From positions 3,876 to 67,875 of the forward strand of contig JAFTHW010000007.1 of the NCBI GenBank assembly GCA_017457225.1: 64,000 nt of DNA. Reading direction: 5' to 3'. The position numbers and the translations under genes are program-made. The notes beneath the pieces are model-generated. The model was given only the letters and a program-made list of their open reading frames with translations, was not told where the DNA came from and made no database searches. Positions within the stretch are counted from its first letter, which is position 1; each line of letters begins with the position of its first letter. This DNA comes from Clostridia bacterium (GTDB taxonomy: Bacteria > Bacillota > Clostridia > Christensenellales > Borkfalkiaceae). This document shows positions 1-64,000 of the stretch, in pieces.

Positions 1-782
1 AAAAGTACACGGTGGAATTGGGCTTGGATGGCAGTAAGTACGACGAAATCCTTTCCAAATTCGACGACATCGCTTTGGACGACAAGATGATCGTCCGTTT
101 GGACAAGACGCAGAACTTACCCGAAACGCATCGTCATTTCTCGCATTTGATGTGCCTGTATCCTTTACACGTAATCAACTTCGACACGGAAGAGAATCAG
201 CTCATTTATTTGCGCTCCCTTTGGGAGTTGGAAGGACACGGTATGGGGCTTTGGGTAGGCTTCTCGTACGGAATGTGCGCGCAGATCTACGCGATGGCGC
301 TCAAAGGCAATTCGGCGTATGAAAAACTTCGCCAATTCGCAAACGGGTTCGTTGCGGAGAACGGCTTCCACCTCAACGGCGACTTTAAGGACTACGGCTA
401 TTCGACGTTCCATTACCGTCCGTTTACGCTGGAGAGCTCGTTCGGTTATTGCGACGCGTTGCACGAAATGCTGTTGCAGGACCATCAGGGCTATATTCAC
501 CTCTTCCCGGCGATCCCGACGGATTGGAAGGACCGAGAAGTTTCGTTCAAGAAGATCCGCAGTATGGGCGGCGTACTCGTCAGCGCGAAGTCTAAGAACA
601 ACTTGCTCGCGCAAGCGGAATTCGAGTCCTTAAAGCCCACGACCGTACGCGTAAAGAACGTCTTTGCAGATAGAGTCGTTTACGTAGAAAAGAACGGCAA
701 AGCAGAAGCGATCACGGCGGACGAAGAAGATATGTTCACAGTGGAACTCATTCGCGGTAAAACCAAGCTTTACGTAAAATAA
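1..782 (+). CDS. C-terminal part of a GH95-like glycoside hydrolase (alpha-L-fucosidase family); 5' end lies outside the window
   Basis: The frame is open from the window edge. Motifs HRHFSHLMCLYPLH, PFTLESSFGYCDALHEMLLQ and IHLFPAIPTDW resemble the GH95 catalytic/C-terminal region. Confidence 0.55.
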   Translation, partial: KYTVELGLDGSKYDEILSKFDDIALDDKMIVRLDKTQNLPETHRHFSHLMCLYPLHVINFDTEENQLIYLRSLWELEGHGMGLWVGFSYGMCAQIYAMALKGNSAYEKLRQFANGFVAENGFHLNGDFKDYGYSTFHYRPFTLESSFGYCDALHEMLLQDHQGYIHLFPAIPTDWKDREVSFKKIRSMGGVLVSAKSKNNLLAQAEFESLKPTTVRVKNVFADRVVYVEKNGKAEAITADEEDMFTVELIRGKTKLYVK

Positions 783-800
783 ATTCATAGCAGGTACGAG

Positions 801-1427
801 ATGAAACTGATTACTTTAGGGGATTCTATCACGCGCGGCTCGTTTTTCGAGCACGACGAATGGGGAGTAGCCGATCCCAATTATTCTCAGGTTTTGAAAG
901 AGCTTTTGGGCGCAGACGAACTCGTTTGCAGCGGAGTGAACGGAACGGCGATCAGCATTCTTTCTCCGACGAATACCGAATACGTATTTACTGTGCGGGC
1001 GAAAGAATTGAAAGATGCGGACGTATTCGTGATCGCGGGCGGTACGAACGATTTCGGGAACAACGACGGCGTACCTTTGGGAACTCCCGAGGACACCGAA
1101 GATATATCGTTTTACGGCGCGCTGGATTTTTTGTATCGAATCGTAAAAGAGAACAATCCCAAGGCGGAGATCTACGCGGTAACGCCGATCCCTCGCCAAT
1201 GGGAGAGCGAGAACCCCAGCGGTCATACGTTGAACGACTACCGCCGCGCGATCGAAGTAAAAGCTCGGGAATACGGATTTTCCGTGATTGACGGAAGTAA
1301 GGTCGGCATCGATGCGACCACGGCAGAGGGAAGAGCGAAACATCTCCCCGACGGGTTGCATCCCAACGTAGCGGGACACAAACTTTACGGCAATTATCTA
1401 TATCAAGAAATTATAAAAACCAGATAA
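801..1427 (+). CDS. SGNH/GDSL-family hydrolase (esterase)
   Basis: Block I LGDSITRG, block III GGTNDF and block V DGLHPN are present, in an operon-like position between two glycosidase genes. Confidence 0.8.
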   Translation: MKLITLGDSITRGSFFEHDEWGVADPNYSQVLKELLGADELVCSGVNGTAISILSPTNTEYVFTVRAKELKDADVFVIAGGTNDFGNNDGVPLGTPEDTEDISFYGALDFLYRIVKENNPKAEIYAVTPIPRQWESENPSGHTLNDYRRAIEVKAREYGFSVIDGSKVGIDATTAEGRAKHLPDGLHPNVAGHKLYGNYLYQEIIKTR

Positions 1428-1448
1428 AGATAAAGGAGAACGGGTTTT

Positions 1449-3626
1449 ATGAGTAGAAAGGGTAGAGTGACGATTCCTACGGATGAAAATTACGTAGAAG
1501 GTACGAAGAAGATTGCAGAGCTTTGGGGCGCGGACGCGGTGCGTGATTGCGACGGTACCCACCTACCCAAGAACGCTTTGGAAATTGCGGAAAAAGTATA
1601 TAACACGTATTTTGTCGTGCGCGGCGATAACGCGTGGGCAGACAATCACACGGACGAATTGCAGTCGGTGCTTCTCATTACCGATCCCGTACTCGCTACA
1701 AAAGACGGCGAACTCGTCATCGAGCTTTTGAAAGGATACAGCAAAGACCAACTCTGTATGAATGAAGAAAACCCCAAGAAATATTGGCAAGTATTCGATA
1801 GAACGACGTGCGAAGAAGTTCTTACGTGGGACTATTTGGGCGACGGAAAAGTAAAAGTAACGGGCGTTCAGGCGTATCATCAATACACCGTGAACTTCTT
1901 TGCGAAGAACTGCTGGGATTCCACGCAGATGTATAACTATATCACCAATAATTGGAACATTGAAAAGCACAAGGTTATGGAGCCCAGATTCGAGGCTACG
2001 TTCGAGCACATCAAAGACAATATGCGCAAATGGTGTGAAAACAACAAGAACGTAAACGTATGCCGCTACACGACGTTCTTATACCATTTCTTCCTTGTAT
2101 TCGACGAAAGAAACGAACAAAAGCACGTGGATTGGTTCGGTTATCCTATGACGGCGAGCCCCAGAGCGTTCGACGCGTTTGAAAAGGAATACGGCTATGA
2201 GATCAAATCGGAAGACATCGTAGCGAACGGCACGTATCACAGCCATTATACGAACCCTACGAAGAAGTTCCTCGACTATATGGAATTCACGGAAAAATAC
2301 GTCACCAAGACGGTTAGAGAACTCGTAGACATCGTGCACGCAGAAGGCAAAGAAGCGATGATGTTCCTTGGCGACAGCTGGATCGGAACGGAGCCTTACG
2401 GCGATTATTTCAAGGATATGAATTTGGACGCGGTAGTCGGCTCGGTCGGCGGCGGCGTAACCGTTCGTATGCTTTCGGAAATTCCCCACGTAAAATACCA
2501 CGAGGGTAGATTCCTGCCCTACTTCTTCCCCGACACGTTTTTTGAGGGGAATGAAGGTCCTGCGATTGCGGAGCTCAATAGAAATTGGGTAACGGCAAGA
2601 AGAGCGATGCTCAGAAAACCTTTGGACAGAATGGGCTTCGGCGGCTATTTGCAGCTTGCGGCGGAATTTCCCGGCTTTATTCAAAGAGCGGCGGAAATCT
2701 GCGACGAATTCCGTGATATTTGCGATGCGGCAGGGGATGCGAAACCCTATTGCGGCGCAACGGTCGCGGTTTTGAACAGCTGGGGTAAGAAACGCAGCTG
2801 GATGGGACATATGGTCGCGCACGAACTTTGGTATCAAATGGCATACTCCTATCAAGGGGTATACGAAGCGTTGTCTGGTTTGGGTGTAGACGTGAAGTTC
2901 ATTTCTTTCGACGACATTTTGAAGAACGGAATCGAGAAAGACATCGACGTAATTATCAACGTAGGCGACGAGGGCACGGCGTTCTCCGGCGGAGAATATT
3001 GGAACAATCCCGAGCTTGTGACGATGCTTAGAAAATGGGTAGCGGAAGGCCACGGATTGATCGGCGTAGGCGAGCCTACGGCATACCAAAAAGGCGGTAG
3101 ATTATTCCAGCTTGCAGACGTACTCGGCGTAGACGAAGAAAAGGGCTTCACCCTTTCGGAAAATAAATACAATATCGAAAAGAAAGCGCACTTCATCACG
3201 GCGGATACGACGAGCGAAATCGACTACGGCGAAGGCAAGAAGAACGTGTATGCGTTAAAAGGCGCGGAGGTTTTGGATATCGAAATTTCCGACAGATTTA
3301 TCCGTAATGTAAACGTCGGCGAAGTGAAGCTTGCGGCGAACCAATACGGCAAGGGCAGAGGCGTATATATTGCAGGTCTTCCCTACAATCCTCAAAACTC
3401 CAGAATGTTGCTCCGCGCGATTTTCTGGTCGTGCAATAAGGAAAAGGAAATGCAAAAAGCGTTCTCGACCAACGCCGTTACCGATTGCGCGTATTATCCC
3501 GCCACGGGCAAGTACGCTATTATCAACAATACTGATCAAGAACAAAAAACGGTATTCTACGATGTGAATGGCAAAGCGGAAGAAATGACACTGAAACCCA
3601 ATTCCGTTGCTTGGAGAAACGCGTAA
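1449..3626 (+). CDS. gnpA: 1,3-beta-galactosyl-N-acetylhexosamine phosphorylase (GH112; galacto-N-biose/lacto-N-biose phosphorylase)
   Basis: The protein is 725 aa. N-terminus GRVTIPTDENYVEGTKKIAELWGADAVRDCDGTHL, GKEAMMFLGDSWIGTEPY, EGRFLPYFFPDTFFEGN and YGKGRGVYIAGLPY closely follow the Bifidobacterium LNBP pattern as I recall it. Confidence 0.85.
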   Translation: MSRKGRVTIPTDENYVEGTKKIAELWGADAVRDCDGTHLPKNALEIAEKVYNTYFVVRGDNAWADNHTDELQSVLLITDPVLATKDGELVIELLKGYSKDQLCMNEENPKKYWQVFDRTTCEEVLTWDYLGDGKVKVTGVQAYHQYTVNFFAKNCWDSTQMYNYITNNWNIEKHKVMEPRFEATFEHIKDNMRKWCENNKNVNVCRYTTFLYHFFLVFDERNEQKHVDWFGYPMTASPRAFDAFEKEYGYEIKSEDIVANGTYHSHYTNPTKKFLDYMEFTEKYVTKTVRELVDIVHAEGKEAMMFLGDSWIGTEPYGDYFKDMNLDAVVGSVGGGVTVRMLSEIPHVKYHEGRFLPYFFPDTFFEGNEGPAIAELNRNWVTARRAMLRKPLDRMGFGGYLQLAAEFPGFIQRAAEICDEFRDICDAAGDAKPYCGATVAVLNSWGKKRSWMGHMVAHELWYQMAYSYQGVYEALSGLGVDVKFISFDDILKNGIEKDIDVIINVGDEGTAFSGGEYWNNPELVTMLRKWVAEGHGLIGVGEPTAYQKGGRLFQLADVLGVDEEKGFTLSENKYNIEKKAHFITADTTSEIDYGEGKKNVYALKGAEVLDIEISDRFIRNVNVGEVKLAANQYGKGRGVYIAGLPYNPQNSRMLLRAIFWSCNKEKEMQKAFSTNAVTDCAYYPATGKYAIINNTDQEQKTVFYDVNGKAEEMTLKPNSVAWRNA

Positions 3627-3684
3627 ACGGATTTCCATTCAGATAAGGGAAAATGGAGTATTAAAATTACATTTATAAGTAGGC

Positions 3685-3722
3685 AACCGCCGTTCTCCGA
3701 ATAGGGGGACGGCGGTTTGTTA
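3685..3722 (+). terminator. Intrinsic terminator after gnpA
   Basis: Hairpin AACCGCCGT / ACGGCGGTT is followed by TGTT. Confidence 0.65.
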
Positions 3723-3812
3723 TATATTTGCATATCGAAAAAATTCAATAACGTAGATAAAAAACAATAAAAATATAAATTTTTCAAAAAAACGGTAACA
3801 TTTTCCGTTACT

Positions 3813-3842
3813 TTGATTACAGGTTGGTATATTTGTGATAAT
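3813..3842 (+). promoter_or_regulatory. Candidate sigma-A promoter for the small ORF plus giant gene
   Basis: TTGATT, an 18-nt spacer, then TGtGATAAT (extended -10) in an AT-rich spacer. Confidence 0.45.
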
Positions 3843-3966
3843 ATAAATAGGATAGAATGGGAAGATTGTAGTGTGTTTGACAATTTTTCTTTCTTTTCTA
3901 CGCAAAGAAAGGCGGAATAGAGAGCGTGAAACTCTCTGTTCAAAAAGAAATTTAAGGAGAAGTACT

Positions 3967-4107
3967 ATGAAAACATTGTATGAGCGGCTTTTGGTTTCAG
4001 TGACCTACTATGAAGAAGAAGATGTAATTAGAACATCGTTCACGACGTCCGACGGTGAGAACGCGGGTGGCGTATTGGATTCCGAGTATGACGCTTGGGG
4101 CGACTAA
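3967..4107 (+). CDS. 46-aa acidic small protein of unknown function (MKTLYERLLVSVTYYEEEDVIRTSFTTSDGENAGGVLDSEYDAWGD)
   Basis: A strong RBS (AAGGAG) sits 7 nt upstream of the ATG. The ORF lies 65 nt upstream of the giant gene on the same strand, with no terminator between. It is too short for the ORF track. Confidence 0.45.
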   Translation: MKTLYERLLVSVTYYEEEDVIRTSFTTSDGENAGGVLDSEYDAWGD

Positions 4108-4172
4108 CGAAGTAAAAAAGAAGAATAGGGAAGAACAACGAATAACAAGGAATAATGAGGAGAACAAATATT

Positions 4173-7100
4173 ATGAGTAAAGCAATTAAAAAACCTTTGC
4201 TGTACTTATTGACGGTGTTGAGCGCGATCGTATTTGCGCTCGGTGTATGGTTCGGTTTGGATACCAACCAAAGCTCCGTCACGGCGAACGCAGCGTCGTA
4301 CACCCGTATTACGGGTACGGCATCGAGCGAGAGTGTAAACGGAAAATTGACGTTAAACTCGTTCCGTACGCAAACGGGCGGATCGGTTCGTCTTGTTGCG
4401 CCTAAGGGGCTCCGTTACGTAACGGAAATTTCCCCTGCGGACGTAGCGAAACTGCCTGAGAACGCAGTATTCGGCACGTTGCTGATGCCCAAGGACAAAT
4501 TGGGCGACAACGAACTGGTGAAAGGACTGGTTGTCAACGGTGCGAAGGCGATGGATATCAAGGCAATGTCGTGGAAAGACACGACGATCGCGACGAGTTC
4601 GGATAAATATACATATACGGCGGTATTGGTAGGGAGCGCGACGGCAGACTTGCCCGTTTCCTATTACAACCGTGACATCGTAGCGCGCGGTTACGTTACG
4701 TACACGGACGCTGCAGGTAAAACGTACACGGTCTACGCGAGCAATTCGCAAACGCGTAATATAGCGTACGTAGCGAATCAAACTTTGATCAACGAAGGTT
4801 TGACGGACGAAGCGGAAACGCTGATGAACACGATCATCAAAACGGCGGTTACGTCGTTTGCAGTCAACGAAGACAAAGTAACGCTCGGTGTGAGCAAAAA
4901 TACGACGTACACGATCACGACGACGAGAACGGGCTTGAACGGTAGATCCGTAGACGGGCTGATTCCCACGTACGTTATCGCGAACACGGACGTAGCGACG
5001 ATCGACCAAAACGGTACGATCACGGCGAAGAGTGCGGGTGTTACGACGCTCACGGCAACGCTCGGCAACTTCACGGATACGGTAGAGATCGTTGTTCAAG
5101 ACACGCTTTGGAACAACGTAGACGAAATCACGCGTATCAATTTTACGGATTATTATATGGGTGCGAACGGAAAGACCGGTGACGGTATTTCTAACATTAG
5201 CGTAGCGAATCTTTCGGAAGCGAACGCAGTCGGCGGCAGAACGGGCGGCAGCTACTATTTCGTAGAGCAGGCGTACCGTGACAATGCAAGTGCGGAGAGC
5301 TGGAGAAAAGCAACGCAGCGTTTCGTATTGAAGCCTTATTACGATAAGACCGTATACGAGGCGTACGCAAACGCGAACCAAAACGCGAGCCTTTCGTTCG
5401 ACGTATACTTAACGGAAGCGTTGGCAGATGGCGAAACGCCGTTGAAAGAAAACTACAGCTATTATTTGAACGGCCAGACTTCGCCTCTGAAAATGAGCAC
5501 GAACAAATGGTACACGTTCCAAATCCCTCTTTCGACGTTGTTGACGAATTGGGATGCAATTAAAACGCCCGGTGAAACGAACGACTCGACGATCGCGTTG
5601 TTCAGCGTAGCGGGCGAATTCAGCTCGGCTACGAGAGAACTCAATTTCTGGATCGGTAACTTCACGTTATCGGCAACGACGGACACGAGCACGGGTCCCG
5701 TAATCGAAACGGTAGAAACGAGCGCAATGCAGCTTAAAGACTTGGCAGGGATGGAAACGTTTGACCTGAGCAGTCTTTTGACCGACGCACAAAAAGAATC
5801 TTTGGAAGCAATCAAAGGCGACTACGAAGTAAGCTATTCGGTATCGTACGCAGGCCAAAACGCAGAGGTCAACGGTAGTGTAATGACGACGGCAGGGGTA
5901 GACGCATTGTCGACAGTAGAGATCTACGTCGGCACGTCGATGTTCTACTCCGCGCAAATGGATTTCTACACCTCGTTCGCCCGTAGCTGGAATGTAATCA
6001 GCGCGAGAATGAACGGCGTTGACTATATGTGTAACGGTCAGATCAAAAATGATTATGGCACCATCGAATATTTGGAAAACTACGCAGGAGTAAATGACGT
6101 ATATAAACTGACTACGACTACGGAGTACGCGCAGTTTAACGGTATCAGTATTATGCCTATGCACGGCGAGTCCTATTATCAAGAAATTTATGATCTGGAT
6201 TCGTCGGCAAAACTCACGTTCCAAATTTATTGGGAAGATTTGAAAGGCGCTGAGTATCTTACGCCTATGAGTACGATTTCTTACGACAGACAGTCCAAAG
6301 GAAACAGAACTGAAAATACGTGGCACACGTACGAGATTCCTCTTTCCACGATTTTGGCAAACTGGGAACTTTTAGGTGTCTCGAATGGGGGTAGCGATGC
6401 GCGAAATACTATTTTCGGTGTTACGAATAGTGTTACGGATAACTACTCGTTCTATTTCGCAAATATGACGCTTGAAACGACGGCAATTCCTGCGCCTGAA
6501 TTAACAGCGATTGAAAAGACGATGCAGCCGGTCGACGTAATCGGTTTGGAAGAATACGGCTACGATTTGAATCGTGTGTTGGAAGATACCGAAAAAGAAG
6601 CTCTCGCGACGGCGAAAACGTACCAAGAGGTATATAACTATCCCGTAACCTATAAACTGTTGCAAAACGGTACGGAAGTCTACTCGGGTGAATCCGTAAT
6701 CAATACGACGGCGTTCAAAGGCGTGTATACGTTGGAAATCTACGTAAGTACTGCATTGTTCTACACCGCTCCCATTTATATTTATGATTCCTCCACCGAG
6801 CCTTACATATGGAACGTAATCAGCGCGGAAAAGAACGGCGCGGCGTTTACCTCTAACGGTACGGTTAACGCCTGGTATGGATCGGTAACGTATCATAATA
6901 CGTATGCAAACAAAGAAAACGTTTACGCGATCACGACAACAGCTAATCCAGACGCGTTCAACGGTATTTCGATCAAGGCAATGTATGAGAAATCCTATTA
7001 CGAAGACATTTTGGCGGATGATGAAAACGCGAAAGTAACGTTCTATCTGTATTGGGAAGATTTGATGGGCGTAAACCAAATTACGGTCAACAAAGAAGTT

Positions 7101-10100
7101 GCGTATCATAGAGATAGTGTAAAAGATAATACTCCAAACGTATGGCATAAGTTTGAAGTATCGCTTTCGGTATTGCTTACGAACTGGGATAAACAAGGCG
7201 TAGGCGACGACGGTAACGGAGCGTCTGCGGCATTGGTAGGCTTTAATTCCAGTGGAACGGTAACGGGAAATTACGTTATTTATATGGCGGATTTGGCGAT
7301 CGAAACAACGGCAGCGCCCGATGCGATCGCTCCTTCCGTGGAAGAATTGAGTGGTGAAACGACGCTTGTCAACACCGACGAAACGCCGAGCTTGGATTTG
7401 AGCACGAAGATTTCTCCAGAAAATTTGACGAAACTCGAAAATTACTCCACGTTCAATGGCGTAAAGGGTTACTTTGACGTAACGTATGCGCTTGCAAAAG
7501 ACGGCGTAGCGGTTACGGTGAACGGTACGACGGTAGATTGCGACGGCTTGGTAGGCGTATACACGTTGACGGTATCCGTAGGCGGCGTAACGGCTTACGA
7601 AGCGACGTTGGACTTCTACAACGCAGAAAATGCGCCGATCACGCAGATTCCCACGATCACGACGATCAACGGCACGGTGGCAGAGCCTGTAGACGTAATC
7701 GGTTTGAATGGATACGGCTACGAATTGACGAGAATTTTGACGGCAGAACAGGTAACGGACTTGGAGAACGCAACCTCGTACAACGGCGTACCTTACAGCT
7801 ACCCCGTATCTTATAAGGTATACGCGGGCGAGGTAGAAGCGACCGTAACGGACGGCTTCGTAGCAACAGAAACGCTGAGAGGCGAATACACAGTAGAGAT
7901 CTATGTCGGTACGCAGTTGTTCTATACGGCAACCGTAACGTTTATAGACTCCTCCGATTCTTACGTATACAATACGGCAACGGACGTAAGCACGGTGAGC
8001 AAAACAGGCTGGGGTGGCAACATCACGGTAACGGCAGTGACGGCGGCAGAGCTTCCCATTGCATACACGGGCGAAGCAACGAACTTCCTGAAGATTAAGA
8101 ATTTGAACGGTAACAAGATCGCGATTGCGCCTGAAATGGACGCGGCTTATTACGAAGAGTTGAAAGGCAAAAACTATCTCGTAGCATTTGATTATTTGCT
8201 TTACACGAATGGTTGTGAAAATCCCGCAATCGTATTCCAGGGTGTGAGTGGTCAATATCAAACGAAGGGCGACGCGTGGGTAACGCGCGGTGACGGCAGC
8301 CAAATTGGTTTTGACTCGAATACGGAAGGCGCAAACAACACGTTGTATCTTGACAACTTGTTGGACGGCACGACGACGTATGTAATGTACACGTATGATA
8401 CACCCGACGGCTATGCAAATTGGGAACTGTACGTAGGTAATTTCCGCATTCTCAACACAGACGGAAGCGACCTCCCCGTAGGCAAAGTAGAGCCTGAAAT
8501 TGAGTCGGCCATTGAAAATGCAGAAACAACGAAGATCGACCTGATCGGTTTGGCTAACTACTCCTACGACCTGTCTACGCTTTTGCCGAATGAGTACGAG
8601 GATGATCTCGCTACGGCAAGATCGTTCAACGGCAGAGAAGAAGTCTTCGACGTAACGTATGCGTTGAAGCAGGGTGAAAACGAAGTAGAACTTAGCGGCT
8701 CTTTCGTTCCTTGCGCTTCCGTAAGCGGTGACTACACGTTAGAAATCTACGTAGGCGGCGTATTGTTCTACACCGCTCCCGTAAACTTCTACGATTCCTC
8801 TGTGCGCGTATGGAATACGATTAACGCAGATAAGACCGGCGCGGCGTTTACCTCTAACGGTACGGTGAACGCTTGGTATGGATCGGTAACGTATCTTGAA
8901 ACGTATGCAAACAAAGAAAATGTTTACGCGATCACGATGACAGAAAACGCAAATCAGTTCAACGGTATTTCGATCAAGGCAATGTATGAGAAATCCTATT
9001 ACGAGGCTATTTTGGCGGCTGATCCTAACGCGAAAGTAACGTTCTATTTGTATTGGGAAGATTTGAAGGGCGTAGACCAAATTACGGTCAACAGTGAAAT
9101 TCATTATAATAGAGAAACTTTAAAGGATAAGACTCCGAATGTATGGCAAAAGTTTGAAGTATCGCTTTCGGTATTGCTTACGAATTGGGATTACCAAGGC
9201 GTAGCAAGCGTAAGCTGGGGCGGAGCAGATGCGGCATTGGTAGGCTTTAACTCCAGTACGTCAACGGTAACGGGAAATTACGTTATTTATATGGCGGATT
9301 TGGCGATCGAAACGACGGCGGTCGACACGGTAGAGCCTACGATTACGCAAGTTTTGAGAGGTGAAACGACGCTTGTCAACACCGACGAAACGCCGAACTT
9401 GGATTTGAGTGAAACCATCTTGGAAGCAAACAAAACAGCGCTCGAAAGCTATCGTGCGTTCAACGGCGTAGCGACGTACTTCGATGTAACGTACGCGCTT
9501 GCAAAAGGCGAAGAAACGGTTATGGTAAACGGCTCTTCCGTTGCTTGTGACGGTTTGGTAGGCGTATACGATTTGACGGCATTTGTAGGCGGCGAAATCG
9601 CTTACACGGCAACGATTGACTTCTATAACAGCGAAGTAGCTCCCGAAACGGCAACGCCTACGTTCGACGCGAGAACGGCGGAAACGACGAAAGTAAATGT
9701 TCTCGGCTTGTCCGCGTACGAATACGATTTCTTGAGCGTTTTGACGGCAGACGACAAAGTTGCGTTGAGCTCGGCAAGAGAATTTAACGGCGAAGCGAAC
9801 GTCTTCCCTGTAACCTATCAAGTATTGCAAGGCGAAACGGTAGTGTCGAGTGGCACGAAAGTTTCGTTCGCAGAGCTTGCAGGCGACTACACGTTTGAAA
9901 TTTATGTAGGCGGCGTATTGTTCTACACCGCTCCCGTAAACTTCTACGATTCCTCCGATCCGTTCGTATGGAACGTAATCAGCGCGGAAAAGAACGGCGT
10001 TGACTATATGTGTAACGGTGCTGTTAAAAATTCTTGGGGTTCCATTGAATATTTGGAAACATACGCGAATGCAAGCGACGTTTATAAAGTAACGACGACG

Positions 10101-13100
10101 AATAATTACGAGTATTTTAACGGTATTTCAATCAAGGCAATGCACGACAAATCCTATTACCAAGAAATTTTGGATAAGGACGCATCGGCAAAACTCACGT
10201 TCCAGGTATATTGGGAAGATGTAAAAGGAGCTCAGTATCTTACGGAGAACAAATCGAGTGCTTATCAGAGAGAATATATTCCAGAAGAAGCATCTACGTG
10301 GCATACGTATGAGATACCTCTTTCGCGGTTGCTCGACAACTGGGATTATATGGGTGGCACTAACGGTGACTCGCGTTCGATCTTGGTTGCGATAGGCGAG
10401 GGCGCAACGGAGAACTTCTCATTCTATTTTGCGAATATGGCGCTTGAAACGACGGCAACGCCTGACACGGTAGATCCTACCGTAGAATTGGTGACGGGCG
10501 CGGCGCAATCCGTCAATATGGCAGGCAATACGACGTTTGACTTGACGTCCACGATTTCGGGCGTAAATCAAGTAAAACTCGAGGCAATGAACGTATTCGA
10601 TAAGAATGCGTATATGACGGTAGAAAACTACTTTGAGGTAACCTACACGCTCACGCAGGGTGAAACGGTTTACGATCTTGGCACGAGTGCTTCGATCGAT
10701 TCTTCCGCATACCTTGGCGACTATACGTTCAACGTATATATCGGCGGCGTAGAAGCGTACGAATCCACGCTTACCCTCTACAACACCGACAACGGTTACG
10801 AATGGAACGTAATCAGCTCGGCAAAAGACGGCGTTGACTATATGTGTAACGGTGTGATTAGCAATGCTTCTGGTACGATCGAATATTTGGAAAGCTATGC
10901 AGAAGTAAATGATGTATACAAACTGACGACGACGACAGATTACAACCAGTTTAACGGTATCGGTATTACGCCTATGCACGACAAGTCCTATTACCAAGAA
11001 CTTGCGGAAATGGATGCGTCGGCAAAACTTACGTTCCAAATTTATTGGGAAGATTTGAAAGGCGCTACATACCTTACGCCTATGCAGACGGGCTCTTGGG
11101 GAAGACAGTCCAAAGGAAACAGAACTGAAAATACGTGGCACACGTACGAGATTTCTCTTTCTACGATTCTGGCAAACTGGGATAAGTTAGGTGTTTCGCA
11201 GCCGGGTAGCGGTGGTGCTCAAAATACTATTTTCGGTATCGATAATGGCGCAACGGAGAACTTCTCATTCTATTTTGCGAATATGGAATTGGTAGTAGAC
11301 GTTCCCGAATATTTCTACGAAGCAACAGAAGAAGAAACCGAAAACGTTGTATGGAACTCCGTAAACCCTGAACGTATCACCGATTATACGGCATATTACG
11401 TTAACCAGCCTGTATCTTGGAGAGGCGGCACGAGCTTTATCTCCGTTGACAAACTCAGCGAAGAAAATGCGTTGGGTGGCAGAACGGAAGGCGCGTACTA
11501 TCTCGTTACGATGGATACAAGCAATGCGGATTGCTATCACTACTTTGCATTAAAGCCTTTGTTTGACAAAGCAACCTATCAAAACAATTACGATCTCTCC
11601 ACGGCAACGTTGACGTTCGACTTCTGTTTTAAGAACGTAGCGGCAACGCCTACGTCCACGCCTACCTTGAGAAAAGTTAATCCTCTCGGCGGCGCGGCGA
11701 TAAACGCGCAGGCGGACACGTGGTACACGTTTGAAGTTTCGTTGGCGAAATTGCTTGAAAATTGGGATGAATTCCAAACACCCAATACGAACGATGAGTC
11801 AGATCTGTGCTCGATCTTCAAGTTGGAAAGCACGTTCGGCTCTGACGAAAATAAGGATTCCGATCCCGTGAATATGTGGTTTGGTAACTTCGAGTTGTCG
11901 GGTAAGAAAGACGCAGACAACACGGTTGGCAAAGCGGAGAACAACACGGATGCGACCATTTGGACGGCAACCGGCGAGAAGATCTTGCAGAATAAGACGT
12001 ACGAAGTTGGCGCGGAAGCGCTCGAAATCAACGCATTCCGCAACGAGTACGAATCCGCGCAGATCATTATGACGGCTACGTCCGAAATGACGTACACGAT
12101 TGAACTTGCAGACTTGACGGATAGATGGGGCAACGTCCTTTCGGCGGATTGCTTCGATATCTACCATCAGTTGTATATTGAAGTATCGCGTTCGACCGAT
12201 CCTTTCAATTCGCAGGGCGCAGGCTTCTATCCCGACGCATTGTTGCCTTACAGCGCGGCGGTGCTCAAGGGCATCAACACGACGGCAAACGGCAACCAGG
12301 GTATTTGGGTAACGGTTAACGTACCGAAAGATCAGGAAGCAGGCGTTTACACGGGCGCATTCACGCTCACGATCGACGGTAAGACGGCGACAGTTCCCGT
12401 ATGCGTAACGGTTTACGATTACACGCTCTCTGACGAAGTCCACAGCACGAACACGTTCAGCTTCAACTGGGCAGCGGTTGCGGCGGCGGAAGGCTTGTTC
12501 GCAGACGGCGTAACGGATTACAGCGAAGTAAGCGGCTCTAACGTACCTTACGAATTGCAGCAGATGTATCGTGACTTCTTGTCTGAGTACCGTATCAGTA
12601 CTCCTGCATTGGCGGGTTACACGGGCAGCGATTATACGAGTTGGGCGGGCTACGCGTATAGACCGAATGAAATCTTCAACTATACGAAAGAGAACGACGA
12701 ATTCACATCTACGTTCAAGCTGTTGAACAAAGATGAAACGGGCTATAGCAATATGACCGATTATGAGTTCAACGACAACGTTGAAAAGTGGTTGGTATCC
12801 GTAACGGAACAGCTTAAGAAAGATCCTGCATACAGAATCAACATTATTTCGCAGTCCACGCGTGTAAGAAGTGCGGTCATTGAAAGCACGGTTGCGGCGT
12901 TGAATAAGGACGCGGCTACGGAAGCTACGGCTTTGGCTGGCATTGATACGATTCACAATGTTCGAGATGGCTCTCAAGGTGGCGACGTGATCGACGAACT
13001 CGTATTGAGACACGTTATTGAAGAAATGTATCTTTACAGCGTAGAGAACAATATCAACTTGTTCGATCGTTCGTATATGTTCTTCAGCGGTATCGACGAA

Positions 13101-14759
13101 TTCGAATCTAAGGGCACGTTGGTCGGCGACGTAACTTGGACGGAATACGCTCTGTACGTTGTAAGCAGAATGAACGCGTTCTTCAACGCAGAAGAGGGCG
13201 AGGACGGTAATATGTCCGCTTGGTTGCGTGCGAAGTATGGCGTAGCGGAAGGAACGTTTGCAGATGAAATTTTGGCTTCCATCACGGCGTTCAAGATGTC
13301 GATCACGAGCAGTAAGATTTCGACGGCAGAACTCTTTGATTCGGTAGGCGTAGACGCAATCTTCGTTCCTACTTTGGATCAATATCACGACGCGGAAGAA
13401 TATGCGAAGTGGCAGGCGTACGCGGAAGCGCATAGCGGCAAGGTAATGTGGACGTACACGGCAATCCATCCCGATGCTCCTTACACCTCCTACCATATTG
13501 AAGACAACTTGCTTTCCGCAAGATTGCTCAACTGGATGATGTATGAAAAGGACACGGTAGGCAACTTGTACTGGTCGACGATGCTTTCGAGATATCTCGG
13601 CGGCTTCGACAACGATGGTACGATTATCTCCGGTATGGACTACTACACGGTGGCAGAGAAGTATCTGAACCAGAACGGTGAAGGCTTCTTGATCTATCCC
13701 GGTGAATGCTATTCGGTAACGGGCCCCGTAGGCAGCGTTCGTTTGCAAGCGATCCGCGACGGTGTAGAAGACTACGATTTGTTGTACGCTTTGGAAGAAT
13801 TGTACGTAAATCAAGGGTTGGAAAGCTTCGACGACGTATACGAATACTTGGCTGAAACGGTTTACTTCGGTACGAAAGTGAAGTACGGCTCCAACAGCTA
13901 CTATCTTGACGGCGACGCGACGTATCTTGACAACTTCGTATCGATGCGTGGAAACTTAGCAACCTTGCTTGAAATGGCAAGCGACGCGAACGTTCAAGCG
14001 TATCTGTCCGAAGCAAGCTTCGATAAGGAAAACAAGACGGTTACGTTCTCCATCAAGGCGGCTGACGGTATCTCCGTACTGGTCAACGGTGAGAAACTTA
14101 CGGCGGTAGACGGCGTATACACCAAGACCTTGTCTTTGACGAGCGTTGACTCCGTAAGCATTTTGGTCGGCGGCACGTACGAGCTCAACTTCTCGCTTGC
14201 GCATAAAGCAGAAGAAGCAAACGCAACGATTGAAGGGTTAACGAACGACTTCTTGGCAGGCGTTACGGTTACGGCTCACTACGGCACCACTGAAGATGGT
14301 ATTAGCGCAGGTTCGGCAGAATCGGCGGCTTCGGCTCCTACGGGCGCAGTAGCTGACGCGACGTATTATAGTATGAGTCTGGAAAAAGATTCAACTTACA
14401 ACGGCTTCACGTTCACCTTGACGGAAGAACTTAAAACGCTTTTGGAAAACTATTCCGACGACGCAGTTCTTCAGTACGACTTCTACATTGAAGAAGCAGG
14501 CGTTGATAACAGAGGCGTTTCCGGTTACTGGTTGGGTGCTCCGAGAACAGGTTATACCACGAACACTTGGATTACGTTGGAGGTTTCTATGAGAAGCGTC
14601 TTGAGTGCGAGCGGCACAGTGGTTGCTGGATCTGATGAGAATGGTGATCCTAGAGCCATGAGCGATATTTACAACAACGCATTGGCGACGCTGGGCTATG
14701 AGTATGTTCAAACCGATATGAACTTGTATATCGGTAACTTCAGAGTTGTTCAAGCATAA
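4173..14759 (+). CDS. Giant (~3530 aa) membrane-anchored modular glycoside-hydrolase candidate with a DUF4091/GH123-like catalytic region and many repeated beta-sandwich modules
   Basis: The ORF is uninterrupted for 10.6 kb. RBS GAGGAG precedes ATG 4173 (the track start at 4155 is an alternative). There is a signal-anchor KKPLLYLLTVLSAIVFALGVWFGL and a Big_2-like module (IDQNGTITAKSAGVTTLTATLG). DUF4091-like landmarks at nt ~11950-13810 include FYPDALLPY, GIDEFE and GEGFLIYPG...RLQAIRDGVEDYDLL. Confidence 0.9.
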   Translation: MSKAIKKPLLYLLTVLSAIVFALGVWFGLDTNQSSVTANAASYTRITGTASSESVNGKLTLNSFRTQTGGSVRLVAPKGLRYVTEISPADVAKLPENAVFGTLLMPKDKLGDNELVKGLVVNGAKAMDIKAMSWKDTTIATSSDKYTYTAVLVGSATADLPVSYYNRDIVARGYVTYTDAAGKTYTVYASNSQTRNIAYVANQTLINEGLTDEAETLMNTIIKTAVTSFAVNEDKVTLGVSKNTTYTITTTRTGLNGRSVDGLIPTYVIANTDVATIDQNGTITAKSAGVTTLTATLGNFTDTVEIVVQDTLWNNVDEITRINFTDYYMGANGKTGDGISNISVANLSEANAVGGRTGGSYYFVEQAYRDNASAESWRKATQRFVLKPYYDKTVYEAYANANQNASLSFDVYLTEALADGETPLKENYSYYLNGQTSPLKMSTNKWYTFQIPLSTLLTNWDAIKTPGETNDSTIALFSVAGEFSSATRELNFWIGNFTLSATTDTSTGPVIETVETSAMQLKDLAGMETFDLSSLLTDAQKESLEAIKGDYEVSYSVSYAGQNAEVNGSVMTTAGVDALSTVEIYVGTSMFYSAQMDFYTSFARSWNVISARMNGVDYMCNGQIKNDYGTIEYLENYAGVNDVYKLTTTTEYAQFNGISIMPMHGESYYQEIYDLDSSAKLTFQIYWEDLKGAEYLTPMSTISYDRQSKGNRTENTWHTYEIPLSTILANWELLGVSNGGSDARNTIFGVTNSVTDNYSFYFANMTLETTAIPAPELTAIEKTMQPVDVIGLEEYGYDLNRVLEDTEKEALATAKTYQEVYNYPVTYKLLQNGTEVYSGESVINTTAFKGVYTLEIYVSTALFYTAPIYIYDSSTEPYIWNVISAEKNGAAFTSNGTVNAWYGSVTYHNTYANKENVYAITTTANPDAFNGISIKAMYEKSYYEDILADDENAKVTFYLYWEDLMGVNQITVNKEVAYHRDSVKDNTPNVWHKFEVSLSVLLTNWDKQGVGDDGNGASAALVGFNSSGTVTGNYVIYMADLAIETTAAPDAIAPSVEELSGETTLVNTDETPSLDLSTKISPENLTKLENYSTFNGVKGYFDVTYALAKDGVAVTVNGTTVDCDGLVGVYTLTVSVGGVTAYEATLDFYNAENAPITQIPTITTINGTVAEPVDVIGLNGYGYELTRILTAEQVTDLENATSYNGVPYSYPVSYKVYAGEVEATVTDGFVATETLRGEYTVEIYVGTQLFYTATVTFIDSSDSYVYNTATDVSTVSKTGWGGNITVTAVTAAELPIAYTGEATNFLKIKNLNGNKIAIAPEMDAAYYEELKGKNYLVAFDYLLYTNGCENPAIVFQGVSGQYQTKGDAWVTRGDGSQIGFDSNTEGANNTLYLDNLLDGTTTYVMYTYDTPDGYANWELYVGNFRILNTDGSDLPVGKVEPEIESAIENAETTKIDLIGLANYSYDLSTLLPNEYEDDLATARSFNGREEVFDVTYALKQGENEVELSGSFVPCASVSGDYTLEIYVGGVLFYTAPVNFYDSSVRVWNTINADKTGAAFTSNGTVNAWYGSVTYLETYANKENVYAITMTENANQFNGISIKAMYEKSYYEAILAADPNAKVTFYLYWEDLKGVDQITVNSEIHYNRETLKDKTPNVWQKFEVSLSVLLTNWDYQGVASVSWGGADAALVGFNSSTSTVTGNYVIYMADLAIETTAVDTVEPTITQVLRGETTLVNTDETPNLDLSETILEANKTALESYRAFNGVATYFDVTYALAKGEETVMVNGSSVACDGLVGVYDLTAFVGGEIAYTATIDFYNSEVAPETATPTFDARTAETTKVNVLGLSAYEYDFLSVLTADDKVALSSAREFNGEANVFPVTYQVLQGETVVSSGTKVSFAELAGDYTFEIYVGGVLFYTAPVNFYDSSDPFVWNVISAEKNGVDYMCNGAVKNSWGSIEYLETYANASDVYKVTTTNNYEYFNGISIKAMHDKSYYQEILDKDASAKLTFQVYWEDVKGAQYLTENKSSAYQREYIPEEASTWHTYEIPLSRLLDNWDYMGGTNGDSRSILVAIGEGATENFSFYFANMALETTATPDTVDPTVELVTGAAQSVNMAGNTTFDLTSTISGVNQVKLEAMNVFDKNAYMTVENYFEVTYTLTQGETVYDLGTSASIDSSAYLGDYTFNVYIGGVEAYESTLTLYNTDNGYEWNVISSAKDGVDYMCNGVISNASGTIEYLESYAEVNDVYKLTTTTDYNQFNGIGITPMHDKSYYQELAEMDASAKLTFQIYWEDLKGATYLTPMQTGSWGRQSKGNRTENTWHTYEISLSTILANWDKLGVSQPGSGGAQNTIFGIDNGATENFSFYFANMELVVDVPEYFYEATEEETENVVWNSVNPERITDYTAYYVNQPVSWRGGTSFISVDKLSEENALGGRTEGAYYLVTMDTSNADCYHYFALKPLFDKATYQNNYDLSTATLTFDFCFKNVAATPTSTPTLRKVNPLGGAAINAQADTWYTFEVSLAKLLENWDEFQTPNTNDESDLCSIFKLESTFGSDENKDSDPVNMWFGNFELSGKKDADNTVGKAENNTDATIWTATGEKILQNKTYEVGAEALEINAFRNEYESAQIIMTATSEMTYTIELADLTDRWGNVLSADCFDIYHQLYIEVSRSTDPFNSQGAGFYPDALLPYSAAVLKGINTTANGNQGIWVTVNVPKDQEAGVYTGAFTLTIDGKTATVPVCVTVYDYTLSDEVHSTNTFSFNWAAVAAAEGLFADGVTDYSEVSGSNVPYELQQMYRDFLSEYRISTPALAGYTGSDYTSWAGYAYRPNEIFNYTKENDEFTSTFKLLNKDETGYSNMTDYEFNDNVEKWLVSVTEQLKKDPAYRINIISQSTRVRSAVIESTVAALNKDAATEATALAGIDTIHNVRDGSQGGDVIDELVLRHVIEEMYLYSVENNINLFDRSYMFFSGIDEFESKGTLVGDVTWTEYALYVVSRMNAFFNAEEGEDGNMSAWLRAKYGVAEGTFADEILASITAFKMSITSSKISTAELFDSVGVDAIFVPTLDQYHDAEEYAKWQAYAEAHSGKVMWTYTAIHPDAPYTSYHIEDNLLSARLLNWMMYEKDTVGNLYWSTMLSRYLGGFDNDGTIISGMDYYTVAEKYLNQNGEGFLIYPGECYSVTGPVGSVRLQAIRDGVEDYDLLYALEELYVNQGLESFDDVYEYLAETVYFGTKVKYGSNSYYLDGDATYLDNFVSMRGNLATLLEMASDANVQAYLSEASFDKENKTVTFSIKAADGISVLVNGEKLTAVDGVYTKTLSLTSVDSVSILVGGTYELNFSLAHKAEEANATIEGLTNDFLAGVTVTAHYGTTEDGISAGSAESAASAPTGAVADATYYSMSLEKDSTYNGFTFTLTEELKTLLENYSDDAVLQYDFYIEEAGVDNRGVSGYWLGAPRTGYTTNTWITLEVSMRSVLSASGTVVAGSDENGDPRAMSDIYNNALATLGYEYVQTDMNLYIGNFRVVQA
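5690..11299 (+). repeat. Intragenic array of alternating ~105-115-aa linker modules (8 copies) and ~165-aa beta-sandwich-like modules (5 copies plus 1 divergent)
   Basis: B modules lie at 5988-6485, 6810-7313, 8811-9320, 9969-10457 and 10803-11299, with a divergent one at 7960-8460. Perfect nucleotide identities: 6288-6348 = 11103-11163 (61 nt), 8751-8800 = 9906-9955 (50 nt), 6808-6840 = 9967-9999 (33 nt). Confidence 0.9.
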
Positions 14760-14770
14760 CACACAATCTA

Positions 14771-14807
14771 AAAAATATCCTACGAAATATTTCGAAGGAT
14801 ATTTTTT
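14771..14807 (+). terminator. Intrinsic terminator after the giant gene
   Basis: Hairpin AAATATCCT...AGGATATTT is followed by a T-run. Confidence 0.7.
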
Positions 14808-14910
14808 AATTTTACCACAACTTTGCTTTGAGCAAAATATCACTGCGCAGCAATCAGTCATACACTTTCTGTCAGAAAGTCGCCAAAAACAGCCTTTTTA
14901 GTATAAAAGC

Positions 14911-14939
14911 TTGACAAAAATTGCAGCCCGTGATATAAT
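14911..14939 (+). promoter_or_regulatory. Sigma-A promoter (TTGACA-17-TGaTATAAT)
   Basis: Consensus -35, a 17-nt spacer and an extended -10 lie about 95 nt upstream of the CapD-like gene. Confidence 0.65.
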
Positions 14940-15031
14940 CTAGTTATATACGCAAACTAGGGAAAGGGAATAATGTAGAAAAGTTCCAACCAATGCAAAG
15001 TCTGCAAGGGTTGGGCTAACGGGAGAAAACA

Positions 15032-16858
15032 ATGAGAAAACGACATAAAATACTCCTTGTCATCGCTGACGTATGCGCGGTGCTTTTGGCGGTAGCGTTA
15101 GCGCACCTGAGTACGCATACCCCGAAGATTTGGACTTTAAAGACTGCTTTTTGGGCAGGCGGAAACGTTATCTGCACAGTGGGGCTGTTTACGCTGTTTG
15201 GAATGTATTCCATCGTTTTTAAATCGGTCGGTATCGTAGAAAATTTAAAACTGTTATCGGCAACGGCGATACTTGGCGTATTTAACGTCGTGTATTCGGT
15301 TGCAATAGGTCGCGTGGACGTTAGTATCGGTACGGCGTTTATCTTTACCGTACTTTTGGCTGTTATGGCGGTCGGGATTCGGTATATGCTCCGTATTGCA
15401 ATGGTTTTGAAGTACTATTTCTTCGATAAGCGTCCGAATAAAACGCGAGTGATGATTGTAGGCGGCGGTGACGCAGGTACGATGCTGATCAAGGAAATGC
15501 TCAGTTCGGACAAGGTGGCGTACTATCCCGTATGCATCGTGGACGATAGTCTGGAAAAAGTTGGGAAAGCCATCGGTAGCGTCAAAGTCGTAGGCACGAC
15601 CGAGCAGATTCCCGAGCTCGTGGAAAAATACCACGTACAAGAGATTTTTATCGCGATGCCCTCCGTAGCCAAAAGGCGTTTGAGTGAGATTGTAAATGTT
15701 TGTAAAGACGCGATAAAAACCGTCAAAATTTTGCCCGGAGTCTATCAATTCGCAACGGGAGAAGTCACGGTCGCAACCCTTCGCGACGTAGACGTACAGG
15801 ACCTTTTAGGCAGAGAACAGGTCAAGGTCAATTTGGACGAAATTATGGGCTATATTGAGCACGAAACCGTACTTGTCACGGGTGGCGGTGGCTCGATTGG
15901 CAGCGAGTTGTGTCGCCAAGTCGCTTCGCATAACCCTAAAACGTTGATTATTTTCGATATTTACGAAAATAACGCTTACGATATTGAGCAGGAGCTGAAA
16001 CATAACTATCCTAATTTGAAGCTGATTACGTTGATTGGCAGTATCCGCGATGAAAAGAAAATCCGTAACGTATTTGAGAAATACCAACCGAGGATTGTTT
16101 TCCACGCGGCAGCGCACAAGCACGTGCCTTTGATGGAAACGAGTCCCAACGAAGCCGTGAAGAACAACGTTTTCGGAACTTTGAACGTAGCGCGTATGGC
16201 GGACGAATTTAAAGTCAAGACGTTCGTCCAGATCTCTACAGACAAAGCGGTCAACCCTACGAATATTATGGGCGCGACCAAGCGCATTTGCGAGATGATT
16301 ATTCAAACGATCGGTCGCCACAGCAAGCATACGAATTTCGTAGCCGTACGCTTTGGGAACGTACTCGGCTCGAACGGCTCGGTCATTCCGCTGTTCCGCA
16401 AGCAGATCGCGGCGGGCGGACCGGTTACGGTCACGGATAAAGAAATCATTCGTTACTTTATGACCATACCCGAAGCGGTATCGCTCGTATTACAGGCAGG
16501 CGCGTACGCAAAAGGCGGACAAATTTTCGTTCTGGATATGGGCGAACCTGTGAAGATCTACGACTTGGCATATAATCTCATCAAACTCTCGGGGTATAAA
16601 CCCAACGAAGACATCGACATCGTATGCACGGGACTTCGTCCGGGTGAAAAGCTCTACGAAGAACGTCTGATGGAAGAAGAGGGCTTGCAGACCACGGCAA
16701 ACGGCCTGATCAATATCGCCCGTCCCATTCCCTTGGACGAGGACTTGCTTTGGAAAACGCTGGATAAGCTCCACGTAGAAGTCCATAAGGAAACGGAGGA
16801 GATGAAGAGCCTCGTACAAGAACTCGTTCCCACGTATACCATCGACGAAACGCATTAA
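15032..16858 (+). CDS. Membrane-bound polysaccharide biosynthesis protein, CapD/PglF-type UDP-sugar 4,6-dehydratase
   Basis: Four N-terminal TM segments are followed by a Rossmann motif (VLVTGGGGSIGSEL), FHAAAHKHVP and NVLGSNGSVIP. Confidence 0.85.
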   Translation: MRKRHKILLVIADVCAVLLAVALAHLSTHTPKIWTLKTAFWAGGNVICTVGLFTLFGMYSIVFKSVGIVENLKLLSATAILGVFNVVYSVAIGRVDVSIGTAFIFTVLLAVMAVGIRYMLRIAMVLKYYFFDKRPNKTRVMIVGGGDAGTMLIKEMLSSDKVAYYPVCIVDDSLEKVGKAIGSVKVVGTTEQIPELVEKYHVQEIFIAMPSVAKRRLSEIVNVCKDAIKTVKILPGVYQFATGEVTVATLRDVDVQDLLGREQVKVNLDEIMGYIEHETVLVTGGGGSIGSELCRQVASHNPKTLIIFDIYENNAYDIEQELKHNYPNLKLITLIGSIRDEKKIRNVFEKYQPRIVFHAAAHKHVPLMETSPNEAVKNNVFGTLNVARMADEFKVKTFVQISTDKAVNPTNIMGATKRICEMIIQTIGRHSKHTNFVAVRFGNVLGSNGSVIPLFRKQIAAGGPVTVTDKEIIRYFMTIPEAVSLVLQAGAYAKGGQIFVLDMGEPVKIYDLAYNLIKLSGYKPNEDIDIVCTGLRPGEKLYEERLMEEEGLQTTANGLINIARPIPLDEDLLWKTLDKLHVEVHKETEEMKSLVQELVPTYTIDETH

Positions 16859-16860
16859 AC

Positions 16861-16894
16861 AAAAAAGCGCTCTGCTTAAAGCAGGGCGCTTTTA
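16861..16894. terminator. Bidirectional terminator between convergent genes
   Basis: A 10-bp stem AGCGCTCTGC / GCAGGGCGCT is flanked by an A-run and a T-run. Confidence 0.7.
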
Positions 16895-16910
16895 ACGTGC
16901 TCTTTTTCAC

Positions 16911-17648
16911 TTAATCTTGCGAGTATTCATAAGAGGGAATGGGTTTGAGCTTAAACGCATTGAGTGCGTGTAAACGGTCGATTTTTGCCTTGATTTCAGC
17001 GTCCTCGCAAATTCCCTCGCGGATATATCGATCGAGCATAGCGTAGGTAAAGCCGAGGTTGTCCTCGTCCGTTCGGTCGGTGAGTCCATCCGAGGGAACT
17101 TTATCTACGAGTGAGTCGGGCAGTCCCAAATATTTCCCAACGGCTTTTACCTCTTGAACGGTGAGTTTACCAAGGGGAGAGAAATCGCCGGCGGCATCGC
17201 CGTATCGGGTGGAATATCCCACCCAATCTTCAGAAAGATTGCAGGTATTCGCCACTCTTCCGTTTTTGGATTGAGAAAGGGCGTATAACGTCGCCATACG
17301 GATACGGGGCGGGAGATTGATCTTCGTTTGTCTACTGATTTCCACGCCGCAATTTTCAAGACTTTCGATCGCTCCGTCTACGCTTTTTTTGATATTGCAA
17401 ACGTAATTGGGGATACCCAGGGTTGAGGCGAGCAGTTTTGCGCTGTCAATATCCTTTTGCTCGCCGTTGGGCATCAATACACCGATCACGCGCTCTTTCC
17501 CGAGCGCTTTTACACACAGCGCGGCAACCACGCTAGAATCCTTTCCGCCCGAAATTCCGATGACGGCGTTGCAGCCTTTTCCGTTTTCTTCAAACCAATC
17601 GCGAATCCATTGTACGATTTCGTGGGTAACTTTTTCTACGTTGAACAT
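16911..17648 (-). CDS. nadE: NH3-dependent NAD+ synthetase
   Basis: The protein is 245 aa with the PP-loop GISGGKDSSV. RBS is GGAGGAA. Confidence 0.85.
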   Translation of the reverse strand: MFNVEKVTHEIVQWIRDWFEENGKGCNAVIGISGGKDSSVVAALCVKALGKERVIGVLMPNGEQKDIDSAKLLASTLGIPNYVCNIKKSVDGAIESLENCGVEISRQTKINLPPRIRMATLYALSQSKNGRVANTCNLSEDWVGYSTRYGDAAGDFSPLGKLTVQEVKAVGKYLGLPDSLVDKVPSDGLTDRTDEDNLGFTYAMLDRYIREGICEDAEIKAKIDRLHALNAFKLKPIPSYEYSQD

Positions 17649-17738
17649 ACTTGATTTCCTCCGTTTGGAATACAGTTTGTTTCCGTTTGGGTAAAAATAT
17701 GGGAACAGCCTTCGGAAACCTCCGAAGGCTTGTGTTTT

Positions 17739-19832
17739 TTAAATGCCGAACAGCAAATCACCGTACGTAGGGAACGGCCAATAGTCGGCGGAAACGACGT
17801 TTTCAAGTGCGTCTACGTCTTTTCGAAGCGCCTCCATTTTGGTCAACACTTTGTCGTGATAATAGGTCGCGAGCGCTTGCGTTTCCGCAATCTTTCCTGC
17901 GCTAATAAGTAACTTATTCAAATCCCTGGTATGCTTGTATGCTTTGGAAAGCAACTCGCAAATCTCCGTCAAAGTAGACTGTTCGTACGAACAATCCAGC
18001 GATTCGCAAACGGATTTTTTGGACAAAATCGTATTGCTCAGCGTTTGGCTGTATTCGCTGATTGCAGGAAGAATATCCTTCATTGACATATCCGCCATCG
18101 TCCGCGCTTCGATATTGACGAGCTTGCAATAGCTTTCAAGCAAGATCTCGTAGCGAGAGTACATTTCCTTTTCCGTAAAGACCTTATGAGCCGTAAAAAG
18201 AGCGACGTTCTTTTTCGCGACGAAATAGGGGAGCGCTTCGGGGGTGGATTTTAAATTGCATAAGCCGCGCTTTTCCGCTTCTTTCGTCCAAGCGTCGTCG
18301 TAACCGTTCCCGTTGAAGATAATGCGCTTATGTTTCGTAATTACGCGTTTGATAAGGCTATGCAGCGCCGTTTCAAAATCGGATGCGTTTTCCAGCTCGT
18401 CTGCAAACAGCCGTAAACTCTCGGCAACGGCAGTATTGATCACGACGTTGGAGCCGGAGATCGAGGAAGAAGAGCCGACCATACGGAACTCGAACTTATT
18501 GCCCGTGAATGCGAAAGGCGAGGTACGGTTTCTGTCCGTCGTATCTTTCGGAAATTTAGGCAAAGTATGCACGCCTACGCGCATCAGCTCTTTTTCTTTC
18601 GCGCCGTAAGGAGAGTCCTTTTCAATGGATTCCAAAATTTCAGTCAACTCGTCGCCGAGGAAAATGGATACGACGGCGGGGGGAGCTTCGCCTGCGCCCA
18701 AACGGTGATCGTTGCTGGCGGAGGCAACCGAAATACGCAAAAGATCCTGATAATCGTCCACCGCTTTGATGATGGCGCAAAGGAATAAAAGGAACTGCGC
18801 GTTTGCCGCGGGGGTATCGCCCGGTTCTAACAAATTTACGCCCGTATTTGTGGAGATGGACCAGTTATTGTGTTTCCCGCTCCCGTTGACCCCTGCGAAC
18901 GGTTTTTCGTGGAGTAAGCACACCATATCGTGCTTTTTTGCGAGTTTTTGCATAATCTCCATCGTCAACTGATTGTGATCGGCTGCGATATTCGTCGTGT
19001 CGTAGATGGGCGCCAACTCGTGCTGAGAGGGCGCGGCTTCGTTATGCTCGGTTTTCGCGAGTACGCCAAGTTTCCAAAGCTCTTCGTTGAGCTCTTTCAT
19101 AAACGCCTGTACGCGGGGTTTGATAACGCCGAAATAATGGTCTTCCAGCTCCTGTCCTTTAGGCGGTTTCGAGCCAAATAACGTGCGTCCCGTATAAATG
19201 AGGTCTTTTCTCTGTTGGAAAAGATCCTTGTCCACGAGGAAATATTCCTGTTCCGCGCCGACTGTCGTTTTCACGGAAGTCACGTTCTCGTTCCCGAACA
19301 GTTTAAGCACGCGGAGTGCCTGACGGTTAATCGCCTCCATAGAACGCAAAAGAGGAGTTTTCTGATCGAGCGCTTCTCCGCCGTAGGAGCAAAACGCCGT
19401 GGGGATACACAACACGCCGTCTTTGATAAAGGCGTAAGAGGTAGCGTCCCAAGCGGTATAACCTCTGGCTTCAAACGTTGCGCGGAGTCCGCCCGAGGGG
19501 AAAGAGGAGGCGTCCGATTCACCGCGAACGAGTTCTTTTCCCGAAAATTCCATAATGACTCTTCCGTCTTTATCGGGAGAGATAAAGCTGTCGTGCTTTT
19601 CGGCGGTAATGCCCGTCATCGGTTGGAACCAATGCGTATAGTGGGTTGCGCCCAATTCCACCGCCCAATCTTTCATAGCGGAAGCAACTTCATTTGCGAC
19701 GGATAAATTCAAGCTTCTGCCGTGCGCGATCGTGCGTTGCAAAGAATTATATACGTCGGGCGCAAGCCGAGCTTGCATCACTTTGTCGTCAAAGACCATA
19801 CAACCGAAATATTCAGGCAATAAATTCTTCAT
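17739..19832 (-). CDS. glnA: Glutamine synthetase type III
   Basis: The protein is ~697 aa with the GSIII-type N-terminus MKNLLPEYFG...VFDDKVM. RBS AAGGAG supports ATG 19832 (the track start at 19886 is an upstream extension). Confidence 0.85.
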   Translation of the reverse strand: MKNLLPEYFGCMVFDDKVMQARLAPDVYNSLQRTIAHGRSLNLSVANEVASAMKDWAVELGATHYTHWFQPMTGITAEKHDSFISPDKDGRVIMEFSGKELVRGESDASSFPSGGLRATFEARGYTAWDATSYAFIKDGVLCIPTAFCSYGGEALDQKTPLLRSMEAINRQALRVLKLFGNENVTSVKTTVGAEQEYFLVDKDLFQQRKDLIYTGRTLFGSKPPKGQELEDHYFGVIKPRVQAFMKELNEELWKLGVLAKTEHNEAAPSQHELAPIYDTTNIAADHNQLTMEIMQKLAKKHDMVCLLHEKPFAGVNGSGKHNNWSISTNTGVNLLEPGDTPAANAQFLLFLCAIIKAVDDYQDLLRISVASASNDHRLGAGEAPPAVVSIFLGDELTEILESIEKDSPYGAKEKELMRVGVHTLPKFPKDTTDRNRTSPFAFTGNKFEFRMVGSSSSISGSNVVINTAVAESLRLFADELENASDFETALHSLIKRVITKHKRIIFNGNGYDDAWTKEAEKRGLCNLKSTPEALPYFVAKKNVALFTAHKVFTEKEMYSRYEILLESYCKLVNIEARTMADMSMKDILPAISEYSQTLSNTILSKKSVCESLDCSYEQSTLTEICELLSKAYKHTRDLNKLLISAGKIAETQALATYYHDKVLTKMEALRKDVDALENVVSADYWPFPTYGDLLFGI

Positions 19833-19869
19833 AAGAGACTCCTTTTGAGGATCTTTCGTAGATATGGTT

Positions 19870-19899
19870 ATTATACCGCATTTCACCGTCGTTTGTCAA
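19870..19899 (-). promoter_or_regulatory. Sigma-A promoter for glnA (TTGACA-18-TATAAT on the minus strand)
   Basis: On the plus strand, TGTCAA is at 19894-19899 and ATTATA at 19870-19875. Confidence 0.5.
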
Positions 19900-19923
19900 C
19901 GGTTTCACGCCCCAACGAGTCGT

Positions 19924-20649
19924 TTAATTTTCTTGTTTTTCGGGCATAAACTTCCAATATCGCGCAGGCAGGTATCCGCGCATTTGTTTCAAACGTTCCC
20001 GCTCGGGAATATTGACGCTCGCATAATACCGTTTCCACAGCGCTTGCCACTCGGCTTCGTCGGCGGAAATTACGACATCCGTCCTGCCTAGGGGCGCGAC
20101 GAATACGTTTTTTCCGTCGTATACCGCCGCTTTTTTCCTCCCTACGTCGTGGAGAACGAACGGATATTCAGGGAGTCTTGCCTTAAAGTGTGGCACGAGC
20201 AAATCGCAAATATCGTGATCGGGCGAAAAGGGCGCGTAGAGCGCGCCGCTCGCGCTTTCCGTAAATCGGATAAACCCGTGAAATCTGTGAATTTCAAAAG
20301 CGACTTGCCGAATGGCGTCGTCCGCTTCTCGGGCGGCAACGTGAGCGAGCATTTTTCGCACGGGTCGCTTTTCCAGAGCGAGCAACCTACAGTAACGGAA
20401 CGCGATCATATCCCGATCCATTCGTCCGTTTCTAAATAGGAGTAAAAAATCGTGGGGAAAAGACGAGTCAAACTCCGTCAACCTTTTTTTCGCCTTTTCC
20501 GCCAAAACGCGAGAGGAGGGAACGAACACGCTGTGTTCCCCTAAAAGAAGTTGTGTTTGCGTAGACGAAAGAATGGCGTCGTCGTCGGAAAATCCCCGTA
20601 AGAACGCCGTAAAAAATCCGTCTTCCGTTCCGTCGAAAAAGTAAATCAT
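19924..20649 (-). CDS. Probable DNA-metabolism protein, the partner of the DNA repair/modification radical SAM enzyme (TIGR03915-like)
   Basis: The 241-aa protein is translationally coupled (ATGA overlap at 20646-20649) to the radical SAM gene. The family call rests on the gene-pair context and on sequence features such as FHGFIRF; it was not searched. Confidence 0.55.
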   Translation of the reverse strand: MIYFFDGTEDGFFTAFLRGFSDDDAILSSTQTQLLLGEHSVFVPSSRVLAEKAKKRLTEFDSSFPHDFLLLFRNGRMDRDMIAFRYCRLLALEKRPVRKMLAHVAAREADDAIRQVAFEIHRFHGFIRFTESASGALYAPFSPDHDICDLLVPHFKARLPEYPFVLHDVGRKKAAVYDGKNVFVAPLGRTDVVISADEAEWQALWKRYYASVNIPERERLKQMRGYLPARYWKFMPEKQEN

Positions 20650-21935
20650 AATTCCCCCGTCAGCGCGGCGACTGCGTTTGATCTCGTGGAAAGAAGCAAT
20701 TTTTCTTCCGTCAAAAGCGGAGTGGAGTCAAACAAATTTAATTGCTGGGCGGTTTCAGAGCATTCCGCCGCCGAAAGCAACCCGCGCACGATCCGTTCGT
20801 TTTCCGAGCCGAGAAATTTCCCGTCACATACGATAAAATGCTTGGCGCGTTTTAAAACCACTCGCATTTTTGCAAGATCCTCGAATTGCAGTGTTGTATA
20901 TCTTCTCGCGTGTATGATTTTCTGCGCGCTTCGGATCCCGATCCCCGGCACACGGAGCAAAACGTCGAGGGGAGCGCGGTTGATCTCCACGGGAAACAAA
21001 TGCAAATTTTTCAATGCCCAAGCGCATTTGGGATCAAATTCGGACGTTAAATTTTCCCCCTCGGCAACAAGCTCCTCCACGGTAAACCCGTAAAACCGAA
21101 GCAACCAGTCCGCTTGATACAACCGATGCTCCCGAAGCTGTCCGACGCATTTTTCAGGGAGTAGGGAATCGTGCACGACGGGCACGTAGGAAGAATAATA
21201 CACCCGCTTCATATCCATCGAGCGATACAGCGCCTGCGTGAGTCGCAAGATCTGCCCATCGGGTTCCGGCGAAGCGCCGATGATCATTTGCGTTGTCTGT
21301 CCGGCAGGCAAAAAATGTCCTTTCCGCTTCTCTTCCCGAAAGACGGCTTTTTGCACAGTCAGCTCCCGCATCGGCAACAGCAAACTCTCCTTGCTCTTTT
21401 GCGGTGCGAGAAGTTTTAAACTCTTTTCCGACGGCAACTCGATGTTATAGCTCATACGGTCGGCGTAAAGAGCCGCTTCCCGAATCAACGCCTTGTCCGC
21501 TCGAGGAATCCCCTTAAGATGAATATATCCGTGGAAACGGTATTCCGTCCGCAACTTCTTTACGGTGAGTACCAATCTCTCCATCGTGTAATCGGGAGTC
21601 TTACAAACTGCAGAAGAGAGGAAGAGTCCCTCTATGTAATTTCGTTTATAAAAATCGATGACTAGCTCGCAAATCTCGTCGGGAGTCGCCGTAACCCGCG
21701 GAACGTCCGCGTCCGAGCGGCTCGGGCAATATTTACAATGATAAATACAGTCGTTGCTCATCAAAATTTTCAAAAGCGAAATACACCGTCCGTCGGGCGT
21801 AAACGAATGGCAACATCCCGCAACGTACCCGTTGCCCATGCCGCCCGTATTCTTGCGCTTGCTCCCCGACGACGAACAGGACACGTCGTACTTCGCGCTC
21901 TCCGTTAAAATTCGCAACTTCTCTTCGCTAATCAT
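20646..21935 (-). CDS. Putative DNA modification/repair radical SAM protein (TIGR03916-like) with a C-terminal helix-hairpin-helix
   Basis: CIYHCKYC is a CX3CX2C cluster. The N-terminus is KLRILTESAKYDVSCSSSG. The HhH motif is LLRVPGIGIRSAQKII. I chose the start at ATG 21935 to avoid overlap with pnuC. Confidence 0.7.
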   Translation of the reverse strand: MISEEKLRILTESAKYDVSCSSSGSKRKNTGGMGNGYVAGCCHSFTPDGRCISLLKILMSNDCIYHCKYCPSRSDADVPRVTATPDEICELVIDFYKRNYIEGLFLSSAVCKTPDYTMERLVLTVKKLRTEYRFHGYIHLKGIPRADKALIREAALYADRMSYNIELPSEKSLKLLAPQKSKESLLLPMRELTVQKAVFREEKRKGHFLPAGQTTQMIIGASPEPDGQILRLTQALYRSMDMKRVYYSSYVPVVHDSLLPEKCVGQLREHRLYQADWLLRFYGFTVEELVAEGENLTSEFDPKCAWALKNLHLFPVEINRAPLDVLLRVPGIGIRSAQKIIHARRYTTLQFEDLAKMRVVLKRAKHFIVCDGKFLGSENERIVRGLLSAAECSETAQQLNLFDSTPLLTEEKLLLSTRSNAVAALTGEL

Positions 21936-22096
21936 AGTACGTTTATTATAACGCGAATCAATACAAAAGTCAAACATTTGTTCGCGTTTTTGCAAAAAAA
22001 GTAAAATAAAAAAATCCGCAACAAAACGCTGCGGAAAAGATAAAAGCATAGGGGCAGGTATGCGATGAAAAAGAAAACGACCTATCGTGTCCGTGT

Positions 22097-22792
22097 TTAT
22101 TTTTCTTGCTTTTGCCGTTTTTCCATTTTTTTCCAATTATAGAAAGAGTAGGTATCGTGACATAAAAACGCAGAGAAGCAAACGATCATAGGCAAATAGG
22201 AAAGATCGTTTACGGCGGCGAAGATCCAAAGTCCCACGAGTACGAGATCGTTGGCAACGTAAGCGAGCGCGTAATAAGGACTGCGGTAAATGAGCAAAAT
22301 CGCCGCGAAAAAGCTAGTCGTGACCGAAACGGTGCTCAACCATAAAACATTGGTATGGAAATATTTCAAAACAAAATAAAACACGACAGTCACAACGGCG
22401 GCCATTCCGCAGGTAAAGAGGAGTTTTTTCTTGCTCAACGAACCGATTTTCACTTCGGAAAATCCTTTATCGGAAGGATTTTTAAGCCAATGAATACAAG
22501 CGATGATGGCGCTGGGTGCGCTCATAAACAAATACGTCGCCATTTCTCCGTAGTAGCGGTTTCGGATGGAAATAATCCCGTAAAGAATACTAAAGAGAAT
22601 GATCAAAAACTGCCCGATCACGTTCCCTTTGGCGATAAAAATGAGCGCGGTGACGCCCACGAGGGAAGCGACGAGCGTGAGCGGATAAAAATCCCCGCTG
22701 CATAAAAAGGAGATTAAAATGAGGCAAAAAGAAAAGCCCCACAATCCCCACTCGAATTTAGAAAAATAGCTCAGATACTTTTTGAGTTTCAT
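22097..22792 (-). CDS. pnuC: Polytopic membrane protein, probably a PnuC-type nicotinamide riboside transporter
   Basis: It has about 7 TM helices, a size of ~231 aa, and a PnuC-like pattern (IAKGNVIGQ, RYYGEM, WLKNP). The promoter TTGACT-17-TATAAT lies upstream. Confidence 0.5.
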   Translation of the reverse strand: MKLKKYLSYFSKFEWGLWGFSFCLILISFLCSGDFYPLTLVASLVGVTALIFIAKGNVIGQFLIILFSILYGIISIRNRYYGEMATYLFMSAPSAIIACIHWLKNPSDKGFSEVKIGSLSKKKLLFTCGMAAVVTVVFYFVLKYFHTNVLWLSTVSVTTSFFAAILLIYRSPYYALAYVANDLVLVGLWIFAAVNDLSYLPMIVCFSAFLCHDTYSFYNWKKMEKRQKQEK

Positions 22793-22981
22793 ACAATATT
22801 GCTCCAATAAAACTGAGTTTATTATATCGCGTTTTCTTTATAAAGTCAATTAAATAAAGCTTACAATGATAGGAGGTGTTCGCGCAAGAGAAAAATGTAG
22901 AAAATTATATGCATACGCTTGTAAAAAAAGGAAAAATATGTTACAATAATGGAGTTCAAATACATAGGACAAGGAGAGAAT

Positions 22982-24649
22982 ATGGATATTTTTAATGCAA
23001 TTTTGATCCTGCTCGCAGGCTGCGGTGTATTCATCGCGGGTATGAATATGCTCAGCGACGGTTTGGAGCACAGCGCGGGCGGGGGAATGAAAAAGTTGCT
23101 CGGCAAGATCAGCAACAACCGGTTTGCGGGGGTAGGTATCGGCGCGGCGGTGACGGGAATCATTCAAAGCTCGTCGGCAACGAGCGTTATGGTCATCGGT
23201 CTTGTCAACGCAGGGGTTATGACGTTGACGCAGGCGACCGCCATCATTATGGGTGCGAACATCGGTACGACGGTCACGGGTATTTTGGTGTCGTTGAAAT
23301 CATTAAACATTTCGCTGTATATGACTCTTTTGGCGTTTATCGGCGTTATGATGACGTTCTTTAAAAAAGAGCGGATCAAACAAATCGGTGGGATCTTATG
23401 CGGTTTGGGTTTAATTTTCGTGGGTCTGGATCTAATGAGTAGCGCCTTCGGCGGCTCGGGATTAGAACAGTTTTTCCAAGAAAAAGTATTTAGCAATATC
23501 AAATTCCCGCTTTTGTTGATTTTCTGCGGTATGGCGTTCACGGCATTGATTCAAAGCTCTTCTGCGGCAACGGGTTTGTTTATCGTTATGGTCGGCGCAG
23601 GCGCGTTGGAGCTAGAGAGCGCGTTGTTCTTAGTGCTCGGCTCTAACATCGGTACGTGTATTACGGCGGTGCTTGCGGCGCTCGGCACGGGCGTAAACGC
23701 AAAGCGCGCTGCGCTCATCCACTTGACGTTTAACGTAATCGGTACGATCCTGTTCACGATTTTCCTTTGGATTTTTACCGATCCCATTATCAAACTGTTC
23801 GATAAGATTCTTCCCGGCAATCCGCAAATGCAGCTCGCTTGGTTCCACGTAATCTTCAACGTAACGACGACGATCATTCTCTTGCCGTTCGTGAAACAGT
23901 TGGTACAATTCGCTTCCATTGTCATTCAAGAGAAAAAGGCGGAGGAAACGCCTGCTCGCCATTTAAAATACGTGGATGAAAGACTTCTCAAAGCGCCTTC
24001 GATTGCGGTTATGCAGGTCAAGAAAGAAATCGAATGTATGGCGGATACAGTTAGAAACAATTTAGAAAAATCGTTTGAAGCGTTACGTTTGCAATCGGAC
24101 AAATACGGCGCGGAGTTGTATGAAAATGAAGAGATGATCGACTTTACGAACAATGCGGTGAATAAATATCTCATTCGCCTTTCCGCCCTCGTGGATACGA
24201 AGGACGAAAAGAAAATCGGCGCGTATTTCCACGTTTTGAACGACTTAGAGCGTATCGGCGATCACGCGGAAAACTTCTACGAAATCGGAACGCAAATGAA
24301 GAAACAAGACCTCGTATTTTCCGAGACGGCGATTTCCGAGATCCAAGAAATGCAGAATAAAGTACTCCGTATGTTCGAGATCGCGGAAGAAGCGTTCGAC
24401 AACATGAAAACCGACCGCTTGAGCGAGTTGACGGCGCTCGAAAACGAAGTGGACGGTATGAAACGCTCGTTGTCCGCAAACCACGTCGCTCGCCTTTCGG
24501 AGGGGACTTGCAAGGTGGAGCTCAGCGCGTATTTCTTCTCCACCGTATCGGGTTTGGAGCGCGTTGCCGATCACCTCGTCAACGTCGGTTACAGTATCCT
24601 CAATCCCACAGGCTCGCAGAGTATCGCCAAACAAGAAGGCAGTTTATAA
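22982..24649 (+). CDS. Na/Pi cotransporter family protein with a C-terminal PhoU-like domain
   Basis: The IQSSSA(T/A) motif is duplicated (GIIQSSSATSVM, ALIQSSSAATGL). A PhoU-like repeat ERIGDHAENF / ERVADHLVNV is present. RBS AAGGAGAG precedes ATG 22982. Confidence 0.85.
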   Translation: MDIFNAILILLAGCGVFIAGMNMLSDGLEHSAGGGMKKLLGKISNNRFAGVGIGAAVTGIIQSSSATSVMVIGLVNAGVMTLTQATAIIMGANIGTTVTGILVSLKSLNISLYMTLLAFIGVMMTFFKKERIKQIGGILCGLGLIFVGLDLMSSAFGGSGLEQFFQEKVFSNIKFPLLLIFCGMAFTALIQSSSAATGLFIVMVGAGALELESALFLVLGSNIGTCITAVLAALGTGVNAKRAALIHLTFNVIGTILFTIFLWIFTDPIIKLFDKILPGNPQMQLAWFHVIFNVTTTIILLPFVKQLVQFASIVIQEKKAEETPARHLKYVDERLLKAPSIAVMQVKKEIECMADTVRNNLEKSFEALRLQSDKYGAELYENEEMIDFTNNAVNKYLIRLSALVDTKDEKKIGAYFHVLNDLERIGDHAENFYEIGTQMKKQDLVFSETAISEIQEMQNKVLRMFEIAEEAFDNMKTDRLSELTALENEVDGMKRSLSANHVARLSEGTCKVELSAYFFSTVSGLERVADHLVNVGYSILNPTGSQSIAKQEGSL

Positions 24650-24661
24650 TCCCGTTTTGAC

Positions 24662-24698
24662 AAAGAAAAGAAGCAAGCGCGCCTTGCTTCTTTTCTTT
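24662..24698 (+). terminator. Intrinsic terminator
   Basis: A 16-bp stem AAAGAAAAGAAGCAAG / CTTGCTTCTTTTCTTT has loop CGCGC. Confidence 0.75.
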
Positions 24699-24735
24699 GT
24701 TGAGAAGATTTTTCCAAAAAAGTTCTCTCAAACGC

Positions 24736-24793
24736 TTGATTGTCATAAAAATATATGATATAATTAAAATTGTCATAACAAAATGTGACAATT
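24736..24793 (+). promoter_or_regulatory. Sigma-A promoter (TTGATT-17-TGaTATAAT) followed by a palindromic operator-like site AATTGTCA-N10-TGACAATT
   Basis: The -35 is at 24736-24741 and the -10 at 24759-24764. Inverted-repeat arms lie at 24768-24775 and 24786-24793, and a third TTGTCA copy overlaps the -35. Confidence 0.5.
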
Positions 24794-24818
24794 CAAAAAA
24801 GCGTGAGGGAACGCAAAA

Positions 24819-25571
24819 ATGGAAGAAACGAAAGAAAGAAAAGTCGTAAAAAAGCGCAAATGGTGGTTCAAGCTCTTAAAGAAGCTTATGAAAGGGCGGT
24901 ATAAAGAGCCGGAATTTATTTATCTTGGAGAAAAATTTACGACGGGGAGTATTATTTTAAGCAACCACGAGGGTACGGACGCGCCGATGTCGTTGGAGAT
25001 TTGGTGTGACGTTCCGATGCGGATGTGGGGCGCGCACGAAATGAATTCAGGGCTTATCAAGATGTATAAATACCAAACTCGCGTGTATTATCACGAAAGA
25101 AAGGGATGGAACTTGCACCTTGCGCGGTTGTTTTGTTTGATCGCGACTCCGCTCACGAATTTATTCTATAAAGGATTAAATCTGATTTCGACGTATCGGG
25201 ACGGACGGTTTTTAAAGACCTTGCGCGAGAGCGTATCCGCCTTAAAAGAGGGGCAGAACGTAGTGATCTTCCCCGAGAACGCAACGAACGGTTATTTGGA
25301 GGAGCTGGAAGACTTTTGGTTAGGCTTTACGATGCTGGGAGAAACGTGCCTGAAAAAGGGAATGGACATACCCGTGTACGTAACGTACTTCAAAAAGAAA
25401 GATCTGCAATACGTAGTGGACGCGCCGATCAAGTATTCCGATTTAATGCAGGGCGGAGCGAGTCGGGAAGAGATCGCCAAGCGTCTTTTGAATCGCTGTA
25501 ACGAGCTGGGTAAAATGGAATTTAAGGATACGCCCATCGAGCAAGAAGCGGCGGTAACCGAAGACAAATAA
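24819..25571 (+). CDS. Lysophospholipid (PlsC-family) acyltransferase
   Basis: An HX4D motif NHEGTDAP and the downstream VVIFPENATNG block are present. Confidence 0.7.
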   Translation: MEETKERKVVKKRKWWFKLLKKLMKGRYKEPEFIYLGEKFTTGSIILSNHEGTDAPMSLEIWCDVPMRMWGAHEMNSGLIKMYKYQTRVYYHERKGWNLHLARLFCLIATPLTNLFYKGLNLISTYRDGRFLKTLRESVSALKEGQNVVIFPENATNGYLEELEDFWLGFTMLGETCLKKGMDIPVYVTYFKKKDLQYVVDAPIKYSDLMQGGASREEIAKRLLNRCNELGKMEFKDTPIEQEAAVTEDK

Positions 25572-25574
25572 CAT

Positions 25575-25610
25575 AAAACACGGCGGCGTTGAACAACGCC
25601 GCCGTGTTTT
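25575..25610. terminator. Bidirectional terminator
   Basis: Stem AAAACACGGCGGCGTT / AACGCCGCCGTGTTTT has loop GAAC. Confidence 0.8.
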
Positions 25611-25624
25611 ATGTTTAGATATCC

Positions 25625-25822
25625 TTAAAATTTTCTTTGATAAAGTTCTCCTGCAATTTGAAAGAACAAATCTCTTTTTTCACGAAAATCGTTATACAAT
25701 TCTTTTTGCTTTTCGTCTAAAGAGTCCGCCAAATCGTTTTCCGCGATCCACATTTGGCTTTGCGCAACTCGAAAGTCATAGTCCATATCGTCGCGGATTT
25801 TTTCTGCCATTTTGCCGATCAT
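25625..25822 (-). CDS. 65-aa hypothetical protein; possibly the remainder of a 77-codon ORF (to 25858) interrupted by an in-frame TAA
   Basis: The ORF has no SD of its own. A strong AGGAGG RBS serves ATG 25858, which is in frame and is stopped by TAA after 7 codons (MKKKFTN*). Confidence 0.4.
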   Translation of the reverse strand: MIGKMAEKIRDDMDYDFRVAQSQMWIAENDLADSLDEKQKELYNDFREKRDLFFQIAGELYQRKF

Positions 25823-25869
25823 TTGTCCGATTTCTTAATTGGTAAATTTCTTTTTCATAAAACCTCCTA

Positions 25870-25903
25870 AAATAAAAAAGTGCGCCAACCGAAGTCAACG
25901 CAC
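25870..25903 (-). terminator. Intrinsic terminator on the minus strand, immediately upstream of an RBS (attenuator-like)
   Basis: The minus-strand RNA GUGCGUUGAC-UUCG-GUUGGCGCAC forms a 10-bp stem with G-U pairs and a UUCG loop, followed by UUUUUUAUUUU. The plus-strand version has 3 C-A mismatches. Confidence 0.55.
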
Positions 25904-26270
25904 CGAAAAATGCGAAACTCCAAGTTGTCGCCAAACGAACTTTATCGCAAGTATAAGCATAGCCATACTATCGAACGGGAGTCGCACTTTTACCAAATGG
26001 ATATCTGTTCGATTAGTATGAAGAATAGGAGCATAATTATCCTATAAAAGAAACTACGTCTATTTGCGATAATATTAAATTCGTTTGGCTTATTTAGTAT
26101 AGCACATATAAAAAGTTTTATCAAGCAATTTTACGAAATTTTACGCAAGGAAGATAAAAATAAAAAATGTAAATGGATGCAAAATTAACGATACCCATAA
26201 TTTAATGCAAACAAAAAGAGCCTACTTTCATGGAAAGCAAAAACTCTCGAGAAGCAGGCTCTTGATCGTA

Positions 26271-26615
26271 TTAAATTTTTTCTTTCAAAGTTTTGCAGCT
26301 TGAAATCAGCATTCGTCTAATTCGACCGCAAAGGTTACGGAACTTTTTGAATGTTTCTTCGTTTATGGCATTTGTGTTAAACAGTAGTTTTAACCACCCT
26401 TCTGTTTCACTACATTCCTTAAGTGCTATTTCAAACTTGGAAACCATATCCAACTTGCTCTGTCCGTAATTGGCTTCACGGATATTGGCATAAACACTGC
26501 TTAAACTTTTACGGATTTGAAATAAAGTATTTGACGAGGCTTTTATCTTTTGACAAAGTAGTTCTATTTCGGTGGCAAGTTGTTCGAAATAAATGAGCAA
26601 GTAATTCTTTGACAT
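26271..26615 (-). CDS. Four-helix-bundle protein (TIGR02436 / 23S rRNA intervening-sequence protein / Avd-like family)
   Basis: The protein is 114 aa. The pattern ...SSVYANIREANYGQSK.D....F.IALKECSETEGWLKLL is typical of this family. RBS AGAGGTG precedes ATG 26615. Confidence 0.7.
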   Translation of the reverse strand: MSKNYLLIYFEQLATEIELLCQKIKASSNTLFQIRKSLSSVYANIREANYGQSKLDMVSKFEIALKECSETEGWLKLLFNTNAINEETFKKFRNLCGRIRRMLISSCKTLKEKI

Positions 26616-26628
26616 ATATAACACCTCT

Positions 26629-27046
26629 TTATGTGTATTATATCACAAAGTTTAACTAAATCAAGGCATTAGCCTTGTATATCATCAATTTCGGAGAAAT
26701 TGCATATCACCAACACAGGGTGTTGTATATCATCATTGCGAAAGAGGATACAGCCTACGGCTGATGATATGCACTTTGGGTGATGATATCCAGACCTACG
26801 GTCTGATGATATACCATCGCTTTCGCAATGGATAAATATGTGTGTATTATATCACAAAGTTTAACTAAATCAAGGCAGTAGCCTTGTATATCATCAATTT
26901 CGGAGAAATTGCATATCACCAACACAGGGTGTTGTATATCATCATTGCGAAAGAGGATACAGCCTACGGCTGATAATATGCACTTTGGGTGATGATATCC
27001 AGACCTGCGGTCCGATGATATACCATCGCTTTCGCAATGGATAAAA
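26629..27046 (-). repeat. Tandem direct duplication, 2 x 209 bp (4 substitutions). Each unit holds six hairpin-plus-9-mer modules and a promoter
   Basis: Copy 1 is 26629-26837 and copy 2 is 26838-27046. The 9-mers are ATATCATCA x3 then TGATGATAT x3 (plus strand). Minus-strand promoters TTGATT-16-TGaTATAAT lie at 26637-26664 and 26846-26873. Confidence 0.9.
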
Positions 27047-27074
27047 AAAGTCGTATCAACTGATACGACTTTTT
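27044..27074. terminator. Terminator directly after tRNA-Ser (usable in both directions)
   Basis: An 8-bp stem GTCGTATC / GATACGAC is flanked by A6 and T5 runs. Confidence 0.7.
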
Positions 27075-27164
27075 TGGCGCAGAGAACAGGATTTGAACCT
27101 GCGGTGAGCTTCCACCCACACACGATTTCCAATCGTGCTCCTTAAACCACTCAGACATCTCTGC
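27075..27164 (-). tRNA. tRNA-Ser (anticodon GGA), class II with a long variable arm and encoded CCA
   Basis: I folded it manually. The acceptor is GCAGAGA/TCTCTGC, the anticodon arm CACGA-TTGGAAA-TCGTG, the T arm GCAGG-TTCAAAT-CCTGT, and the 3' end is GCCA. Confidence 0.85.
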
Positions 27165-27266
27165 AAATATAAGCGTTATCGCGCAACGCTTATTTATATT
27201 ACTGTATTTTTTGAAAAAAGGCAAGCGTTTTTAAGCGGACTTTTATAAAATTCTCAAAAAAACTTC

Positions 27267-28997
27267 TCAATTTTGCGTTTTGTAACAATCGCACGCCTTG
27301 CCGCTTTTCAAAAATCCCGTATCCGAGCACTTTTTACACGTAAATTGCGGCGTTAAATCTTCTTCCGTGATCCCGATCCGAGTTAAAATCTCTTTCCGCT
27401 CGGCAATCAACGCCGTTTTCGTTTGTTGTAAAGAGGGGAGTTTATCCGGCTCGAACACTTCCGCTTTCGCAAGGGAAATTTCCATTTTGGAAAGTTCCGT
27501 TTCCAGCTGTTTGAAACGTTTGTCCTTGTTGGCTTTTTCCAAATTCCGATCCGCAACGGTTTGCGCTTTTTCCCGAAGAAGCGCGTAGTATCTTTCCCGA
27601 TCGGATTTAGCATTTACCGCTTCGATTGCGGGATTGACATAGCCCGTTTTCGGTGTAGAAATTCCTATTGTCGGCGCGCTTGGAATCTCGTTCAACGCGT
27701 ACACGCCCCCCCTCTTCCAATCGGACAGGATCTTATTCATATAGGGGATAGGGCTTGCGGAAGCGGCGCTTCTCTTCGCAGCTTCAAGGATCATTTCGTT
27801 GCTAAATTTCCAATCCCTCCAGGTCTGTACCATAGAAAGATTGGTTGCGTTTTTACGGAGCGTACCGCAAATTTTTTCGATCTCGTTAAACAGCTTGAGT
27901 TCGTCGTTTTTACCTTTCAAGAATTCTTTGACTCCCTCTTTAGAAACGATGCCCTCGGCGAACAGTTTTCCGACCAATTCGTCCAAAGCGTTGAAATCGC
28001 TCCGTCCCGATTTCAGGCAGAACAACGCCATATCGAGAAGGGAGGAGTCCTCAAATCCGTACGTGTACCATTTTTCGGTATATTCGTCAATGAACGTCGC
28101 GGTATTGTTGACTTTGACCCCCAACTTTCTTGCGATCCGCAAGGTAAGCGTGCCGAGCAGTTCTCGTTCGGTAAGATAATTTTCGATGCCGCGGAGTTCG
28201 GTTTTTCCCTTTTGAGCCAACTCTTCCAAGGACAGATCAAGGCTTGCCATCGTACCGCGTTTCATACGCTTTGCGGCGGCGAGTACGCCGTCCTTGCGGA
28301 AACCCAGCTCCTCCGTCCATTTTTTATACAGCGCGTAATCCCCGTCCTCGGGCGCGCGCTGATAGAGCGCCATTGCATTGAAAACAGCGAGCAGATCTTT
28401 TTCGTGCGCGTTGTAGTTCGACAGCGCTTTTTCCACCTGTTCGTAAGTGGAGCAACCGTTTTGAATGAGTTTTTTCGCCTTGTTAAAGATATACGAGGGA
28501 GAAACGGATTCACCCTGTTTATTGATGCAATATTCAGCGACGAGCAAAAGCGCCTGCGGGCGAATATCGTTTTCTTCGAGGAAGTGCATAAATTTGAGGT
28601 AATCTCCCGAGGAAACGAATTTTCCGACGCGTTGCATTTTACGTTGAAGCTCTTTATTGAAATCGGAGTACTGTTCATAGCGTACGCGTTTGGGTTTTCC
28701 GACCGAAGTTTTGACAGGCAAATACTGTACGGCGAACGGCTCTTTGGAGAGGATTTGAACAAGGTCGTAATCTTCCCAAAGGGCAAATGCCTGCGCGATC
28801 TCTTCTTCGGTAGATTGCAGGACTTCCGCCATAGAACGAATGGTAAAATCGTTACAATTTCCGCAAAGGTACAAACCGTAAAGATATACTTTTACGGCGA
28901 ACGGATCCGCTTCGGGCAAATATTTGGTAATGAACTTATTTTCGACGACGGTATAGGAGTTCCCGTCGCTGTCCTTTACAAAAGAACAAAAAGCCAT
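27267..28997 (-). CDS. DnaD-domain replication initiation/membrane attachment protein (Firmicutes DnaB/DnaD family) with a C-terminal coiled coil and Cys knuckle
   Basis: A DnaD-like C-terminal motif IPYMNKILSDWKRGGV is present, plus a second DnaD-like repeat upstream. The C-terminus is FTCKKCSDTGFLKSGKACDCYK. The start is ATG 28997 or 29003. Confidence 0.65.
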   Translation of the reverse strand: MAFCSFVKDSDGNSYTVVENKFITKYLPEADPFAVKVYLYGLYLCGNCNDFTIRSMAEVLQSTEEEIAQAFALWEDYDLVQILSKEPFAVQYLPVKTSVGKPKRVRYEQYSDFNKELQRKMQRVGKFVSSGDYLKFMHFLEENDIRPQALLLVAEYCINKQGESVSPSYIFNKAKKLIQNGCSTYEQVEKALSNYNAHEKDLLAVFNAMALYQRAPEDGDYALYKKWTEELGFRKDGVLAAAKRMKRGTMASLDLSLEELAQKGKTELRGIENYLTERELLGTLTLRIARKLGVKVNNTATFIDEYTEKWYTYGFEDSSLLDMALFCLKSGRSDFNALDELVGKLFAEGIVSKEGVKEFLKGKNDELKLFNEIEKICGTLRKNATNLSMVQTWRDWKFSNEMILEAAKRSAASASPIPYMNKILSDWKRGGVYALNEIPSAPTIGISTPKTGYVNPAIEAVNAKSDRERYYALLREKAQTVADRNLEKANKDKRFKQLETELSKMEISLAKAEVFEPDKLPSLQQTKTALIAERKEILTRIGITEEDLTPQFTCKKCSDTGFLKSGKACDCYKTQN

Positions 28998-29263
28998 AAT
29001 CATTCCGCCTTTTTCAAAAAATTCCTTCGTAGAATCCAACAAAAAAATCCGCGTTCTTTCAAGATTTCTCTGCTTTCTTACTTGCATTCTTGAAAGAAAT
29101 AGTGTATAATAAACTAGTATAGTTATCTACCGTTTCCAAAGAAGGTATGACCATTATACCCGTTTTCGGTAACAAAAGCAATTCATTTCCGACCCGTTTT
29201 TGCAAAAAACCCGAAAAAATCTAAAACAACGGAAGCAACCGTATCGCGAAAAAGGAGAACGCC

Positions 29264-30418
29264 GTGAAAATTTTACACACGTCCGATTGGCATATAGGAA
29301 AACGGCTTATGGGTCGAGAGCGTTTTGAGGAACAATCGCAGGTTTTAGACGAAATGATACGGATTGCGGAAACGGAGCAAGTCGAACTCATTCTCGTCGT
29401 AGGCGATATTTTCGACACCTACACGCCGAGCGCGGAAGCGGTGGAGTTGTTTTTCTCCAAAATCAAACTTCTAGCAGGGAAAGAGAGAGCGGTACTTCTC
29501 ATCAGTGGCAACCACGACGACGGATTCCGCCTTTCGGCAGTCTCTCCGCTTTCGGAGGAACAGGGCATCTACGTCGTCGGTAACGACCGCAAGCCCTTGC
29601 CAATCGGCGGAACGCGGAACGTCCGCGTCGCCCGTTCGGGAAAAGGCTATGCCGTGTTTGAAAATACGTCGGGGGAAAGGATATTCGTCTCCACCCTGCC
29701 CTACCCCAACGAAGCGAGATTCAAAGAAGAAAAATCCGAGCTTGGCTACGTGGAGCAGATGCAAAAATGGATCGCGGAGGGCGAAATCGGGAACACCGAT
29801 CACGATCCGTCCGTATTTATGGCGCACCTGTTCGTTGCAGGCGGAGCCGTTTCGGACAGCGAACGGGAGATAGACCTCGGCGGCGCGCGTGCCGTTCCCG
29901 TATCGGCACTTCCGAAAAGCGATTATATCGCGCTGGGGCATTTACACAAAAAACAACGTATGGGGAATCATTGTTATTACAGCGGCTCTCCCTTGCAATA
30001 TTCCTTTGACGAACGTCCCGACAAATCGGTCAAAATCTTCGACCTCACGAAAAACGGAGTGGAAAATCTCACGGATATTCCCTTGCAATCGGGCAAAAAG
30101 CTTGTGCGTTTGCAAGCGGAATCGATAAGCGCGGCGGAGTCGCTTTTAGCGGCGTACGCCAACGAATTGGTGGAGCTAAAACTCCTTCTCAACGCGCCTT
30201 TGGCGTCAGCGGACGCAAAAAGTTTGGCGGAGCGTGGGAATTTGGTATCCCTATTGACGGAGATCCAATCGGAGGAAACGATGCAAATCGAGTCACGGAA
30301 AGGTCTTTCGGGCGAACAGCTTTTTGAAACGTTTTACAAAACGCAGTATGATTCCGAGCCTAAAACGGAACTGAAAGAATTGTTTCTATCCCTGCTTTCC
30401 GAAACCGAGCACGAATAA
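29264..30418 (+). CDS. sbcD: Exonuclease SbcD (Mre11 family)
   Basis: It has a GTG start with RBS AAAGGAG. Motifs: MKILHTSDWHIG, VVGDIFD, GNHD, GHLH. Confidence 0.85.
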   Translation: MKILHTSDWHIGKRLMGRERFEEQSQVLDEMIRIAETEQVELILVVGDIFDTYTPSAEAVELFFSKIKLLAGKERAVLLISGNHDDGFRLSAVSPLSEEQGIYVVGNDRKPLPIGGTRNVRVARSGKGYAVFENTSGERIFVSTLPYPNEARFKEEKSELGYVEQMQKWIAEGEIGNTDHDPSVFMAHLFVAGGAVSDSEREIDLGGARAVPVSALPKSDYIALGHLHKKQRMGNHCYYSGSPLQYSFDERPDKSVKIFDLTKNGVENLTDIPLQSGKKLVRLQAESISAAESLLAAYANELVELKLLLNAPLASADAKSLAERGNLVSLLTEIQSEETMQIESRKGLSGEQLFETFYKTQYDSEPKTELKELFLSLLSETEHE

Positions 30419-30445
30419 AGAACAAACACGAACAAGGAGTGGGGA

Positions 30446-33034
30446 ATGAAGCCCGTCTATCTCGAATTTTGCGGTATCAACAGCTTTTCCGAAACGGCGA
30501 AAATTGATTTTCGCGCGTTGCTTTCGGGCGGTTTATTTGGTATTTTCGGGGATACGGGCAGCGGAAAAAGCACCATTCTCGACTGTATCCATTTTGCGCT
30601 GTACGGAGTCGTAGACCGCGTTCCCAAAGCTTTAAGCGATTGTATCAACTATCATTGCGACGGAGCGTACGTAGTCTTTGATTTCGAGATCACGACAGAG
30701 GGGGAACGGCACACCTATCGAGTCCGTCGGGAGCGCAAACGCAAAAACGGAGTCTCCAAGGCGTTCTTATACGAGTGCATAGACGATCGACTGCAAGCGC
30801 TTGCGGAGAACACCGACGAAGTGAATGCCGCGCTTGCAAGGATCATCGGCTTGACGTTCAACGATTTCAAGATGTGTATCGCCCTGCCGCAGGGGGATTT
30901 TGCGGCGCTTGTAAAATCGACGACGGCGGAGCGGGTAAAGCTCGTAGCGCGCCTCTTTGATTTGGAGAAGTACGGGGAAAAACTCTTTAAAAAAGTCAAT
31001 GAAAAATACTTTGCAGCGGATGCGGAAGTCAAGCTCGTAGAGGCGAAGATGGGCGAGAACGACGCTGCGGAAGAAGGGGCGATCGAGGCAAAGGAAGAAG
31101 AGATCCGCCTTTGCAAAGAGAGCCTTTTAAAAGCGGACGAACGTTTGAAGCTTGCGGAACGGGAATGGGAACGTTTGACCGCGCTCGAAAAGGAAAAACG
31201 GGAGTACGAAACGATTTGCGCGACGTTGGAAACGTATAAAAATCGGCTTCCCGCGATGGAAGAAAAACGCGCCCTTGTCGAGCGGTTGCCTGCAGCGAAA
31301 GGGGTAGCCGAAAAAGCGGCAGCGGCGGCGGAACACTTACTTAAGAAAACGGAAGCGGAGAAAAAACGTACGGAAACGGAGCTTTTATACGCGCAGGCGT
31401 GCGCGAAGCTTGCGGAGAAAAAGTCGGAACAGGGAAAGGAAACTTACGACGAAAAGATTTTAGAGTGTTCGTTACAGCTGGATAAAGTACGGGCGGCGCA
31501 AGGGGACGTAGAGGCGGCGGAAGCGGCGAAAAACGCGCTGGAAGACTGTAAAAAAGAGTACAACGCGTTGCGGGCGAAATGTCCGGAGGAAGCGTTTGAC
31601 AAGAAACTGTTAGAGATCGACGAAAAGATCGCAAAGCTAGGCGAGGAGGACGACCTGCTCTCCTATCTCAAACACCACTTCAAAGACGTATTTTTACCCG
31701 AGGCGTACGGCGAATTCCGCGCGGATTTGCGCGCATTGCAAGAAAAATACCCCGAGACTGCTTCGGACGTAGAAACGCTTTTAAAAAAATACACCCCCAC
31801 CGTCAGCGGGCAACAGCTCGACGTGGCGAGCGCCCATCTCGCGTTCAAGGAAACGGAACGCGAGAAGAAACGACTCAAGGGGGAACGGGAACAGATCGAA
31901 AACCGTTTTCGACTCTATCGGGAGAACGAATCGGCAAAAAATATGCTGATAGAGCGCGGAAAGATCCTCCGTCGCAACTACGAAGAGGCGACGGCGAAGA
32001 TCCAATCCCTGCAAGCGTTGGGCACGGCGGCGGAGCTTGAAAAACGGCTCGTGGCGCTCAAACGGGAACAGCAGACGCTCGCAGAGGAAATCGAACGGGC
32101 AACCGCAAGCGCGAACGCATACTTTGCCGAAGCGGAAAAACAAAAAGGCTTGGCGGCTTTGTATAGCGAATTGCGCGCCGAGTCGGAATCGGCTCTTTTC
32201 GATGCGTTGAAAGCGAGCGGATTTTCCTCCGTCCAAGAAGCAGAAAAATTGACGTTGGAGTTAGGCGACGAGGAATCGTGTAAACGAGAATACAAAGAAT
32301 TCTTCGATCGGTACGAATATTATAAGGTGAAGAGATCGGAAATAGACGAGAAAAAGTTCATAGGTTTGAACGAAACGGCGCTTTTAGCGGCGAAAGAAAG
32401 GAAACTTGCCTTGCAGGCAGAGCGCGACGGATTGACGGCGAGGGCGGCTTCTTTGGAAACGGAGAAAAAGCGGCTTGTAGAGATTCGGGACAAATATTTG
32501 GCTCTTGAAAAGGAAAAGAAAGGCAAAGAAAAGACAAGGGATCTTTGCGACGAACTCAGAAGCTTGCTTCGCAACAATCGGTTTTTGGAGTTTATCGCTT
32601 CGGAATATCTGCAAGAGATCTGTTTTGCGGCAAGCAAGACCTTGCTTTCGTTGACGGGTGGAAGATACTTTCTTTCGTACGAGAAAGAATTCAAGGTCGG
32701 CGACAATTTAGACGGGGGGAAACTCCGCGCGGTCAAAACGCTGTCGGGCGGCGAAACGTTTTTGGTTTCTCTCTCGCTCGCCTTATCGCTCAGCGCAGAG
32801 ATCTGTCGAAAGTCCTTACGCCCTATCGAGTTCTTCTTTTTGGACGAAGGATTCGGCACGTTGGACGGAAAGCTCGTGGATACGGTGATGGACGTACTCG
32901 GAAAATTGAGTAAAAATTTTGCGGTGGGGCTCATTTCTCACGTAGAGGAGTTAAAACACCGCATAGAAAATAAAATTTTGGTTACGGGAGCGACGGAGAC
33001 GAGCGGATCCAAGCTCCGCGTGGAAAGCTATTGA
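30446..33034 (+). CDS. sbcC: SbcC/Rad50-family ATPase
   Basis: Walker A is GDTGSGKST, followed by a long coiled coil, the signature LSGGE and Walker B FFLDEGFGTLD. No CxxC hook is seen. Confidence 0.85.
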   Translation: MKPVYLEFCGINSFSETAKIDFRALLSGGLFGIFGDTGSGKSTILDCIHFALYGVVDRVPKALSDCINYHCDGAYVVFDFEITTEGERHTYRVRRERKRKNGVSKAFLYECIDDRLQALAENTDEVNAALARIIGLTFNDFKMCIALPQGDFAALVKSTTAERVKLVARLFDLEKYGEKLFKKVNEKYFAADAEVKLVEAKMGENDAAEEGAIEAKEEEIRLCKESLLKADERLKLAEREWERLTALEKEKREYETICATLETYKNRLPAMEEKRALVERLPAAKGVAEKAAAAAEHLLKKTEAEKKRTETELLYAQACAKLAEKKSEQGKETYDEKILECSLQLDKVRAAQGDVEAAEAAKNALEDCKKEYNALRAKCPEEAFDKKLLEIDEKIAKLGEEDDLLSYLKHHFKDVFLPEAYGEFRADLRALQEKYPETASDVETLLKKYTPTVSGQQLDVASAHLAFKETEREKKRLKGEREQIENRFRLYRENESAKNMLIERGKILRRNYEEATAKIQSLQALGTAAELEKRLVALKREQQTLAEEIERATASANAYFAEAEKQKGLAALYSELRAESESALFDALKASGFSSVQEAEKLTLELGDEESCKREYKEFFDRYEYYKVKRSEIDEKKFIGLNETALLAAKERKLALQAERDGLTARAASLETEKKRLVEIRDKYLALEKEKKGKEKTRDLCDELRSLLRNNRFLEFIASEYLQEICFAASKTLLSLTGGRYFLSYEKEFKVGDNLDGGKLRAVKTLSGGETFLVSLSLALSLSAEICRKSLRPIEFFFLDEGFGTLDGKLVDTVMDVLGKLSKNFAVGLISHVEELKHRIENKILVTGATETSGSKLRVESY

Positions 33035-33090
33035 GGAAACGCAAAGAAGCGAAAGAGGAAAAATAGGCAAACGGTAAAAGGAAAGAGGCT

Positions 33091-34797
33091 ATGATTGTAA
33101 GCGCGATCTCCTTATGGAGAGAATTCAAATTGAATACACCCCTGGGCGCAAGCGAATGGGGAATTGAAAAGCGGAAAGGAATGGTATTCAGTCACGTCTC
33201 CTATTCGGGACACACGTCGGAGGCGGGGGACGGAGCGGTTCGCATTTACGGAAAATTTGCCCGCCCGTTGAAAGCGGGGAAATATCCCGTTGTTTTATTG
33301 CTTCCCGACGCGGGAAAACCGTTAGATGAAGAACTTTTGCAGTATTTCGTGGACAGAGGTTACGCGGTATTGATGCCCGATTATTCGGGAAAAATGCAAG
33401 GGGACGGGGATAACGTATTCCGTACGGTATATCCCCCCTCCTTGATGCACGGCAATTTCGAGCAGTCGAGAGGCTTATACGATCTTTCGATGTTGGAAGT
33501 GACGGAAACGACGTGGTTTGAATGGACGTACGTTGCGCTGTATTCCTTGGAGTACTTAAAATCCCGAGAAGACGTAGGCAATATCGGCGTCGTGGGAATT
33601 CGCAAAGGGGGCGAGCTCGCTTGGCAAGTAATGCTTTCGCCTGCGGTAAAATGCGGCGTAGCCGTCAACGCGATCGGTTGGCGTTCCTTCCAATCCCTTG
33701 CGAAATTCGGGGACAACGTAGCGCACGATTTAAGCAACGACACCCACCGCTATATCGCGGCGATCGAGGCGCAGTCGTACGCTCCGTACGTCAAGTGCCC
33801 CGTACTGATGCTCTGCGCTCTGCGCGACGATTCTTTCGATTGCGATCGGGCGTACGATACGTATTCGAGAATCGGGAATACGGACGGAAACGTACTCGTA
33901 TATTCGGCGGACAGCGGCGCGTGTATCGGCGCAAGAGGTCTGACCGATTTAGATCTGTTTTTGGAAAAGAACTTAAAAGACCGCGCCATCTACGTTCCCG
34001 ACACCCTCAACGTTGCGTTGAAAGAAACGAGCGAGGGAATACAAGTGTTGGTAGAGGGGGACGACGAGGGTATTTTGGACGAAGCGGGAGTCTTTTACGC
34101 CGAAGCGGACGTCACGACGAAATCGGACTATCGCGAATGGCGAAGAGTGTATAAAGTGGACGGAAAGTCCGTCAAGGACGGAAAATTCAGTTGCAAGATC
34201 AAGCCGTTTGAAGGCGCAACCGCTGCGTTCGTGTACGCCTACGCGAAGTATATCAACGGTTTTACGGTAATGTCGAAGATCACGGCGAAAAAGTTTTTAG
34301 GCGCAAATCCCCGGGCGGTAAAGAGCAGACGTTTGTTTACGGGTAAGGAGTTAGATTGCTTTGGAGTCGCGCAGTACGAAGACTACTCTATTGGTGAAAT
34401 CTTTTTGGAAAAGGAAGCCGCTCCCAAGATCACGTACGGTTACGGAAATATCACGGGCGCGTATTCGGTCGGTGGGATCAAGACGTATAAAATTAGTTCG
34501 CCCGAATATATTCCCGACGAAAACGCGTTTTTAAAATTCGACGTCTATTTCCAAACGGACGAGGAATTGAAGATCTCGGTAGAGAGCGCGGATACGAGAA
34601 AGAAAGGGGAACGCTACACTTGCGTCGTACCCGTCAAGGGCGGCGGAAAATTCAAGCGCATCATCTTAAAGGCGGCGGATTTCAAAGGCGAACGCTTCGG
34701 CTCGTCCCTGCAAAATTTTTCGGATGGCAGGGCACTCCTGTTCTCCTGCGAGAACGAGAATAGCGAGTTTGCCGTCACCAATATTATTTGGCTGTAA
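33091..34797 (+). CDS. Alpha/beta-hydrolase-fold-like protein (AXE1/DLH-like N-terminal half) with a degenerate nucleophile motif, plus a ~270-aa C-terminal domain of unknown function
   Basis: YPVVLLLPDAGKP...GYAVLMPDYSGK and CPVLMLCALRDD resemble esterase folds. The nucleophile elbow reads GIRKG instead of GxSxG. Confidence 0.4.
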   Translation: MIVSAISLWREFKLNTPLGASEWGIEKRKGMVFSHVSYSGHTSEAGDGAVRIYGKFARPLKAGKYPVVLLLPDAGKPLDEELLQYFVDRGYAVLMPDYSGKMQGDGDNVFRTVYPPSLMHGNFEQSRGLYDLSMLEVTETTWFEWTYVALYSLEYLKSREDVGNIGVVGIRKGGELAWQVMLSPAVKCGVAVNAIGWRSFQSLAKFGDNVAHDLSNDTHRYIAAIEAQSYAPYVKCPVLMLCALRDDSFDCDRAYDTYSRIGNTDGNVLVYSADSGACIGARGLTDLDLFLEKNLKDRAIYVPDTLNVALKETSEGIQVLVEGDDEGILDEAGVFYAEADVTTKSDYREWRRVYKVDGKSVKDGKFSCKIKPFEGATAAFVYAYAKYINGFTVMSKITAKKFLGANPRAVKSRRLFTGKELDCFGVAQYEDYSIGEIFLEKEAAPKITYGYGNITGAYSVGGIKTYKISSPEYIPDENAFLKFDVYFQTDEELKISVESADTRKKGERYTCVVPVKGGGKFKRIILKAADFKGERFGSSLQNFSDGRALLFSCENENSEFAVTNIIWL

Positions 34798-34806
34798 GAG
34801 GGCGGT

Positions 34807-34995
34807 ATGTACGGATTGAACGACGTTTTGACGATGAAAAAGCCCCATCCCTGCGGGGGGAAAGATTGGAAAGTTATGCGCGTTGGCGCGGATATCAAGA
34901 TCCAATGCGCCACTTGCGGAAAATACGTCAATCTGCCCCGTGACGAACTGCAAAAACGGGTCAAAAAGCAAACGAGAGCAGAGGATAAAGAATGA
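34807..34995 (+). CDS. DUF951-family small protein
   Basis: The sequence is [36 protein letters not shown]. Confidence 0.7.
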
Positions 34996-35690
34996 GCGAA
35001 CGGGATCTGAAAGACAGCGAAATATACCGTAGCCGTATAAAAGGTTGGGATTGGGAGCTATTAGGCTTTCTTCTCCTTTTATGCGTAGCGTTTTTTGCGT
35101 TTTTTAAGACCCGCGCCACGCTCGCGAACTACGGTTGCGCTTGGGTGGAGCAAAATTCGATGAACCGCACGCTGGACGACGGCGACGCGTTGTTGATGCG
35201 ATTAGCAGGCACAGGCAAACAAGCCCAACGCGGCGACGTAATCATCGTGAACGTACAAGGGTATGAGGAATGTGGCAACATTGACTATCTGATCAAACGC
35301 CTGATCGCGACGGGCGGCGATAAAGTCCGTTGCCAAGACGGACAGGTTGAGATCTGGAAAGCGGAGGGCGACGGTTGGGAAGTTTTAAACGAGCCGTACG
35401 CATATTACGGTGAGAACGACGAGTATAAAACCCACTACGATTTTGGGATCTACGAGGTCGGCGAGGGCGAGATCTTCTTTTTAGGCGACAACCGCAGTGG
35501 CGCACTCAGCAGTGTAGACAGTCGCTATGAAGAACAGTTCGGCTCGCATTTGCAGGACTCGTTGTATAAAGAATCGGATATTTACGGGATCGTTTCTCAA
35601 AATACGATCGAGTATAAGGGCTTTTGGACGGGCTATTTTACGGTGATGAGAAGCATCGAAGAATTTTTCAAAAGCTGTTTTGGAATCTAA
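34992..35690 (+). CDS. lepB: Signal peptidase I (S26)
   Basis: Motifs NSMNRTL (Ser), KRLIATGGD (Lys) and [14 protein letters not shown] are present. It overlaps the previous gene by ATGA. Confidence 0.85.
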
Positions 35691-35749
35691 AATCAAAATC
35701 AAAAGCATAAAATAAGACGATAGAAAACAGACAAAAGGAGAACAACATT

Positions 35750-36595
35750 ATGGCAATTCGAATCACATCAGACAGCACTTGCGATTTGGGCAATTTGGCG
35801 GAGAAGTACAACGTCGGGGTATTACCGATGGCAGTTACTTTGGACGGCGAAGTGTATTACGACGGAGTTAGCATCACGCCGCAGGACATTTTTGCATTCG
35901 TTACGGAAAAGAAGATCCTGCCCAAGACCAGCGCTCCGAGCATTGGTGATTACGAGGAATTTTTTAAAGAGCAGCTTGCGTACGGCGACGAGATTATTCA
36001 CTTCAACATCTCGTCCAAGAGTTCGGCATCTCACAACTTTGCCAAGCAGGCGGCGGAGAGTTTTAACGGCAAAGTCCGCGTGATCGACAGTATGGCGCTT
36101 TCGACGGGGCAAGGCTTGCTTGTTTTGAAAGCGGCGGAAATGAGCGCCGCAGGCAAGAGCGCGGATGAGATCGAAGAAACGATCAACGAACTTCGGTTAA
36201 GAGTGAACACGTCGTTCGTTCCCGACAGTTTGGACTATCTTTACAAAGGCGGCAGAGTTTCAAAAATGACGTTATACGGAGCAAACCTGCTCAAGATTCA
36301 CCCTCAGATTCAAATGGAACAAGGCCAGCTTGTTCCCGGTAAGAAATACCGCGGCAAGATGACGGTATGTATCAAGCAGTACGTAGAAGATTTGAAGAAT
36401 GCGTATCCCAAGTACGACAAAACGCGTTGTTTCGTAACGCACTCCTGCGCGGACGAAGAACTCGTGGCGCTTGCGAAAGCAAAGGTAAAAGAACTGTTTG
36501 CTTTTGACGAAGTTTTGGAAACGGTAGCGGGCGCGACGGTCACGAGCCATTGTGGCAGAAACACGCTGGGCGTACTGTTCATTTACGAAGAATGA
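35750..36595 (+). CDS. DegV-family fatty-acid-binding protein
   Basis: The N-terminus reads IRITSDSTCDL, and the size is 281 aa. Confidence 0.8.
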   Translation: MAIRITSDSTCDLGNLAEKYNVGVLPMAVTLDGEVYYDGVSITPQDIFAFVTEKKILPKTSAPSIGDYEEFFKEQLAYGDEIIHFNISSKSSASHNFAKQAAESFNGKVRVIDSMALSTGQGLLVLKAAEMSAAGKSADEIEETINELRLRVNTSFVPDSLDYLYKGGRVSKMTLYGANLLKIHPQIQMEQGQLVPGKKYRGKMTVCIKQYVEDLKNAYPKYDKTRCFVTHSCADEELVALAKAKVKELFAFDEVLETVAGATVTSHCGRNTLGVLFIYEE

Positions 36596-36636
36596 GTTTA
36601 TTGACCGAATTATAAGAATCCGAAGGAAGAGCGAAA

Positions 36637-37185
36637 ATGATTTCCGTTTACACTGACGCCGATTATTTGGCGTCGTACAAACAAAAGAAACGCATCGTTT
36701 TGACGTTTTGGGCGGTAACGGCTTGCTACGTAATGTTTTGCGGCGCGTGGCTAGCTTATCACATATCCTTACCGTACAAACACCCGATGTTGTTTTTACC
36801 GAAACTGTTGATTTACGTGGCGAGCGCCGCGTACGTCCTGTTTGCTTTTCCGTATTTGGCAATCAAATACGAACGGATCAGGCGGTATTATAAAATGTTG
36901 CATTACGTTTCCGTGGGCTTAAAACAAACGGAGCAAAATTATTTCTACTGTTTTGCAAAGCAGGATTTACCCAAAGACCACGTAGACGTAGTTTCGTGTA
37001 TATTCAATACGTGGAACGACAAAAAAAAGGAATGGTTGGAGCGTGAAACGTATCTGGACGCAGAGAAACCCTTTCCCGATTTTGGGAACGGCGACCTCGT
37101 CCGTTACGTAACGCAGAGCAACTTTCTTATCCAGTACGAAATCGTCGAGCGCGACGCAATGGAGTACGAGGAAGACGACGAATAA
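36637..37185 (+). CDS. Hypothetical membrane protein (2 TM) with an acidic C-terminus
   Basis: The ORF has an RBS and TM segments. I did not recognise any family. Confidence 0.5.
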   Translation: MISVYTDADYLASYKQKKRIVLTFWAVTACYVMFCGAWLAYHISLPYKHPMLFLPKLLIYVASAAYVLFAFPYLAIKYERIRRYYKMLHYVSVGLKQTEQNYFYCFAKQDLPKDHVDVVSCIFNTWNDKKKEWLERETYLDAEKPFPDFGNGDLVRYVTQSNFLIQYEIVERDAMEYEEDDE

Positions 37186-37203
37186 AACAAAAGGAGAACG
37201 AAT

Positions 37204-37473
37204 ATGAAAGCAGTAGTAACCGTAACGGGTAAAGACAGACAAGGCATTATCGCGAAAGTGAGCGCGTTTTTGGCGGAAAAAGGAGCGAACATCGAAGACA
37301 TTTCCCAAACCATTCTCGGCGAATATTTTGCGATGATTATGATGGTGGATATTTCCTCCGCAACCGAGGAACTTGCAACGCTCGCTAAGGAGTGCGCGGA
37401 GCTTGGCAAACAAATCGGTATGGCAATCTATATGCAGCACGAAGACATCTTCAACGCAATGCATAACGTATAA
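37204..37473 (+). CDS. ACT-domain protein (UPF0237)
   Basis: The sequence begins [36 protein letters not shown]. It shows the classic pairing with the following UPF0210 gene. Confidence 0.8.
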
Positions 37474-37489
37474 GCGCGGGGAGAAGAGT

Positions 37490-38845
37490 ATGTTCAGCAA
37501 AAACGAAGTATTAGAAACCATCGCGATGGTAGAAAAAGAGCATTTGGACATTCGCACGATCACGATGGGGATTTCCCTGTTATCCTGTATCCGCGACAGC
37601 GCGGAAGAAACGGCGGACAAGGTATACGATCTCGTATGCAAAAAAGCGGAAAACATCGTAAAGACCGCCGCGGATCTGTCGGGAGAATATGGTATTCCCA
37701 TCGTGAATAAACGCGTATCCGTGACTCCGGTCAGCCTGCTTTGCGCGGCGTTTCCCGAAAAAGCGCCGATTTTGGGCAGAGCGCTTGACAAGGCGGCGGA
37801 AACGCTCGGCATAGACTTTTTAGGCGGATATTCCGCGCTCGTACACAAGGCGACGGCGGAGTACGAACGTAAATTCATTCGCACCATTCCCGAAGTATTG
37901 GCGACGACGAAGAGGCTTTGTTCTTCGGTCAACGTCGGCTCGTCCAAATCGGGAATCAATATGGAAGCGGTGAAAATGATGGGCGAAGTGTTCAAGGAAG
38001 CGGCGGAGCTCACGAAAGACGCGGACGGTATCGGCGCGGCGAAGCTTGTCGTATTCTGTAACGCCGTCGAGGACAACCCCTTTATGGCAGGCGCGTTCCA
38101 CGGTGTCGGCGAAGCGGACACCGTCGTAAACGTAGGCGTTTCCGGACCGGGCGTTGTCAAACACGCCTTAGAACAGATCCCGAACGCGGATTTAACGGAA
38201 GCGGCGGAAATGATCAAACGCACGGCGTTCAAGATCACCCGCGCAGGCCAGCTCGTTGCCAAAGAAGCGGCGAAGCGTTTGAACGCGCAGTTCGGCATCG
38301 TAGACTTATCCCTTGCTCCCACGCCCGCGATGGGGGATTCGGTAGCGCAGATCTTAGAAGAACTCGGAATCGAAACGGTCGGCGGCCACGGCACAACGGC
38401 GGCGCTTGCGATGCTCAACGACGCGGTGAAAAAAGGCGGCGTAATGGCTTCTTCGCGGGTAGGCGGACTCTCGGGCGCGTTCATTCCCGTTTCGGAAGAC
38501 ATCGGAATGATTCAGGCGGCGGAGAAAGGCGAGATCAATTTAGATAAATTGGAAGCAATGACCTGTGTATGCAGCGTAGGGTTGGATATGATCGCAATCC
38601 CCGGCGATACGCCCGCTACGACGATCGCGGCGATGATCGCGGACGAGGCGGCGATCGGTATGATCAACAACAAGACGACGGCGGTACGCATTATTCCCGC
38701 AGTCGGCAAAAAAGTGGGCGATCAGGTAAGTTTTGGCGGCTTGCTCGGCAGAGCGCCCGTAATGCCCGTGCACGGCGTAAGCTCGGCTCGGTTCATCAAC
38801 CGCGGAGGCAATATCCCCGCGCCCATTCATAGCTTTAAAAATTAG
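37490..38845 (+). CDS. UPF0210 (DUF711, PFL-like) family protein
   Basis: The sequence [30 protein letters not shown] starts at ATG 37490, after the ACT gene. The track start at 37373 overlaps that gene. Confidence 0.8.
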
Positions 38846-38930
38846 GCTCTGTCACAACACTTGGTTGATTTTTTCGTCAAATCGCTAAAAATGCTTTTTA
38901 GCTAAATCAACCAAACTCTATGACATAGCC
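38845..38930 (+). terminator. 86-bp composite palindrome (27-nt imperfect arms plus inner hairpin CTAAAAA/TTTTTAG); probable terminator or small palindromic element
   Basis: The arms are GGCTCTGTCACAACACTTGGTTGATTT and AAATCAACCAAACTCTATGACATAGCC. Confidence 0.45.
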
Positions 38931-38952
38931 AAAAATTAAAAAGGATCGAATT

Positions 38953-40731
38953 ATGGAAAGAAACAATATCGCAGAAAATTTAAAATGGGACTTGACGGCA
39001 GTCTTTTCTTCCGAAGAGAAATGGGAAGAAGAATACAAAGCGGTGGAACAGGAGTACGCAAACTACGATTTTTCCCGTTTTGAGGGAAATTTGTCGGACA
39101 AAAAAACGCTTTTGGAGTGTCTGCAACTCAACGACGCCGTTGGGCGTCGAATGGAGCTATTGTATCTGTACGCGCACACCCGCCACGACGAGGACGTTCG
39201 CGTGGCTTCGGCAACGGCCGCGCTCTCCAAAATCGGCGCGCTGTTCTCCAAGATCTTTTCGGGTTTTGCCTTTGTAGAGCCCGAACTCACAAAATTGGAT
39301 TCGAGTACGCTCGAGGGCTTTATTGCCGATCCCGACTTTGCGCCTTACGAATATATGCTCCGCAAGATCGTAGCGACGAAAGAGCACGTGTTGAGCGCGG
39401 CGGAGGAAAAACTACTGACCCTTGGTAGCGACGTTATGGGGGATTTCCAATCGGTTTTCCAAATGCTCAATAACGCGAACTTGAATTTGGAAAAAGCGGA
39501 ATTTCAGGGCGAAGAAACTCAGATCAGCCACGGTATGTACGGAGTCGCGCTCCGTTCGGGTACGCAGGCGGAGAGAAAGGAATGGTTTGAGAAATACTAC
39601 GCGGCGTATATCCGACTCATCGACACCATCACGCAGACGTATTATTCCAACGTAAAAAAGGACGTTTTCTATAAAACGGTGAGAGGATACGAGAGCTGTC
39701 TTTCGATGGCGCTGCAAAGAGAGGACGTACAGCCCAAAGTCTATGAAAATCTGATCGAGAGCGTGCATAAGGCGTTGCCCGTGATGCACGAATACGTTTC
39801 CGTCCGCAAGCAAGTGCTCGGGTTTGAGAAACAACATATGTACGATATCTACGTACCGCTCGTGGAGAACGCGGACATTCAACTCCCGTTTGAAGAAGCG
39901 TACGAACTCGTGATCAAAGGTCTTGCTCCTCTTGGGGAAGACTATCAAAATCTTTTGAGAAAAGCGAGAGCGGAACGTTGGATCGACGTTTGCGAAAACG
40001 AGGGCAAGCGTAGCGGCGCGTATTCGTCGGGCGTGTACGACAGCCATCCGTACGTTCTTTTGAATTATCAACCCACGACCAACGATATGTTCACGATCGC
40101 CCACGAGATGGGACACGCGATGCATTCGTATAAATCCAACGCAACGCAACCGTACGCAAAAGCGTCCTACACCATTTTCTTGGCAGAGATCGCAAGTACG
40201 GTCAACGAAGTGTTGTTGCTCAAATATCTGTATAACAATACGCAGGACGTACAGCTCAAAAAATACTTGCTCAACTACTATATGGATATGTTCAAGGCAA
40301 CGCTGTTCCGTCAAACGCAGTTTGCGGAATTCGAGCAGATCGCGCACGGAAAAGTGGAGTCGGGTGAGCCGCTCACGAAAGAAAATCTTTGCGAAGCGTA
40401 TTATAAGTTGAATCGGGAGTACTACGGCGAGGGGATCGAGCACGATCAAGAGATCGCGTACGAATGGGCGAGAATTCCCCATTTCTACAATTCTTTCTAC
40501 GTGTACAAGTATGCGACGGGTATTATTTCGGCAATCTCGATTGTCAATCGGATTTTGTCGGAGGGTGAGAGCGCGGTAAAAGATTATTTCCGCTTCCTCT
40601 CTTCGGGCGGTTGCGATGATCCCGTATCCATCTTACAGCGCGCAGGCGTGGATCTGACGAAGAAAGAGCCGTTTGAAGTGGCGATGAAAGAATTTGAAAA
40701 CGCGCTCCAAGAATTTAAGAGTCTTTTATAA
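38953..40731 (+). CDS. pepF: Oligoendopeptidase F (M3B)
   Basis: It carries the HEMGHAMH zinc motif and is 592 aa. Confidence 0.9.
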   Translation: MERNNIAENLKWDLTAVFSSEEKWEEEYKAVEQEYANYDFSRFEGNLSDKKTLLECLQLNDAVGRRMELLYLYAHTRHDEDVRVASATAALSKIGALFSKIFSGFAFVEPELTKLDSSTLEGFIADPDFAPYEYMLRKIVATKEHVLSAAEEKLLTLGSDVMGDFQSVFQMLNNANLNLEKAEFQGEETQISHGMYGVALRSGTQAERKEWFEKYYAAYIRLIDTITQTYYSNVKKDVFYKTVRGYESCLSMALQREDVQPKVYENLIESVHKALPVMHEYVSVRKQVLGFEKQHMYDIYVPLVENADIQLPFEEAYELVIKGLAPLGEDYQNLLRKARAERWIDVCENEGKRSGAYSSGVYDSHPYVLLNYQPTTNDMFTIAHEMGHAMHSYKSNATQPYAKASYTIFLAEIASTVNEVLLLKYLYNNTQDVQLKKYLLNYYMDMFKATLFRQTQFAEFEQIAHGKVESGEPLTKENLCEAYYKLNREYYGEGIEHDQEIAYEWARIPHFYNSFYVYKYATGIISAISIVNRILSEGESAVKDYFRFLSSGGCDDPVSILQRAGVDLTKKEPFEVAMKEFENALQEFKSLL

Positions 40732-40760
40732 GAAAATTACGAAAGAAAGAGGGAAACACT

Positions 40761-42272
40761 ATGGCAAACGAAATCAACGCGATGCCTTACAACCGCGATG
40801 CGGAAATGGCGCTCTTGGGGTGCTTGCTGATCGACAACGATATTGCGGCGGAACTCGTCGAAAAGTTGTCGGAAGAGGATTTTTATCAAGAATCGCATAA
40901 ATACGTTCTTCGCGCGATGCAACGGGTATTCAACAATCGAAAACCCGTCGATCTCGTCACGGTGGCGGACGAATTGGAAACGGAGGGAACGCTGGAAAAA
41001 GCGGGCGGGATCACGTATCTTACCGATCTCACGCAGATCACTCCGTCGGCGGCAAACTACAAATCCTATTACGAGATCGTCGCAAGGGACAGCGTCAATC
41101 GAAAACTTATTCGCGCGTCTAGAAAGATTATCGAAACCTCGATGAAAGCCTCGGACGAACAACAGGCATTGGCGTTCGCGGAAAAGAGTATTTACGACAT
41201 CTCCAAGCAAACCGAGCGTTCCGCGCTCGTCGGTATGAACGACGACGATATCATCGGCGAAGTTTTACAACGCTTTGAAAAATTGCAGTCGGATAAAGAT
41301 GCGTATAAGGGGATTCCCACAGGCTTCAAACGTTTGGATAAGATCACAAACGGTTTGCAAGCAGGCGCTTTGATCGTCCTTGCGGCTCGCCCCGGTATGG
41401 GTAAAACGTCGCTCGCGATGAATCTTGTCGAACACGCCGCGCTCCGCGCGGGAAAGACCTGCGCCGTATTCTCTCTCGAAATGCCCCGCCACGAAATCGT
41501 ACAAAGGCTCATATGTTCCTATGCGAACGTGAGTATGAAAAACGCATTGTCGGGCGAACTTTCCAGTAAAGAGTGGAAAAAACTGATGGTCGCAGGCGAT
41601 CAATTAAAAAAGAGCAATATTTTCATCGATGACTCTTCGCGCGTAACGCCTGCGGAGATTTTGTCCAAGTGCCGCCGCTTAAAGACGACGGCAGGCGGAG
41701 TCGATCTCGTGATGATCGACTATATCCAGTTGATGTCGGGCGGGTCTTCCAATCTCGCCGGCAGCGAAAACAGACAGCAAGAAGTCGCTTCCATTACGCG
41801 TGATCTGAAAATTATGGCGAAAGAGTTGGGCGTTCCCGTGATCGCACTGTCCCAGCTTCGCCGTATTCAATCCAAAGAACCGCAGCTTTCCGACCTTCGT
41901 GAATCGGGCGCGATCGAGCAAGACGCTGACATCGTTATGTTTATCAGCCGTCCGGAGCTTATGGCAACGCAGGAAGAATTGGCTTCGGGCAAGGTCGTTA
42001 AGGGCGCGGCGGAATTGATTTTGGCAAAGCATAGAGCCGGCGAACAAGGCCGTGTGTCCTTGAAATTTATCGGCGAATATACGAAATTCGTGGACGTGGA
42101 CGAACAAAACCGCAACGACGAGCCGCCCGATTTTTCGCGCGCGCCGCAGCCGTATGAAGAGGAGGAAGAGGAATACGTTGCCCCTGAGGACGATTATATC
42201 CCTCCCGAACCTCCCGTCCGTAGAAGCGATTTGAAATCACTAAACGGAGACGACGAACTTCCTTTTGATTGA
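40761..42272 (+). CDS. dnaB: Replicative DNA helicase (DnaB family; DnaC in B. subtilis nomenclature) with a ~55-aa acidic C-terminal extension
   Basis: N-terminus PYNRDAEMALLGCLL, Walker A ARPGMGKTS, Walker B DLVMIDYIQLM, plus SQLRR and ESGAIEQDADIV. Confidence 0.9.
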   Translation: MANEINAMPYNRDAEMALLGCLLIDNDIAAELVEKLSEEDFYQESHKYVLRAMQRVFNNRKPVDLVTVADELETEGTLEKAGGITYLTDLTQITPSAANYKSYYEIVARDSVNRKLIRASRKIIETSMKASDEQQALAFAEKSIYDISKQTERSALVGMNDDDIIGEVLQRFEKLQSDKDAYKGIPTGFKRLDKITNGLQAGALIVLAARPGMGKTSLAMNLVEHAALRAGKTCAVFSLEMPRHEIVQRLICSYANVSMKNALSGELSSKEWKKLMVAGDQLKKSNIFIDDSSRVTPAEILSKCRRLKTTAGGVDLVMIDYIQLMSGGSSNLAGSENRQQEVASITRDLKIMAKELGVPVIALSQLRRIQSKEPQLSDLRESGAIEQDADIVMFISRPELMATQEELASGKVVKGAAELILAKHRAGEQGRVSLKFIGEYTKFVDVDEQNRNDEPPDFSRAPQPYEEEEEEYVAPEDDYIPPEPPVRRSDLKSLNGDDELPFD

Positions 42273-42285
42273 TAGTGGAACGGAT

Positions 42286-43299
42286 ATGGAAACGAAGATA
42301 AAACCCATCTCCTTAGACAGTTTACAGGAGGCGAAAAATATTATATTCAGCGGCGGCGTCGTGGCAATGCCCACCGAAACAGTGTACGGATTGGGCGCAA
42401 ACGCCTTTGACGACGGAGCGGTCAAAAAGATCTTCGAGATCAAAGGCAGACCCAACGACAATCCGCTCATTGCGCACGTACACGAAGATTACGATTTGTC
42501 GAAGATCATCGATTACGATCCTCCGTACGCGAAAAAATTACGGGAAGCGTTTTTGCCCGGTCCGTTGACACTCGTGTATCCCTCGAAAGGGAGAGTGAGC
42601 CCCCGCGTTTCCTGCGGTTTGGACACGTTGGCGGTACGAATTCCCTCGCACGAGGGCGCGCAGGCGTTTTTAAAAGAAGTGAACGTTCCCATCGTTGCGC
42701 CCAGCGCCAATCTTTCCCGTCACGTGAGCCCGACTTCGGCTCGGCACGTGTTCGACGATTTTGAGGGAAAAATTCCGCTCATCTTGGACGGCGGAGAATG
42801 TGTCGGCGGCATCGAGAGTACGGTTTGCGACGTCACGGGTGAAATTCCAGTGATCTTGCGTCCGGGACTCATCACGAGAGAAATGATCGCCGAGGTCGTC
42901 GGAGATTGTGAGGAGTACACCCTCGTTCCCGACGGAGGAAAGGTGAGAAGTCCGGGTGTTCTGTACAAGCATTACGCGCCCCGATGCAAAACGTTGCTTT
43001 TTACGTGCGAAAATCTTGAAAACGCAATTTTGATGTATATGCGTGAATCCCTTGAAAATAAACGGGTTGCGGCGCTTTGCGAAGAAAAGCGAATTTCCGA
43101 TTTTGAAAAAATCGGCGCTAAGACGCTCAACCTCGGGAAAAATCAGGCGGAAATGGCAATGCGATTGTATCGTTTGCTTCGGGAAGCGGAGAAGATTTGC
43201 GACGTGCTGATCGTTGTAGAGCCGACTGAAAAAGAGGGCGTTATGCGTGGCGTTATGAACCGTTTGAGAAAGGCGTGTACGTCCGAGGACGTAAAATAG
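42286..43299 (+). CDS. tsaC: L-threonylcarbamoyladenylate synthase (Sua5/YwlC type)
   Basis: Motifs PTETVYGLGANA and KGRPNDNPLI are present, plus a C-terminal Sua5 domain. An alternative TTG start lies at 42265. Confidence 0.85.
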   Translation: METKIKPISLDSLQEAKNIIFSGGVVAMPTETVYGLGANAFDDGAVKKIFEIKGRPNDNPLIAHVHEDYDLSKIIDYDPPYAKKLREAFLPGPLTLVYPSKGRVSPRVSCGLDTLAVRIPSHEGAQAFLKEVNVPIVAPSANLSRHVSPTSARHVFDDFEGKIPLILDGGECVGGIESTVCDVTGEIPVILRPGLITREMIAEVVGDCEEYTLVPDGGKVRSPGVLYKHYAPRCKTLLFTCENLENAILMYMRESLENKRVAALCEEKRISDFEKIGAKTLNLGKNQAEMAMRLYRLLREAEKICDVLIVVEPTEKEGVMRGVMNRLRKACTSEDVK

Positions 43300-43339
43300 G
43301 AAAACGAAAATATGAGCAAAGGAGGCGAGCAGGTACGAG

Positions 43340-43867
43340 ATGAGCAGACCTAAAATGAAAAGAATACTCTTCGTTTGCACGGGGAATACCTGTCGTTCTC
43401 CGATGGCGGAAGTCATTTTAAAGGACAAGCTTCTTCAAGCGGGAGTAAAAAACGTCAAAGTCTATTCGGCGGGTATTCGCGCCACCGTCGGATCTCCGAT
43501 GAATGAGAAAACGGCGCAAACCCTTATGGAGAAAGGGTTTGAAGAGGTTAAGTTTTCCTCGGCGCAACTGACGGACAAGCTGTTGAAAGAGGCGTACGCG
43601 ATCGTTTGTATGACCGATTCTCAGAGGGATATTTTGATGGATATGCGTTGGAACACGCTTCGGAAAGCAGGTGAAGAAAACATTGAAAATAATGTGTATT
43701 GTTTTTCGGAGTTGACGGGTTACGAGGTGCTAGATCCTTACGGAAAAGATTTGGATTGTTACCGATACGTTTACGAGTTACTCGCGGGGGGTATGTCCGC
43801 GTTGATTGAAAAACTGTTGCCTGTTCAAGAGAAGAAAAGGACAACGAGAAAATCGTCTAAAAAGTAA
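43340..43867 (+). CDS. Low-molecular-weight protein phosphatase (YwlE-like arginine/tyrosine phosphatase)
   Basis: It has the CTGNTCRSP P-loop and a DPYG motif. Confidence 0.8.
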   Translation: MSRPKMKRILFVCTGNTCRSPMAEVILKDKLLQAGVKNVKVYSAGIRATVGSPMNEKTAQTLMEKGFEEVKFSSAQLTDKLLKEAYAIVCMTDSQRDILMDMRWNTLRKAGEENIENNVYCFSELTGYEVLDPYGKDLDCYRYVYELLAGGMSALIEKLLPVQEKKRTTRKSSKK

Positions 43868-43908
43868 AAAACACGGAGGGAAATCCGTTTTTGAAAGGAG
43901 AAAAAATT

Positions 43909-44361
43909 ATGAAAATTGCAGTTGCTTGTGATCACGGCGGTTTGAATTTAAAAAAAGCCGTTATTGCGTTTGTGGAGAAGCTCGGACACGAAGTGAAAGA
44001 TTTCGGAACGTACACAACGGATTCTTGCGATTATCCCGATTTTGCCGCGGCGGCAGCGGAAAGTGTTGCTTCGGGCGAGTGTGAACGCGGAATTTTGGTG
44101 TGTTCTTCGGGAATCGGGGTATCCATGGTCGCGAATAAAGTGCCCGGGGTACGTTGCGCGCATTGTCACGACACGTATTGCGCAAAATATACTCGCTTGC
44201 ATAACAATGCGAACGTGATTGCGTTTGGGGAGAAAGTCGTCGGCGAGGGCTTGATGCAAGAAATTGTCAGCCTCTTTTTAAACACCGAATACGAGGGCGG
44301 CGAACGTCACGACCGCAGAGTTGCCAAAATTGCGGCGCTTGAGAAAAAATATAGCAAATAA
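43909..44361 (+). CDS. rpiB: Ribose-5-phosphate isomerase B
   Basis: Motifs MKIAVACDHGG and GILVCSSGIGVS are present. RBS AAAGGAGAA precedes ATG 43909. Confidence 0.9.
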   Translation: MKIAVACDHGGLNLKKAVIAFVEKLGHEVKDFGTYTTDSCDYPDFAAAAAESVASGECERGILVCSSGIGVSMVANKVPGVRCAHCHDTYCAKYTRLHNNANVIAFGEKVVGEGLMQEIVSLFLNTEYEGGERHDRRVAKIAALEKKYSK

Positions 44362-44401
44362 ACGCGAATGCGTTGAATTATAAACAAAAGGGAGATAAAT
44401 T

Positions 44402-45055
44402 ATGGCGAACTTTACTTTTCAAAACAACCCCAAATTCCATCACGTAAAACACCCGCTAATCGAGCATAAATTGGCAATTTTGCGCGATATTAACACCAAT
44501 ACCAAGCAATTTATGGAGCTCGCGGAAGAAATTGCAATGCTCATCACCTACGAAGCTACCAAGGATTTGCCCTTGGAAGAAGTGATGGTGGAAACTCCGT
44601 TGGAAACGGCAAAATGTTATATGGTTTCTGGTAAAGCGGTTGGGATCGTTCCCATTCTGCGCGCGGGACTTGGTATGGTTTCGGGCGTACAAAAGCTCAT
44701 TCCCAATGCGAAAGTGGGGCATATCGGCTTGTACCGTGACCACGATACGCACGAGCCTGTGGAATATTATTGCAAGTTGCCTGCGGACGCGGAACAGCGT
44801 ACGTTGATCGTGGTAGACCCGATGTTGGCGACGGGCGGTAGCGCGGCGGACGCGATCACGATGATCAAAAAACGCGGCGTGACGAAAGTGAAACTTTGCT
44901 GTATCGTAAGCGCGCCCGAGGGAGTTCAAAAAGTAATGGACGCGCATCCCGACGTGGACGTTTACGTAGCGGCACTGGATCGTTGCTTGAACGAAAATTG
45001 CTACATTTTGCCCGGTTTGGGAGATGCAGGCGACAGATTGTTCGGCACGAAATAA
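44402..45055 (+). CDS. upp: Uracil phosphoribosyltransferase
   Basis: Motifs [24 protein letters not shown] and [15 protein letters not shown] are present. Confidence 0.9.
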
Positions 45056-45085
45056 GAACGGGAACGGTTTGAAAGGAAAAGAAAA

Positions 45086-45784
45086 ATGAAAAAAATTGTG
45101 GCGATCGGCGGGGGAGAACTCCGTGAAAAAACGACTTTGGGTATAGACGAGTACATCGCGAAGCTCGCGAAAGAGCGCGCGGGGGACCGTCGCGCAAACG
45201 CGCTGTTTATTCCCACCGCCAGCCACGATTTTATGCCGTATTATAACACGTTTCACAAGGTCTATACGGGTGTATTCAATATCAAGACGGACGTTGCGCT
45301 GACGGTTTTTAAAGACGTGGATTTGGCGAGAATGAAAGAAAAATTCCTCAAAGCGGACGTGATCTACGTTGGCGGCGGCGACACCGTATTTATGATCGAG
45401 AGTTGGAAGCGCACGGGACTGCTTCCCTTGCTTCAAGACGCCTATGAAAGAGGCGTTATTTTAGCGGGGTTGTCCGCAGGAGCGATTTGTTGGTTTTCGG
45501 ATATTTATACGGATTCGGCGGCGGAACTCACGGGAGAACAGTACGCAATGTTTTCGGGATTGGGCTGGATAAAAGGCGTAATTTCTCCGCATTATGGCGC
45601 AAGAATGCTTGACTTTGATAAAATAGTGTGTTATAATTACGACTGTGCTTACGGGATCGAGGACAACGCAGCGATCGTGCTACAAGACGGCGAAATTGTC
45701 GGGAGTGTAACGAGCGGCGGTAAGGCTTGGAAGTTGGAGCGTAAGGACGGAGTTTTGGAGAAGACGGAGATCAAGCCTATCTAA
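45086..45784 (+). CDS. Peptidase S51 / type-1 glutamine-amidotransferase-like protein (peptidase E family)
   Basis: Motifs VGGGDTVFM and GLSAGAICWF (nucleophile Ser) are present. Confidence 0.7.
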   Translation: MKKIVAIGGGELREKTTLGIDEYIAKLAKERAGDRRANALFIPTASHDFMPYYNTFHKVYTGVFNIKTDVALTVFKDVDLARMKEKFLKADVIYVGGGDTVFMIESWKRTGLLPLLQDAYERGVILAGLSAGAICWFSDIYTDSAAELTGEQYAMFSGLGWIKGVISPHYGARMLDFDKIVCYNYDCAYGIEDNAAIVLQDGEIVGSVTSGGKAWKLERKDGVLEKTEIKPI

Positions 45785-45801
45785 AGCGGACAAAAAAATA
45801 A

Positions 45802-45884
45802 GCGGATGTGGCGAATCTGGCAGACGCGCAGGTTTCAGGTTCCTGTGGGAGACCATATGGGTTCGAGTCCCTTCATCCGCACCA
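45802..45884 (+). tRNA. tRNA-Leu (anticodon CAG), class II with encoded CCA
   Basis: I folded it manually. The acceptor is GCGGATG/CATCCGC, the anticodon arm CAGGT-TTCAGGT-TCCTG, the variable arm TGG-GAGA-CCA, and the T loop TTCGAGT. Two U-U mismatches (31-39, 50-64) lower confidence slightly. Confidence 0.8.
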
Positions 45885-45891
45885 ACAAGAT

Positions 45892-46273
45892 GCACCCTTT
45901 GGGGTGCATTTTTCGTTGGTGCGGATGAAGGGAAGAACGAAGAAGCCATCGGGTTCGCGCGAGCCGTTGAAGACGGCGAAGCCCTGCCGAGGCTCCGCAA
46001 AGCGGAAACGGCGGATACCCTTCATCGCGGTATAATATAAATGCGAACGCACCCTTTGGGGTGCGTTTTTGCGTGGTGCGGATGAAGGGAAGAACGAAGA
46101 AACCATCGGGTTCGCGCGAGCTGTTGAAGACGGCGAAGCCCTGCCGAGGCTCCGCAAAGCGGAAACGGCAGATACCCTTCATCGCGGTATAATATAAATG
46201 CAAACGCACCCTTTGGGGTGCGTTTTTGCTTGGTGCGGATGAAGGGAAGAACGAAGAAGCCATTGGGTTCGGA
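45892..46273 (+). repeat. Tandem repeat, 157-bp unit x 2.4. Each unit starts with a terminator hairpin and contains a 17-nt antisense copy of the tRNA-Leu 3' end
   Basis: Units begin at 45892, 46049 and 46206 (GCACCCTTTGGGGTGC plus a T-run). TGGTGCGGATGAAGGGA occurs at 45917-45933, 46074-46090 and 46231-46247. Confidence 0.9.
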
Positions 46274-46970
46274 AAATGCTTGCATTTTTTTGGGAAAGCC
46301 AAGTCTCCTTTATCACGGTATAAAAACTATCGTGCTTCATGAGAAGAAGCCTTTGGGATTAAGAAACGCCCACACTCAATCGCAAATTTTCACGGAAACA
46401 CAAAGCTTCGTTACAAGCTAATTTTTTCTTTTTGAATTATCGATCAATTCATACGGAATTTTCATAAAGTCAAGGGGACGATAAAATAAATACAGTAGTT
46501 TTATTTTTCGTCAGACACTCCGATAATTTGCCTTTTTGCAAAAAACGCAAAAAAACAAATTTCGGTATCTTCCCCGTCGGGGCATTTCCTTGACTTTTGC
46601 AAATTCAACCTTACCTAAGTAAGGGTTGCAAGCGCGCCTTGCAACCCTGTTTCTATTGTGGGGGCTTGGTTAAGTCGAGCGTTTTCAAAATTAAAAAGGC
46701 AGGTAAAGGAAGTATGAACAAATTGAGAAAAGACGAGTTTAGAAAGCTTATCGAAATGCTTAAAAGTTAGGTTTCGATAGTGATGAAATCGTCGAAATTC
46801 TCTTATTTATCGAGAGTTAAAGTAAAATAAAAAAGCCGTTCGTTTCCGAACGGCAACACCCGAAGCGTAGGGTAAACAACCTGCCTACACCCTATGCTTC
46901 ACTCAAATCTAACAATAGTATAACACACCAAAAAACAAAAAGTCAATCATTTTTAAGGAGAAATTTTATT

Positions 46971-47090
46971 ATGAGGATTACTTGCAGTTGGGAAAAACCT
47001 TTAGGAACGTGTTACAGTCAATATGACGAAGAAAAAAACACCCCATCACGATTTACGGCGGTGGAAACGTACTTGCAGTATTTTGAATAA
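46971..47090 (+). CDS. 39-aa hypothetical small protein (MRITCSWEKPLGTCYSQYDEEKNTPSRFTAVETYLQYFE)
   Basis: RBS AAGGAG lies 10 nt upstream. An AT hairpin terminator (AAAGATTTagtAAATCTTTTT) follows directly. It is too short for the ORF track. Confidence 0.35.
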   Translation: MRITCSWEKPLGTCYSQYDEEKNTPSRFTAVETYLQYFE

Positions 47091-47364
47091 AAATAAAGAT
47101 TTAGTAAATCTTTTTGAGGAAAACAATGTTTAAAGAAAAAGATAGGCAAGTTGTTTTCATAGATTTTTGATGGTTGGAGAAGTTGCTGGGATTAATAAAG
47201 TTCCGCCGAGATTCCGCTCGGCTATGCCTCGCGCTTTTAGGGCGTTGCCCTAAAAGTTCGACAAGCTCAGAATGACAGCGGAACGATGCTAGAGTTGTGT
47301 GGGGGGGGGTAAATAGCGGAGGCGGAAAAATTTTTTTTGCCACCGCTTTTTTATACTCAATCAC

Positions 47365-47393
47365 TTGCATTCAAAAAGAGAAAATGTTATAAT
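47365..47393 (+). promoter_or_regulatory. Sigma-A promoter for pdxK (TTGCAT-17-TGtTATAAT)
   Basis: The -35 is at 47365-47370 and the -10 at 47388-47393. Confidence 0.55.
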
Positions 47394-47443
47394 ATTTTTA
47401 AAGGGAAACGGTGGGAAATTCTCGTTTGTAAGGAGATAAGATT

Positions 47444-48274
47444 ATGGAATATAAAAGAATACTCACCATACAGGATATTTCTTGCGTGGGACAATGCTCG
47501 TTGACCGTGGCGTTGCCCATTTTGTCCGCGTGCGGGGTGGAGACTGCCGTATTGCCCTCCGCTGTACTTTCCACGCATACCGCCGGATTTAGCGGCTTTA
47601 CGTTCCGCGATCTCACCGACGATATGCCCGAGATCCAAAAACATTGGCAAAAAGAAGGCATTGCGTTCGATTGTATCTATACCGGGTATCTCGGGAGCAC
47701 CAAACAGGTTGGGTACGTCAAAAATATTCTCGATACGATGGGGAAGCCTAATAGCGTCAACGTCGTTGATCCCGCTTTTGCCGATAACGGGAAACTCTAT
47801 CCCATTTTTGACGACGAATACGTGGCGGCAATGAAAACTCTTTGTCCGTCTGCCGATATTCTTGTGCCCAATATCACTGAGGCGTGTTTCCTTTCGGGTA
47901 TGCCGTATCGCGAATCGTATGACGAAAAGTATATTTCCGAGCTGTTGGCGGCTCTTTGTAAATTGGGCTGTTCCAAAATCGTATTGACGGGAGTGGGGTA
48001 TACTCCCGAAAAAACGGGTGTGGTCGTTTACGAGGACGGAAAAGCAAGCTATTACGAGCATAGGCGGATCGCCAAGGGCTTTCACGGGACGGGGGACGTG
48101 TACGCGTCTGCGTTTACGGGGGCTTTGATGCGCGGAAAAACTTTGTTTAACGCCGCGAAAATTGCCGCCGATTTTACCGTTTCGTGCATTGAAAAGACGC
48201 AGGGAGATCCCTCGCATTGGTACGGGGTGAAGTTTGAATTGGCGCTGGGGGAGCTTATTAAGGCGCTTGGATAG
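47444..48274 (+). CDS. pdxK: Pyridoxal/pyridoxamine kinase
   Basis: The sequence ILTIQDISCVGQCSLTVALPILSACG...HGTGDVYASAF is typical of Firmicutes pyridoxamine kinase. Confidence 0.8.
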   Translation: MEYKRILTIQDISCVGQCSLTVALPILSACGVETAVLPSAVLSTHTAGFSGFTFRDLTDDMPEIQKHWQKEGIAFDCIYTGYLGSTKQVGYVKNILDTMGKPNSVNVVDPAFADNGKLYPIFDDEYVAAMKTLCPSADILVPNITEACFLSGMPYRESYDEKYISELLAALCKLGCSKIVLTGVGYTPEKTGVVVYEDGKASYYEHRRIAKGFHGTGDVYASAFTGALMRGKTLFNAAKIAADFTVSCIEKTQGDPSHWYGVKFELALGELIKALG

Positions 48275-48455
48275 AAAGACTGCGCGGAACACGAATGCTG
48301 CTCCCGTGGCGAAAGATTGACGGAAAGAACGGTTCAGAAAAAAGATAGAAAAACTTCGGAAGCGTAGAAGAAGAGCGTTGCAAAAGTAACGGATATAAAA
48401 ACGTTCGTTATTGACGGGCGTGGAATTAGTTGTCATTAATTAAAGGAGAATGGTT

Positions 48456-49457
48456 ATGAAATTGGCTCAAATTTTTACATCTAATCTGGTATTCGCGGTT
48501 GAAAAACCTATTCGCGTATTCGGTACGGGAAAGGGGATTGCAGAAATCGTATTCCGCGGAGAAAAAAGAAGAGTGGAAAGCGACGGTGGAAATTGGATGG
48601 TGGAATTTGCTCCCCTGTCTTACGGCGGACCGTATGAATTGACCGCGACGCTGAACGGAGAAACAAAAACGCTTGAAAACGTGTACGTCGGGGACGTATA
48701 TATGTTAGCGGGGCAATCCAATTTGCAATTCAAATTGAAAGAATCCACTACGTCGGAAACGGAATGGGAAAGTAATGAAAAGATCCGTTTGTTTACGGTG
48801 GATAGACCGGAAAAAGGGGAACGCTTTCAAACCGCAGACGGATGGGTTGTTTCTGAAAAGAAAGATGTGGGGGATTGGAGCGCAGTCGGATACATTTCCG
48901 CGCGTGAAATTTATCGTAAAAAAGGCGTGGCGGTTGGGTTGATTGCTTGTTATCAAGGCGCTTCGATTATCGAAAGTTGGTTGCCTGAGGGAACTTGCCA
49001 AACATTAGGCATTTCTATTCCCGTAAAGGAAAAATATTTTGATCATTGGTATGAAGACTATCATTGGAATAAAGACGGGTTCTTATATCAGCATTCCTTG
49101 TCTAAAGTCACGCCCTTTTCTTTAAACGCTGTCGTTTGGTATCAAGGAGAATCGGATGCAGATGGGGTGGAATCCACCGTGTATGGAAAGGAATTGGAAG
49201 CGCTTATTTCCGTAATGAGAAACGATTTTCAAAATCAAGCGTTGCCTTTCGTTATCGTGCAGTTGGCGGACTGTGACGAGCGCGCAGGGGAAGGTTGGAA
49301 AAACGTGCAAAACGCGCAATGGGAAATGCAATATAAGGTAAAAAACGTGAAATCCGTCCGCTCGAAAGACGTATGCGAAACGAACGATATTCATCCGCCT
49401 ACAAAAGAGAAGCTTGCGATACGGGTCGCGGACGCTTTACAAGAGCTTTGGAAATAA
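48456..49457 (+). CDS. Sialate O-acetylesterase-like (DUF303/SGNH) carbohydrate esterase
   Basis: Motifs GQSNLQ and VVWYQGESD are present. RBS AAGGAG favours ATG 48456 (track start 48450). Confidence 0.7.
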   Translation: MKLAQIFTSNLVFAVEKPIRVFGTGKGIAEIVFRGEKRRVESDGGNWMVEFAPLSYGGPYELTATLNGETKTLENVYVGDVYMLAGQSNLQFKLKESTTSETEWESNEKIRLFTVDRPEKGERFQTADGWVVSEKKDVGDWSAVGYISAREIYRKKGVAVGLIACYQGASIIESWLPEGTCQTLGISIPVKEKYFDHWYEDYHWNKDGFLYQHSLSKVTPFSLNAVVWYQGESDADGVESTVYGKELEALISVMRNDFQNQALPFVIVQLADCDERAGEGWKNVQNAQWEMQYKVKNVKSVRSKDVCETNDIHPPTKEKLAIRVADALQELWK

Positions 49458-49648
49458 GAAAATGGTTGCAGTTTATTAATGTGTTTTCTATGGATATAAA
49501 TAGAGATTCCCACTTTTGAAGAAATTCCAAAAGTTTGGAAAAAATTCAATTAAATTGTTTGCGAATAAGCGCTGTATTGTACAGGCGCATTTCTTGTAGT
49601 TTGCGAGATGTTTTCTCATTGTTGTAATAGAGATATATTCGTGTACAA

Positions 49649-49688
49649 ATATCCGCCCCAAAGTTTGGACAAACTTTGGGGCGGATAT
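49649..49688. terminator. Strong hairpin between convergent genes
   Basis: The stem is ATATCCGCCCCAAAGTTT / AAACTTTGGGGCGGATAT. Confidence 0.65.
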
Positions 49689-49718
49689 CATTCCTGTAAG
49701 GATCTTTGCTGGGCTAAA

Positions 49719-50057
49719 TTATTCGTACTCCTCGTAACTTCTTCGGGTTTCCGCTCCGCAGACGGGTGGTTTAGGCGCGGGCGGTTTGGACGGCGGACAA
49801 CGGTCCTTTCCGTCGGGTTTGTCTTTCGCAAAACCGACGTTGACGAGAATGACGTCGTCGCCGATCTTCGCGATGCATTTTATATCGATAAACAGCTCGT
49901 TTTTCTTAGAGTGCCAGCCCTTGCCGTTGGGGACGACGATCCCGAGCAGTTTGTTTTCAGGGTATAGAAAAGAAAGATCGACGACTTTGCCTAATTTTTT
50001 TCCGTCTTGCAGGTTGACGACTTCTTTTTCTTTGAGTTCGGAAAATGTAAATTGCAT
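49719..50057 (-). CDS. YlmC/YmxH-family PRC-barrel protein (sporulation-associated) with a Pro/Lys-rich C-terminal tail
   Basis: The sequence begins FSELKEKEVVNLQDGKKLGKVVDLSF. RBS is GAGGAGG. Confidence 0.7.
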   Translation of the reverse strand: MQFTFSELKEKEVVNLQDGKKLGKVVDLSFLYPENKLLGIVVPNGKGWHSKKNELFIDIKCIAKIGDDVILVNVGFAKDKPDGKDRCPPSKPPAPKPPVCGAETRRSYEEYE

Positions 50058-50147
50058 ATGTGCCTCCTCAAAAAACGTATAGCGTTCTCTATAATATATG
50101 CCGCAAGTGGAAAATGTTGACTTTTGCCTTGGAAAACGGGTCGGGGG

Positions 50148-50176
50148 TTGACAAAAAGGGGAAGATTTGTTATAAT
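50148..50176 (+). promoter_or_regulatory. Consensus sigma-A promoter (TTGACA-17-TGtTATAAT) for the two-component operon
   Basis: The -35 is at 50148-50153 and the -10 at 50171-50176, leaving a ~130-nt 5' UTR. Confidence 0.65.
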
Positions 50177-50311
50177 TTTATGCGAATACTCGAAAAAAAT
50201 AGATTTTTTGGATTTTTTCACCAATCTTTCACGCGTAATTGTCTTAGGTTTTACAAACTATGGGTATAGTATATAGGAAAGGTTGATTTTATAACACAGG
50301 GAGAAAAGAAA

Positions 50312-50977
50312 ATGAAAATTTTGATTGTTGACGATGAAGAGATGATCCGTAACGTACTTCGTGAGTACGTGGAGTTCGAGGGGAACGAAGCGGAAGAGGC
50401 GGCGGATGGGATGGAGGCGGTGAAATTGTGCCGCGAACGGGATTACGACGTCATTTTGATGGATATTATGATGCCGCACCTCGACGGATTTTCCGCAGTC
50501 AAAGAAATTAAAAAGAACAAGGATATTCCTGTGATTATGCTCTCGGCAAGGGGAGAAGAATACGACAAACTCTTTGCTTTTGAAATCGGTGTGGACGATT
50601 ACGTGACCAAGCCGTTCTCGCCTAAGGAAGTGATGGCGAGAATCAACGCGGTCACCAAACGCCGTACGGTCAAGATCGGCGGAAACGAAGTTTTAAAATT
50701 CGAGGGGTTGGAGATCGATATGGCGGGTAGAAACGTCTACGTCGACGGGGTAAAAGCCGAGCTCACGCCCAAGGAATACGAATTGTTGTTCTATCTCGTA
50801 CGGAATAAGGGGATTGCGCTCACGCGTGAAAAACTTCTTTACGACGTATGGGGATTCGATTTTTACGGCGACGACCGTACCGTGGATACGCATATCAAAA
50901 TGCTCAGAAGTAATCTTAAAGAGTACCGCAAGTTTATTGTGACACTCAGAGGCCTCGGGTATAAATTCGAGCTGTAA
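50312..50977 (+). CDS. OmpR-family response regulator
   Basis: The receiver domain reads ILIVDDE...DVILMDIMMP and is followed by a winged-helix C-terminus (LRGLGYKF). Confidence 0.9.
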   Translation: MKILIVDDEEMIRNVLREYVEFEGNEAEEAADGMEAVKLCRERDYDVILMDIMMPHLDGFSAVKEIKKNKDIPVIMLSARGEEYDKLFAFEIGVDDYVTKPFSPKEVMARINAVTKRRTVKIGGNEVLKFEGLEIDMAGRNVYVDGVKAELTPKEYELLFYLVRNKGIALTREKLLYDVWGFDFYGDDRTVDTHIKMLRSNLKEYRKFIVTLRGLGYKFEL

Positions 50978-50995
50978 GATAGGCGAGAGGTTTTT

Positions 50996-52504
50996 ATGGG
51001 CAAAACGGCGCGCGGAAACGCAACGAAGAAAATATACGGAAGAAACGCCACCAGCATTTACTTTTTGCTGTGGGCGGTTTTTTCCGCGTTCGCGTTGTTT
51101 ATCGTCGTGTTGCTCGCCGTGTCGCAACACGTGCTGACCGTGCAAACCTATAAGAGTGTTGCAGCCAAGGAAATTTCTCAATCGGGTCAGCAGGTGGAAT
51201 CGGATATTGAAAAGGGTTTGACGGCGGGAATCCGCGATATGAACGAATTGTTCCGCTTGTTGGGGGTAAAATACGACGCGAAAGTGTTTTGGCTCAACGG
51301 TGACGGGGACGTACTGTATCCTGAATTAAGCGTTTCCGACTCTGCGGAGGGGAATGCGGAAGAATATCTTGCGTTCCGTGAGGAGATCGTGGTGTTGCAA
51401 AAGAAATTGACCGAGGCGGAAAAAGGCGGACATACCTTCGCCGTGTATGAGAGTGAGGGGAATTTTGTATATGCCTCGAAAATGCGCTTTAAAGGAGGCG
51501 TAGAAACCTATTTGTACGTCGGGAAGTCCATCGATATTATGGAGACGGGCGCTTCGCAAATGGTTGTGAGGACGGTGTTGATCGGGGTGTTCGTGCTCAT
51601 TCTTGCGTTTGCAATTTCCAGCGCCGTGGCGGGGTGGCTCGTCAACCCGTTGTCGGAGATCACGAAAAAAGCCAAACGTCTTGCGCACGGAGATTTTAAC
51701 GTGGACTTTTACGGGACGAATTACGGAGAAGAGATCATTGAGCTCGCCGATTCCCTCAACTTCGCCCGTGACGAGATCTCGAAAGCGGATAGAATGCAAA
51801 AAGAGCTCATTGCCAACGTTTCTCACGATTTTAAGACTCCTTTGACGATGATCAAGGCGTACGCGTCGATGATTATGGAGATTTCGGGGGATATTCCTGA
51901 GAAGAGAAACAAGCACGCGCAGGTCATTGTCAGCGAGGCGGATCGGTTGACTTCCCTCGTTGCCGACGTGTTGGACTTGTCCAAGATCCGTTCGGGGATC
52001 GAAGTGTTGAAACCCACGCTCGTGGATATGTCCTCGTATTTACAGGAAATTTTAGACCGTTTTGACTGCTTTAAAGAAGAACAGGGATATACGTTCGTTA
52101 CGCAGGTCGAGGAAGGATTATATGCGTACGTGGACGAGCTTAAAATCGGACAGGCTTTGTATAATCTCGTGGGGAATGCCGTGAATTATACGGGCGAGGA
52201 TAAAACGGTGTACGTGACTCTTAAAAAGGAAACGGAAGAAACGTTCCGTTTTGAAGTACGGGATACCGGCTCGGGGATGAAGGCAGAGGAGATGCCCGAG
52301 ATTTGGGATCGGTATTATCGCTCCGCCGAAACGCATAAACGTCCCGTGAAGGGCACGGGATTGGGGCTCTCTATCGTCAAAACCATTCTGCAAAAGCACG
52401 GGTTGGATTTCGGAGTGGAGAGCGAAAGAGGTAAGGGCAGTACGTTCTATATCGTGTTCCCCGTCGTTCCGGAAGAAGCCGAAACGCAAGAAAAAACCGA
52501 ATAA
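50996..52504 (+). CDS. Sensor histidine kinase (2 TM, HAMP, HisKA, HATPase_c)
   Basis: The H-box is SHDFKTPL, the N-box LVGNAVNYT, and the G-boxes DTGSGM and GTGLGLSI. Confidence 0.9.
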   Translation: MGKTARGNATKKIYGRNATSIYFLLWAVFSAFALFIVVLLAVSQHVLTVQTYKSVAAKEISQSGQQVESDIEKGLTAGIRDMNELFRLLGVKYDAKVFWLNGDGDVLYPELSVSDSAEGNAEEYLAFREEIVVLQKKLTEAEKGGHTFAVYESEGNFVYASKMRFKGGVETYLYVGKSIDIMETGASQMVVRTVLIGVFVLILAFAISSAVAGWLVNPLSEITKKAKRLAHGDFNVDFYGTNYGEEIIELADSLNFARDEISKADRMQKELIANVSHDFKTPLTMIKAYASMIMEISGDIPEKRNKHAQVIVSEADRLTSLVADVLDLSKIRSGIEVLKPTLVDMSSYLQEILDRFDCFKEEQGYTFVTQVEEGLYAYVDELKIGQALYNLVGNAVNYTGEDKTVYVTLKKETEETFRFEVRDTGSGMKAEEMPEIWDRYYRSAETHKRPVKGTGLGLSIVKTILQKHGLDFGVESERGKGSTFYIVFPVVPEEAETQEKTE

Positions 52505-52528
52505 TTTTTTTGGATTGCCGTTCGACGC

Positions 52529-52557
52529 TTGACAAGAGTGTGGAATCGGGATATAAT
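52529..52557 (+). promoter_or_regulatory. Consensus sigma-A promoter (TTGACA-17-TATAAT) driving the FMN riboswitch and ribU
   Basis: The -35 is at 52529-52534 and the -10 at 52552-52557. Confidence 0.7.
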
Positions 52558-52569
52558 AGAAAAAAAATA

Positions 52570-52772
52570 AATATTCTTTGGGGCGAGGCGAAAATCCTCA
52601 CCGGCAGTAGAGTCTGCGAAGAACGGGCGCAAACACGCTCGTTCCCGAATCGGTGGAATTCCGATACCGACGGTATAGTCCGGATGGAAAAAAGAATGAA
52701 AAAACGCGGCGATAGGCCGCGCAAGTTTCGTATGTTTTTCGTCCGCCTCGATCTTTCGAGGCGGTTTTGTTA
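52570..52772 (+). promoter_or_regulatory. FMN riboswitch (RFN element) with a terminator expression platform
   Basis: The RFN core strings are GGGGCGAGGCGAAAATCCTCACCGGCAGT ... CGGTGGAATTCCGATACCGACGGTATAGTCCGGATGGAAAAAAGAAT. The terminator CCGCCTCG/CGAGGCGG plus TTTTGTT lies at 52743-52770. A riboflavin transporter gene follows. Confidence 0.9.
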
Positions 52773-52806
52773 AAGAATTTTCCGTTAAAAAGAAGAGAGG
52801 TATTGT

Positions 52807-53397
52807 ATGGAAGAAAACAAAATGCAGGAGGCAGGTACGGATTTAAAGGAAAAAAGACGACCCGTGAGCGCGAAAAAATTGGCGTTGATGGCGGTGTTCG
52901 TCGCGCTTTCTTACGGGGTCAGTTTTTTGGAAATTCCCATTTTTCCCGTTGCACCGTTTTTAAAGCTCGATTTGGGGAACGTGTTTATTTTATTGATCGG
53001 GTTTTTACTCGGACCGATCGAGGGGATCATCGTGTGCGCGCTTAAAGAGAGTTTGCGGCTCATTGGCAGTAGTTCGGGTGGAGTCGGGGAGTTGGCAAAT
53101 ATGTTGGTTACGACTTCGTATATTGCCGTTCCGACGATCGTATATCGATTCAGAAAGGGGTTGAAGAGTGTGACGCTCAGTCTTGTCGCGGCGTGTTTCG
53201 TCGGGGTGGGCGCGGCGCTTCTTGCCAACCGCTTTATCAATTTTCCTTTGTATATGGGAAAGGGGGCGGCGGCGAGTTTTAAAGAGTTTTTTGGGGTTAT
53301 CGTTGCGTTTAACTTTATTAAAACCGTTTCGGTGGGAGTGATTTGTTTCGCGCTCTATAAAAGACTCTCGAATTTCTTAAAAAAGATAAAAATTTGA
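52807..53397 (+). CDS. ribU: ECF-transporter S component for riboflavin
   Basis: It is a 196-aa polytopic protein (LDLGNVFILLIGFLLGPIEG) located directly behind an FMN riboswitch. Confidence 0.8.
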   Translation: MEENKMQEAGTDLKEKRRPVSAKKLALMAVFVALSYGVSFLEIPIFPVAPFLKLDLGNVFILLIGFLLGPIEGIIVCALKESLRLIGSSSGGVGELANMLVTTSYIAVPTIVYRFRKGLKSVTLSLVAACFVGVGAALLANRFINFPLYMGKGAAASFKEFFGVIVAFNFIKTVSVGVICFALYKRLSNFLKKIKI

Positions 53398-53427
53398 GGG
53401 GAAAGCGGGTAAAGTTTTCAAAAGCTC

Positions 53428-53456
53428 TTGCAAAAATCCCCAAGAGGTATTATAAT
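53428..53456 (+). promoter_or_regulatory. Sigma-A promoter (TTGCAA-17-TATAAT) ending 6 nt before the tsaE ATG
   Basis: The -35 is at 53428-53433, the -10 at 53451-53456, and the ATG at 53463. Confidence 0.5.
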
Positions 53457-53462
53457 AGAGAT

Positions 53463-53870
53463 ATGGCGGTATTTATTTCAAAATCCAGAGAGCAGACGGA
53501 GATGTTTGCTTGTGAATATGCGAAAAGTTTGCGCGCGGGGGACGTCGTTTTACTCGACGGCGAGATGGGCGCGGGGAAAACGGTGTTCGCAAAAGGCGTA
53601 GCGAGGGGCTTGGGGATCGTAGAAGAGGTCACGAGTCCTACATACGCGTATATGAACGATTACGACGGACGGTTGTTCCATTACGATTGCTACCGCATCG
53701 AGAGCGTGGGACAGGCGGAACGGCTAGGGCTTTCCGATTACTTTTATATGGGCGGGATTTGCCTCGTCGAATGGGCGCAAAACATTGCTCCCTTGCTTCC
53801 TGCGAAAGTGAAGAGAGTCGTAATTAAAAAGTGTAACGAAACGGACAGAGAGATTGAATACGGGGAATGA
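53463..53870 (+). CDS. tsaE: tRNA t6A biosynthesis ATPase TsaE
   Basis: The P-loop is GEMGAGKT, followed by SPTYAYMNDY...HYDCYR. The track start (53394, TTG) would add an unsupported 23 aa. Confidence 0.85.
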   Translation: MAVFISKSREQTEMFACEYAKSLRAGDVVLLDGEMGAGKTVFAKGVARGLGIVEEVTSPTYAYMNDYDGRLFHYDCYRIESVGQAERLGLSDYFYMGGICLVEWAQNIAPLLPAKVKRVVIKKCNETDREIEYGE

Positions 53871-53882
53871 GGCGGACAAGCA

Positions 53883-54509
53883 ATGAATTTTTTGGCGATT
53901 GATACCAGCGGGAATTATATGACGGTCGTGGCGGTGAAAGACGGGGAGGCGTTTTCCTGTTTTTTGCCCGATTGCTCGATGAGGCATTCCGTTTCTTTGA
54001 TGGGGGCGGTAGAAGACGCGCTCCAAAAGGCTTCGCTTGCTTTGGAGGATTGCGATTTTTTCGCGGCGGTCGTGGGGGCCGGCTCGTTTACGGGAATCCG
54101 TATCGGGATTTCCGCGGCGAAAGGCTTTGCTTTGGCGGTCGGGAAGCCGACGTTGCCCGTCACTTCTTTCGGCGTTGCCGCATATAATGCGGTGAACGGC
54201 GGTAAAACGTTGTGTCTTGTTGATGCGATGCACGGCTCATATTACGCTTGCGGGTATGAAAACGGAGGGATCGTTTATCCCCCTTCGTACTTGACGGAAG
54301 CGGAAGTATTGTCCTTAAAAACGGACGGTTACGCGCTTTGTTCGTGTGAAGACTTGACGCTCGGCGGAGAAAAAGTAGAACGCCGCGATCCCGTTTTGGG
54401 ATTGGAAAAAGCGGTGAAAGCGCTCGCGGAAAAAGGCGAGTTCGGGGATTTGATCGCGTTGTACGTGCGGAAGAGCTCGGCGGAGCTGAACGCGGAAAAG
54501 GGCGTGTAA
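53883..54509 (+). CDS. tsaB: tRNA t6A biosynthesis protein TsaB
   Basis: Motifs LAIDTSG and GAGSFTGIRIGIS are present. Confidence 0.85.
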   Translation: MNFLAIDTSGNYMTVVAVKDGEAFSCFLPDCSMRHSVSLMGAVEDALQKASLALEDCDFFAAVVGAGSFTGIRIGISAAKGFALAVGKPTLPVTSFGVAAYNAVNGGKTLCLVDAMHGSYYACGYENGGIVYPPSYLTEAEVLSLKTDGYALCSCEDLTLGGEKVERRDPVLGLEKAVKALAEKGEFGDLIALYVRKSSAELNAEKGV

Positions 54510-54510
54510 G

Positions 54511-54942
54511 ATGGTGCGGGAATGGAATCGGGCGGATATTCCGCTCGTGGCGGCGATTGACCGCGAGTGTTTCACCTTGGAGCCTTGGTCTGAGGCGGAG
54601 TACGCAAAAGAGTTCTCTTCGGAGTGGTTTTGCGGAACGGTCTTGGAAATCGACGGCGAAATCGTCGGGTACGTTTGCGGAAAGCTTGTCTTTGAAGATG
54701 CGGAGATTTTGAGGATCGCCGTAAAAAGTAAGTGGAGAGGTCAGGGCTTGGGTGGAATGCTCCTGAATGGATTTATAGACTCTGTTAAAATGCGGGGCGG
54801 TGCGCGCGTGTTTTTGGAGGTGCGGACGGGGAACGTGGCGGCTGTGCGGTTGTATAGAAGCCGTGGCTTTACCCTGACGAGAGAAAGAAAAAAATATTAC
54901 GCGGACGGGGAAGACGCTTTGGAGATGAAAAAGGACCTGTAA
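54511..54942 (+). CDS. rimI: Ribosomal-protein-alanine N-acetyltransferase (GNAT)
   Basis: The motif is RIAVKSKWRGQGLGGMLL, in the canonical position after tsaB. Confidence 0.8.
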   Translation: MVREWNRADIPLVAAIDRECFTLEPWSEAEYAKEFSSEWFCGTVLEIDGEIVGYVCGKLVFEDAEILRIAVKSKWRGQGLGGMLLNGFIDSVKMRGGARVFLEVRTGNVAAVRLYRSRGFTLTRERKKYYADGEDALEMKKDL

Positions 54943-54985
54943 GCGTAAAATCATCGATAAGGAGGACGGAGCGACGGAAAGTAGA

Positions 54986-55693
54986 GTGGATTTATCCGAC
55001 GTTTCGTTTTTACAAAAGGGGGAAGGGAAGGATCTGGTGTTCTTTCACGGGTATCTTTCCAATAAAGAGGCGTTTGTTTCGCAGGTGGAGTATTTTTCCC
55101 GTTTTTTTCGGGTTACTGCGTTTGATTTTTTAGGATTCGGGCATAGCAGGGCTTTGACGAAACCGTTTTCCGTGTCCGATTACGCCGAATGGACGAAAGA
55201 GGTGTTGACCCTTTTAAATGTGCGAAAACCGCACGTGATCGCCCATTCGTTCGGGTGTCGCGTGGCGGTGAAAATGGCGGCGAAAGAAGACGTTTTCGAT
55301 AAGATGGTCTTGACGGGTCCGGCGGGGATTATTCTTCCTCGGAGCTGGAAATATCACTTGAAAGTAAAGGCGTATCGACTCGTCAAAAAAATAGCGCCTC
55401 GGTTTGCGGAAAAGAAGTTTGGGAGCGCGGAGTACAAGACGCTCTCGCCGCTTATGAAAGAGAGTTATAAAAAAATCGTGAACGAGGATTTGCGCGAGGA
55501 CGCGAAGAGGATTAAAAGCGAAGTTTTGCTCGTGCAAGGGGCGGAGGATTTCGTAACGACGGAAGCGGAGGCGAGGACGTATCTTCAAAGTTTTCCGCGC
55601 GGTCGGTTGACGTATATAGAGGGCGGGCATTTCGCGTTTGCGGAAGATCCCGTGGCGTTTAATTTATCGGTAGAGGATTTTTTGTATGATTGA
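54986..55693 (+). CDS. Alpha/beta hydrolase
   Basis: It has HGYLSN, the nucleophile elbow AHSFGC, and a C-terminal GGHFA. Confidence 0.7.
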   Translation: MDLSDVSFLQKGEGKDLVFFHGYLSNKEAFVSQVEYFSRFFRVTAFDFLGFGHSRALTKPFSVSDYAEWTKEVLTLLNVRKPHVIAHSFGCRVAVKMAAKEDVFDKMVLTGPAGIILPRSWKYHLKVKAYRLVKKIAPRFAEKKFGSAEYKTLSPLMKESYKKIVNEDLREDAKRIKSEVLLVQGAEDFVTTEAEARTYLQSFPRGRLTYIEGGHFAFAEDPVAFNLSVEDFLYD

Positions 55694-57293
55694 CGTGATG
55701 ATCAGAATCGGCTCGAGTATCGTTTGCGCGTGCTTTTTGTGCGCGACAACTATCGGTATGGTCGGCGCGATGCAACAGGGCGGTTATAAAAACGACGCGT
55801 TTTTCCGTTGGCTCAAACGGAAAGACAATTTGTTTTTTAACCGTTTGAGCGTGTTGTCCTTATGCTTGTTTTTGGCTACGGCGATCACGGCGCTGTGCTT
55901 TTCTTTCCTCGGCGTTCAAATCGCTTTGATCATTTCTGCCGTTCCCTATATGACGTTGCTCTTTGTATTCCATTTCTCTGGTAAAAAATATGCCTTGAAA
56001 GTGCCTGCCGTTCGTACGGGTCGGTATTGTAGGCTGTCCGGCGTGTATGCCTTTTTGGTATTGTGCGTATCCTACGCCGCGATTGCACTTTTAGAATTTT
56101 TGTCGGTGTGGATCGATACGGAATTGTATTCCTTATTGGCGTATACGCCTTTTGCGGCGATGCCGCTCGTACTGCCGTTCCTACTTTGCCTGGCGAATGC
56201 TCTTGAAAGTGTTTACGAACGGATTCGGAACGGTAAATTCGTCGAACGTATGGGGCAGGTATTAGACGAAAAGGAAATGATTCGCGTGGGCGTCGTGGGA
56301 AGTTACGGGAAAACTTCGGTGAAAAATATACTCGCGACCATACTTTCTACGCATTACGACGTGATTGCTACGGCGGAATCGTACAATACGCCGATCGGGA
56401 TTGCGAAAACGGTCGCGTTGCCTGAATTTGAAAAGAAACAGGTATTTATTGCGGAGATGGGCGCTCGGAAAGCGGGGGATATTCAGGAGCTTTGCGAGAT
56501 GGTGAAGCCCGATTACGCCGTCTTTACGGGCGTGTGCGAACAACATATTTTCACGTTCGGGGATTTGGACTCCGTTTGGGCAGAGAAGAGTGTGATTCTC
56601 CGCTGTGGAACGAAAAAGACGGTTTGCGGTACGGGATTGAAAACACGTATGGACAGTTTGAGTGAGGACGTGAAAAGCCGCTGTATCCTCATAGACGACG
56701 CTACGGTGAAAAACGTGCGACTCGGGGCGAAAAGCACCGAATTTACCGTTGTTTTAGGGGTGGAAGAGCTTGACGTGAAAACGCCGTTGCTTGGCAGGGC
56801 GGCGGTGGAAAATATTACGCTGGCGGTTACGCTTGCCAAAGAGATGGGGTTGACGGTTGAAGAGATCGAAAAGGGATTGAAAACCATAACTCCGATTCCT
56901 CATCGCTTGCAGCTTTTGGAAAGCGACGGAGTGTATATTCTCGACGACGGATACAACTGCAATCCCGTCGGAGCAAAAGAGGCGATTGAAGCGCTTGGGC
57001 GGTTTGAGGGTAGAAAATGTATTGTCACGCCCGGGATCGTGGAATGCGGGATCTTGGAGGAAACGATTAACGGAGTCTTAGGCGAGGAGATCGCAAGAGC
57101 GAAGTTCGATAAAGTGATTTTGGTAGGCGATACGCTCGTAGGAGCGGTAAAAGACGGTTACGTGACGGCAGGCGGCGAGATCGATGCTTTGGCTTCGGCG
57201 CAGACGTTGGAGGACGTGAAAGGACTCCTTGCCGAGTGGACGAAGAAAGGGGACGCCGTACTGTTTTTGAACGATTTGCCCGACGTGTATTGA
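55686..57293 (+). CDS. murF: Mur ligase, MurF-like (UDP-MurNAc-tripeptide--D-Ala-D-Ala ligase), with the N-terminal domain replaced by ~5 TM helices
   Basis: The P-loop is VVGSYGKTSVKN, and PHRLQ and DDGYNCNP are present. ddl is immediately downstream. The N-terminal ~190 aa are hydrophobic. Confidence 0.7.
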   Translation: MIDVMIRIGSSIVCACFLCATTIGMVGAMQQGGYKNDAFFRWLKRKDNLFFNRLSVLSLCLFLATAITALCFSFLGVQIALIISAVPYMTLLFVFHFSGKKYALKVPAVRTGRYCRLSGVYAFLVLCVSYAAIALLEFLSVWIDTELYSLLAYTPFAAMPLVLPFLLCLANALESVYERIRNGKFVERMGQVLDEKEMIRVGVVGSYGKTSVKNILATILSTHYDVIATAESYNTPIGIAKTVALPEFEKKQVFIAEMGARKAGDIQELCEMVKPDYAVFTGVCEQHIFTFGDLDSVWAEKSVILRCGTKKTVCGTGLKTRMDSLSEDVKSRCILIDDATVKNVRLGAKSTEFTVVLGVEELDVKTPLLGRAAVENITLAVTLAKEMGLTVEEIEKGLKTITPIPHRLQLLESDGVYILDDGYNCNPVGAKEAIEALGRFEGRKCIVTPGIVECGILEETINGVLGEEIARAKFDKVILVGDTLVGAVKDGYVTAGGEIDALASAQTLEDVKGLLAEWTKKGDAVLFLNDLPDVY

Positions 57294-57350
57294 GAAAAAG
57301 AATACGTAGGAAACACCAAAGCGAAGAAATCTTTGCGGAGGTGTTTTTTT

Positions 57351-58475
57351 ATGCGGAAAGTGGCTGTGTTTTTTGGGGGCAAGTCGTGCGAGAATGAAAT
57401 TTCCGTATTGACGGGGATCTTTGCGCTCCATTTGTTGGATCGGGAAAAATATACTCCCGTTCCCGTGTATATACATACGGACGGGAGTATGTACAGCTCC
57501 CCGAAAATGAGGGATATCAAAATTTTTCGAGAGGGGAAGTTTGCTTCGTTCGAGCGCGTGTTTTTCGAGGGCGGAACGTTGTATTCCATTTCGGAGAATA
57601 AAAAAAAGATCAAGGCGAAGTCGAGAATCGACGTTGCTTTGAACTGTTGCCACGGGGGCTTGGGCGAGGGTGGTGGCGTTTCCGCTATGATGGAATGGAA
57701 CGAAATTCCGCTCGCTTCTCCCGATTTGACGGCTTCGGGGGTATTTATGGATAAGAGTCTTACCAAACTCGTGATGCGCGCGCTCAACGTGCCCGTCGTC
57801 GATTATATTCGCGTCAATGAAAGCGATTATGAAAAGAGAGGACCATTTTTACTCAAAAGCATTGCGGGAAGATTGAAATATCCCGTCATCGTCAAACCCG
57901 CGCATTTGGGCTCGTCCATTGGGATCTCGGTTGCGGAGAATGAAGAGGAAGCGAAACGCGCGATCGAAAGCGGATTTGAGCTGGACGATCGGGTAATCAT
58001 TGAAAAGTATCTGCCCGAAAAAAAGGACGTTAATTGCGCGGCGTATGCGATGAACGGAGAGATCTACGTGTCCGAGCCTGAAACGGCGTTTGAAAACGGA
58101 GTGTACTCCTTTGAAGAAAAATACGTCAAAAGAAAAGAGGACGGATTGTTGCAAAACGGAGCAAAGGGTGGGGGCAGGGTTGCGTTGAGCGGGGATTTGC
58201 GCGAAAAAATCCGCTCGTATACCAAGACCGTGTATAAGCGTATGAATCTTTGCGGCGTGGTGAGAATGGATTTTCTCGTCAGCGGAGAAAAAGCCTATCT
58301 TTGCGAGGTGAATACCGTTCCCGGCTCGTTGGCGTATTACCTCTTTTGCGAGCGAGTGTCCGACGGGCGGACGTTTTTCGGGGATCTTCTGGAAGAGGCG
58401 CTGCGAACAAAAAAATCCGAAAAGAAATTGGTGACGACGGGGATTTTGCAAACGGCAAGACAGCGGACAAAATAA
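57351..58475 (+). CDS. ddl: D-alanine--D-alanine ligase
   Basis: Motifs VAVFFGGKSCENEISVLTG, HGGLGEGG and VRMDFLV...EVNTVPG are present. RBS GGAGGTG precedes ATG 57351. Confidence 0.9.
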   Translation: MRKVAVFFGGKSCENEISVLTGIFALHLLDREKYTPVPVYIHTDGSMYSSPKMRDIKIFREGKFASFERVFFEGGTLYSISENKKKIKAKSRIDVALNCCHGGLGEGGGVSAMMEWNEIPLASPDLTASGVFMDKSLTKLVMRALNVPVVDYIRVNESDYEKRGPFLLKSIAGRLKYPVIVKPAHLGSSIGISVAENEEEAKRAIESGFELDDRVIIEKYLPEKKDVNCAAYAMNGEIYVSEPETAFENGVYSFEEKYVKRKEDGLLQNGAKGGGRVALSGDLREKIRSYTKTVYKRMNLCGVVRMDFLVSGEKAYLCEVNTVPGSLAYYLFCERVSDGRTFFGDLLEEALRTKKSEKKLVTTGILQTARQRTK

Positions 58476-58477
58476 TA

Positions 58478-58512
58478 TAAAGAAAGGGCGGAAAATTTCC
58501 GCCCTTTCTTTA
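58478..58512 (+). terminator. Intrinsic terminator after ddl
   Basis: The stem is AAAGAAAGGGCGGAAA / TTTCCGCCCTTTCTTT. Confidence 0.8.
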
Positions 58513-58576
58513 TATACTAAATACGTCGGGGCATAAGCACTTCAAAAAAATTTTTTAACTTTTTTTCAAAAAACTA

Positions 58577-58605
58577 TTGACAAACAATACTATGCATTGT
58601 ATAAT
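58577..58605 (+). promoter_or_regulatory. Consensus sigma-A promoter (TTGACA-17-TGtATAAT-type) for the PadR operon
   Basis: The -35 is at 58577-58582 and the -10 TATAAT at 58600-58605. ATGCA half-sites flank the -10. Confidence 0.6.
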
Positions 58606-58628
58606 ATTATGCAAAGGAGGGTATAAAC

Positions 58629-58943
58629 GTGGACGCGCAATTAAAAAAAGGTTTGTTGGAGATTTGCGTGCTGACCGCCATTCGGGGCGAGGAGTCGTAC
58701 GGATATAAGATTATTTCCGATTTAGCTCCTTATATTGAAATTTCGGAGTCGACGCTCTATCCCATTCTCAAAAGGTTAGAAAGCAGCGGCGCTGTAACGA
58801 TACGAAGCGAGGCGTACAACGGCAGGCTACGGAAATATTTCAAGATTACTCGATTGGGGTTGTCAAAGATCGATGAGTTCATCGATGGTATGCAGGAATT
58901 TAAAAAGATAAGCGATTATATTATAGGAGGAGGAAACGTATGA
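58629..58943 (+). CDS. PadR-family transcriptional regulator
   Basis: The sequence reads LKKGLLEICVLTAI...ESYGYKI...STLYPILKRLE. It has a GTG start with RBS AAAGGAGGG. Confidence 0.85.
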   Translation: MDAQLKKGLLEICVLTAIRGEESYGYKIISDLAPYIEISESTLYPILKRLESSGAVTIRSEAYNGRLRKYFKITRLGLSKIDEFIDGMQEFKKISDYIIGGGNV

Positions 58944-59521
58944 CTTTCAAGGAATGGGAAAGACGGTTGAACAAGAGCTTGAAAGATTGTTCCAAAGAGG
59001 AAAAGAAAAAGATTCTCGATTATTATCGGGAAATATACGGCGATAAGCTGGATGCGGGAATGGAGGAAGAACGGATTTTGGACGAGTTCGGTGCTCCCGA
59101 AGAATGCGCGAATAAATTGCTCGTGGAAGAGGGGAGAGAAAGTTCGCCGCCGCCAATAAAAAAAGAAAGAAAAAGTAGTTCGGTTTCGCCTGCGCAGATC
59201 GTGGGAATGGTATTTTTGACTTTGACGGTGCTTATTCCGATTTTTGCTTCCCTTTTCGCTGTCGTCGTGGGCTTTGCTTCGGTGGCGCTTGCAGGAGGAG
59301 CGAGTGCGATTGCAGGCGTTGTCTACGCCGTGTTCGCGCCTTTCCTTTTTGGGTACTACGGCGCGTCGTTTTGGGGGATTTTTACTGGCGTCGGTGTGGG
59401 AATTGCCACTTTAGGCGTGGGATTGATTTTGGTGGTTTTCGGATATTACGCGACGAAATATACGGCGATTGCCACGATTTGGCTATTTAAGAAAATCTAT
59501 TTCAGGAGGGAACAACGATGA
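58940..59521 (+). CDS. DUF1700-like membrane protein (PadR-operon partner)
   Basis: The N-terminus reads FKEWERRLNKSLKDCSKEEKKKILDYYREIY, followed by 3 C-terminal TM helices. Both gene junctions overlap by 4 nt. Confidence 0.65.
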   Translation: MTFKEWERRLNKSLKDCSKEEKKKILDYYREIYGDKLDAGMEEERILDEFGAPEECANKLLVEEGRESSPPPIKKERKSSSVSPAQIVGMVFLTLTVLIPIFASLFAVVVGFASVALAGGASAIAGVVYAVFAPFLFGYYGASFWGIFTGVGVGIATLGVGLILVVFGYYATKYTAIATIWLFKKIYFRREQR

Positions 59522-60474
59522 AAAAGATTTGGAAAATTTTGTGTATTGTGGGGCTGTCGGCGATCCTTGTAGGTGGCGTTGTGGTCGGAGTAGGAGCGCT
59601 CGCGGCGAAAGGCGATATGGCGGCTTTGTCGTACTTGACGGTGGAACAAAAAACGTATGTGGAAAGCGGGACGACTCCCGTGACGTCTGTAAATTTGGAT
59701 TTTAAAGATACGGACGTGGACTTAATATTTTCGGATGAGGCAGAAAGCGTTTCCGTGTCCTATCCGCAAAAAATGACGAAAAGCGGAAAAGAAGCCAGCG
59801 TTGTTTTCGTGACGGAGGTGGACGGCGCGTTGCGAATCACCGAAAAGACGAATTGGAAACGGACGTGGCTGGCTTGGGATTTTATCGAAGAAAAAGCCGT
59901 AATCACTTTGCCGAGCGAAAGAACATATTCGTTGAAAGTAGACGTGGACAACGGCGACGTGAAGGTATTGGGAAACGCGAAAACGGGAAGTTTGTCGATT
60001 TCTACGGATAACGGCGACGTGATCGCGAAAAACGCGAAGATTGTTGCGGAGACTCTTCGTGTGGAGTCGGACAACGGCGATTTGGAATTGAGCTCGTTTA
60101 CGGCGAAGAACGTGACGATAGAAACGGACAACGGCGATGTCACGATCGGGAACGGTACGGTAAGCGAAAAGACGTCGATAAGTTTGGATAACGGTCGAGT
60201 TGCGATCAACGGAACGCTTGTATCGAACAGGATCGAAATTGATACCGACAATGGGGGCGTGTACGCGACGAACGGGGTTTTGGACGGAAAAAACATCTCA
60301 TTGGAAACGGACAATGGAAATATTAAAATCAACGTGGCAGGCGCGCAGAGCGAGTATTCCGTATACGTGGAAAAGGAGAACGGAAACTCTAACGTATCTT
60401 CTATGCCCGGCGGGGAAAAGCGGTTAGAATTGTCGGTGGATAACGGTGACATTTACGTAACGTTTCAAGGTTGA
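59518..60474 (+). CDS. DUF4097-like beta-strand-repeat protein (putative adhesin/LiaG-like) with an N-terminal TM helix
   Basis: There are eight ~20-aa repeats centred on (T/V)DNG(D/G/N/R)(V/I/L). Confidence 0.7.
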   Translation: MKKIWKILCIVGLSAILVGGVVVGVGALAAKGDMAALSYLTVEQKTYVESGTTPVTSVNLDFKDTDVDLIFSDEAESVSVSYPQKMTKSGKEASVVFVTEVDGALRITEKTNWKRTWLAWDFIEEKAVITLPSERTYSLKVDVDNGDVKVLGNAKTGSLSISTDNGDVIAKNAKIVAETLRVESDNGDLELSSFTAKNVTIETDNGDVTIGNGTVSEKTSISLDNGRVAINGTLVSNRIEIDTDNGGVYATNGVLDGKNISLETDNGNIKINVAGAQSEYSVYVEKENGNSNVSSMPGGEKRLELSVDNGDIYVTFQG

Positions 60475-60490
60475 TAACGGCGGATAATGA

Positions 60491-60520
60491 AAAAAAGCGG
60501 AGCTCACAGCTCCGCTTTTT
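60491..60520. terminator. Bidirectional terminator
   Basis: The stem GCGGAGC / GCTCCGC is flanked by A6 and T5. Confidence 0.75.
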
Positions 60521-60539
60521 GTATTTCAAAAATTATAAA

Positions 60540-61316
60540 TTATTCGTTTTCATTGTCCGAGTCGCCACTCAAAGGCAAGGGCCGATCGATCGTGCGCTCA
60601 GAAGAAACCAAAGAAAAACGTTGGCCTTTGGTGGACAGGTAAATGATCGTATACGTAACGGCGCCCACCGTTTCCCAGATCATATCCTGCATCGTGTCGA
60701 TGAGTCCGATGTCGATATATCCTTTTTGAATTTCTCCGTTGACGATTACGCTTTGGATTTCGTTGATTACTCCGATTTCGCCTACCTTTCCCCCTAGCAG
60801 GTACGAGTTTAACGCGTCCAGAAAACGGTCTTTTTGCATGTCGGTATGGAAGAGGGAGTCCATTCCGTACTCGATAAATTCCCAAAGTCCTGCAATGGCG
60901 ATGGAGAAGAATAAGCCAAACGCCGCGCAGAGAACAAAGCTGCAAGGACGACCTTTGTTAAAGAACTTGGGCAAAAACGCTCCGAACATCGCGAAGATGA
61001 TTCCGGCGAAGCCGTGCATCAGTTTATCCCACCAAGTCGTGATATGGTACAGATCGTACGAATACCCCAATAGCGGACAGACCGTATAGAGCATTACGAA
61101 GAAATACAAAGTTGTATGTATGCGGAATTTTAACAGCCATTGTAAAAGAAGGGGAATAAAGACGTAGGCGATGGAGATGGCGCTCATCCACGCTTTTAAC
61201 CACTTTTCCTGGAAGGCGAAAATAAAAAAGGATACAATGCAAAAAATCAGGCAGGCTAAAAACCATATTTCCCGAAATACGTCGATTTTTTTCTCTTTGC
61301 GAATCGAGCTCAGCAT
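60540..61316 (-). CDS. Polytopic membrane protein of unknown function
   Basis: It has RBS AAGGAG, about 6 TM helices, and motifs WDKLMHGFAG and LWEFIEYGMD. I did not recognise the family securely. Confidence 0.5.
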   Translation of the reverse strand: MLSSIRKEKKIDVFREIWFLACLIFCIVSFFIFAFQEKWLKAWMSAISIAYVFIPLLLQWLLKFRIHTTLYFFVMLYTVCPLLGYSYDLYHITTWWDKLMHGFAGIIFAMFGAFLPKFFNKGRPCSFVLCAAFGLFFSIAIAGLWEFIEYGMDSLFHTDMQKDRFLDALNSYLLGGKVGEIGVINEIQSVIVNGEIQKGYIDIGLIDTMQDMIWETVGAVTYTIIYLSTKGQRFSLVSSERTIDRPLPLSGDSDNENE

Positions 61317-61520
61317 AGCAATCTCCTTTTCGATTTTCTATATTTTAGCATTTTATATAAAATATGTCAATCGGAATGCGAAATATTTAAAAAATTCAAA
61401 AACCGAACTTTTTAAACTCTTTTTCCTAAAAGGAAAAGAATTTTGATAACAGCGTATCAAATTCATTGATTTTTCCGTGGAATTTTGGTATAATTCGGAA
61501 AAAAGAAGGAATGAAAGGGT

Positions 61521-62801
61521 ATGGCATACGGCGAATTTACCGATAAAGTGAAAATTTTAATTAAGGCGGGCGACGGCGGCGACGGTATGAACTCGTTCAA
61601 GGCGTTCAAGGGCAAGCCTGCGTGCGGACCTGACGGCGGCGACGGCGGTCGGGGCGGCGACGTGTATTTCGTCGGAGATAAGGATATGAACGATTTGTTT
61701 TCGTTCCGTTTCACTTCTAAATTTTTTGCGGAAAACGGCGAAGTAGGGGGAACGAACCGCTGCTTTGGAAGAAGCGGGAAAAATACGTATATCAAAGTGC
61801 CGCTCGGAACGCTCGTTCGCGACGAGGAAACGGGACGGCTGATTTGCGACGTGTTCGAGGACGGACAGGAAGTGTTGGTGGCGAGGGGCGGAAACGGCGG
61901 AAAAGGTAACGTGCGCTTTACTACCGCCAGAAGACACGCGCCGAACTTCGCGCAAAAAGGCGAAAAAGTCAAACAACATTACGTCATTTTGGAGATGAAA
62001 GTCATTGCGGACGTGGGCTTCGTTGGATTCCCGAACGTGGGAAAAAGTACTCTTTTGAGTAAAATTTCGGCGGCAAAGCCCAAGATTGCGAATTACCATT
62101 TCACGACGCTGTCTCCCAATCTGGGCGTGGTGCGTTACTACGAAAAATCGTTCGTGGCGGCGGATATTCCCGGACTCATCGAGGGCGCGGCGAAAGGCGC
62201 GGGGCTCGGACACGATTTCCTCAAACATATCGAACGGACGAGAATGCTCTGTCACGTCGTCGATATTTCAGGCTGCGAGGGACGGGATCCCGTGGATGAT
62301 TTTAAAAAGATCAACGAAGAACTCAAAGAGTTCAGCGAGGCGCTTGCCGCGTTGCCGCACATCATCGTTTGTAATAAGTGCGACGTGTACGGCGCGGAAG
62401 AGAATTTGAAAGCGTTCAAGAAAAAGTACGGAAGAAAATATAAAATCTATCCCATTACCGCTTTGACGGGCGAGGGCACGCGAGAACTCATAGAAGGGAT
62501 CTTGGAAAAGCTTTCGGAACTTCCGCCCGTAGAGCCTGTGATTCCCGAAGAGGAGTTCGAGTACAAGGCGAACGACGATCTCGATTTCGAGATCTTCCAA
62601 GACGAGAACGGCGTGTACGTCGTGGTGGGCGGACTCGTGGATATGCTGTGCCGCAACGTCGTACTCAACAATCCCGACTCTATGCTCTATTTCCAAAAAG
62701 TATTGCGGCTTCGCGGCGTGATCAAGGGGCTCGCAAAATTGGGTTGTAAAGAGGGTGACACCGTTTCGATCGGTGACGTGGAATTTGATTTCATTCCCTA
62801 A
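61521..62801 (+). CDS. obg: GTPase Obg/CgtA
   Basis: The Gly-rich Obg fold reads GDGGDG...GPDGGDGGRGGDVYF. G1 is GFPNVGKST, and a C-terminal OCT domain is present. Confidence 0.9.
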   Translation: MAYGEFTDKVKILIKAGDGGDGMNSFKAFKGKPACGPDGGDGGRGGDVYFVGDKDMNDLFSFRFTSKFFAENGEVGGTNRCFGRSGKNTYIKVPLGTLVRDEETGRLICDVFEDGQEVLVARGGNGGKGNVRFTTARRHAPNFAQKGEKVKQHYVILEMKVIADVGFVGFPNVGKSTLLSKISAAKPKIANYHFTTLSPNLGVVRYYEKSFVAADIPGLIEGAAKGAGLGHDFLKHIERTRMLCHVVDISGCEGRDPVDDFKKINEELKEFSEALAALPHIIVCNKCDVYGAEENLKAFKKKYGRKYKIYPITALTGEGTRELIEGILEKLSELPPVEPVIPEEEFEYKANDDLDFEIFQDENGVYVVVGGLVDMLCRNVVLNNPDSMLYFQKVLRLRGVIKGLAKLGCKEGDTVSIGDVEFDFIP

Positions 62802-62861
62802 GCAGGAATGGAGAAAGGGCGTACCGTGTACGTGATGAATGAAGAAAAAGGAAGAAAAATT

Positions 62862-63176
62862 ATGACGATTATTACCAGTGAAAACATTACGAGTAAGCAA
62901 AGAAGCAAACTTAAGTCCATTGCTGCGAATCTTTCGCCTGTGACGCAGATCGGAAAGGGCGGAATCACCGACAATTTATTGAAAACGCTTTCGGACGCGT
63001 TGGACGCGCGGGAGATCATCAAGGTCAATATTTTGGAAACGGCGGACGACGACGTGAAGAATCTCGCGGAGAACGTGGCGGAGCTGTTGGAAGCCGTGCC
63101 TGTGGCGGTGATCGGTAGAAAGGCGATTTTTTACCGCTATTCCCGTCGGGATAAGTTTGCGCATTTGGAAATCTGA
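62862..63176 (+). CDS. yhbY: YhbY-like CRM-domain RNA-binding protein (ribosome assembly)
   Basis: The sequence reads LTSKQRSKLKSIAANLSPVTQIGKGGITDNL...EIIKV. I chose the start at ATG 62862. Confidence 0.8.
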   Translation: MTIITSENITSKQRSKLKSIAANLSPVTQIGKGGITDNLLKTLSDALDAREIIKVNILETADDDVKNLAENVAELLEAVPVAVIGRKAIFYRYSRRDKFAHLEI

Positions 63177-63257
63177 ACGGAAAAATTTTCAAAAAAGCGT
63201 TTAAAAACGCCCGATCGGTTGTATAAATGAGAGAGAAAAGAAATAAAGGAAACGGTT

Positions 63258-63797
63258 ATGGAACAGGAAGAATTGAAAAACGTAGAGAAAACTCCCGTAG
63301 AGGAAAACGATTGCGCGGAAGAAAAGAAAACCAAGAAAAAATGCTCGGGTAAAAAGCAGGAAGAGTTGGAAAAGGCGCTCGCGGAAGCGGAAGAATGTAA
63401 GAGAAAGTGGTATGCGGTGACGGCGGAGTATGAAAACTACCGCAGAAGAACGCAAAACCAAGCGGCGCAACGGTATGCGGACGGTAGAAACGATGTGATC
63501 GCTTCCCTTTTCGTGATCGGAGATAACCTCGAACGCGCGTTGGCGGCTTGCTCGGACGAGAATACGAAACAGGGGATCGATATGATCCTCAAAACGTTCA
63601 AAAAAGTGTTGGAGGGCGAGGGAGTCGAAGAGATTGATCCCGTAGGTCAGCCGTTCGACGCAACGTATTCCGAAGCGATTATGGCGACGCCTTCGGAAAA
63701 CGGCGAGGAGAGCGGTATCGTGAAGCAGGTATACGTGAAAGGGTACAAAAAGGGCGAAAAAGTTTTGCGCTACGCGCAAGTGATTGTAACGCAATAA
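63258..63797 (+). CDS. grpE: Nucleotide exchange factor GrpE
   Basis: Motifs RVTAEYENYRRRT and VLRYAQVIV are present. It is followed by a terminator rather than dnaK. Confidence 0.9.
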   Translation: MEQEELKNVEKTPVEENDCAEEKKTKKKCSGKKQEELEKALAEAEECKRKWYAVTAEYENYRRRTQNQAAQRYADGRNDVIASLFVIGDNLERALAACSDENTKQGIDMILKTFKKVLEGEGVEEIDPVGQPFDATYSEAIMATPSENGEESGIVKQVYVKGYKKGEKVLRYAQVIVTQ

Positions 63798-63829
63798 AAA
63801 AATCCCCTGCCTGATCGGTAGGGGATTTT
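63797..63829 (+). terminator. Intrinsic terminator after grpE
   Basis: The stem is AATCCCCT / AGGGGATT plus TT. Confidence 0.75.
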
Positions 63830-63844
63830 CACAAGGAGAAGCAT

Positions 63845-64000
63845 ATGACCGAAAGAGAAAAAATGCTTGCGGGACAGCTGTATAAAACCAACGATCCCGA
63901 GCTCGCCGCGGGCAATCCGTGTAGGGTGATCCGCAAGGTCACGGAGCAAGATTCCGTGCAATATAAAAAGAACTCTTTTAATGAAGTTCCCCGTTTGCAG
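63845..64000 (+). pseudogene. Maltose/galactoside O-acetyltransferase-like remnant with an internal deletion; runs off the window
   Basis: MTEREKMLAGQLYKTNDPELAA (Mac N-terminal motif) is fused in frame to GNPCRVIRKV (the extreme C-terminal motif). The hexapeptide-repeat core is missing. Confidence 0.4.

Follow-up and report, generated by a model that had tools for sequence, protein, structure and literature searches.

The window, that is, the whole 64,000-nucleotide stretch of DNA analysed, carries on its forward strand the C-terminal part of a GH95 gene, a GDSL esterase gene, a GNB/LNB phosphorylase gene (GH112; named 1,3-beta-galactosyl-N-acetylhexosamine phosphorylase by NCBI), a small open reading frame (ORF), and a giant gene (Table 1). 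The database nr already lists the giant protein as MBQ9728311.1, with the automatically assigned name "DUF4091 domain-containing protein [Clostridia bacterium]", and both it and its DUF4091 relatives are uncharacterised. A terminator-like hairpin 3' of the phosphorylase gene and the promoter-like site after it, a type of site that the consensus scan counted no more often than in shuffled sequences, suggest that the giant gene might be its own transcription unit, apart from the phosphorylase. Directly downstream of the giant gene lies a CapD-like polysaccharide biosynthesis gene, which is probably a separate unit because it has its own perfect match to a sigma-70-type promoter.

The 46-residue small ORF directly upstream of the giant gene has no Pfam match. 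ORFs of 42–48 residues likewise precede other long GH123-like or B-module genes (B modules are described below), and 16 of the 17 matches to an HMM of the small ORF are directly followed by an ORF of 317–4,341 residues. The small ORF thus appears, by sequence, to belong to a family of small ORFs preceding genes for large secreted proteins.

Table 1. Features of the giant locus. Nucleotide positions are those of the window and residue numbers those of the giant protein.
Feature	Nucleotides	Strand	Residues	Basis or remark
GH95, C-terminal part in window	12-782	+		Pfam; full-length in L001
GDSL esterase	801-1427	+		Pfam
GNB/LNB phosphorylase GH112	1449-3626	+		PF09508, PF17385, PF17386; E 1.8e-182
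Terminator-like hairpin	3685-3717			3' of GH112 gene
Promoter-like site	3813-3842	+		TTGATT, 18-nt spacer, TG-GATAAT; consensus scan
Small ORF, 46 aa	3967-4107	+		MKTLYERLLVSVTYYEEEDVIRTS...; called as a gene in L001
Giant gene	4173-14759	+	1-3528	3,528 aa plus stop; alternative ATG 4155 gives 3,534 aa
Putative Sec signal peptide or signal anchor	4173-4298	+		KK, 21-residue hydrophobic stretch, VTANA↓AS; read from sequence
N-terminal domain, no known family	4299-4844	+	43-224	
Big_2 Ig-like domain	4845-5093	+	225-307	PF02368; E 1.7e-5, 25.1 bits (cut-off 22.8)
B module 1, long subtype	5100-5687	+	310-505	HMM E 1e-58; strict motif at aa 446
A module 1	5688-5987	+	506-605	
B module 2 (the one modelled)	5988-6488	+	606-772	Motif, alignment, HMM
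A module 2	6489-6809	+	773-879	
B module 3	6810-7316	+	880-1048	Motif, alignment, HMM
A module 3	7317-7652	+	1049-1160	
A module 4	7653-7973	+	1161-1267	
B module 4, divergent, without NWD motif	7974-8462	+	1268-1430	HMM E 2.7e-28; alignment
A module 5	8463-8804	+	1431-1544	
B module 5	8805-9323	+	1545-1717	Motif, alignment, HMM
A module 6	9324-9647	+	1718-1825	
A module 7	9648-9965	+	1826-1931	
B module 6	9966-10460	+	1932-2096	Motif, alignment, HMM
A module 8	10461-10799	+	2097-2209	
B module 7	10800-11306	+	2210-2378	Motif, alignment, HMM
B module 8, long subtype	11325-11912	+	2385-2580	Motif, alignment, HMM
Beta-sandwich domain, N-terminal in predicted GH123 unit	11949-12452	+	2593-2760	PF22680; conserved D2688, W2712
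Predicted (beta/alpha)8-barrel catalytic domain	12453-13877	+	2761-3235	Conserved Y3095, G3130, W3134, Y3175, R3190
Predicted catalytic Asp-Glu pair in GIDEFE	13095-13100	+	2975-2976	Alignment
Putative short beta-rich linker domain	13980-14192	+	~3270-3340	Position conserved in 820-985-aa homologues
B module 9, C-terminal	14205-14756	+	3345-3528	HMM E 1e-42
SASA (sialate O-acetylesterase-family) gene	48450-49457			

The giant gene is real and uninterrupted, and codes for a predicted secreted enzyme of an uncultured gut Clostridia bacterium. From ATG 4155 or ATG 4173, a single frame of 3,534 or 3,528 codons runs to 14759 with zero internal stops; GAGGAG at 4159-4164 precedes ATG 4173, which the NCBI record also takes as the start, in line with the uninterrupted 10.6-kb ORF and good ribosome-binding site reported in the first-pass annotation. 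The chance probability of a stop-free run of ~3,500 codons at ~48% GC, estimated from the stop-codon frequency, is roughly e^-170. Although the source contig is a short-read metagenome assembly and 17 repeated modules lie inside the gene, it is extremely improbable that the ORF is an assembly artefact that fused modules from different genes or strains or mis-stacked the repeats, as the identical 3,528-residue product is encoded by an intact frame on two public contigs (ENA k141_1176790, 69.8 kb, and the NCBI MAG contig, 68.7 kb) and independent giants of 3,518–4,337 residues from other samples keep the same module order. Collapse of repeats is also unlikely because the internal DNA repeats are no more than 86% identical over 300 nt, a difference between copies of 14% or more, and near-identity, at 95%, extends for no more than 74 nt.

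Accessory modules and the N-terminus

The first-pass annotation described a signal-anchor at the N-terminus. The hydrophobic stretch is indeed present, whereas membrane anchoring is not established; the N-terminus may instead be a cleaved signal peptide, because beyond that stretch, at about aa 41/42, comes a good site of the A-x-A type (VTANA↓AS). The homologue at locus L003 has the same N-terminal layout, with AASA↓E. In agreement with the annotation, a motif search found no LPxTG in the giant protein and Pfam gave no SLH or choline-binding match, nor a dockerin match. The adjoining domain (aa 43-224) has neither a Pfam match nor a PDB sequence match, and is kept at 33–37% identity in P0041, P0046 and the 2,009-residue protein of L003. 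The single Big_2-like module noted earlier follows, above the Pfam cut-off.

Seventeen accessory modules belong to two undescribed families, A and B, which the locus has brought to light. There are nine B modules of ~170 residues each, and not eight motif-bearing copies plus a divergent one as first counted: the strict motif occurs seven times, the C-terminal copy is looser, and the divergent copy is real, with a 50%-identical counterpart in a paralogue just upstream of the giant locus (L001 2-3280). The eight A modules of ~100 residues each had been missed, even though they make up about a quarter of the giant protein.

The expectation that the repeats would fit no well-known carbohydrate-binding module (CBM) family was borne out for CBM4, CBM11, CBM30, CBM32 and others. 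A whole-protein scan with E up to 1 assigned no Pfam family to the B modules. Scanned module by module, three of the nine matched only PF18329 (SGBP_B_XBD) below the cut-off, with a best E-value of 1.4e-4 (14.7 bits on the first B module against a cut-off of 26.4), and the best PDB profile match was 7k44 with E 0.013. The AlphaFold2 (AF2) model of B module 2 is a beta-sandwich of 11 strands (pLDDT 71.6, pTM 0.74), for which Foldseek ranked SGBP-B (5e7g), CBM30, CBM4-2 and CBM11 at the top, with E of at least 2.4e-3 and TM-scores of 0.36–0.45. The xyloglucan-binding domain of SGBP-B (PF18329; Bacova_02650, PDB 5E7G/7K44) and the type-B families CBM30, CBM4 and CBM11, which are beta-jelly-rolls of similar size to the B module, are thus the sole matches that recur by both sequence and fold, but every one of them falls below family thresholds. 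We infer from the gene context and this weak fold resemblance that the B modules might be CBM-like jelly rolls that bind carbohydrates.

The B family is rare, with 111 representatives out of 1.84 billion proteins, and apparently occurs only in proteins that uncultured gut Clostridia export. In the majority of these no domain at all is recognisable, and in relatives such as L016 the genes for B-module proteins adjoin ABC-transporter and GH123-like genes. If the B modules bind glycans, they would found a new CBM family and open a way to study a set of 'dark' surface proteins from the gut microbiomes of humans and animals.

The predicted GH123-superfamily unit

Residues 2593-3235 are predicted to form a divergent catalytic unit of the GH123 superfamily, where a DUF4091/GH123 core had been proposed (nt ~11950-13810). 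PF22680 matches aa 2612-2733 above its cut-off, with E-values of 3e-9 on the whole protein and 6e-10 on the segment. A significant PF13320 match also lies inside the proposed region, as had been expected (aa ~3058-3206; E 5e-10; 39.7 bits, with the cut-off at 23.1), but it covers only the C-terminal third of the profile (198-323 of 324) and appears solely when the segment is scanned alone; the first half of the barrel gave no sequence alignment to PF13320 or to solved enzymes. Searching the PDB by phmmer retrieved NgaCa (8k2f) as the best match with E 6.5e-24, followed by NgaDssm, NgaAt and BvGH123, and the match to NgaCa reached 5.9e-50 with a profile of 14 sequences. With the AF2 model of the unit (pTM 0.72), the top 22 Foldseek matches are all GH123-superfamily structures, with E between 3e-26 and 3e-18 over ~670 aligned columns. 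The beta-sandwich domain, modelled with pLDDT 77–97, aligns to NgaCa residues 10-197.

The Asp-Glu pair of GIDEFE, first picked out from the letters alone, aligns by MAFFT with the catalytic DE motif of NgaCa, NgaMg, NgaNp, NgaBa and NgaLy (D327/E328). D2975 and E2976 are invariant among 13 homologues and lie just past a barrel strand in the predicted model. Together with seven other residues, all nine positions conserved in the superfamily are found (list: PMC11087588): D95, W115, Y392, G427, W431, Y466 and R478 of NgaLy correspond to D2688, W2712, Y3095, G3130, W3134, Y3175 and R3190 of the giant protein, where G3130, W3134, Y3175 and R3190 were mapped through NgaCa rather than directly on NgaLy. 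Mutation of NgaLy showed that the conserved residues are needed for folding or substrate recognition (PMC11087588).

GH123 was enlarged in 2024 to Groups 1–4, as redefined by CAZy (PMC11087588). By sequence and predicted fold, the nearest solved relative of the giant's core is NgaCa from Cohnella abietis (PDB 8K2F/8K2G), a member of the oligosaccharide-releasing Group 1 subfamily and not one of the classical exo-acting GH123 enzymes. Both proteins have the two-domain core of beta-sandwich and (beta/alpha)8 barrel and agree at all nine conserved positions, the DE motif included, but share just 17–18% identity in the structural alignment. NgaCa is a 513-residue protein without accessory modules, whereas the barrel of the giant carries ~120 residues of insertions between strands 1 and 4. 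In these pairwise comparisons, Group 3 NgaDssm is nearly as close (E 3.4e-19; Foldseek 1.6e-25). Classical exo-beta-N-acetylgalactosaminidases (NgaP, CpNga123 5FQE, BvGH123 5L7R, Uhgb_GH123) have the fold and DE pair in common with the giant, and several of them are likewise of gut origin and act on glycolipid glycans; glycolipid glycans of the GA2 and Gb4 types are broken down by GH123 enzymes from the gut (PMC7531118). The classical enzymes are, however, several-fold smaller and far weaker sequence matches (phmmer E 1e-4 for BvGH123 and none for CpNga123 with the single sequence), and their pocket blocks the -2 subsite (PMC11087588).

NgaCa is a strictly oligosaccharide-releasing beta-N-acetylgalactosaminidase, active only on Gal-beta1,3-GalNAc-beta-pNP, and no natural substrate is known for NgaCa or for the branch of the family that releases oligosaccharides (PMC11087588). 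Characteristic of the NgaCa type are a minimal barrel, an open cleft and the subsite tryptophans W197, W218 and W249; these tryptophans could not be aligned to the giant protein. The barrel insertions are modelled with low confidence (pLDDT below 50 at segment residues 254-305 and 346-376), and the active site could be a cleft or a pocket, with release of disaccharides or monosaccharides, respectively. The locus offers clues of another kind, from gene context, as it sets a Group 1/3-like unit beside a Gal-beta1,3-HexNAc phosphorylase, with GH36 and GH20 partners in related loci.

Relatives and recurring gene neighbours

The nearest homologues of the giant protein share only 30–38% identity, measured across the catalytic unit. 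They are DUF4091 proteins of 820–985 residues from gut Clostridia MAGs (P0001-P0040, P0066) and sister giants, and many relatives come from herbivore guts. Residues ~2600-3527 align at ~30% identity over ~1,000 residues with P0043, P0050, P0051, P0066 and P0083. By these alignments, the catalytic unit, the linker, which is probably Ig-like, and B module 9 are conserved together. This C-terminal arrangement is found in P0066 and in the sister giants, whereas the common ~830-residue forms lack the N-terminal array and have a C-terminal module that hhalign relates to the B module with a probability of only 4.5%. P0043, P0050 and P0051 are sister giants that have the A/B array in common with the giant protein, and a small ORF likewise precedes their genes; the B family includes sister giants of 3,518–4,337 residues with this layout. 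The very large multi-module architecture proposed as new is therefore real, but it is not unique.

Of the six loci with GH123-like genes for more than 1,500 residues, three (the window, L003 and L054) have a GNB/LNB phosphorylase gene no more than 10 kb away, and of the ~75 loci with only ~830-residue forms none has. In this recurring pairing, the phosphorylases of L003 and L054 show 85% and 47% identity, respectively. Both loci add a GH36 gene, and L003 also a GH20 gene. Two giant loci, L081 and L082, have neither a phosphorylase gene nor host-glycan genes nearby.

Candidate substrates and function

Because GH95, GDSL esterase and GNB/LNB phosphorylase genes adjoin the giant gene, and a SASA-family protein is encoded in the same gut Clostridia genome, foraging on host glycans appears the most likely role. 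The giant protein is probably an exported, multi-modular retaining GH123 glycosidase that forages on beta-GalNAc-containing host-type glycoconjugates. Through substrate-assisted catalysis, its catalytic unit would cleave an N-acetylhexosamine in beta linkage, with beta-GalNAc the probable one; in this mechanism, D2975 would orient and stabilise the 2-acetamido group that the substrate carries, and E2976 would act as the general acid/base, as the conserved residues and established knowledge of GH123 imply. Nine jelly-roll B modules with eight A modules as spacers could let the protein bind glycans multivalently and extend far out from the cell. The candidate targets would be glycolipid glycans of the ganglio- and globo-series together with the Sda and LacdiNAc epitopes, and the enzyme could serve as a tool for the analysis of glycolipid and mucin glycans.

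As a sub-hypothesis, we tentatively prefer, at well below even chances, that the giant protein releases Gal-beta1,3-GalNAc (or Gal-beta1,3-GlcNAc) and thereby feeds the neighbouring phosphorylase, by analogy with NgaCa acting on its pNP disaccharide; that it is exo-acting and releases monosaccharides has about the same likelihood. In the GNB/LNB pathway of bifidobacteria, the disaccharides for GH112 are released by the lacto-N-biosidases LnbB/LnbX and the endo-alpha-GalNAcase EngBF. The shared logic that we propose is that a large extracellular enzyme frees Gal-beta1,3-HexNAc, which GH112, here encoded adjacent to the giant gene, would then split. This likeness rests on gene neighbourhood: the bifidobacterial releasing enzymes belong to GH20, GH136 and GH101, and the giant to GH123. 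The bifidobacterial pathway also has a dedicated ABC transporter, whereas neither a GNB/LNB ABC transporter nor downstream catabolic genes were found among the ~30 scanned of the ~50 larger ORFs in the window.

A more far-reaching reading, which we consider unlikely as a whole, would make the B modules a new CBM family specific for epitopes of beta-GalNAc or Gal-beta1,3-HexNAc, the giants endo-type galacto-N-biosidases that remove Gal-beta1,3-GalNAc/GlcNAc from host glycolipids or mucins, and the conserved ~45-residue upstream ORF a dedicated partner, either a regulatory leader peptide or a small subunit. If the second of these is true, gut Clostridia would have a new extracellular route into the GNB/LNB phosphorylase pathway.

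There is a smaller, though appreciable, chance that an enzyme of the same class acts on a non-host target, namely microbial polymers that contain beta-GalNAc/HexNAc (capsule, exopolysaccharide, teichoic-acid-like glycans, perhaps the envelope of the cell itself) or glycans from the diet, and that the neighbouring phosphorylase is coincidental or acts on a different galactoside. Sumida et al. propose that the oligosaccharide-releasing enzymes of Group 1 act on long repeating exopolysaccharides, some Group 1 members have capsule and O-antigen gene neighbours, and NgaCa leaves GA1 and Gb5 oligosaccharides uncut (PMC11087588). The CapD-like gene directly downstream, the giants of L081 and L082 and the herbivore-gut relatives could be read in the same way. 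However, the CapD-like gene is probably not part of the same unit; the GH95, GNB/LNB phosphorylase and SASA esterase genes lie within one genome region, and in L003 and L054 the long forms again come with GH36, GH20 and phosphorylase genes, which argues for host-type glycans.

It is considerably less probable that the giant protein is mainly a surface adhesin or glycan-capture protein, whose 17 modules are functional and whose GH123-like unit is catalytically weak or a lectin. About 80% of its residues are non-catalytic, and no catalytic domain is recognisable in the upstream paralogue or in any of the 47 B-module proteins scanned that lack a GH123-like unit, so that an enzyme is not needed for B arrays to function. 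In the giant protein, by contrast, the DE pair and the seven other conserved residues are kept, and it is the catalytic unit with the C-terminal B module that relatives have conserved most.

A GH123-family catalytic unit with an intact signature

The 3,528-residue giant protein is a GH123-family protein with an intact catalytic signature and a conserved multi-modular architecture. In Pfam, its catalytic unit matched the GH123 N-terminal domain (PF22680) at residues 2612–2733, and PF13320 (GH123_cat, formerly DUF4091) only over profile positions 198–323 of 324, a match seen when the catalytic segment was scanned alone. The best match among PDB sequences was NgaCa, the Group 1 GH123 beta-N-acetylgalactosaminidase of Cohnella abietis (8K2F; E 6.5e-24, rising to 5.9e-50 with a 14-sequence profile), followed by NgaDssm, NgaAt and BvGH123. 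The middle of the barrel, with the proposed catalytic pair, was unaligned in both the Pfam and the PDB sequence searches and was therefore tested separately by fold and by alignment. The AlphaFold2 model of the unit (pTM 0.72) is well predicted in the beta-sandwich and in most strands of the barrel, with three insertions below pLDDT 50. The top 22 structures in a PDB fold search with this model all belonged to the GH123 superfamily, with about 670 columns aligned and NgaCa the best (E 3e-26).

For the alignment, the giant protein and its homologues were set against reference sequences given in Supplementary Data 3 of Sumida et al. 2024 (PMC11087588). The Asp-Glu pair in GIDEFE (D2975-E2976, nt 13095–13100), which the first-pass annotation had put forward as catalytic, indeed aligned to the DE motif of NgaCa, NgaMg, NgaNp, NgaBa and NgaLy (D327/E328). 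The other seven residues conserved across all groups, which are required for folding or for recognizing the substrate (PMC11087588), are also present (D2688, W2712, Y3095, G3130, W3134, Y3175 and R3190). Because CAZy has merged Groups 1–4 into GH123 as subfamilies (PMC11087588), the catalytic unit belongs to GH123, its closest matches lying in Groups 1 and 3. The DUF4091/GH123 core proposed at first pass is thus upheld by Pfam, PDB, fold and DE evidence, whereas its nearest subfamily had to be corrected. By established GH123 chemistry, the unit would catalyze retaining, substrate-assisted hydrolysis of beta-GalNAc/HexNAc, with D2975 stabilizing the substrate's 2-acetamido group and E2976 serving as the acid/base.

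Gene integrity and module order

The reading of one uninterrupted 10.6-kb ORF was confirmed, with 3,528 codons from the ATG at 4173, which is also the NCBI start and is preceded by GAGGAG 8 nt upstream. By our own estimate, the chance of a stop-free run of this length at about 48% GC is near e^-170, and the gene, together with its flanks, has an even G+C content. The protein on the NCBI MAG contig (MBQ9728311.1, "DUF4091 domain-containing protein [Clostridia bacterium]") is 100% identical to that encoded by the ENA metagenome contig ERZ27256821 k141_1176790 (69.8 kb), which shares 24,759 identical nt with the window. Repeat-driven mis-assembly is unlikely because the internal DNA repeats diverge (at most 86% identity over 300 nt; the longest near-identical run is 74 nt at 95%), and this divergence, together with the same product in two assemblies, led us to reject a repeat-collapse artefact.

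Self-BLAST of the full-length protein returned only the trivial self match, and NCBIfam gave no match to it; the module order was derived from a self-comparison in 120-aa chunks, alignments and HMMs. The first-pass annotation had counted eight modules with the strict motif W-x-[TK]-[FY]-[EQ]-[IV]-x-L-[SA]-x-[IL]-L-x-N-W-[DE] and one divergent module. The divergent copy stands, but only seven of these roughly 170-aa B modules carry the strict motif, the C-terminal copy being looser. It had also missed eight A modules of about 100 aa (consensus ...VTY.L..G.....G..V....L.G.YTLEIYVGG.LFYTA...FYDSS), for which, as for the N-domain, no Pfam or other database match was found. As it had stated, there is neither an LPxTG motif nor an SLH or choline-binding Pfam match, and anchoring through LPxTG, SLH, choline-binding or dockerin elements was rejected for want of motif and Pfam match alike. 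A good A-x-A site (VTANA/AS, the slash marking the site) comes after the N-terminal hydrophobic stretch, a layout shared by the homologue at locus L003, so that, judged from sequence, the N-terminus may be either a cleaved signal peptide, with release of the protein, or an anchor. Overall, the initial interpretation is supported, with corrections to motif count, A modules, nearest subfamily, anchoring and the uniqueness of the architecture.

Features of the giant protein, its gene and related loci (L numbers denote genomic loci of relatives; L001 is the ENA contig)
Feature	Location	Remarks
Giant gene	window 4155/4173–14759 (+)	3,534/3,528 codons
Signal peptide or anchor	aa 1–42	
N-domain of no recognised family	aa 43–224	
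Big_2	aa 225–307	PF02368, E 1.7e-5
A/B array	aa 310–2580	B-A-B-A-B-A-A-B(divergent)-A-B-A-A-B-A-B-B
Divergent B module	aa 1268–1430	
GH123-type catalytic unit	aa 2593–3235	
Short beta-rich linker	aa ~3270–3340	
Ninth B module	aa 3345–3528	
Terminator-like hairpin	window 3685–3717	strong
Promoter-like site	window 3813–3842	
Small ORF	window 3967–4107 (+)	~45 aa
Sigma-70 promoter match	window 14911–14939 (+)	12/12; TTGACA, 17-nt spacer, TATAAT, upstream TG
CapD-like gene	window 15032–16858	polysaccharide biosynthesis
SASA-family gene	window 48450–49457 (+)	E 2.6e-27
Upstream paralogue	L001 2–3280	before window start; cut by contig end
Long GH123-like, GH36 and phosphorylase genes	L003 2426–13409; L054 634–13002	
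Second GH123-like gene	L081 20058–25898; L082 22889–28735	~1,947 aa
B-module protein family	L016 8369–15529; L015 5796–13460	members P0041–P0151
Small-ORF copies	L081 6750–6887; L082 9864–10001; L003 4102–4230; L016 13348–13494; L046 12935–13081; L007 13352–13495; L014 16759–16899; L054 92–259	and others

B modules and the distribution of relatives

No significant Pfam or PDB match was found for the B modules, in keeping with the earlier expectation that no known CBM family would match strongly. The SGBP-B xyloglucan-binding domain (PF18329) appeared in three of the nine, with a best E of 1.4e-4, below the family cut-off, and the SGBP-B structure 7k44 matched the B profile at E 0.013. The AF2 model of one module (residues 606–772; pLDDT 71.6, pTM 0.74) is an 11-strand beta-sandwich, and its best Foldseek matches are glycan-binding jelly rolls, namely SGBP-B (5E7G), CBM30, CBM4-2 and CBM11, every one at E 2.4e-3 or higher with TM-scores of 0.36–0.45. 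Judged by the modelled copy, the B module is therefore CBM-like in fold but lies outside the described families, with glycan binding as its putative function. A mixed A and B alignment was set aside for structure prediction, since its B-only rows were misaligned into the A region.

A word-indexed protein search with the B profile found nothing. An index-free HMMER search then gave 111 representative proteins at E ≤1e-3 among 1.84 billion, so the empty result reflects limited sensitivity, and the family is rare. The architecture is not unique: the sister giants P0043 (4,255 aa), P0050 (4,337 aa) and P0051 (3,518 aa) share with it the A/B array, the catalytic unit and the B module at the C-terminus, and P0046, P0054, P0083 and P0066 are intermediate forms. 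In relatives, the catalytic unit, the linker and the C-terminal B module form one conserved block, at about 30% identity over some 1,000 residues. For the catalytic unit itself, the genome collection gave at least 571 matching stretches. Nearly all lie in MAGs of uncultured gut Clostridia (named, for example, Christensenellaceae, Borkfalkia, Gallimonas and Scatosoma) recovered from samples of deer, sheep, chicken, horse and human origin, with only 26–48% identity in the best-matching segment. All such counts are lower bounds, the giant protein itself being absent from the hit lists of both libraries. The usual relative has about 830 aa; we do not claim its C-terminal module as a B module (hhalign probability against the B profile, 4.5%). 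That module (positions 687–832 of the alignment profile) weakly matches the eukaryotic ciliary beta-jelly-roll protein FAP20/CFAP20 (E ~6e-4 to 9e-4).

None of the 47 scanned B-module proteins that lack a GH123 unit has a recognisable catalytic domain; at E ≤1e-5 Pfam assigned no domain to 45 of them, and to the other two only a Big_2 (Ig-like) or Flg_new (repeat) domain. Many B-module proteins begin with lipoprotein-like signal sequences, and at loci such as L016 they adjoin ABC-transporter genes and a GH123-like gene of about 830 aa. The family has the look of 'dark' glycan-binding proteins on the surface of gut Clostridia. The upstream paralogue (at least 1,092 aa) has four B modules, one of them a copy of the divergent module, at most 72% identical to those of the giant protein, joined by long, highly acidic SSEVVDSSEE repeats in place of A modules; neither a Pfam match nor a catalytic domain was seen in its sequenced part.

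Gene neighbourhood and proposed function

Genes for GH95, a GDSL esterase and a GH112 Gal-beta1,3-HexNAc (GNB/LNB) phosphorylase lie upstream of the giant gene. Because the terminator-like hairpin and, after it, the promoter-like site intervene downstream of the phosphorylase gene, the giant gene is probably a separate transcription unit. A terminator scan 3' of it found none, and a perfect sigma-70 promoter match precedes the CapD-like gene downstream. The SASA-family gene (sialic-acid-specific acetylesterase; sialate O-acetylesterase family), about 34 kb away, fits a host-sialoglycan-foraging lifestyle.

A GH112 gene occurs within 10 kb in three of the six fetched loci with GH123-like genes encoding more than 1,500 aa (the window, L003 and L054) and in none of about 75 holding only short forms, giving a hypergeometric estimate of ~2e-4 for loci that are partly non-independent and have some short flanks. 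The L003 phosphorylase is 85% identical to that of the window. At L003 and L054, in two other MAGs, the long GH123-like gene, a GH36 gene (alpha-galactosidase/alpha-GalNAcase family) and the phosphorylase gene follow one another in this order; L003 also has a GH20-type hexosaminidase gene upstream, and L054 a gene for a 739-aa B-module protein. No GH112 gene was found near the giants of L081 and L082, where the second GH123-like gene lies in tandem directly 3' of the giant (4,255–4,337 aa) and genes for a MalK-like ABC ATPase and a GH1 protein lie upstream.

NgaCa releases Gal-beta1,3-GalNAc from Gal-beta1,3-GalNAc-beta-pNP and does not cut GA1 or Gb5 (PMC11087588). By analogy, the giant protein may release Gal-beta1,3-HexNAc and feed it to the adjoining phosphorylase. 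An exo-acting mode is just as possible. The barrel exceeds that of NgaCa by about 120 residues, inserted between strands 1 and 4, and with these insertions poorly modelled, the active site may be either an open, oligosaccharide-releasing cleft or an exo-acting pocket. Exopolysaccharide substrates have been proposed for the branch of NgaCa (PMC11087588), and breakdown of GA2- and Gb4-type glycans by gut GH123 enzymes is documented (PMC7531118); the gene context here would suit foraging on host-type glycans that bear beta-GalNAc. Both the enzyme family and its chemistry are already known, and the giant sequence is public under an automatic name; our literature search found no description of the giant A/B-array architecture, the A and B module families or the pairing of long forms with GH112.

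Directly 5' of the giant gene lies a small ORF belonging to a family of 42–55 aa (consensus MKK.YE.P.h.hh.F...DVh.[TS]S, then an acidic/aromatic tail; no Pfam match), whose members immediately precede, and in some cases overlap, genes for large exported GH123-like, B-module or A-module proteins. Searching with an HMM of six copies turned up about ten others; of the 17 matches at E <0.01, 16 have an ORF of 317–4,341 aa directly next on the same strand. The small ORF could encode either a leader peptide with a regulatory role or a small partner subunit.

Follow-up and report, generated by a model that had tools for sequence, protein, structure and literature searches.

The tandemly duplicated block described here is one pair of copies from a widespread family of multi-copy hairpin-array repeats that uncultured gut and rumen Clostridia carry, and its element is a divergent, unrecognised relative of the Gut-1 motif (RF01706), the closest known family. 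The window, the whole stretch of 64,000 nt from a Clostridia contig that was analysed, holds the two copies between a tRNA-Ser gene and a gene for a four-helix-bundle (4HB) protein (Table 1). A search for homologues of the unit recovered over 200 copies in Clostridia of gut and rumen, mostly behind tRNA or tmRNA genes: at least 119 stretches with at least 123 elements in the genome scan, all in Clostridia metagenome-assembled genomes (MAGs) and several per MAG, and at least 119 stretches in the metagenome scan. The 119 genome-scan matches listed all derive from gut, rumen or caecum Clostridia MAGs, and the listed metagenome matches whose record names give a source are from human gut.

Tandem Repeats Finder placed a repeat of period 209 and 2.0 copies, with 98% matches, at window positions 26632–27045, and direct comparison of the copies gave four internal differences (26669 T/G, 26766 G/A, 26798 A/G and 26804 T/C) and three further ones at the unit junction (26837, 26839 and 26840), confirming the 2 × 209-bp tandem duplication reported in the initial annotation. 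The unit make-up given there (a GNRA hairpin, three ATATCATCA modules, three TGATGATAT modules and a promoter) also holds: read on the minus strand, the unit starts with ATCC and the hairpin CCATTGC-GAAA-GCGATGG (hp0), continues with three modules of (T)ATATCATCA plus a hairpin, passes after the third of these through the centre TATCCTCTTTCGCAA, proceeds with TGATGATAT, TGGTGATAT and TGATGATAT, each with a hairpin, and ends in GATT and the promoter TTGATT-16-TGaTATAAT. When up to one mismatch is allowed, the 9-mer is found 12 times within the repeat and 8 times in the remaining 63.6 kb. All four internal substitutions had been considered neutral to pairing, which is correct for the two that lie in hairpin loops and the one that changes A-T to G·T within a supported stem, but the fourth, C to T in ATATCATCA, keeps its pair only in the 9-mer:9-mer helix, which finds no support in the comparison of homologues.

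The contig is a short-read MEGAHIT assembly, and the sole second contig copy (L001) is an identical contig from the same assembly and hence gives no independent confirmation of the duplication. An assembly artefact or chance repeat is nevertheless extremely improbable, given the four internal differences, the longest run identical in both 209-bp copies (96 bp, under the assembler k of 141, so that the duplication is resolvable with short reads), the more than 200 homologous elements from independent assemblies and the recurrence of tandem copies elsewhere in the family (L245 and L123). The duplication would be an ordinary copy-number change within the repeat family, with slippage or unequal exchange at the common TTTATCC junction as its probable origin.

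Table 1 Features of the duplicated block and its surroundings (window coordinates).
Feature	Position	Strand	Details
Four-helix-bundle gene (TIGR02436 / PF05635)	26271..26615	-	114 aa, ATG at 26615
Proximal 4HB promoter	26637..26664	-	promoter scan 10/12, extended TG
Element core, copy 1, adjoining 4HB gene	26659..26833	-	
B arm, copy 1	26679..26735	-	TGATGATAT 26735-26727, TGGTGATAT 26712-26704, TGATGATAT 26687-26679; hairpins between
Centre, copy 1, (TATCC)TCTTTCGCAA(TG)	26734..26746	-	partner of hp0 5' arm + loop
A arm, copy 1	26762..26812	-	ATATCATCA at 26812-26804, 26789-26781, 26770-26762; hairpins between
hp0 of copy 1, CCATTGC-GAAA-GCGATGG	26814..26831	-	inverted repeats I19-I21
Upstream duplicated 4HB promoter, TTGATT-16-TATAAT with TG	26846..26873	-	promoter scan 10/12
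Element core, copy 2, adjoining tRNA	26868..27042	-	ATCC to GATT
Bidirectional intrinsic terminator, A-run/15-bp perfect hairpin/T-run	27044..27075	.	inverted repeat I2, 15 nt, 100% complementary
tRNA-Ser(GGA), upstream of element	27075..27164	-	ARAGORN; Rfam tRNA 53.7 bits

Local setting and family-wide placement

At gathering thresholds, Rfam identified tRNAs and an FMN riboswitch only, and no family detects the element. The block is flanked by genes for a DnaD-domain protein, tRNA-Ser and, weakly, an acyltransferase-like protein (Pfam below the family cut-off). Co-transcription with tRNA-Ser, as first proposed, would require read-through, because a strong bidirectional terminator (I2) lies between element and tRNA, and this part of the proposal is not supported. 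The 4HB protein (Pfam 65.7 bits; NCBIfam TIGR02436 72.6 bits; PDB 2RLD E = 3e-15) belongs to PF05635/TIGR02436, the '23S rRNA intervening-sequence protein' family, of which Avd, a nucleic-acid-binding protein of diversity-generating retroelements, is also a member; PADLOC gave no credible match for this protein or the small neighbouring proteins. The end of the last hairpin and the terminal ATT of the element together make up the -35 box TTGATT of the proximal promoter, and the 4HB promoter is kept in other element+4HB cassettes (L128, L185, L220 and L232). The upstream promoter copy, if active, would make copy 1 a leader of approximately 230 nt, and we infer that this second promoter ahead of one full element is an incidental result of the duplication.

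The initial annotation read the element as a leader of the TIGR02436 gene, a role that the wider family does not bear out: the 4HB gene lies downstream of only 15 of 101 listed elements, the others have unrelated genes there, and single-copy loci of canonical layout have the promoter downstream of the element. A cis-regulatory leader or riboswitch of that gene was dropped on these grounds, and the 4HB gene is an optional cargo of the element cassette.

Several other candidates were rejected. A diversity-generating retroelement template/variable pair does not fit copy differences that are not adenine-specific, and no reverse transcriptase is found among the flanking genes; type III antitoxin repeats do not fit a promoter between repeats and gene or repeats that are not identical. 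A box C/D or k-turn reading of UGAUGA lacks a D-box partner, and pairing of the motif with its complement is perfect; a DnaA-box cluster would give 6/9 matches by eye with key positions missing, a Fur-type box would need the 7-1-7 arrangement, which is absent, and a group IIC intron remnant has zero Rfam intron matches.

Nearly all listed copies have a single orientation, right behind a bidirectional terminator that belongs to a tRNA gene, a tmRNA gene or a 3' fragment of either. With elements at contig edges left out, a same-strand tRNA is located <400 nt upstream in 64 of 106 listed elements (directly adjacent in 50 of these), the upstream tRNAs of listed elements represent 14 isoacceptor families, and tmRNA precedes the element in L141, L145, L185 and L248. 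The left junction NCC / A-run, hairpin, T-run / ATCC is present in 74 of 93 parsed members of the genome set and 56 of 76 of the metagenome set. Compared with the terminal inverted repeats of MITEs (non-autonomous DNA transposons), the element ends, read inward, consist of A(T/A)TC, a hairpin and TATATCATCA; the hairpins are variable, and it is the architecture rather than a fixed sequence that recurs. Module number varies between elements (2–5 of one type, 2–4 of the other), many copies are followed by a conserved T-arm-like tail ending in ..CA and then a second terminator, and the downstream gene is convergent in 33 of 100 listed elements.

Compensatory change and mirror-image arms

At the sequence level, the hairpins are strongly supported by compensatory change, as is the long-range pairing between hp0 and the centre. 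RNAalifold identified compensatory changes in the hairpins of an alignment of the element core with 48 homologues (A1), and the pairs in 362 distinct hairpin segments comprise 2087 Watson-Crick, 25 G·T and 17 A·C. Double changes affect 15 pairs across 200 cells, a number reached in 0 of 500 shuffles, and each position shows 11–24 stem types while the linkers stay conserved. The 5' arm and loop of hp0 find an exact complement of at least 10 nt in the centre in 48 of 54 homologues, with at least five covarying sequence types. This abundance of compensatory change substantiates the initial view of a real, conserved structured nucleic-acid element, but not the pairing of the two 9-mer sets that came with it: the 9-mer:9-mer helix shows zero compensatory change both in a pattern-biased homologue set and in a set chosen by first hairpin and first 9-mer only, and the common variants ATCTCATC and GATGAGAT show no co-occurrence. 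Complementary across the arms yet uncompensated, the 9-mers fit an inverted recognition motif rather than a helix.

One way to accommodate such motifs is a double-stranded protein-binding array (operator, iteron or centromere-like), in which a protein, possibly the 4HB protein itself, would occupy six TGATGATAT sites and control the promoter or local chromosome structure. We consider this improbable, since the short spacers, all perfect palindromes, vary in sequence but stay paired, which is needless for duplex binding, and A-arm spacing is irregular (19 to 27 bp and more), although B-arm spacing is fairly regular (23–25 bp) and the 9-mers are highly conserved, three inverted and three direct, free of mutual pairing constraint. 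Likewise, the last module and the -35 box of the 4HB promoter overlap, as would suit an operator, but 85% of listed copies are without a 4HB gene and have unrelated genes downstream. The initial annotation had offered an iteron or centromere-like array as its alternative; the inverted 3+3 motif layout agrees with this, but the covarying hairpins are left unexplained and the neighbourhood lacks rep and par genes, the DnaD-domain gene being a conserved housekeeping orthologue beside which the element is absent in relatives. Plasmid or phage iterons and centromere arrays were dropped as the block is surrounded by housekeeping genes of the chromosome.

The two arms mirror each other in both motif and loop type. 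On the tRNA-sense strand, family-wide A-arm stems comprise 791 Watson-Crick, 13 G·T and 0 A·C pairs and B-arm stems 1067, 9 and 12, respectively (Fisher p = 6e-4 for the difference in wobble counts between arms), while c(GNA)g and c(TNC)g loops number 52 and 0 in the A arm and 1 and 53 in the B arm. The hp0 stems have a G·T:A·C ratio of 5:2, and the terminator hairpins, which have UUCG loops and served as an RNA control, one of 8:2. The bias towards minus-strand RNA pairing noted initially therefore applies to the tRNA-side arm but not to the second arm.

These ratios bear on a serious rival, which we hold to be possible though on the unlikely side, namely that the element is a structured non-coding RNA in the tRNA sense, made by terminator read-through or as a 4HB leader from the duplicated promoter. 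The closing helix between hp0 and centre would enclose three hairpins, the single-stranded UAUAUCAU linkers would bind protein or RNA, and the molecule might act as a sponge or processing platform in the manner of the tRNA 3' trailer 3'ETS-leuZ. The wobble bias of the A arm and hp0, similar to that of the terminators, would follow from such an RNA, but B-arm stems are unbiased, B-arm loops are complementary to GNA, and the G·U share of element pairs (1.2%) is atypically low. A predicted RNA fold of z = -4.9, the GNRA loop of hp0 and the covariation of the alternative hp0–centre pairing are similarly consistent with RNA, yet the opposite strand folds as well (-59.4 vs -62 kcal/mol in the tRNA sense). 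Steady co-orientation with highly transcribed tRNA and tmRNA genes and the second terminator after the conserved tail in many copies favour a transcript, whereas the element lies behind an efficient-looking terminator, has no promoter of its own and is a multi-copy element of patchy distribution. Finally, the relative Gut-1 has been classed as an RNA (PMC2864571), but in Gut-1-type relatives the heptamer is on the opposite strand relative to the tRNA.

Probable mobility and possible partners

Identical element copies occur behind different tRNAs within one MAG, and contigs end inside the element; copies are present on at least four contigs of MAG JAFTJE01 and at least three of JAFVWS01. Similarity begins abruptly at TTTATCC and breaks off as sharply at GATT or, in cassettes, at the 4HB stop codon, where the mutual similarity of element+4HB cassettes stops. 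The orthologous DnaD/tRNA-Ser(GGA) locus in relatives (approximately 70% DnaD identity) is without the element, and their tRNA-Ser site is occupied by an island that includes genes for an integrase and for REP_ORF2-G2P. No clean target-site duplication or within-species empty/filled pair was obtained among the sampled relatives, the nearest of which share approximately 70% DnaD identity, a distance at which the exact element ends and a MITE-type target duplication of fixed length are beyond resolution. The best non-self matches are 85–96% identical for the 4HB protein and approximately 70% for DnaD, and may come from different genomes. The tRNA 3' ends in these genomes carry stacked small inserts, behind each of which 12–51 nt of the tRNA 3' end are directly duplicated, and L248 contains a half-element joined to a tmRNA 3' fragment.

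We give an even chance to the reading of the family as a REPIN/BIME-like, probably mobile, non-autonomous repeat that works as single-stranded structured DNA. The element would spread, or be homogenised, among terminator-proximal sites behind stable-RNA genes, and each arm, read on its own strand as single-stranded DNA, would present an ATATCAT motif beside a very stable c(GNA)g mini-hairpin. The reader of these arms would be a trans-acting protein, for which the 4HB protein is the obvious candidate because its gene is the only recurrent neighbour. A role at the DNA level is favoured by loop types and wobble counts that depend on the arm, where the terminator RNA control has UUCG loops, and by the opposite motif polarity relative to the upstream tRNA in Gut-1-type relatives. 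Co-orientation with the tRNA and the A-arm ratio of 13:0, on the other hand, are equally expected of a read-through RNA, and strict mirror symmetry of single-stranded DNA arms predicts an A·C excess in the B arm, where the observed counts (9 G·T and 12 A·C) are symmetric.

All-against-all ORF clustering within 3.5 kb of 123 elements returned 4HB as the only recurrent neighbour gene. Across approximately 120 listed loci, no recurrent transposase, integrase or HUH gene adjoins the element, an observation that weighs against a mobile repeat; a serine recombinase is present at 4 loci, on either side of the element. There were zero blastn matches to the block in phage records (50,697) and plasmid records (72,556), and a scan of viral contigs for three direct ATATCATCA gave low-complexity ATC-repeat matches only and was uninformative.

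The stacked inserts with their direct duplicates, the island at the orthologous tRNA-Ser site, the L248 half-element and the T-arm-like tail with terminator behind many copies could also be explained by a cargo-less attP-like remnant, or miniature, of the attachment region of an integrative element trapped at tRNA genes. The 3+3 inverted 9-mers would then be arm-type sites at which a recombinase or excisionase binds, around a core that consists of the tRNA 3' end. This is distinctly improbable, as the element is found behind at least 14 tRNA isoacceptor families plus tmRNA, and we know of no single site-specific integrase that uses that many different tRNA and tmRNA sites. Moreover, the sampled loci have no integrase gene next to the element, covarying hairpins are not accounted for by arm-type sites, and, in addition to the zero matches in phage and plasmid records, only two of 2.9 million viral contigs matched, both within host flank.

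A rather unlikely further reading is that the hairpin array serves the PF05635/TIGR02436 4HB protein as a cis-acting partner, with cassettes as 'autonomous' and element-only copies as 'non-autonomous' forms. Small genetic elements of a kind not recognised before would colonise the 3' ends of stable-RNA genes by a single-strand, structure-dependent route with no conventional transposase, the targets being tRNA and tmRNA trailers here and 23S rRNA helices in classical intervening sequences. The status of 4HB as sole recurrent neighbour, the sharp cassette limits and the 85–96% 4HB identity, set against approximately 70% for DnaD, are compatible with such a partnership.

Relation to Gut-1 and other repeat families

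Gut-1 was judged to be an RNA on covariation evidence by Weinberg et al. 2010 (PMC2864571), with a consensus heptamer RUGAAAU between three variable hairpins. The published model covers one arm only, and the source is silent on tRNA association, mirror symmetry and a 4HB gene (PMC2864571); no mention of Gut-1 outside this discovery paper was found in the literature searched. The element scores below the Rfam gathering score of 50 bits for Gut-1, with weak full-length matches of 19–26 bits (19 bits at window positions 26741–26817(+); 25.6 bits for the L141 element), while a separate locus (L128:3856-3924) scores 43.6 bits. The earlier statement that this is not a described element accordingly stands in that no Rfam family reaches its gathering score, but has to be amended for the divergent relationship to Gut-1. 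Like Gut-1, each element arm has three covarying hairpins, with linkers (T)GATGATAT or GGTGATAT, several Gut-1 seeds carry GUGAUAU, identical to the TGGTGATAT module, and both are confined to gut metagenomes or uncultivated bacteria among the matches listed. The flanks of Gut-1 seeds extend the likeness, with placement directly behind a terminator (in one seed after tRNA-Arg), a closing helix round the first arm (UAUAUUCGCC / GGCGAAUAUA), a second, inverted AUAUCAC arm and tandem arrays of 240-nt period. In contrast to Gut-1, the linker of the element is a 9-mer (ATATCATCA / TGATGATAT), its hairpins are bounded by CA...TG rather than TG...CA, and the tRNA-side arm on the tRNA-sense strand reads ATATCA rather than TGATAT. 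The order in seed BAAZ01025322 is tRNA, terminator, GUGAUAU arm, AUAUCAC arm, whereas the element has the opposite polarity (tRNA, terminator, ATATCATCA arm, TGATGATAT arm).

Since 2010 Gut-1 has stood as an orphan motif; Gut-1-like hairpin arrays constitute a far larger and more diverse family than the Rfam model covers. The members of this family have two arms in mirror symmetry, cluster at tRNA/tmRNA 3' ends behind bidirectional terminators, are multi-copy, break metagenome assemblies and are repeatedly tied to the 4HB protein family. The family bears on a common sequence class in abundant uncultured gut Clostridia and on the abundance of small inserts in the tRNA 3' flanks of these genomes, and such elements should not be taken for gene-specific riboregulators in annotation.

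REP, BIME and REPIN sequences are short multi-copy intergenic repeats of inverted palindromic units near terminators, near-identical within a genome and different between genomes, which are associated with RAYT transposases and probably processed as hairpins of single-stranded DNA next to a conserved unpaired motif. The element resembles them in its many near-identical intergenic copies per genome, but REPs conserve the palindrome sequence (with a 5' GTAG-type tetranucleotide), whereas the element conserves its linkers and varies its palindromes. It also differs in that no Y1/HUH (RAYT) gene is found beside it, within 3.5 kb of 123 elements, and its strong, oriented tie to tRNA/tmRNA 3' ends is no property of REPs. 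The pneumococcal BOX element is modular (boxA, variable boxB, boxC) and intergenic, has a stable fold and may affect neighbouring promoters; the present element is likewise modular with variable module number, intergenic and of stable predicted fold, and can carry a promoter, but there is no sequence similarity, the hosts are different and BOX is not bound to tRNA genes. The E. coli 3'ETS-leuZ is a functional RNA from a tRNA 3' trailer, located before the terminator and unique in its genome, whereas the element is multi-copy and lies behind the terminator, so that the two would be alike only if the element acts as an RNA.

The duplicated unit and its neighbourhood

Tandem Repeats Finder recovered the 209-bp repeat as two copies, and the architecture given for it in the initial annotation proved accurate. 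Each unit carries one ~175-bp element. Along the minus strand, tRNA-Ser(GGA) is followed by the terminator, unit copy 2, unit copy 1, promoter, ribosome-binding site and the gene for a four-helix-bundle (4HB) protein. The unit starts with ATCC and a first hairpin, hp0 (CCATTGC-GAAA-GCGATGG), followed by an A arm of three ATATCATCA-plus-hairpin modules, a centre (TATCCTCTTTCGCAA) and a B arm of three TGATGATAT-plus-hairpin modules (middle site TGGTGATAT), and is closed by GATT. Direct comparison of the copies gave four internal differences and three more at the unit junction, the longest run identical between copies being 96 bp, under the assembler k of 141. Over the 6.3-kb stretch compared (L001), the window is identical to a Clostridia MAG contig in ENA that was assembled with MEGAHIT, so the duplication rests on one assembly; with the copy differences taken into account, an assembly artefact is considered extremely improbable.

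Location of features in the window and in related loci (L-numbers)
Feature	Location	Strand	Remarks
209-bp unit × 2.0	window 26632–27045		98% matches (Tandem Repeats Finder)
Element copies	window 26659–26833, 26868–27042	minus	
Internal differences between copies	window 26669, 26766, 26798, 26804		
tRNA-Ser(GGA)	window 27164–27075	minus	
Bidirectional terminator	between tRNA-Ser(GGA) and unit copy 2		perfect 15-bp inverted repeat I2
Sigma-70 promoter, TTGATT-16-TGaTATAAT	one in each unit	minus	good match, promoter scan
4HB gene	3' of promoter and ribosome-binding site	minus	114 aa; TIGR02436/PF05635
tRNA-Leu(CAG)	window 45802–45884	plus	the window's other tRNA
Second tandem repeat, 157 bp × 2.4	window 45892–46271		directly after tRNA-Leu(CAG) (Tandem Repeats Finder)
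FMN riboswitch	window 52570–52700	plus	98.8 bits (Rfam); ordinary, no relation to the element
Second element copy	L123:5296–5482		opposite orientation, no called 4HB gene, 2.3 kb from cassette
Gut-1 match	L128:3856–3924	plus	43.6 bits, near threshold; locus unrelated to the element
Element and half-element	L248:4380–5420	reverse	behind tmRNA
Small integrated element	L257:5505–8235; also L260		at the same tRNA-Ser(GGA); orthologous to window ~26000–27270

Family distribution, the 4HB gene and stable-RNA genes

When one genome per species was scanned for the pattern, at least 119 stretches with at least 123 elements emerged; metagenomes, scanned from a different anchor, likewise gave at least 119 stretches. 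Among the genome matches listed, all sources were gut, rumen or caecum Clostridia MAGs (labelled Eubacteriales, Christensenellaceae, Oscillospiraceae, Acutalibacteraceae or Ruminococcus), and both several elements per MAG and contig-end positions were common. Nothing similar was found in phage and plasmid records, and of two matches in viral contigs the one inspected (L105) lies in host flank. Among the matches listed, a same-strand tRNA lies <400 nt upstream of 64 of the 106 elements uncut by a contig end (directly adjacent in 50 of these 64), with upstream tRNAs spanning at least 14 isoacceptor families; tmRNA takes this place in L141, L145, L185 and L248, and a bare tRNA 3' fragment precedes some elements. 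The left junction "...NCC / A-run, hairpin, T-run / ATCC" is present in 74 of 93 parsed genome elements and 56 of 76 metagenome elements among those listed.

It had been proposed that the upstream promoter copy would place one element in a leader of the TIGR02436 gene; a leader dedicated to that gene is not supported, as among the matches listed the 4HB gene lies downstream in only 15 of 101 elements. Of 100 next genes, 67 are co-directional and, apart from 4HB, these genes are unrelated. Homologues of the 4HB protein at 85–96% identity run into the thousands, most of them on contigs shorter than 2 kb. Where context is available their neighbourhoods are unrelated, with the same element architecture upstream each time and, beyond it, a differing tRNA and terminator; similarity between cassettes (element plus 4HB gene) begins at TTTATCC and does not reach past the stop codon of the 4HB gene. 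Best non-self matches are 85–96% identical for the 114-aa 4HB protein vs ~70% for the adjacent 606-aa DnaD-domain protein, which suggests that the cassette may be multi-copy and/or horizontally spread. A reading in keeping with this shared cassette, but unlikely, would make the array and the 4HB protein partners, the array acting in cis, in a type of element not described before that colonises stable-RNA genes.

Several observations bear on mobility. Identical elements stand behind different tRNAs with different terminators in one MAG (L139 and L199), contigs terminate within the element (L154, L164, L159/L166), module number varies (2–5 of one type, 2–4 of the other), and tandem or partial second copies occur (L123, L245); the L123 cassette itself retains part of a second tandem unit in decayed form. 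Among sampled genomes, the nearest relatives (DnaD ~70% identical) keep the SbcC-SbcD-DnaD-tRNA-Ser(GGA) synteny, and the element and the 4HB gene are absent from their orthologous tRNA-Ser(GGA) locus. In their place stands either a small island (L257, L260) with a tyrosine integrase gene, the rolling-circle replication gene REP_ORF2-G2P, a pair of small ORFs and an HTH gene, or another small insert whose end duplicates the tRNA 3' end. Among the matches listed, no transposase or integrase recurs beside the element, and a miniature attP-like remnant is very unlikely. In L248, tmRNA and a terminator are followed by a full element, a promoter and a small unrelated gene, and behind a second terminator lies a half-element; the latter (A arm only, clean) ends just past TGTAT, joined to a tmRNA 3' fragment (..CCCACCA) and a third terminator, possibly a recombination or insertion junction at the element centre.

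Other sequences also accompany tRNA 3' ends. Within the 157-bp unit, a terminator hairpin precedes TGGTGCGGATGAAGGGA, which repeats the final 17 nt of tRNA-Leu(CAG) exactly in inverted form; the unit also has a degenerate stretch resembling a T arm, a partial direct copy (CCCTTCATC) and a TATAAT box. Inserts of this same type, ending in a 12–51-nt direct duplicate of the tRNA 3' end, lie between tRNA and hairpin array in L139, L157, L169, L214, L247 and L168, and at tRNA-Ser in L261. About one-third of the family (e.g. L141, L145, L168, L193, L214) shares a conserved tail in the first ~90 nt past GATT, ordered as T-arm-like GAGTTCAARTCC in a short stem, AAAATATCTTTTTT, acceptor-like ..CCCTTCACA, A-run and second terminator. 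The tail ends in CCGCCCCTGCCA, resembling the tRNA-Trp 3' end, in L156 and L163, and is an intact-looking tRNA 3' part in L194. Such a tail may represent a tRNA 3' end that was displaced, or may belong to the unit.

Conserved pairing and nucleic-acid form

The element is structured and conserved. Across 362 distinct hairpin segments there are 2087 Watson-Crick, 25 G·T and 17 A·C pairs, with 11–24 different stem sequences per hairpin position. In alignment A1 (50 sequences), 15 pairs are changed on both sides (RNAalifold), and pair counting gave 200 doubly changed cells with 98.4% of cells paired, values reached by 0 of 500 shuffles, slid controls being only 20–54% paired. The hp0 5' arm and loop are complementary to the element centre, exactly so over 10 nt or more in 48 of 54 elements, and the pair occurs in five or more covarying versions (e.g. 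CATTGCGAAAG, CAAGCCGCAGG, CAAGTCGCAGA). It represents an 11-bp inverted repeat or else a helix that closes off the A arm as an alternative fold. Hairpins and the hp0-centre pair thus covary and the 9-mer:9-mer helices do not: A1 pair counting never recorded a compensated change in them, in 22 of 54 elements the frequent variant ATCTCATCA is mismatched to its nested partner, and in a sample whose selection did not depend on those sites ATCTCATC (42/76) does not co-occur with its would-be partner GATGAGAT (7/76; Fisher p = 0.69). The proposed pairing of the two 9-mer sets is therefore without support.

Predicted RNA folds of the unit's two strands are of nearly the same stability (−62 and −59 kcal/mol; z about −4.9), and a DNA fold of the minus strand is likewise good (z = −6.8). 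The two arms are mirror images, since loop types and wobble counts on the tRNA-sense strand differ by arm: stem G·T pairs number 13 in the A arm and 9 in the B arm, A·C pairs 0 and 12 (Fisher p = 6e-4), c(GNA)g triloops 52 and 1, c(TNC)g triloops 0 and 53, and TYNC loops (GNRA on the opposite strand) 0 and 22. The B-arm wobble skew is weaker than a strict mirror model predicts. The strand on which the linker reads ATATCAT carries GNA or GNRA loops, and the c(GNA)g triloop is a classic very stable DNA mini-hairpin. Neighbouring terminators, used as an RNA control, have 8 G·T vs 2 A·C pairs and mostly UUCG loops. The non-covarying complementary motifs, the mirrored loops and the opposite polarity of Gut-1-type relatives argue that the 9-mer motif may be recognised on DNA in both orientations, rather than through arm-arm pairing. 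A tRNA-trailer or leader RNA, in keeping with the tRNA association and RNA folding and set against the mirrored arms, is a less likely but serious alternative; a duplex protein-binding array, for which the 9-mers would serve and the covarying hairpins would not be needed, is improbable.

The initial observation is confirmed and its interpretation is supported in part: the element is structured and conserved, yet neither specific to one gene nor purely of the minus strand, and pairing of the 9-mers lacks support. We give roughly even credence to the view that the block is a multi-copy repeat of Gut-1-like and REPIN/BIME-like kind and that, behind stable-RNA genes, it acts in the form of single-stranded structured DNA. 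On this view the 209-bp duplication is an ordinary change in copy number that incidentally duplicated the 4HB promoter.

Comparison with Gut-1 and REPIN/BIME repeats

No Rfam family reached its gathering score on the element. A permissive search gave scattered weak matches to unrelated families, among which Gut-1 (RF01706; gathering score 50 bits) alone recurs and fits the architecture, with full-length matches on the strand antisense to the A arm (window 19 bits, L141 25.6 bits). Gut-1 consists of three variable hairpins split by RUGAAAU or GUGAUAU, has been reported only from human-gut metagenomes and was judged an RNA, with no function proposed (PMC2864571). In the seed alignment with flanks, members directly follow tRNA-Arg plus a terminator, or else the terminator of a gene; the first arm is enclosed by a closing helix (UAUAUUCGCC / GGCGAAUAUA), the second arm is inverted (AUAUCAC) and tandem arrays have a 240-nt period. 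These features point to an architecture common to the element and Gut-1. The L128 match, between two convergent genes ~0.9 kb downstream of a cassette, has four ATGAAAT/GTGAAAT linkers separating three hairpins right after a terminator hairpin. As the element differs from Gut-1 in score, 9-mer linker, CA...TG hairpin boundaries and polarity relative to the tRNA, we file it as Gut-1-like in kind and not as a Gut-1 member. Although it lacks the conserved palindrome and, within 3.5 kb of the elements listed, the RAYT gene that define REPIN/BIME, it is functionally closest to repeats of that type.

Follow-up and report, generated by a model that had tools for sequence, protein, structure and literature searches.

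The repeat array behind the tRNA-Leu(CAG) gene of this Clostridia contig is best explained as three tandem copies, two young and one decayed, of a gene-less "tRNA-Leu tail cassette." The cassette family, with members of 95–160 nt, occurs in MAGs of gut Clostridia (about 110 related loci were compared). Each cassette is composed of four parts: an intrinsic-terminator hairpin with its T-run; a 5′ arm, inversely complementary to the T-stem 3′ strand, the acceptor 3′ strand, and the CCA of the tRNA; an interior that starts with a copy of the 5′ half of the tRNA T-arm (GGGTTCG) and continues with two or three hairpins; and a 3′ arm that repeats the tRNA 3′ end in direct orientation. Predicted folds of the tRNA-sense strand are best explained by the two arms closing a cloverleaf-like four-way junction; once closed, the junction leaves a tRNA-like ...CCGCACCA end with the next terminator after it. 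The "antisense 17-mer" of the preliminary description is thus one half of the closing helix of the cassette itself. The family is absent from Rfam and would constitute a new candidate structured RNA or DNA motif of gut Clostridia.

In the window (the whole stretch of DNA analyzed, 64 kb), tRNA-Leu(CAG) with its encoded CCA occupies positions 45802–45884 of the + strand (ARAGORN and Rfam). It follows the genes for rpiB, upp, and an S51 peptidase, an order conserved in about 55 related loci. A sigma-70-like sequence, TTGACT-17-TATAAT with a TG extension (11 of 12 consensus matches), is present on the + strand at 45609–45637, within the 3′-terminal part of the S51 peptidase ORF, 165 nt ahead of the tRNA; judged by its sequence, it is a candidate promoter for tRNA-Leu and for any read-through into the repeats. 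A promoter scan of the array region (45885–46330, both strands) gives no promoter-like site. The 157-bp tandem repeat reported in the preliminary description is real (45892–46271; 2.4 copies with 95% matches in TRF), with units at 45892–46048 and 46049–46205 and a third copy of 66 nt at 46206–46271. The third unit runs on beyond 46271 to about 46323 as a decayed cassette with a different interior type. An independent metagenome assembly (L001; ENA ERZ27256821, a 69.8-kb contig), 99.97% identical over 8.7 kb, contains the same repeat number, so that an assembly artefact is unlikely. A coding potential was rejected: the period of 157 is not divisible by 3, the frames shift, and there is no Pfam match over the array. 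Downstream of the array, a 1.1-kb ORF-poor stretch precedes the gene for a PdxK-like kinase.

The tRNA 3′ end TCCCTTCATCCGCACCA (45868–45884) has, as first described, perfect reverse complements at 45917–45933, 46074–46090, and 46231–46247; the first is 19 nt long when extended, the third 18 nt. Four matches to the 17-mer occur in the window, against 0.00 expected (100 dinucleotide shuffles). Every unit opens with GCACCC-TTTG-GGGTGC, then T5. Hairpin 1 (45892–45913, + strand, with A + T5 after the stem) ends the tRNA transcript and at the same time opens unit 1; a hairpin of this type is found ahead of every cassette in the relatives. Hairpins 2 and 3, with their T-runs, are at 46049–46070 and 46206–46227 of the same strand. 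Together, the tRNA 3′ end, the spacer, hairpin 1, its T-run, and antisense arm 1 make up a strandless quasi-palindrome of 66 bp (45868–45933), with arms of 19 nt that are 100% complementary; it is the dominant structure predicted for the read-through RNA.

All three cassettes lie on the + strand and are recovered by the covariance model R1. Cassette 1 (45917–46035; 117.6 bits) has an interior of type A1. In its minimum-energy fold, the 5′ arm (45917–45932) forms the closing helix P1 with a degenerate direct arm (46018–46032), and the interior contains Ha (45942–45947/45951–45956), Hb (45963–45968/45972–45977), and Hc, with an outer (45984–45989/46009–46014) and an inner (45994–45998/46002–46006) part. 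The pairing of the partial direct copy CCCTTCATC-GCGG with the antisense arm, and the internal hairpins GCCGTT/GACGGC and UCCGC/GCGGA, all pointed out beforehand, are thus present in the predicted fold. Cassette 2 (46074–46192; 119.4 bits) is also of type A1 and 95% identical to cassette 1; its Hb holds the G–U variant GCUGUU/GACGGC, and the change from GCCGT to GCTGT retains pairing, as G–U, on the + strand only. Cassette 3 (46231–46323; 55.1 bits) has an interior of type A2 (GGGTTCGGAAAATGCTTGCATTTT...), is older and decayed, with a direct arm degraded to CTCCTTTATCACGGTA, and aligns as a homolog of the cassettes of L050, L218, L225, and L229. The model R1 finds no further copy in the 64-kb window.

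The fold is common to the family. In per-sequence folds, P1 closes around the internal hairpins in 14 of 14 complete type-A cassettes, where it measures 8–16 bp and encloses Ha, Hb, and Hc, and in four of four type-B relatives. The z-scores range from −2 to −7 across the 14 type-A cassettes, and the + strand is more stable than the minus strand in 16 of 18 elements; the description of the units as non-coding structured elements that fold better on the + (tRNA-sense) strand therefore stands. In the alignment A4, which contains 18 mutually related sequences fitted to the model structure, 89% of the cells are paired (vs. 79.6% after shuffling and 35%–53% after sliding the partner), and both sides change in 13 of the 23 modelled pairs, a number reached by 0 of 500 shuffles. 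The outer part of Hc is 100% paired, with five of its six pairs compensatory. Within the limits of such a model-fitted alignment, the fold is conserved with compensatory changes. The strand signal is modest (13 G–U vs. 6 A–C cells, in related sequences), and a folded single DNA strand would look alike. RNAalifold on a plain MAFFT alignment of mixed subtypes found almost nothing; MAFFT misaligned the Hc module, and per-sequence folds and a covariance-model alignment were therefore used.

Related cassettes occur behind tRNA-Leu(CAG) in the metagenome loci L010, L012, L015, and L050, and about 17 of 27 genome loci also carry them (MAGs of Ca. Scatosoma, Christensenellaceae, Clostridiales, and Oscillospiraceae). 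In relatives, tandem arrays have other periods (156, 146, 115–117, and 166 bp). The direct copy of the tRNA 3′ end is intact, CCA included, in L012, L050, L214, L216, L225u3, and L235. The sequences of L214, L223, and L229 end 120–170 nt upstream of the hairpin, and the apparent lack of a nearby tRNA is uncertain there; at least two copies (L223 and L229) lie on separate contigs of one MAG. Presence is a minority state among close relatives: about 50 of 55 loci are without a cassette, so that the element is not needed for tRNA-Leu biology. This patchy distribution has breakpoints exactly at the CCA. The tRNA 3′ end is directly repeated at the two borders of a cassette, and the matching empty and filled sites (L013 vs. 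L012, L004 and L034 vs. L216, L006 vs. L235) share a second terminator, which directly follows the CCA.

The cassettes of L219 and L235 are 99.4% identical over 160 nt, and the identity stops at the CCA, whereas the flanks are 72%–78% identical; this difference indicates mobility of the cassette and, from the sequences compared, one apparent horizontal transfer. Identity is likewise higher in cassette parts (about 90%) than in the genes that flank them (about 73%). Cassettes of different types follow one another along an array: in L219 and L230, a B cassette comes before an A cassette, and the window has the order A1-A1-A2. The internal units of arrays share one and the same degenerate direct arm, and the arrays have thus grown at least partly by duplication. 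In a comparison with MITEs, inverted arms are present and no short target-site duplication is seen at the cassettes. Specific searches of IMG/VR, of the INPHARED phages, and of the PLSDB plasmids gave no match to the cassette, and consequently nothing points to its travel on a known phage or plasmid. A loose IMG/VR pattern, TCCGCRCCAN{15,45}TGGYGCGGA, returned 120 loci (L090–L209) that are unrelated GC-rich phage palindromes (TCCGCGCCACGTTTTCG...CGTGGCGCGGA); they were set aside because the pattern is too loose.

The preliminary description knew of no bacterial element of this kind, but the architecture matches that of the repeats at the E. coli tyrT/tyrV locus (RtT RNA, RF00391). The 178-bp repeats distal to tyrT-tyrV are said to have been described by Egan and Landy in 1978 and by Rossi and coworkers in 1981. 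In E. coli, RtT is reportedly a stable by-product RNA trimmed by the tRNA-end machinery. RtT has been known since 1978, and its annotation as a small RNA dates from 1991, but to our knowledge it is still without a mechanism. For RtT RNA (rttR), the work of Bosl and Kersten (1991) is cited in PMC3318445. In our comparison, the E. coli locus (L237) contains a 178-bp repeat in 3.14 copies with four RtT matches, and the RtT consensus has a closing stem GgGaaGGAU:AUCCuuCcC, a T-arm copy AAGGUUCGA, inner hairpins, and a CCACCA tail.

Both elements are directly 3′ of a tRNA gene, on the same strand, tandemly repeated, and in essence non-coding. In both, the last part of the unit repeats the tRNA 3′ end directly, CCA included (in degenerate form in the units of the window), inner hairpins are enclosed by a closing stem to which the 5′ arm contributes the strand antisense to the T-stem and acceptor 3′ strand, and a copy of the 5′ half of the T-arm (AAGGUUCGA in RtT, GGGUUCG in the cassettes) stands ahead of GC-rich inner hairpins. 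There are also differences. RtT belongs to tRNA-Tyr of Enterobacteria, the cassettes to tRNA-Leu of Clostridia. The RtT units are without a GC hairpin and T-run in front, whereas every Clostridia cassette has a terminator ahead of it. The RtT stem of 8–10 bp leaves a free 9-nt tail, whereas the cassette arm of 16–19 nt can cover the ACCA. RtT has a long second helix with two hairpins in place of the four-way junction, and the cassettes display presence/absence polymorphism and one apparent horizontal transfer. RF00391 gives no match on the cassettes, neither at its gathering threshold nor at E ≤ 5–10, and there is thus no detectable homology with RtT. With an equivalent architecture, unrelated in sequence, at tRNA-Leu of a distant phylum, RtT is no longer a peculiarity of one species and can be approached by comparison: either tail elements of this sort arise from tRNA genes again and again through some general mechanism, or there exists a class of tiny mobile cassettes that dock at tRNA ends.

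By analogy with RtT, the cassettes may encode a read-through trailer RNA carried by a mobile, duplicating cassette, a reading to which we give an even chance. Transcription from the tRNA promoter would read through into the cassette. Cassette RNA would arise in this way only, since a terminator (T5–7) stands directly in front and the array holds no promoter-like site. The RNA would fold co-transcriptionally into the four-way junction, and the tRNA-end machinery could then trim it to a stable by-product RNA, like RtT in E. coli. The terminator that the cassette brings along would render the insertion harmless to the tRNA, and an array would gain units through insertion at the CCA as well as through unequal recombination among the repeated hairpins and arms. 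The 5′ arm of an intact cassette extends its pairing, through TGGT, over the ACCA tail, which looks unlike a good substrate for RNase P or the tRNA-end machinery and more like a palindrome at the DNA level. In the window, the direct arms amount to only 9+3 nt; given this degeneracy, P1 pairing alone does not account for the perfect 17-mers, the conservation of which is, with only two to three copies, statistically not unusual.

An unlikely reading, yet one with some weight, is that the cassette acts purely at the DNA level, as a relic or miniature integrative element, either a remnant or a non-autonomous passenger of elements that integrate at the tRNA-Leu 3′ end. The direct arm would then be attR, the hairpin and the antisense arm would be element-borne next to attL, the integrase would act in trans, and the hairpins would serve recombination or be incidental. 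Duplications forming attL and attR and tandem accretion are known at tRNA 3′ ends, as are non-autonomous, cis-mobilizable elements such as the CIMEs of Streptococcus; the sublocations within tRNA genes used by integrative elements were reportedly treated by Williams in 2002. With these the cassettes have in common an insertion point precisely at the tRNA 3′ end, a direct repeat of 13–21 nt, the supply of a new terminator, several elements in series, and empty and filled alleles. Unlike them, they measure 95–160 nt, are without genes, possess an extra inverted copy of the core, and have an interior conserved in structure with covariation. The tRNA-Leu locus is itself a busy integration hotspot: L033 contains a 2.8-kb gene cassette with 15 nt of the tRNA 3′ end directly repeated at its borders, iteron-bearing islands begin exactly after the CCA in L006, L235, L232, L004, and L233, and in L007 a phage-type integrase directly follows the tRNA. 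That phage integrase is unrelated to the cassettes.

Such DNA-level integration would explain the precision of empty and filled sites at the CCA, the near-identity of the L219 and L235 cassettes in diverged backgrounds, and the series of different types, in which the most decayed unit of the window is also the most distant from the tRNA. However, the cassettes are far below the size of any known autonomous or arm-site-bearing attP, debris would not retain four helices via compensatory changes, and phage and plasmid collections are without matches. The empty sites are equally accounted for by deletion between direct repeats of 13–17 nt, and the shared degenerate direct arms favor growth at least partly by duplication. 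The preliminary description had considered the relic of an unusual mobile element; the cassettes have the flavor of such an element, but no reverse transcriptase, integrase, or transposase domain occurs in the about 45 ORFs of the window and no recombinase within the cassettes. Its contrast with integrases, which duplicate tRNA 3′ ends in direct orientation, does not discriminate, because the cassettes hold both a direct and an inverted copy.

It is rather improbable that the cassettes are gene-less recombination units docking at the CCA of tRNA-Leu, in which the arms fold a single DNA strand into a replica of the duplex tRNA 3′ end, much as attC or CTX-phi attP do, with a recombinase acting in trans that inserts them serially. 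Integron attC and the CTX-phi attP(+) hairpin are recombination sites made of folded single strands. As in these, imperfect inverted repeats surround a variable centre, structure is conserved and not sequence, the recombination point would be at the outer end of the 3′ arm, and the array grows at one docking site with the proximal unit the youngest (in the window only). On inspection, however, the cassettes are without the R″/R′ boxes of attC (RYYYAAC/GTTRRRY; GTTGGTG does not fit GTTRRRY), there is neither an IntI or Xer context nor an ORF, and the arms are copies of tRNA ends. If this were true, tRNA-Leu would be an integron-like accretion site in gut Clostridia, and the same origin would be suggested for the E. 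coli RtT repeats.

Also improbable, to a degree that leaves it little credence, is a neutral origin of the cassette from palindrome dynamics. A template switch at the terminator hairpin would have copied the upstream tRNA 3′ end in inverted orientation, slippage or breakage at the hairpin would have produced the tandem duplications, and the "compensatory" changes would be template-switch events. The complementarity indeed spans the non-tRNA spacer and changes with it (CCA-CGC...GCG-TGG vs. CCA-ACGA...TCGT-TGG), the A-run and T-run are symmetric around the GC stem, some unit boundaries fall within the hairpin loop (L219 and L224), the first arm pair always matches the adjacent tRNA (window, L004, L012, and L050), and the window has sbcCD genes. 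Left unexplained are the 99.4% identical cassette in two diverged genomes, arms that mismatch the local tRNA (L230), the multi-helix interior common to the subtypes with its modular reshuffling, and the higher identity of cassette parts than of flanking genes. In L225u1, one stem change passes via a single-substitution G–U intermediate.

It is highly unlikely that tRNA-Leu is the target of the antisense 17-mers, whether these would serve as a retroelement-like primer-binding site or as an anti-tRNA RNA in trans or in cis (sequestration or processing control). The resemblance that suggested it is genuine: the complements are perfect, 17–19 nt long, and start with TGG, as does a retroelement primer-binding site, with its complementarity of about 17–18 nt to the 3′ end of a tRNA. 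In the structures predicted for the read-through RNA (minimum-energy and centroid), the tRNA 3′ strand is also paired, across the terminator, with arm 1 and not within the cloverleaf, as had been supposed in part. But the cassettes are without LTR, reverse transcriptase (none among the ORFs of the 64 kb), or retroelement context, with housekeeping genes as flanks, and across the family the partner of the antisense arm is intramolecular, namely the direct copy within the same cassette. The arm also sits just beyond the terminator T-run, and in the mature tRNA the 3′ strand is buried in its own helices.

The arms track each other and are not tied to the resident tRNA in all members. In L230, the arms read CCCTTCGTCC (CTT) and the tRNA CCCGTCGTCC (CGT); in L015, the arm matches the tRNA over about 12 nt only; and in L221, the antisense arms are decayed and the direct arms perfect. 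Arms that match each other even where they differ from the local tRNA lend no support to a primer-binding or anti-tRNA role.

Some further candidates were rejected. A type III toxin–antitoxin system with ToxI-like repeats has no toxin gene adjacent to the array, and a T-box gives no Rfam match and is in the wrong context. Least probable of all is a functional minus strand, on which the units would be decayed or derived tRNA-like genes, convergent with tRNA-Leu, ending in ...TCCCTTCATCCGCACCA and sharing a bidirectional terminator: although every window unit finishes there with a perfect tRNA 3′ end, after which comes the hairpin, a simple terminator scan flags the hairpins on that strand, and the TGGC arm variants would give G–U there only, ARAGORN and the Rfam tRNA model find nothing on it, BLAST of the tRNA against the unit gives the 17-mer only, the contiguous T5–7 is on the + side of all hairpins (with no adjacent minus-side T-run in the window, L216, or L012), the + strand is the better folded, and the T-arm copy GGGTTCG, like the direct arm, is oriented in the tRNA sense.

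The tRNA-Leu(CAG) gene of the window (45802–45884, plus strand; ARAGORN and Rfam) is followed at 45892–46271 by 2.4 copies of a 157-bp repeat with 95% matches (TRF). Every unit opens with GCACCC-TTTG-GGGTGC and T5, and a perfect complement of the tRNA 3′ end, TCCCTTCATCCGCACCA(AC), is found by repeat search at 45915–45933, 46074–46090, and 46230–46247. The 17-mer of the tRNA 3′ end occurs four times in the window, with 0.00 expected. An independent assembly (L001, 99.97% identical to the window) has the same array; a second contig (L002) ends within the tRNA, and contig breaks are a common effect of repeats in assemblies. By all these measures, from tRNA calls to L001, the preliminary description of the repeats was correct at the sequence level, and the finding is real and beyond chance. 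By type of interior, the units run A1-A1-A2, and the distal A2 unit, a decayed one, has homologues at L050, L218, L225, and L229.

A type-A cassette consists, in order, of a hairpin GCACCC(C)-N4–6-(G)GGGTGC followed by T5–7; an antisense arm, TGGYGCGGAYGAAGG(GA); ~20 nt that come in either of two versions; GGGTTC(G/A), which copies the 5′ half of the tRNA T-arm and agrees with the local tRNA version (GTGTGGGTTCA vs. ATATGGGTTCG); a 40–100-nt interior of at least three types (A1, A2, and A3), with modular recombination; a direct arm, (CC)CTTCRTCCGCACCA; and a second terminator unrelated to the first. Arrays elsewhere have units of 156 bp (L210), 146 bp × 3 (L225), 115–117 bp × 3 (L224), and 166 bp × 3 (L221, with decayed antisense arms and perfect direct arms). 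Within an array, the internal direct arms share their degeneration (CATCACGGT / CATCGCGGT), which leaves the final arm as the sole intact one.

In the predicted fold, a helix P1 formed by both arms (8–16 bp in type A) closes every complete element around internal hairpins. Those of type A are Ha (the spacer paired with GGGUUC), Hb, and a two-part Hc. Stem sequences vary between cassettes with pairing retained: for Hb, GCCGU/ACGGC, GCAAC/GUUGC, GCAAUC/GAUUGC, GGGC/GCCC, and GGAAAAUG/CAUUUUC; for inner Hc, UCCGC/GCGGA, UCCAC/GUGGA, UUCUCG/CGAGAA, and ACUCCG/CGGAGU, with UUCCGC/GUGGAA as a G-U intermediate; for outer Hc, CUGCCG/CGGCAG, UUGCCG/CGGCAA, and CUCCGA/UCGGAG. Eighteen instances were aligned with a covariance model trained on 14 sequences. 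In this alignment, which was fitted to the structure and whose pairing figures are biased towards it, 89% of the cells are paired vs. 79.6% in shuffled sequences and 35%–53% with the partner slid; 13 of the 23 pairs have changes on both sides (reached by none of 500 shuffles), and outer Hc is 100% paired with five of six pairs compensatory. The tRNA-sense strand gives the more stable fold in 16 of the 18 elements, helix cells contain 13 G-U vs. six A-C, and the contiguous T-run is always on the plus side of the hairpin, which argues with moderate force for the plus strand as the relevant one.

Repeats behind a tRNA are known in E. coli as RtT (Rfam RF00391). At tyrT-tyrV of E. coli K-12, the repeat is 178 bp × 3.1 and the last 19 nt of tRNATyr are present in six direct copies (two in the tRNA genes, one in the intergenic spacer, and three in the repeats downstream from tyrV); there is no inverted copy of that end of 11 nt or more. 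The annotated features are rttR (171 nt) and tpr, and RF00391 matches four units with 133–137 bits. In the RtT consensus, the closing stem is GgGaaGGAU : AUCCuuCcC, whose 5′ arm runs antisense to the T-stem and the acceptor's 3′ strand in the tRNA-like end; a copy of the 5′ half of the T-arm (AAGGUUCGA), inner GC hairpins, and a CCACCA tail that stays free are further parts. Closing stem, antisense 5′ arm, T-arm copy, and inner hairpins are also the architecture of the Clostridia cassettes. Neither RF00391 nor any other Rfam family scores on the cassettes, so that the relation is one of analogy rather than of demonstrated homology. Klebsiella expresses RtT and has several copies of it; how RtT acts is still given as unknown in the literature.

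Type B is a second undescribed family with the same logic and another interior (L014, 4790–4990; L070, 2215–2412; L219, reoriented, 6000–6165; L230, reoriented, 315–480; L033, 8620–8700). Behind tRNA-Leu(CAG), a terminator is followed by an arm of 11–13 nt antisense to T-loop and T-stem, an interior GAGGGTGGGAGCC...GGGGCGCGCCGCTAAAGGCG, and a direct arm of 21 nt that copies the tRNA end from within the T-loop. Its fold leaves a free CCGCACCA tail and is nearer to RtT than that of type A; it has no match in Rfam.

The order S51 peptidase then tRNA-Leu(CAG) is kept in ~55 distinct loci from metagenomes and MAGs, and the sequence after the tRNA differs between them: a phage integrase (L007), helicase and DUF genes (L003), or islands with short iterons (L006). 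Among these loci, the repeat family adjoins the tRNA only in the window, L010, L012, L015, and L050; in L004, an inserted island separates the tRNA from hairpin and antisense arm, which lie 2.7 kb downstream. When 185,579 species genomes were scanned for the pattern, 27 loci emerged, ~17 of which carry cassettes (Ca. Scatosoma, Christensenellaceae, Clostridiales, and Oscillospiraceae gut MAGs). The other 10 comprise ~5 plain tRNA-Leu genes on the opposite strand and apparently unrelated loci; L215 is among the ~5 but also has an array and is counted in the ~17. In some Oscillospiraceae (L222, L226, and L236), this type of hairpin is a plain tRNA-Leu terminator without cassette, a hint that the unit arose where the hairpin was native.

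The same second terminator follows either the CCA of the tRNA or the cassette with its direct arm (L013 vs. L012, L004/L034 vs. L216, L006 vs. L235). These empty and filled pairs would fit insertion with duplication of the tRNA end as well as deletion between direct repeats. Between L219 and L235, hairpin and A3 cassette are 99.4% identical over 160 nt, an identity that breaks off at precisely the direct-arm CCA, whereas the surrounding genes are 72%–78% identical; this contrast indicates horizontal transfer of just the cassette. Cassette segments of the window are 90%–93% identical to L218, with flanking genes at ~73%, and in one MAG two contigs (L223 and L229) bear cassettes. No copies were found in viral, phage, and plasmid collections. 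Loose-scan matches in IMG/VR (L090–L209) were rejected: they are a recurrent palindrome of 40–41 nt, TCCGCGCCACGTTTTCG...CGTGGCGCGGA, in many GC-rich viral contigs and unrelated to the cassettes.

We give an even chance to an RtT-like structured cassette derived from the tRNA tail that duplicates in tandem and is mobile, or at least undergoes gain and loss at the CCA; its putative RNA would be made by read-through and take the form of a four-way junction with a tRNA end. In the main rival, rather unlikely, the same cassette acts at the DNA level only, as a miniature passenger of tRNA-Leu-targeting recombination; in its boldest version, a folded single strand of the cassette would serve for docking, as attC or CTX sites do.

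The first antisense arm and the real tRNA end form a quasi-palindrome of 66 bp across the terminator, with spacer bases that are complementary on both sides and co-vary between species. Neutral palindrome dynamics may, at a low probability, have contributed to the origin of the cassette. If a read-through RNA is modelled, the long hairpin of first arm and tRNA end wins over the tRNA cloverleaf, and within an array the direct arm of unit n is able to pair with the antisense arm of unit n+1; with P1, these alternatives make two exclusive conformations, and folding in the order of transcription would favor tRNA and P1. Genes like sbcD (Metallophos) and sbcC (AAA_23/SMC_N/SbcC Walker B) lie at 29264–33034; the genome thus encodes a hairpin nuclease, yet tolerates 66-bp quasi-palindromes at a tRNA.

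The antisense copies had been read as primer-binding-site-like or as tRNA-pairing RNA, an interpretation that finds no support: family-wide, the predicted P1 has the antisense arm as one of its strands and the direct arm of the same cassette as the other. In L230, both arms are CCCTTCGTCC or its complement with a resident tRNA of CCCGTCGTCC, and in L015 arm and tRNA match over only ~12 nt, which argues that the match to the tRNA is not maintained. Its fit to the tRNA in the window comes from the fact that one sequence was copied in both the direct arm and the tRNA end. Domain searches of the ~45 ORFs of the 64-kb window found no reverse transcriptase, integrase, or transposase.

Other sequences dock behind tRNA-Leu. 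In L033, an insert of 2.8 kb (5807–8586), on either side of which the tRNA end stands as a 15-nt direct repeat, codes for a BspA-type LRR_5 protein and a weakly DUF3644-like protein; it has no integrase and is thus a gene cassette lacking its own recombinase at the same docking point. Iteron islands (L006, 3802–4110; L235, 7708–8000; L232, reoriented, 1215–3900; L004, 3808–6515; L233, 2060–2170) sit exactly after ...CCGCACCA of the tRNA or of a cassette direct arm, with AATCGTTAAAATTATGGG at one end and GAACCCATTTTG at the other; no bounding direct repeat is visible, and no recombinase was seen in the stretches examined. The L004 island carries a 23S_rRNA_IVP gene and a Big_2/LRR_5 surface-protein gene.

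The window is ordinary chromosomal DNA of an uncultured Clostridia MAG, with the local order dnaB, sua5, low-molecular-weight phosphatase, rpiB, upp, S51 peptidase, tRNA-Leu, repeats, ~1.1 kb with few ORFs, and a PdxK-like kinase. A promoter scan found no site within the array; a near-consensus site, TTGACT-17-TATAAT with TG, lies at 45609–45637 within the coding region of the S51 peptidase and 165 nt ahead of the tRNA-Leu gene. Both hexamers of this site fall on invariant codons of the peptidase family (LDFD...CYN), so that the sequence may serve both the protein and a putative tRNA promoter. The AT-rich, ORF-poor stretch of ~1.1 kb that separates the array from the PdxK-like gene (46330–47440) contains several terminator-like hairpins on both strands (46622–46648, plus; 46854–46835, minus), has no counterpart among the related loci compared, and is possibly the remnant of an older insertion. 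At 4155–14759, a single ORF of 3534 aa, with the GH123 N-terminal domain (residues 2618–2739) as sole Pfam match, adjoins genes for lacto-N-biose phosphorylase and GH95; its product is probably a glycoside hydrolase of giant size at the cell surface. An FMN riboswitch (52570–52700, 98.8 bits) precedes the S component of an ECF riboflavin transporter (52807–53397), an ordinary arrangement.

The other tRNA of the window, tRNA-Ser(GGA) (27075–27164, minus), is directly followed by a tandem repeat of 209 bp × 2.0 (26632–27045, 98% identical) without a copy of the tRNA end. This repeat is a series of short hairpins, each followed by (T/A)ATATCATC and then the inverse GATGATATAC, and closes with an extended −10 box before a 117-aa gene of the 23S_rRNA_IVP family (26271–26624, minus; Pfam E = 5e-18). 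Repeat and gene are possibly a small island with an operator array, and the layout (tRNA, terminator, region of hairpins and short motifs, 23S_rRNA_IVP gene) resembles that behind tRNA-Leu in L004.
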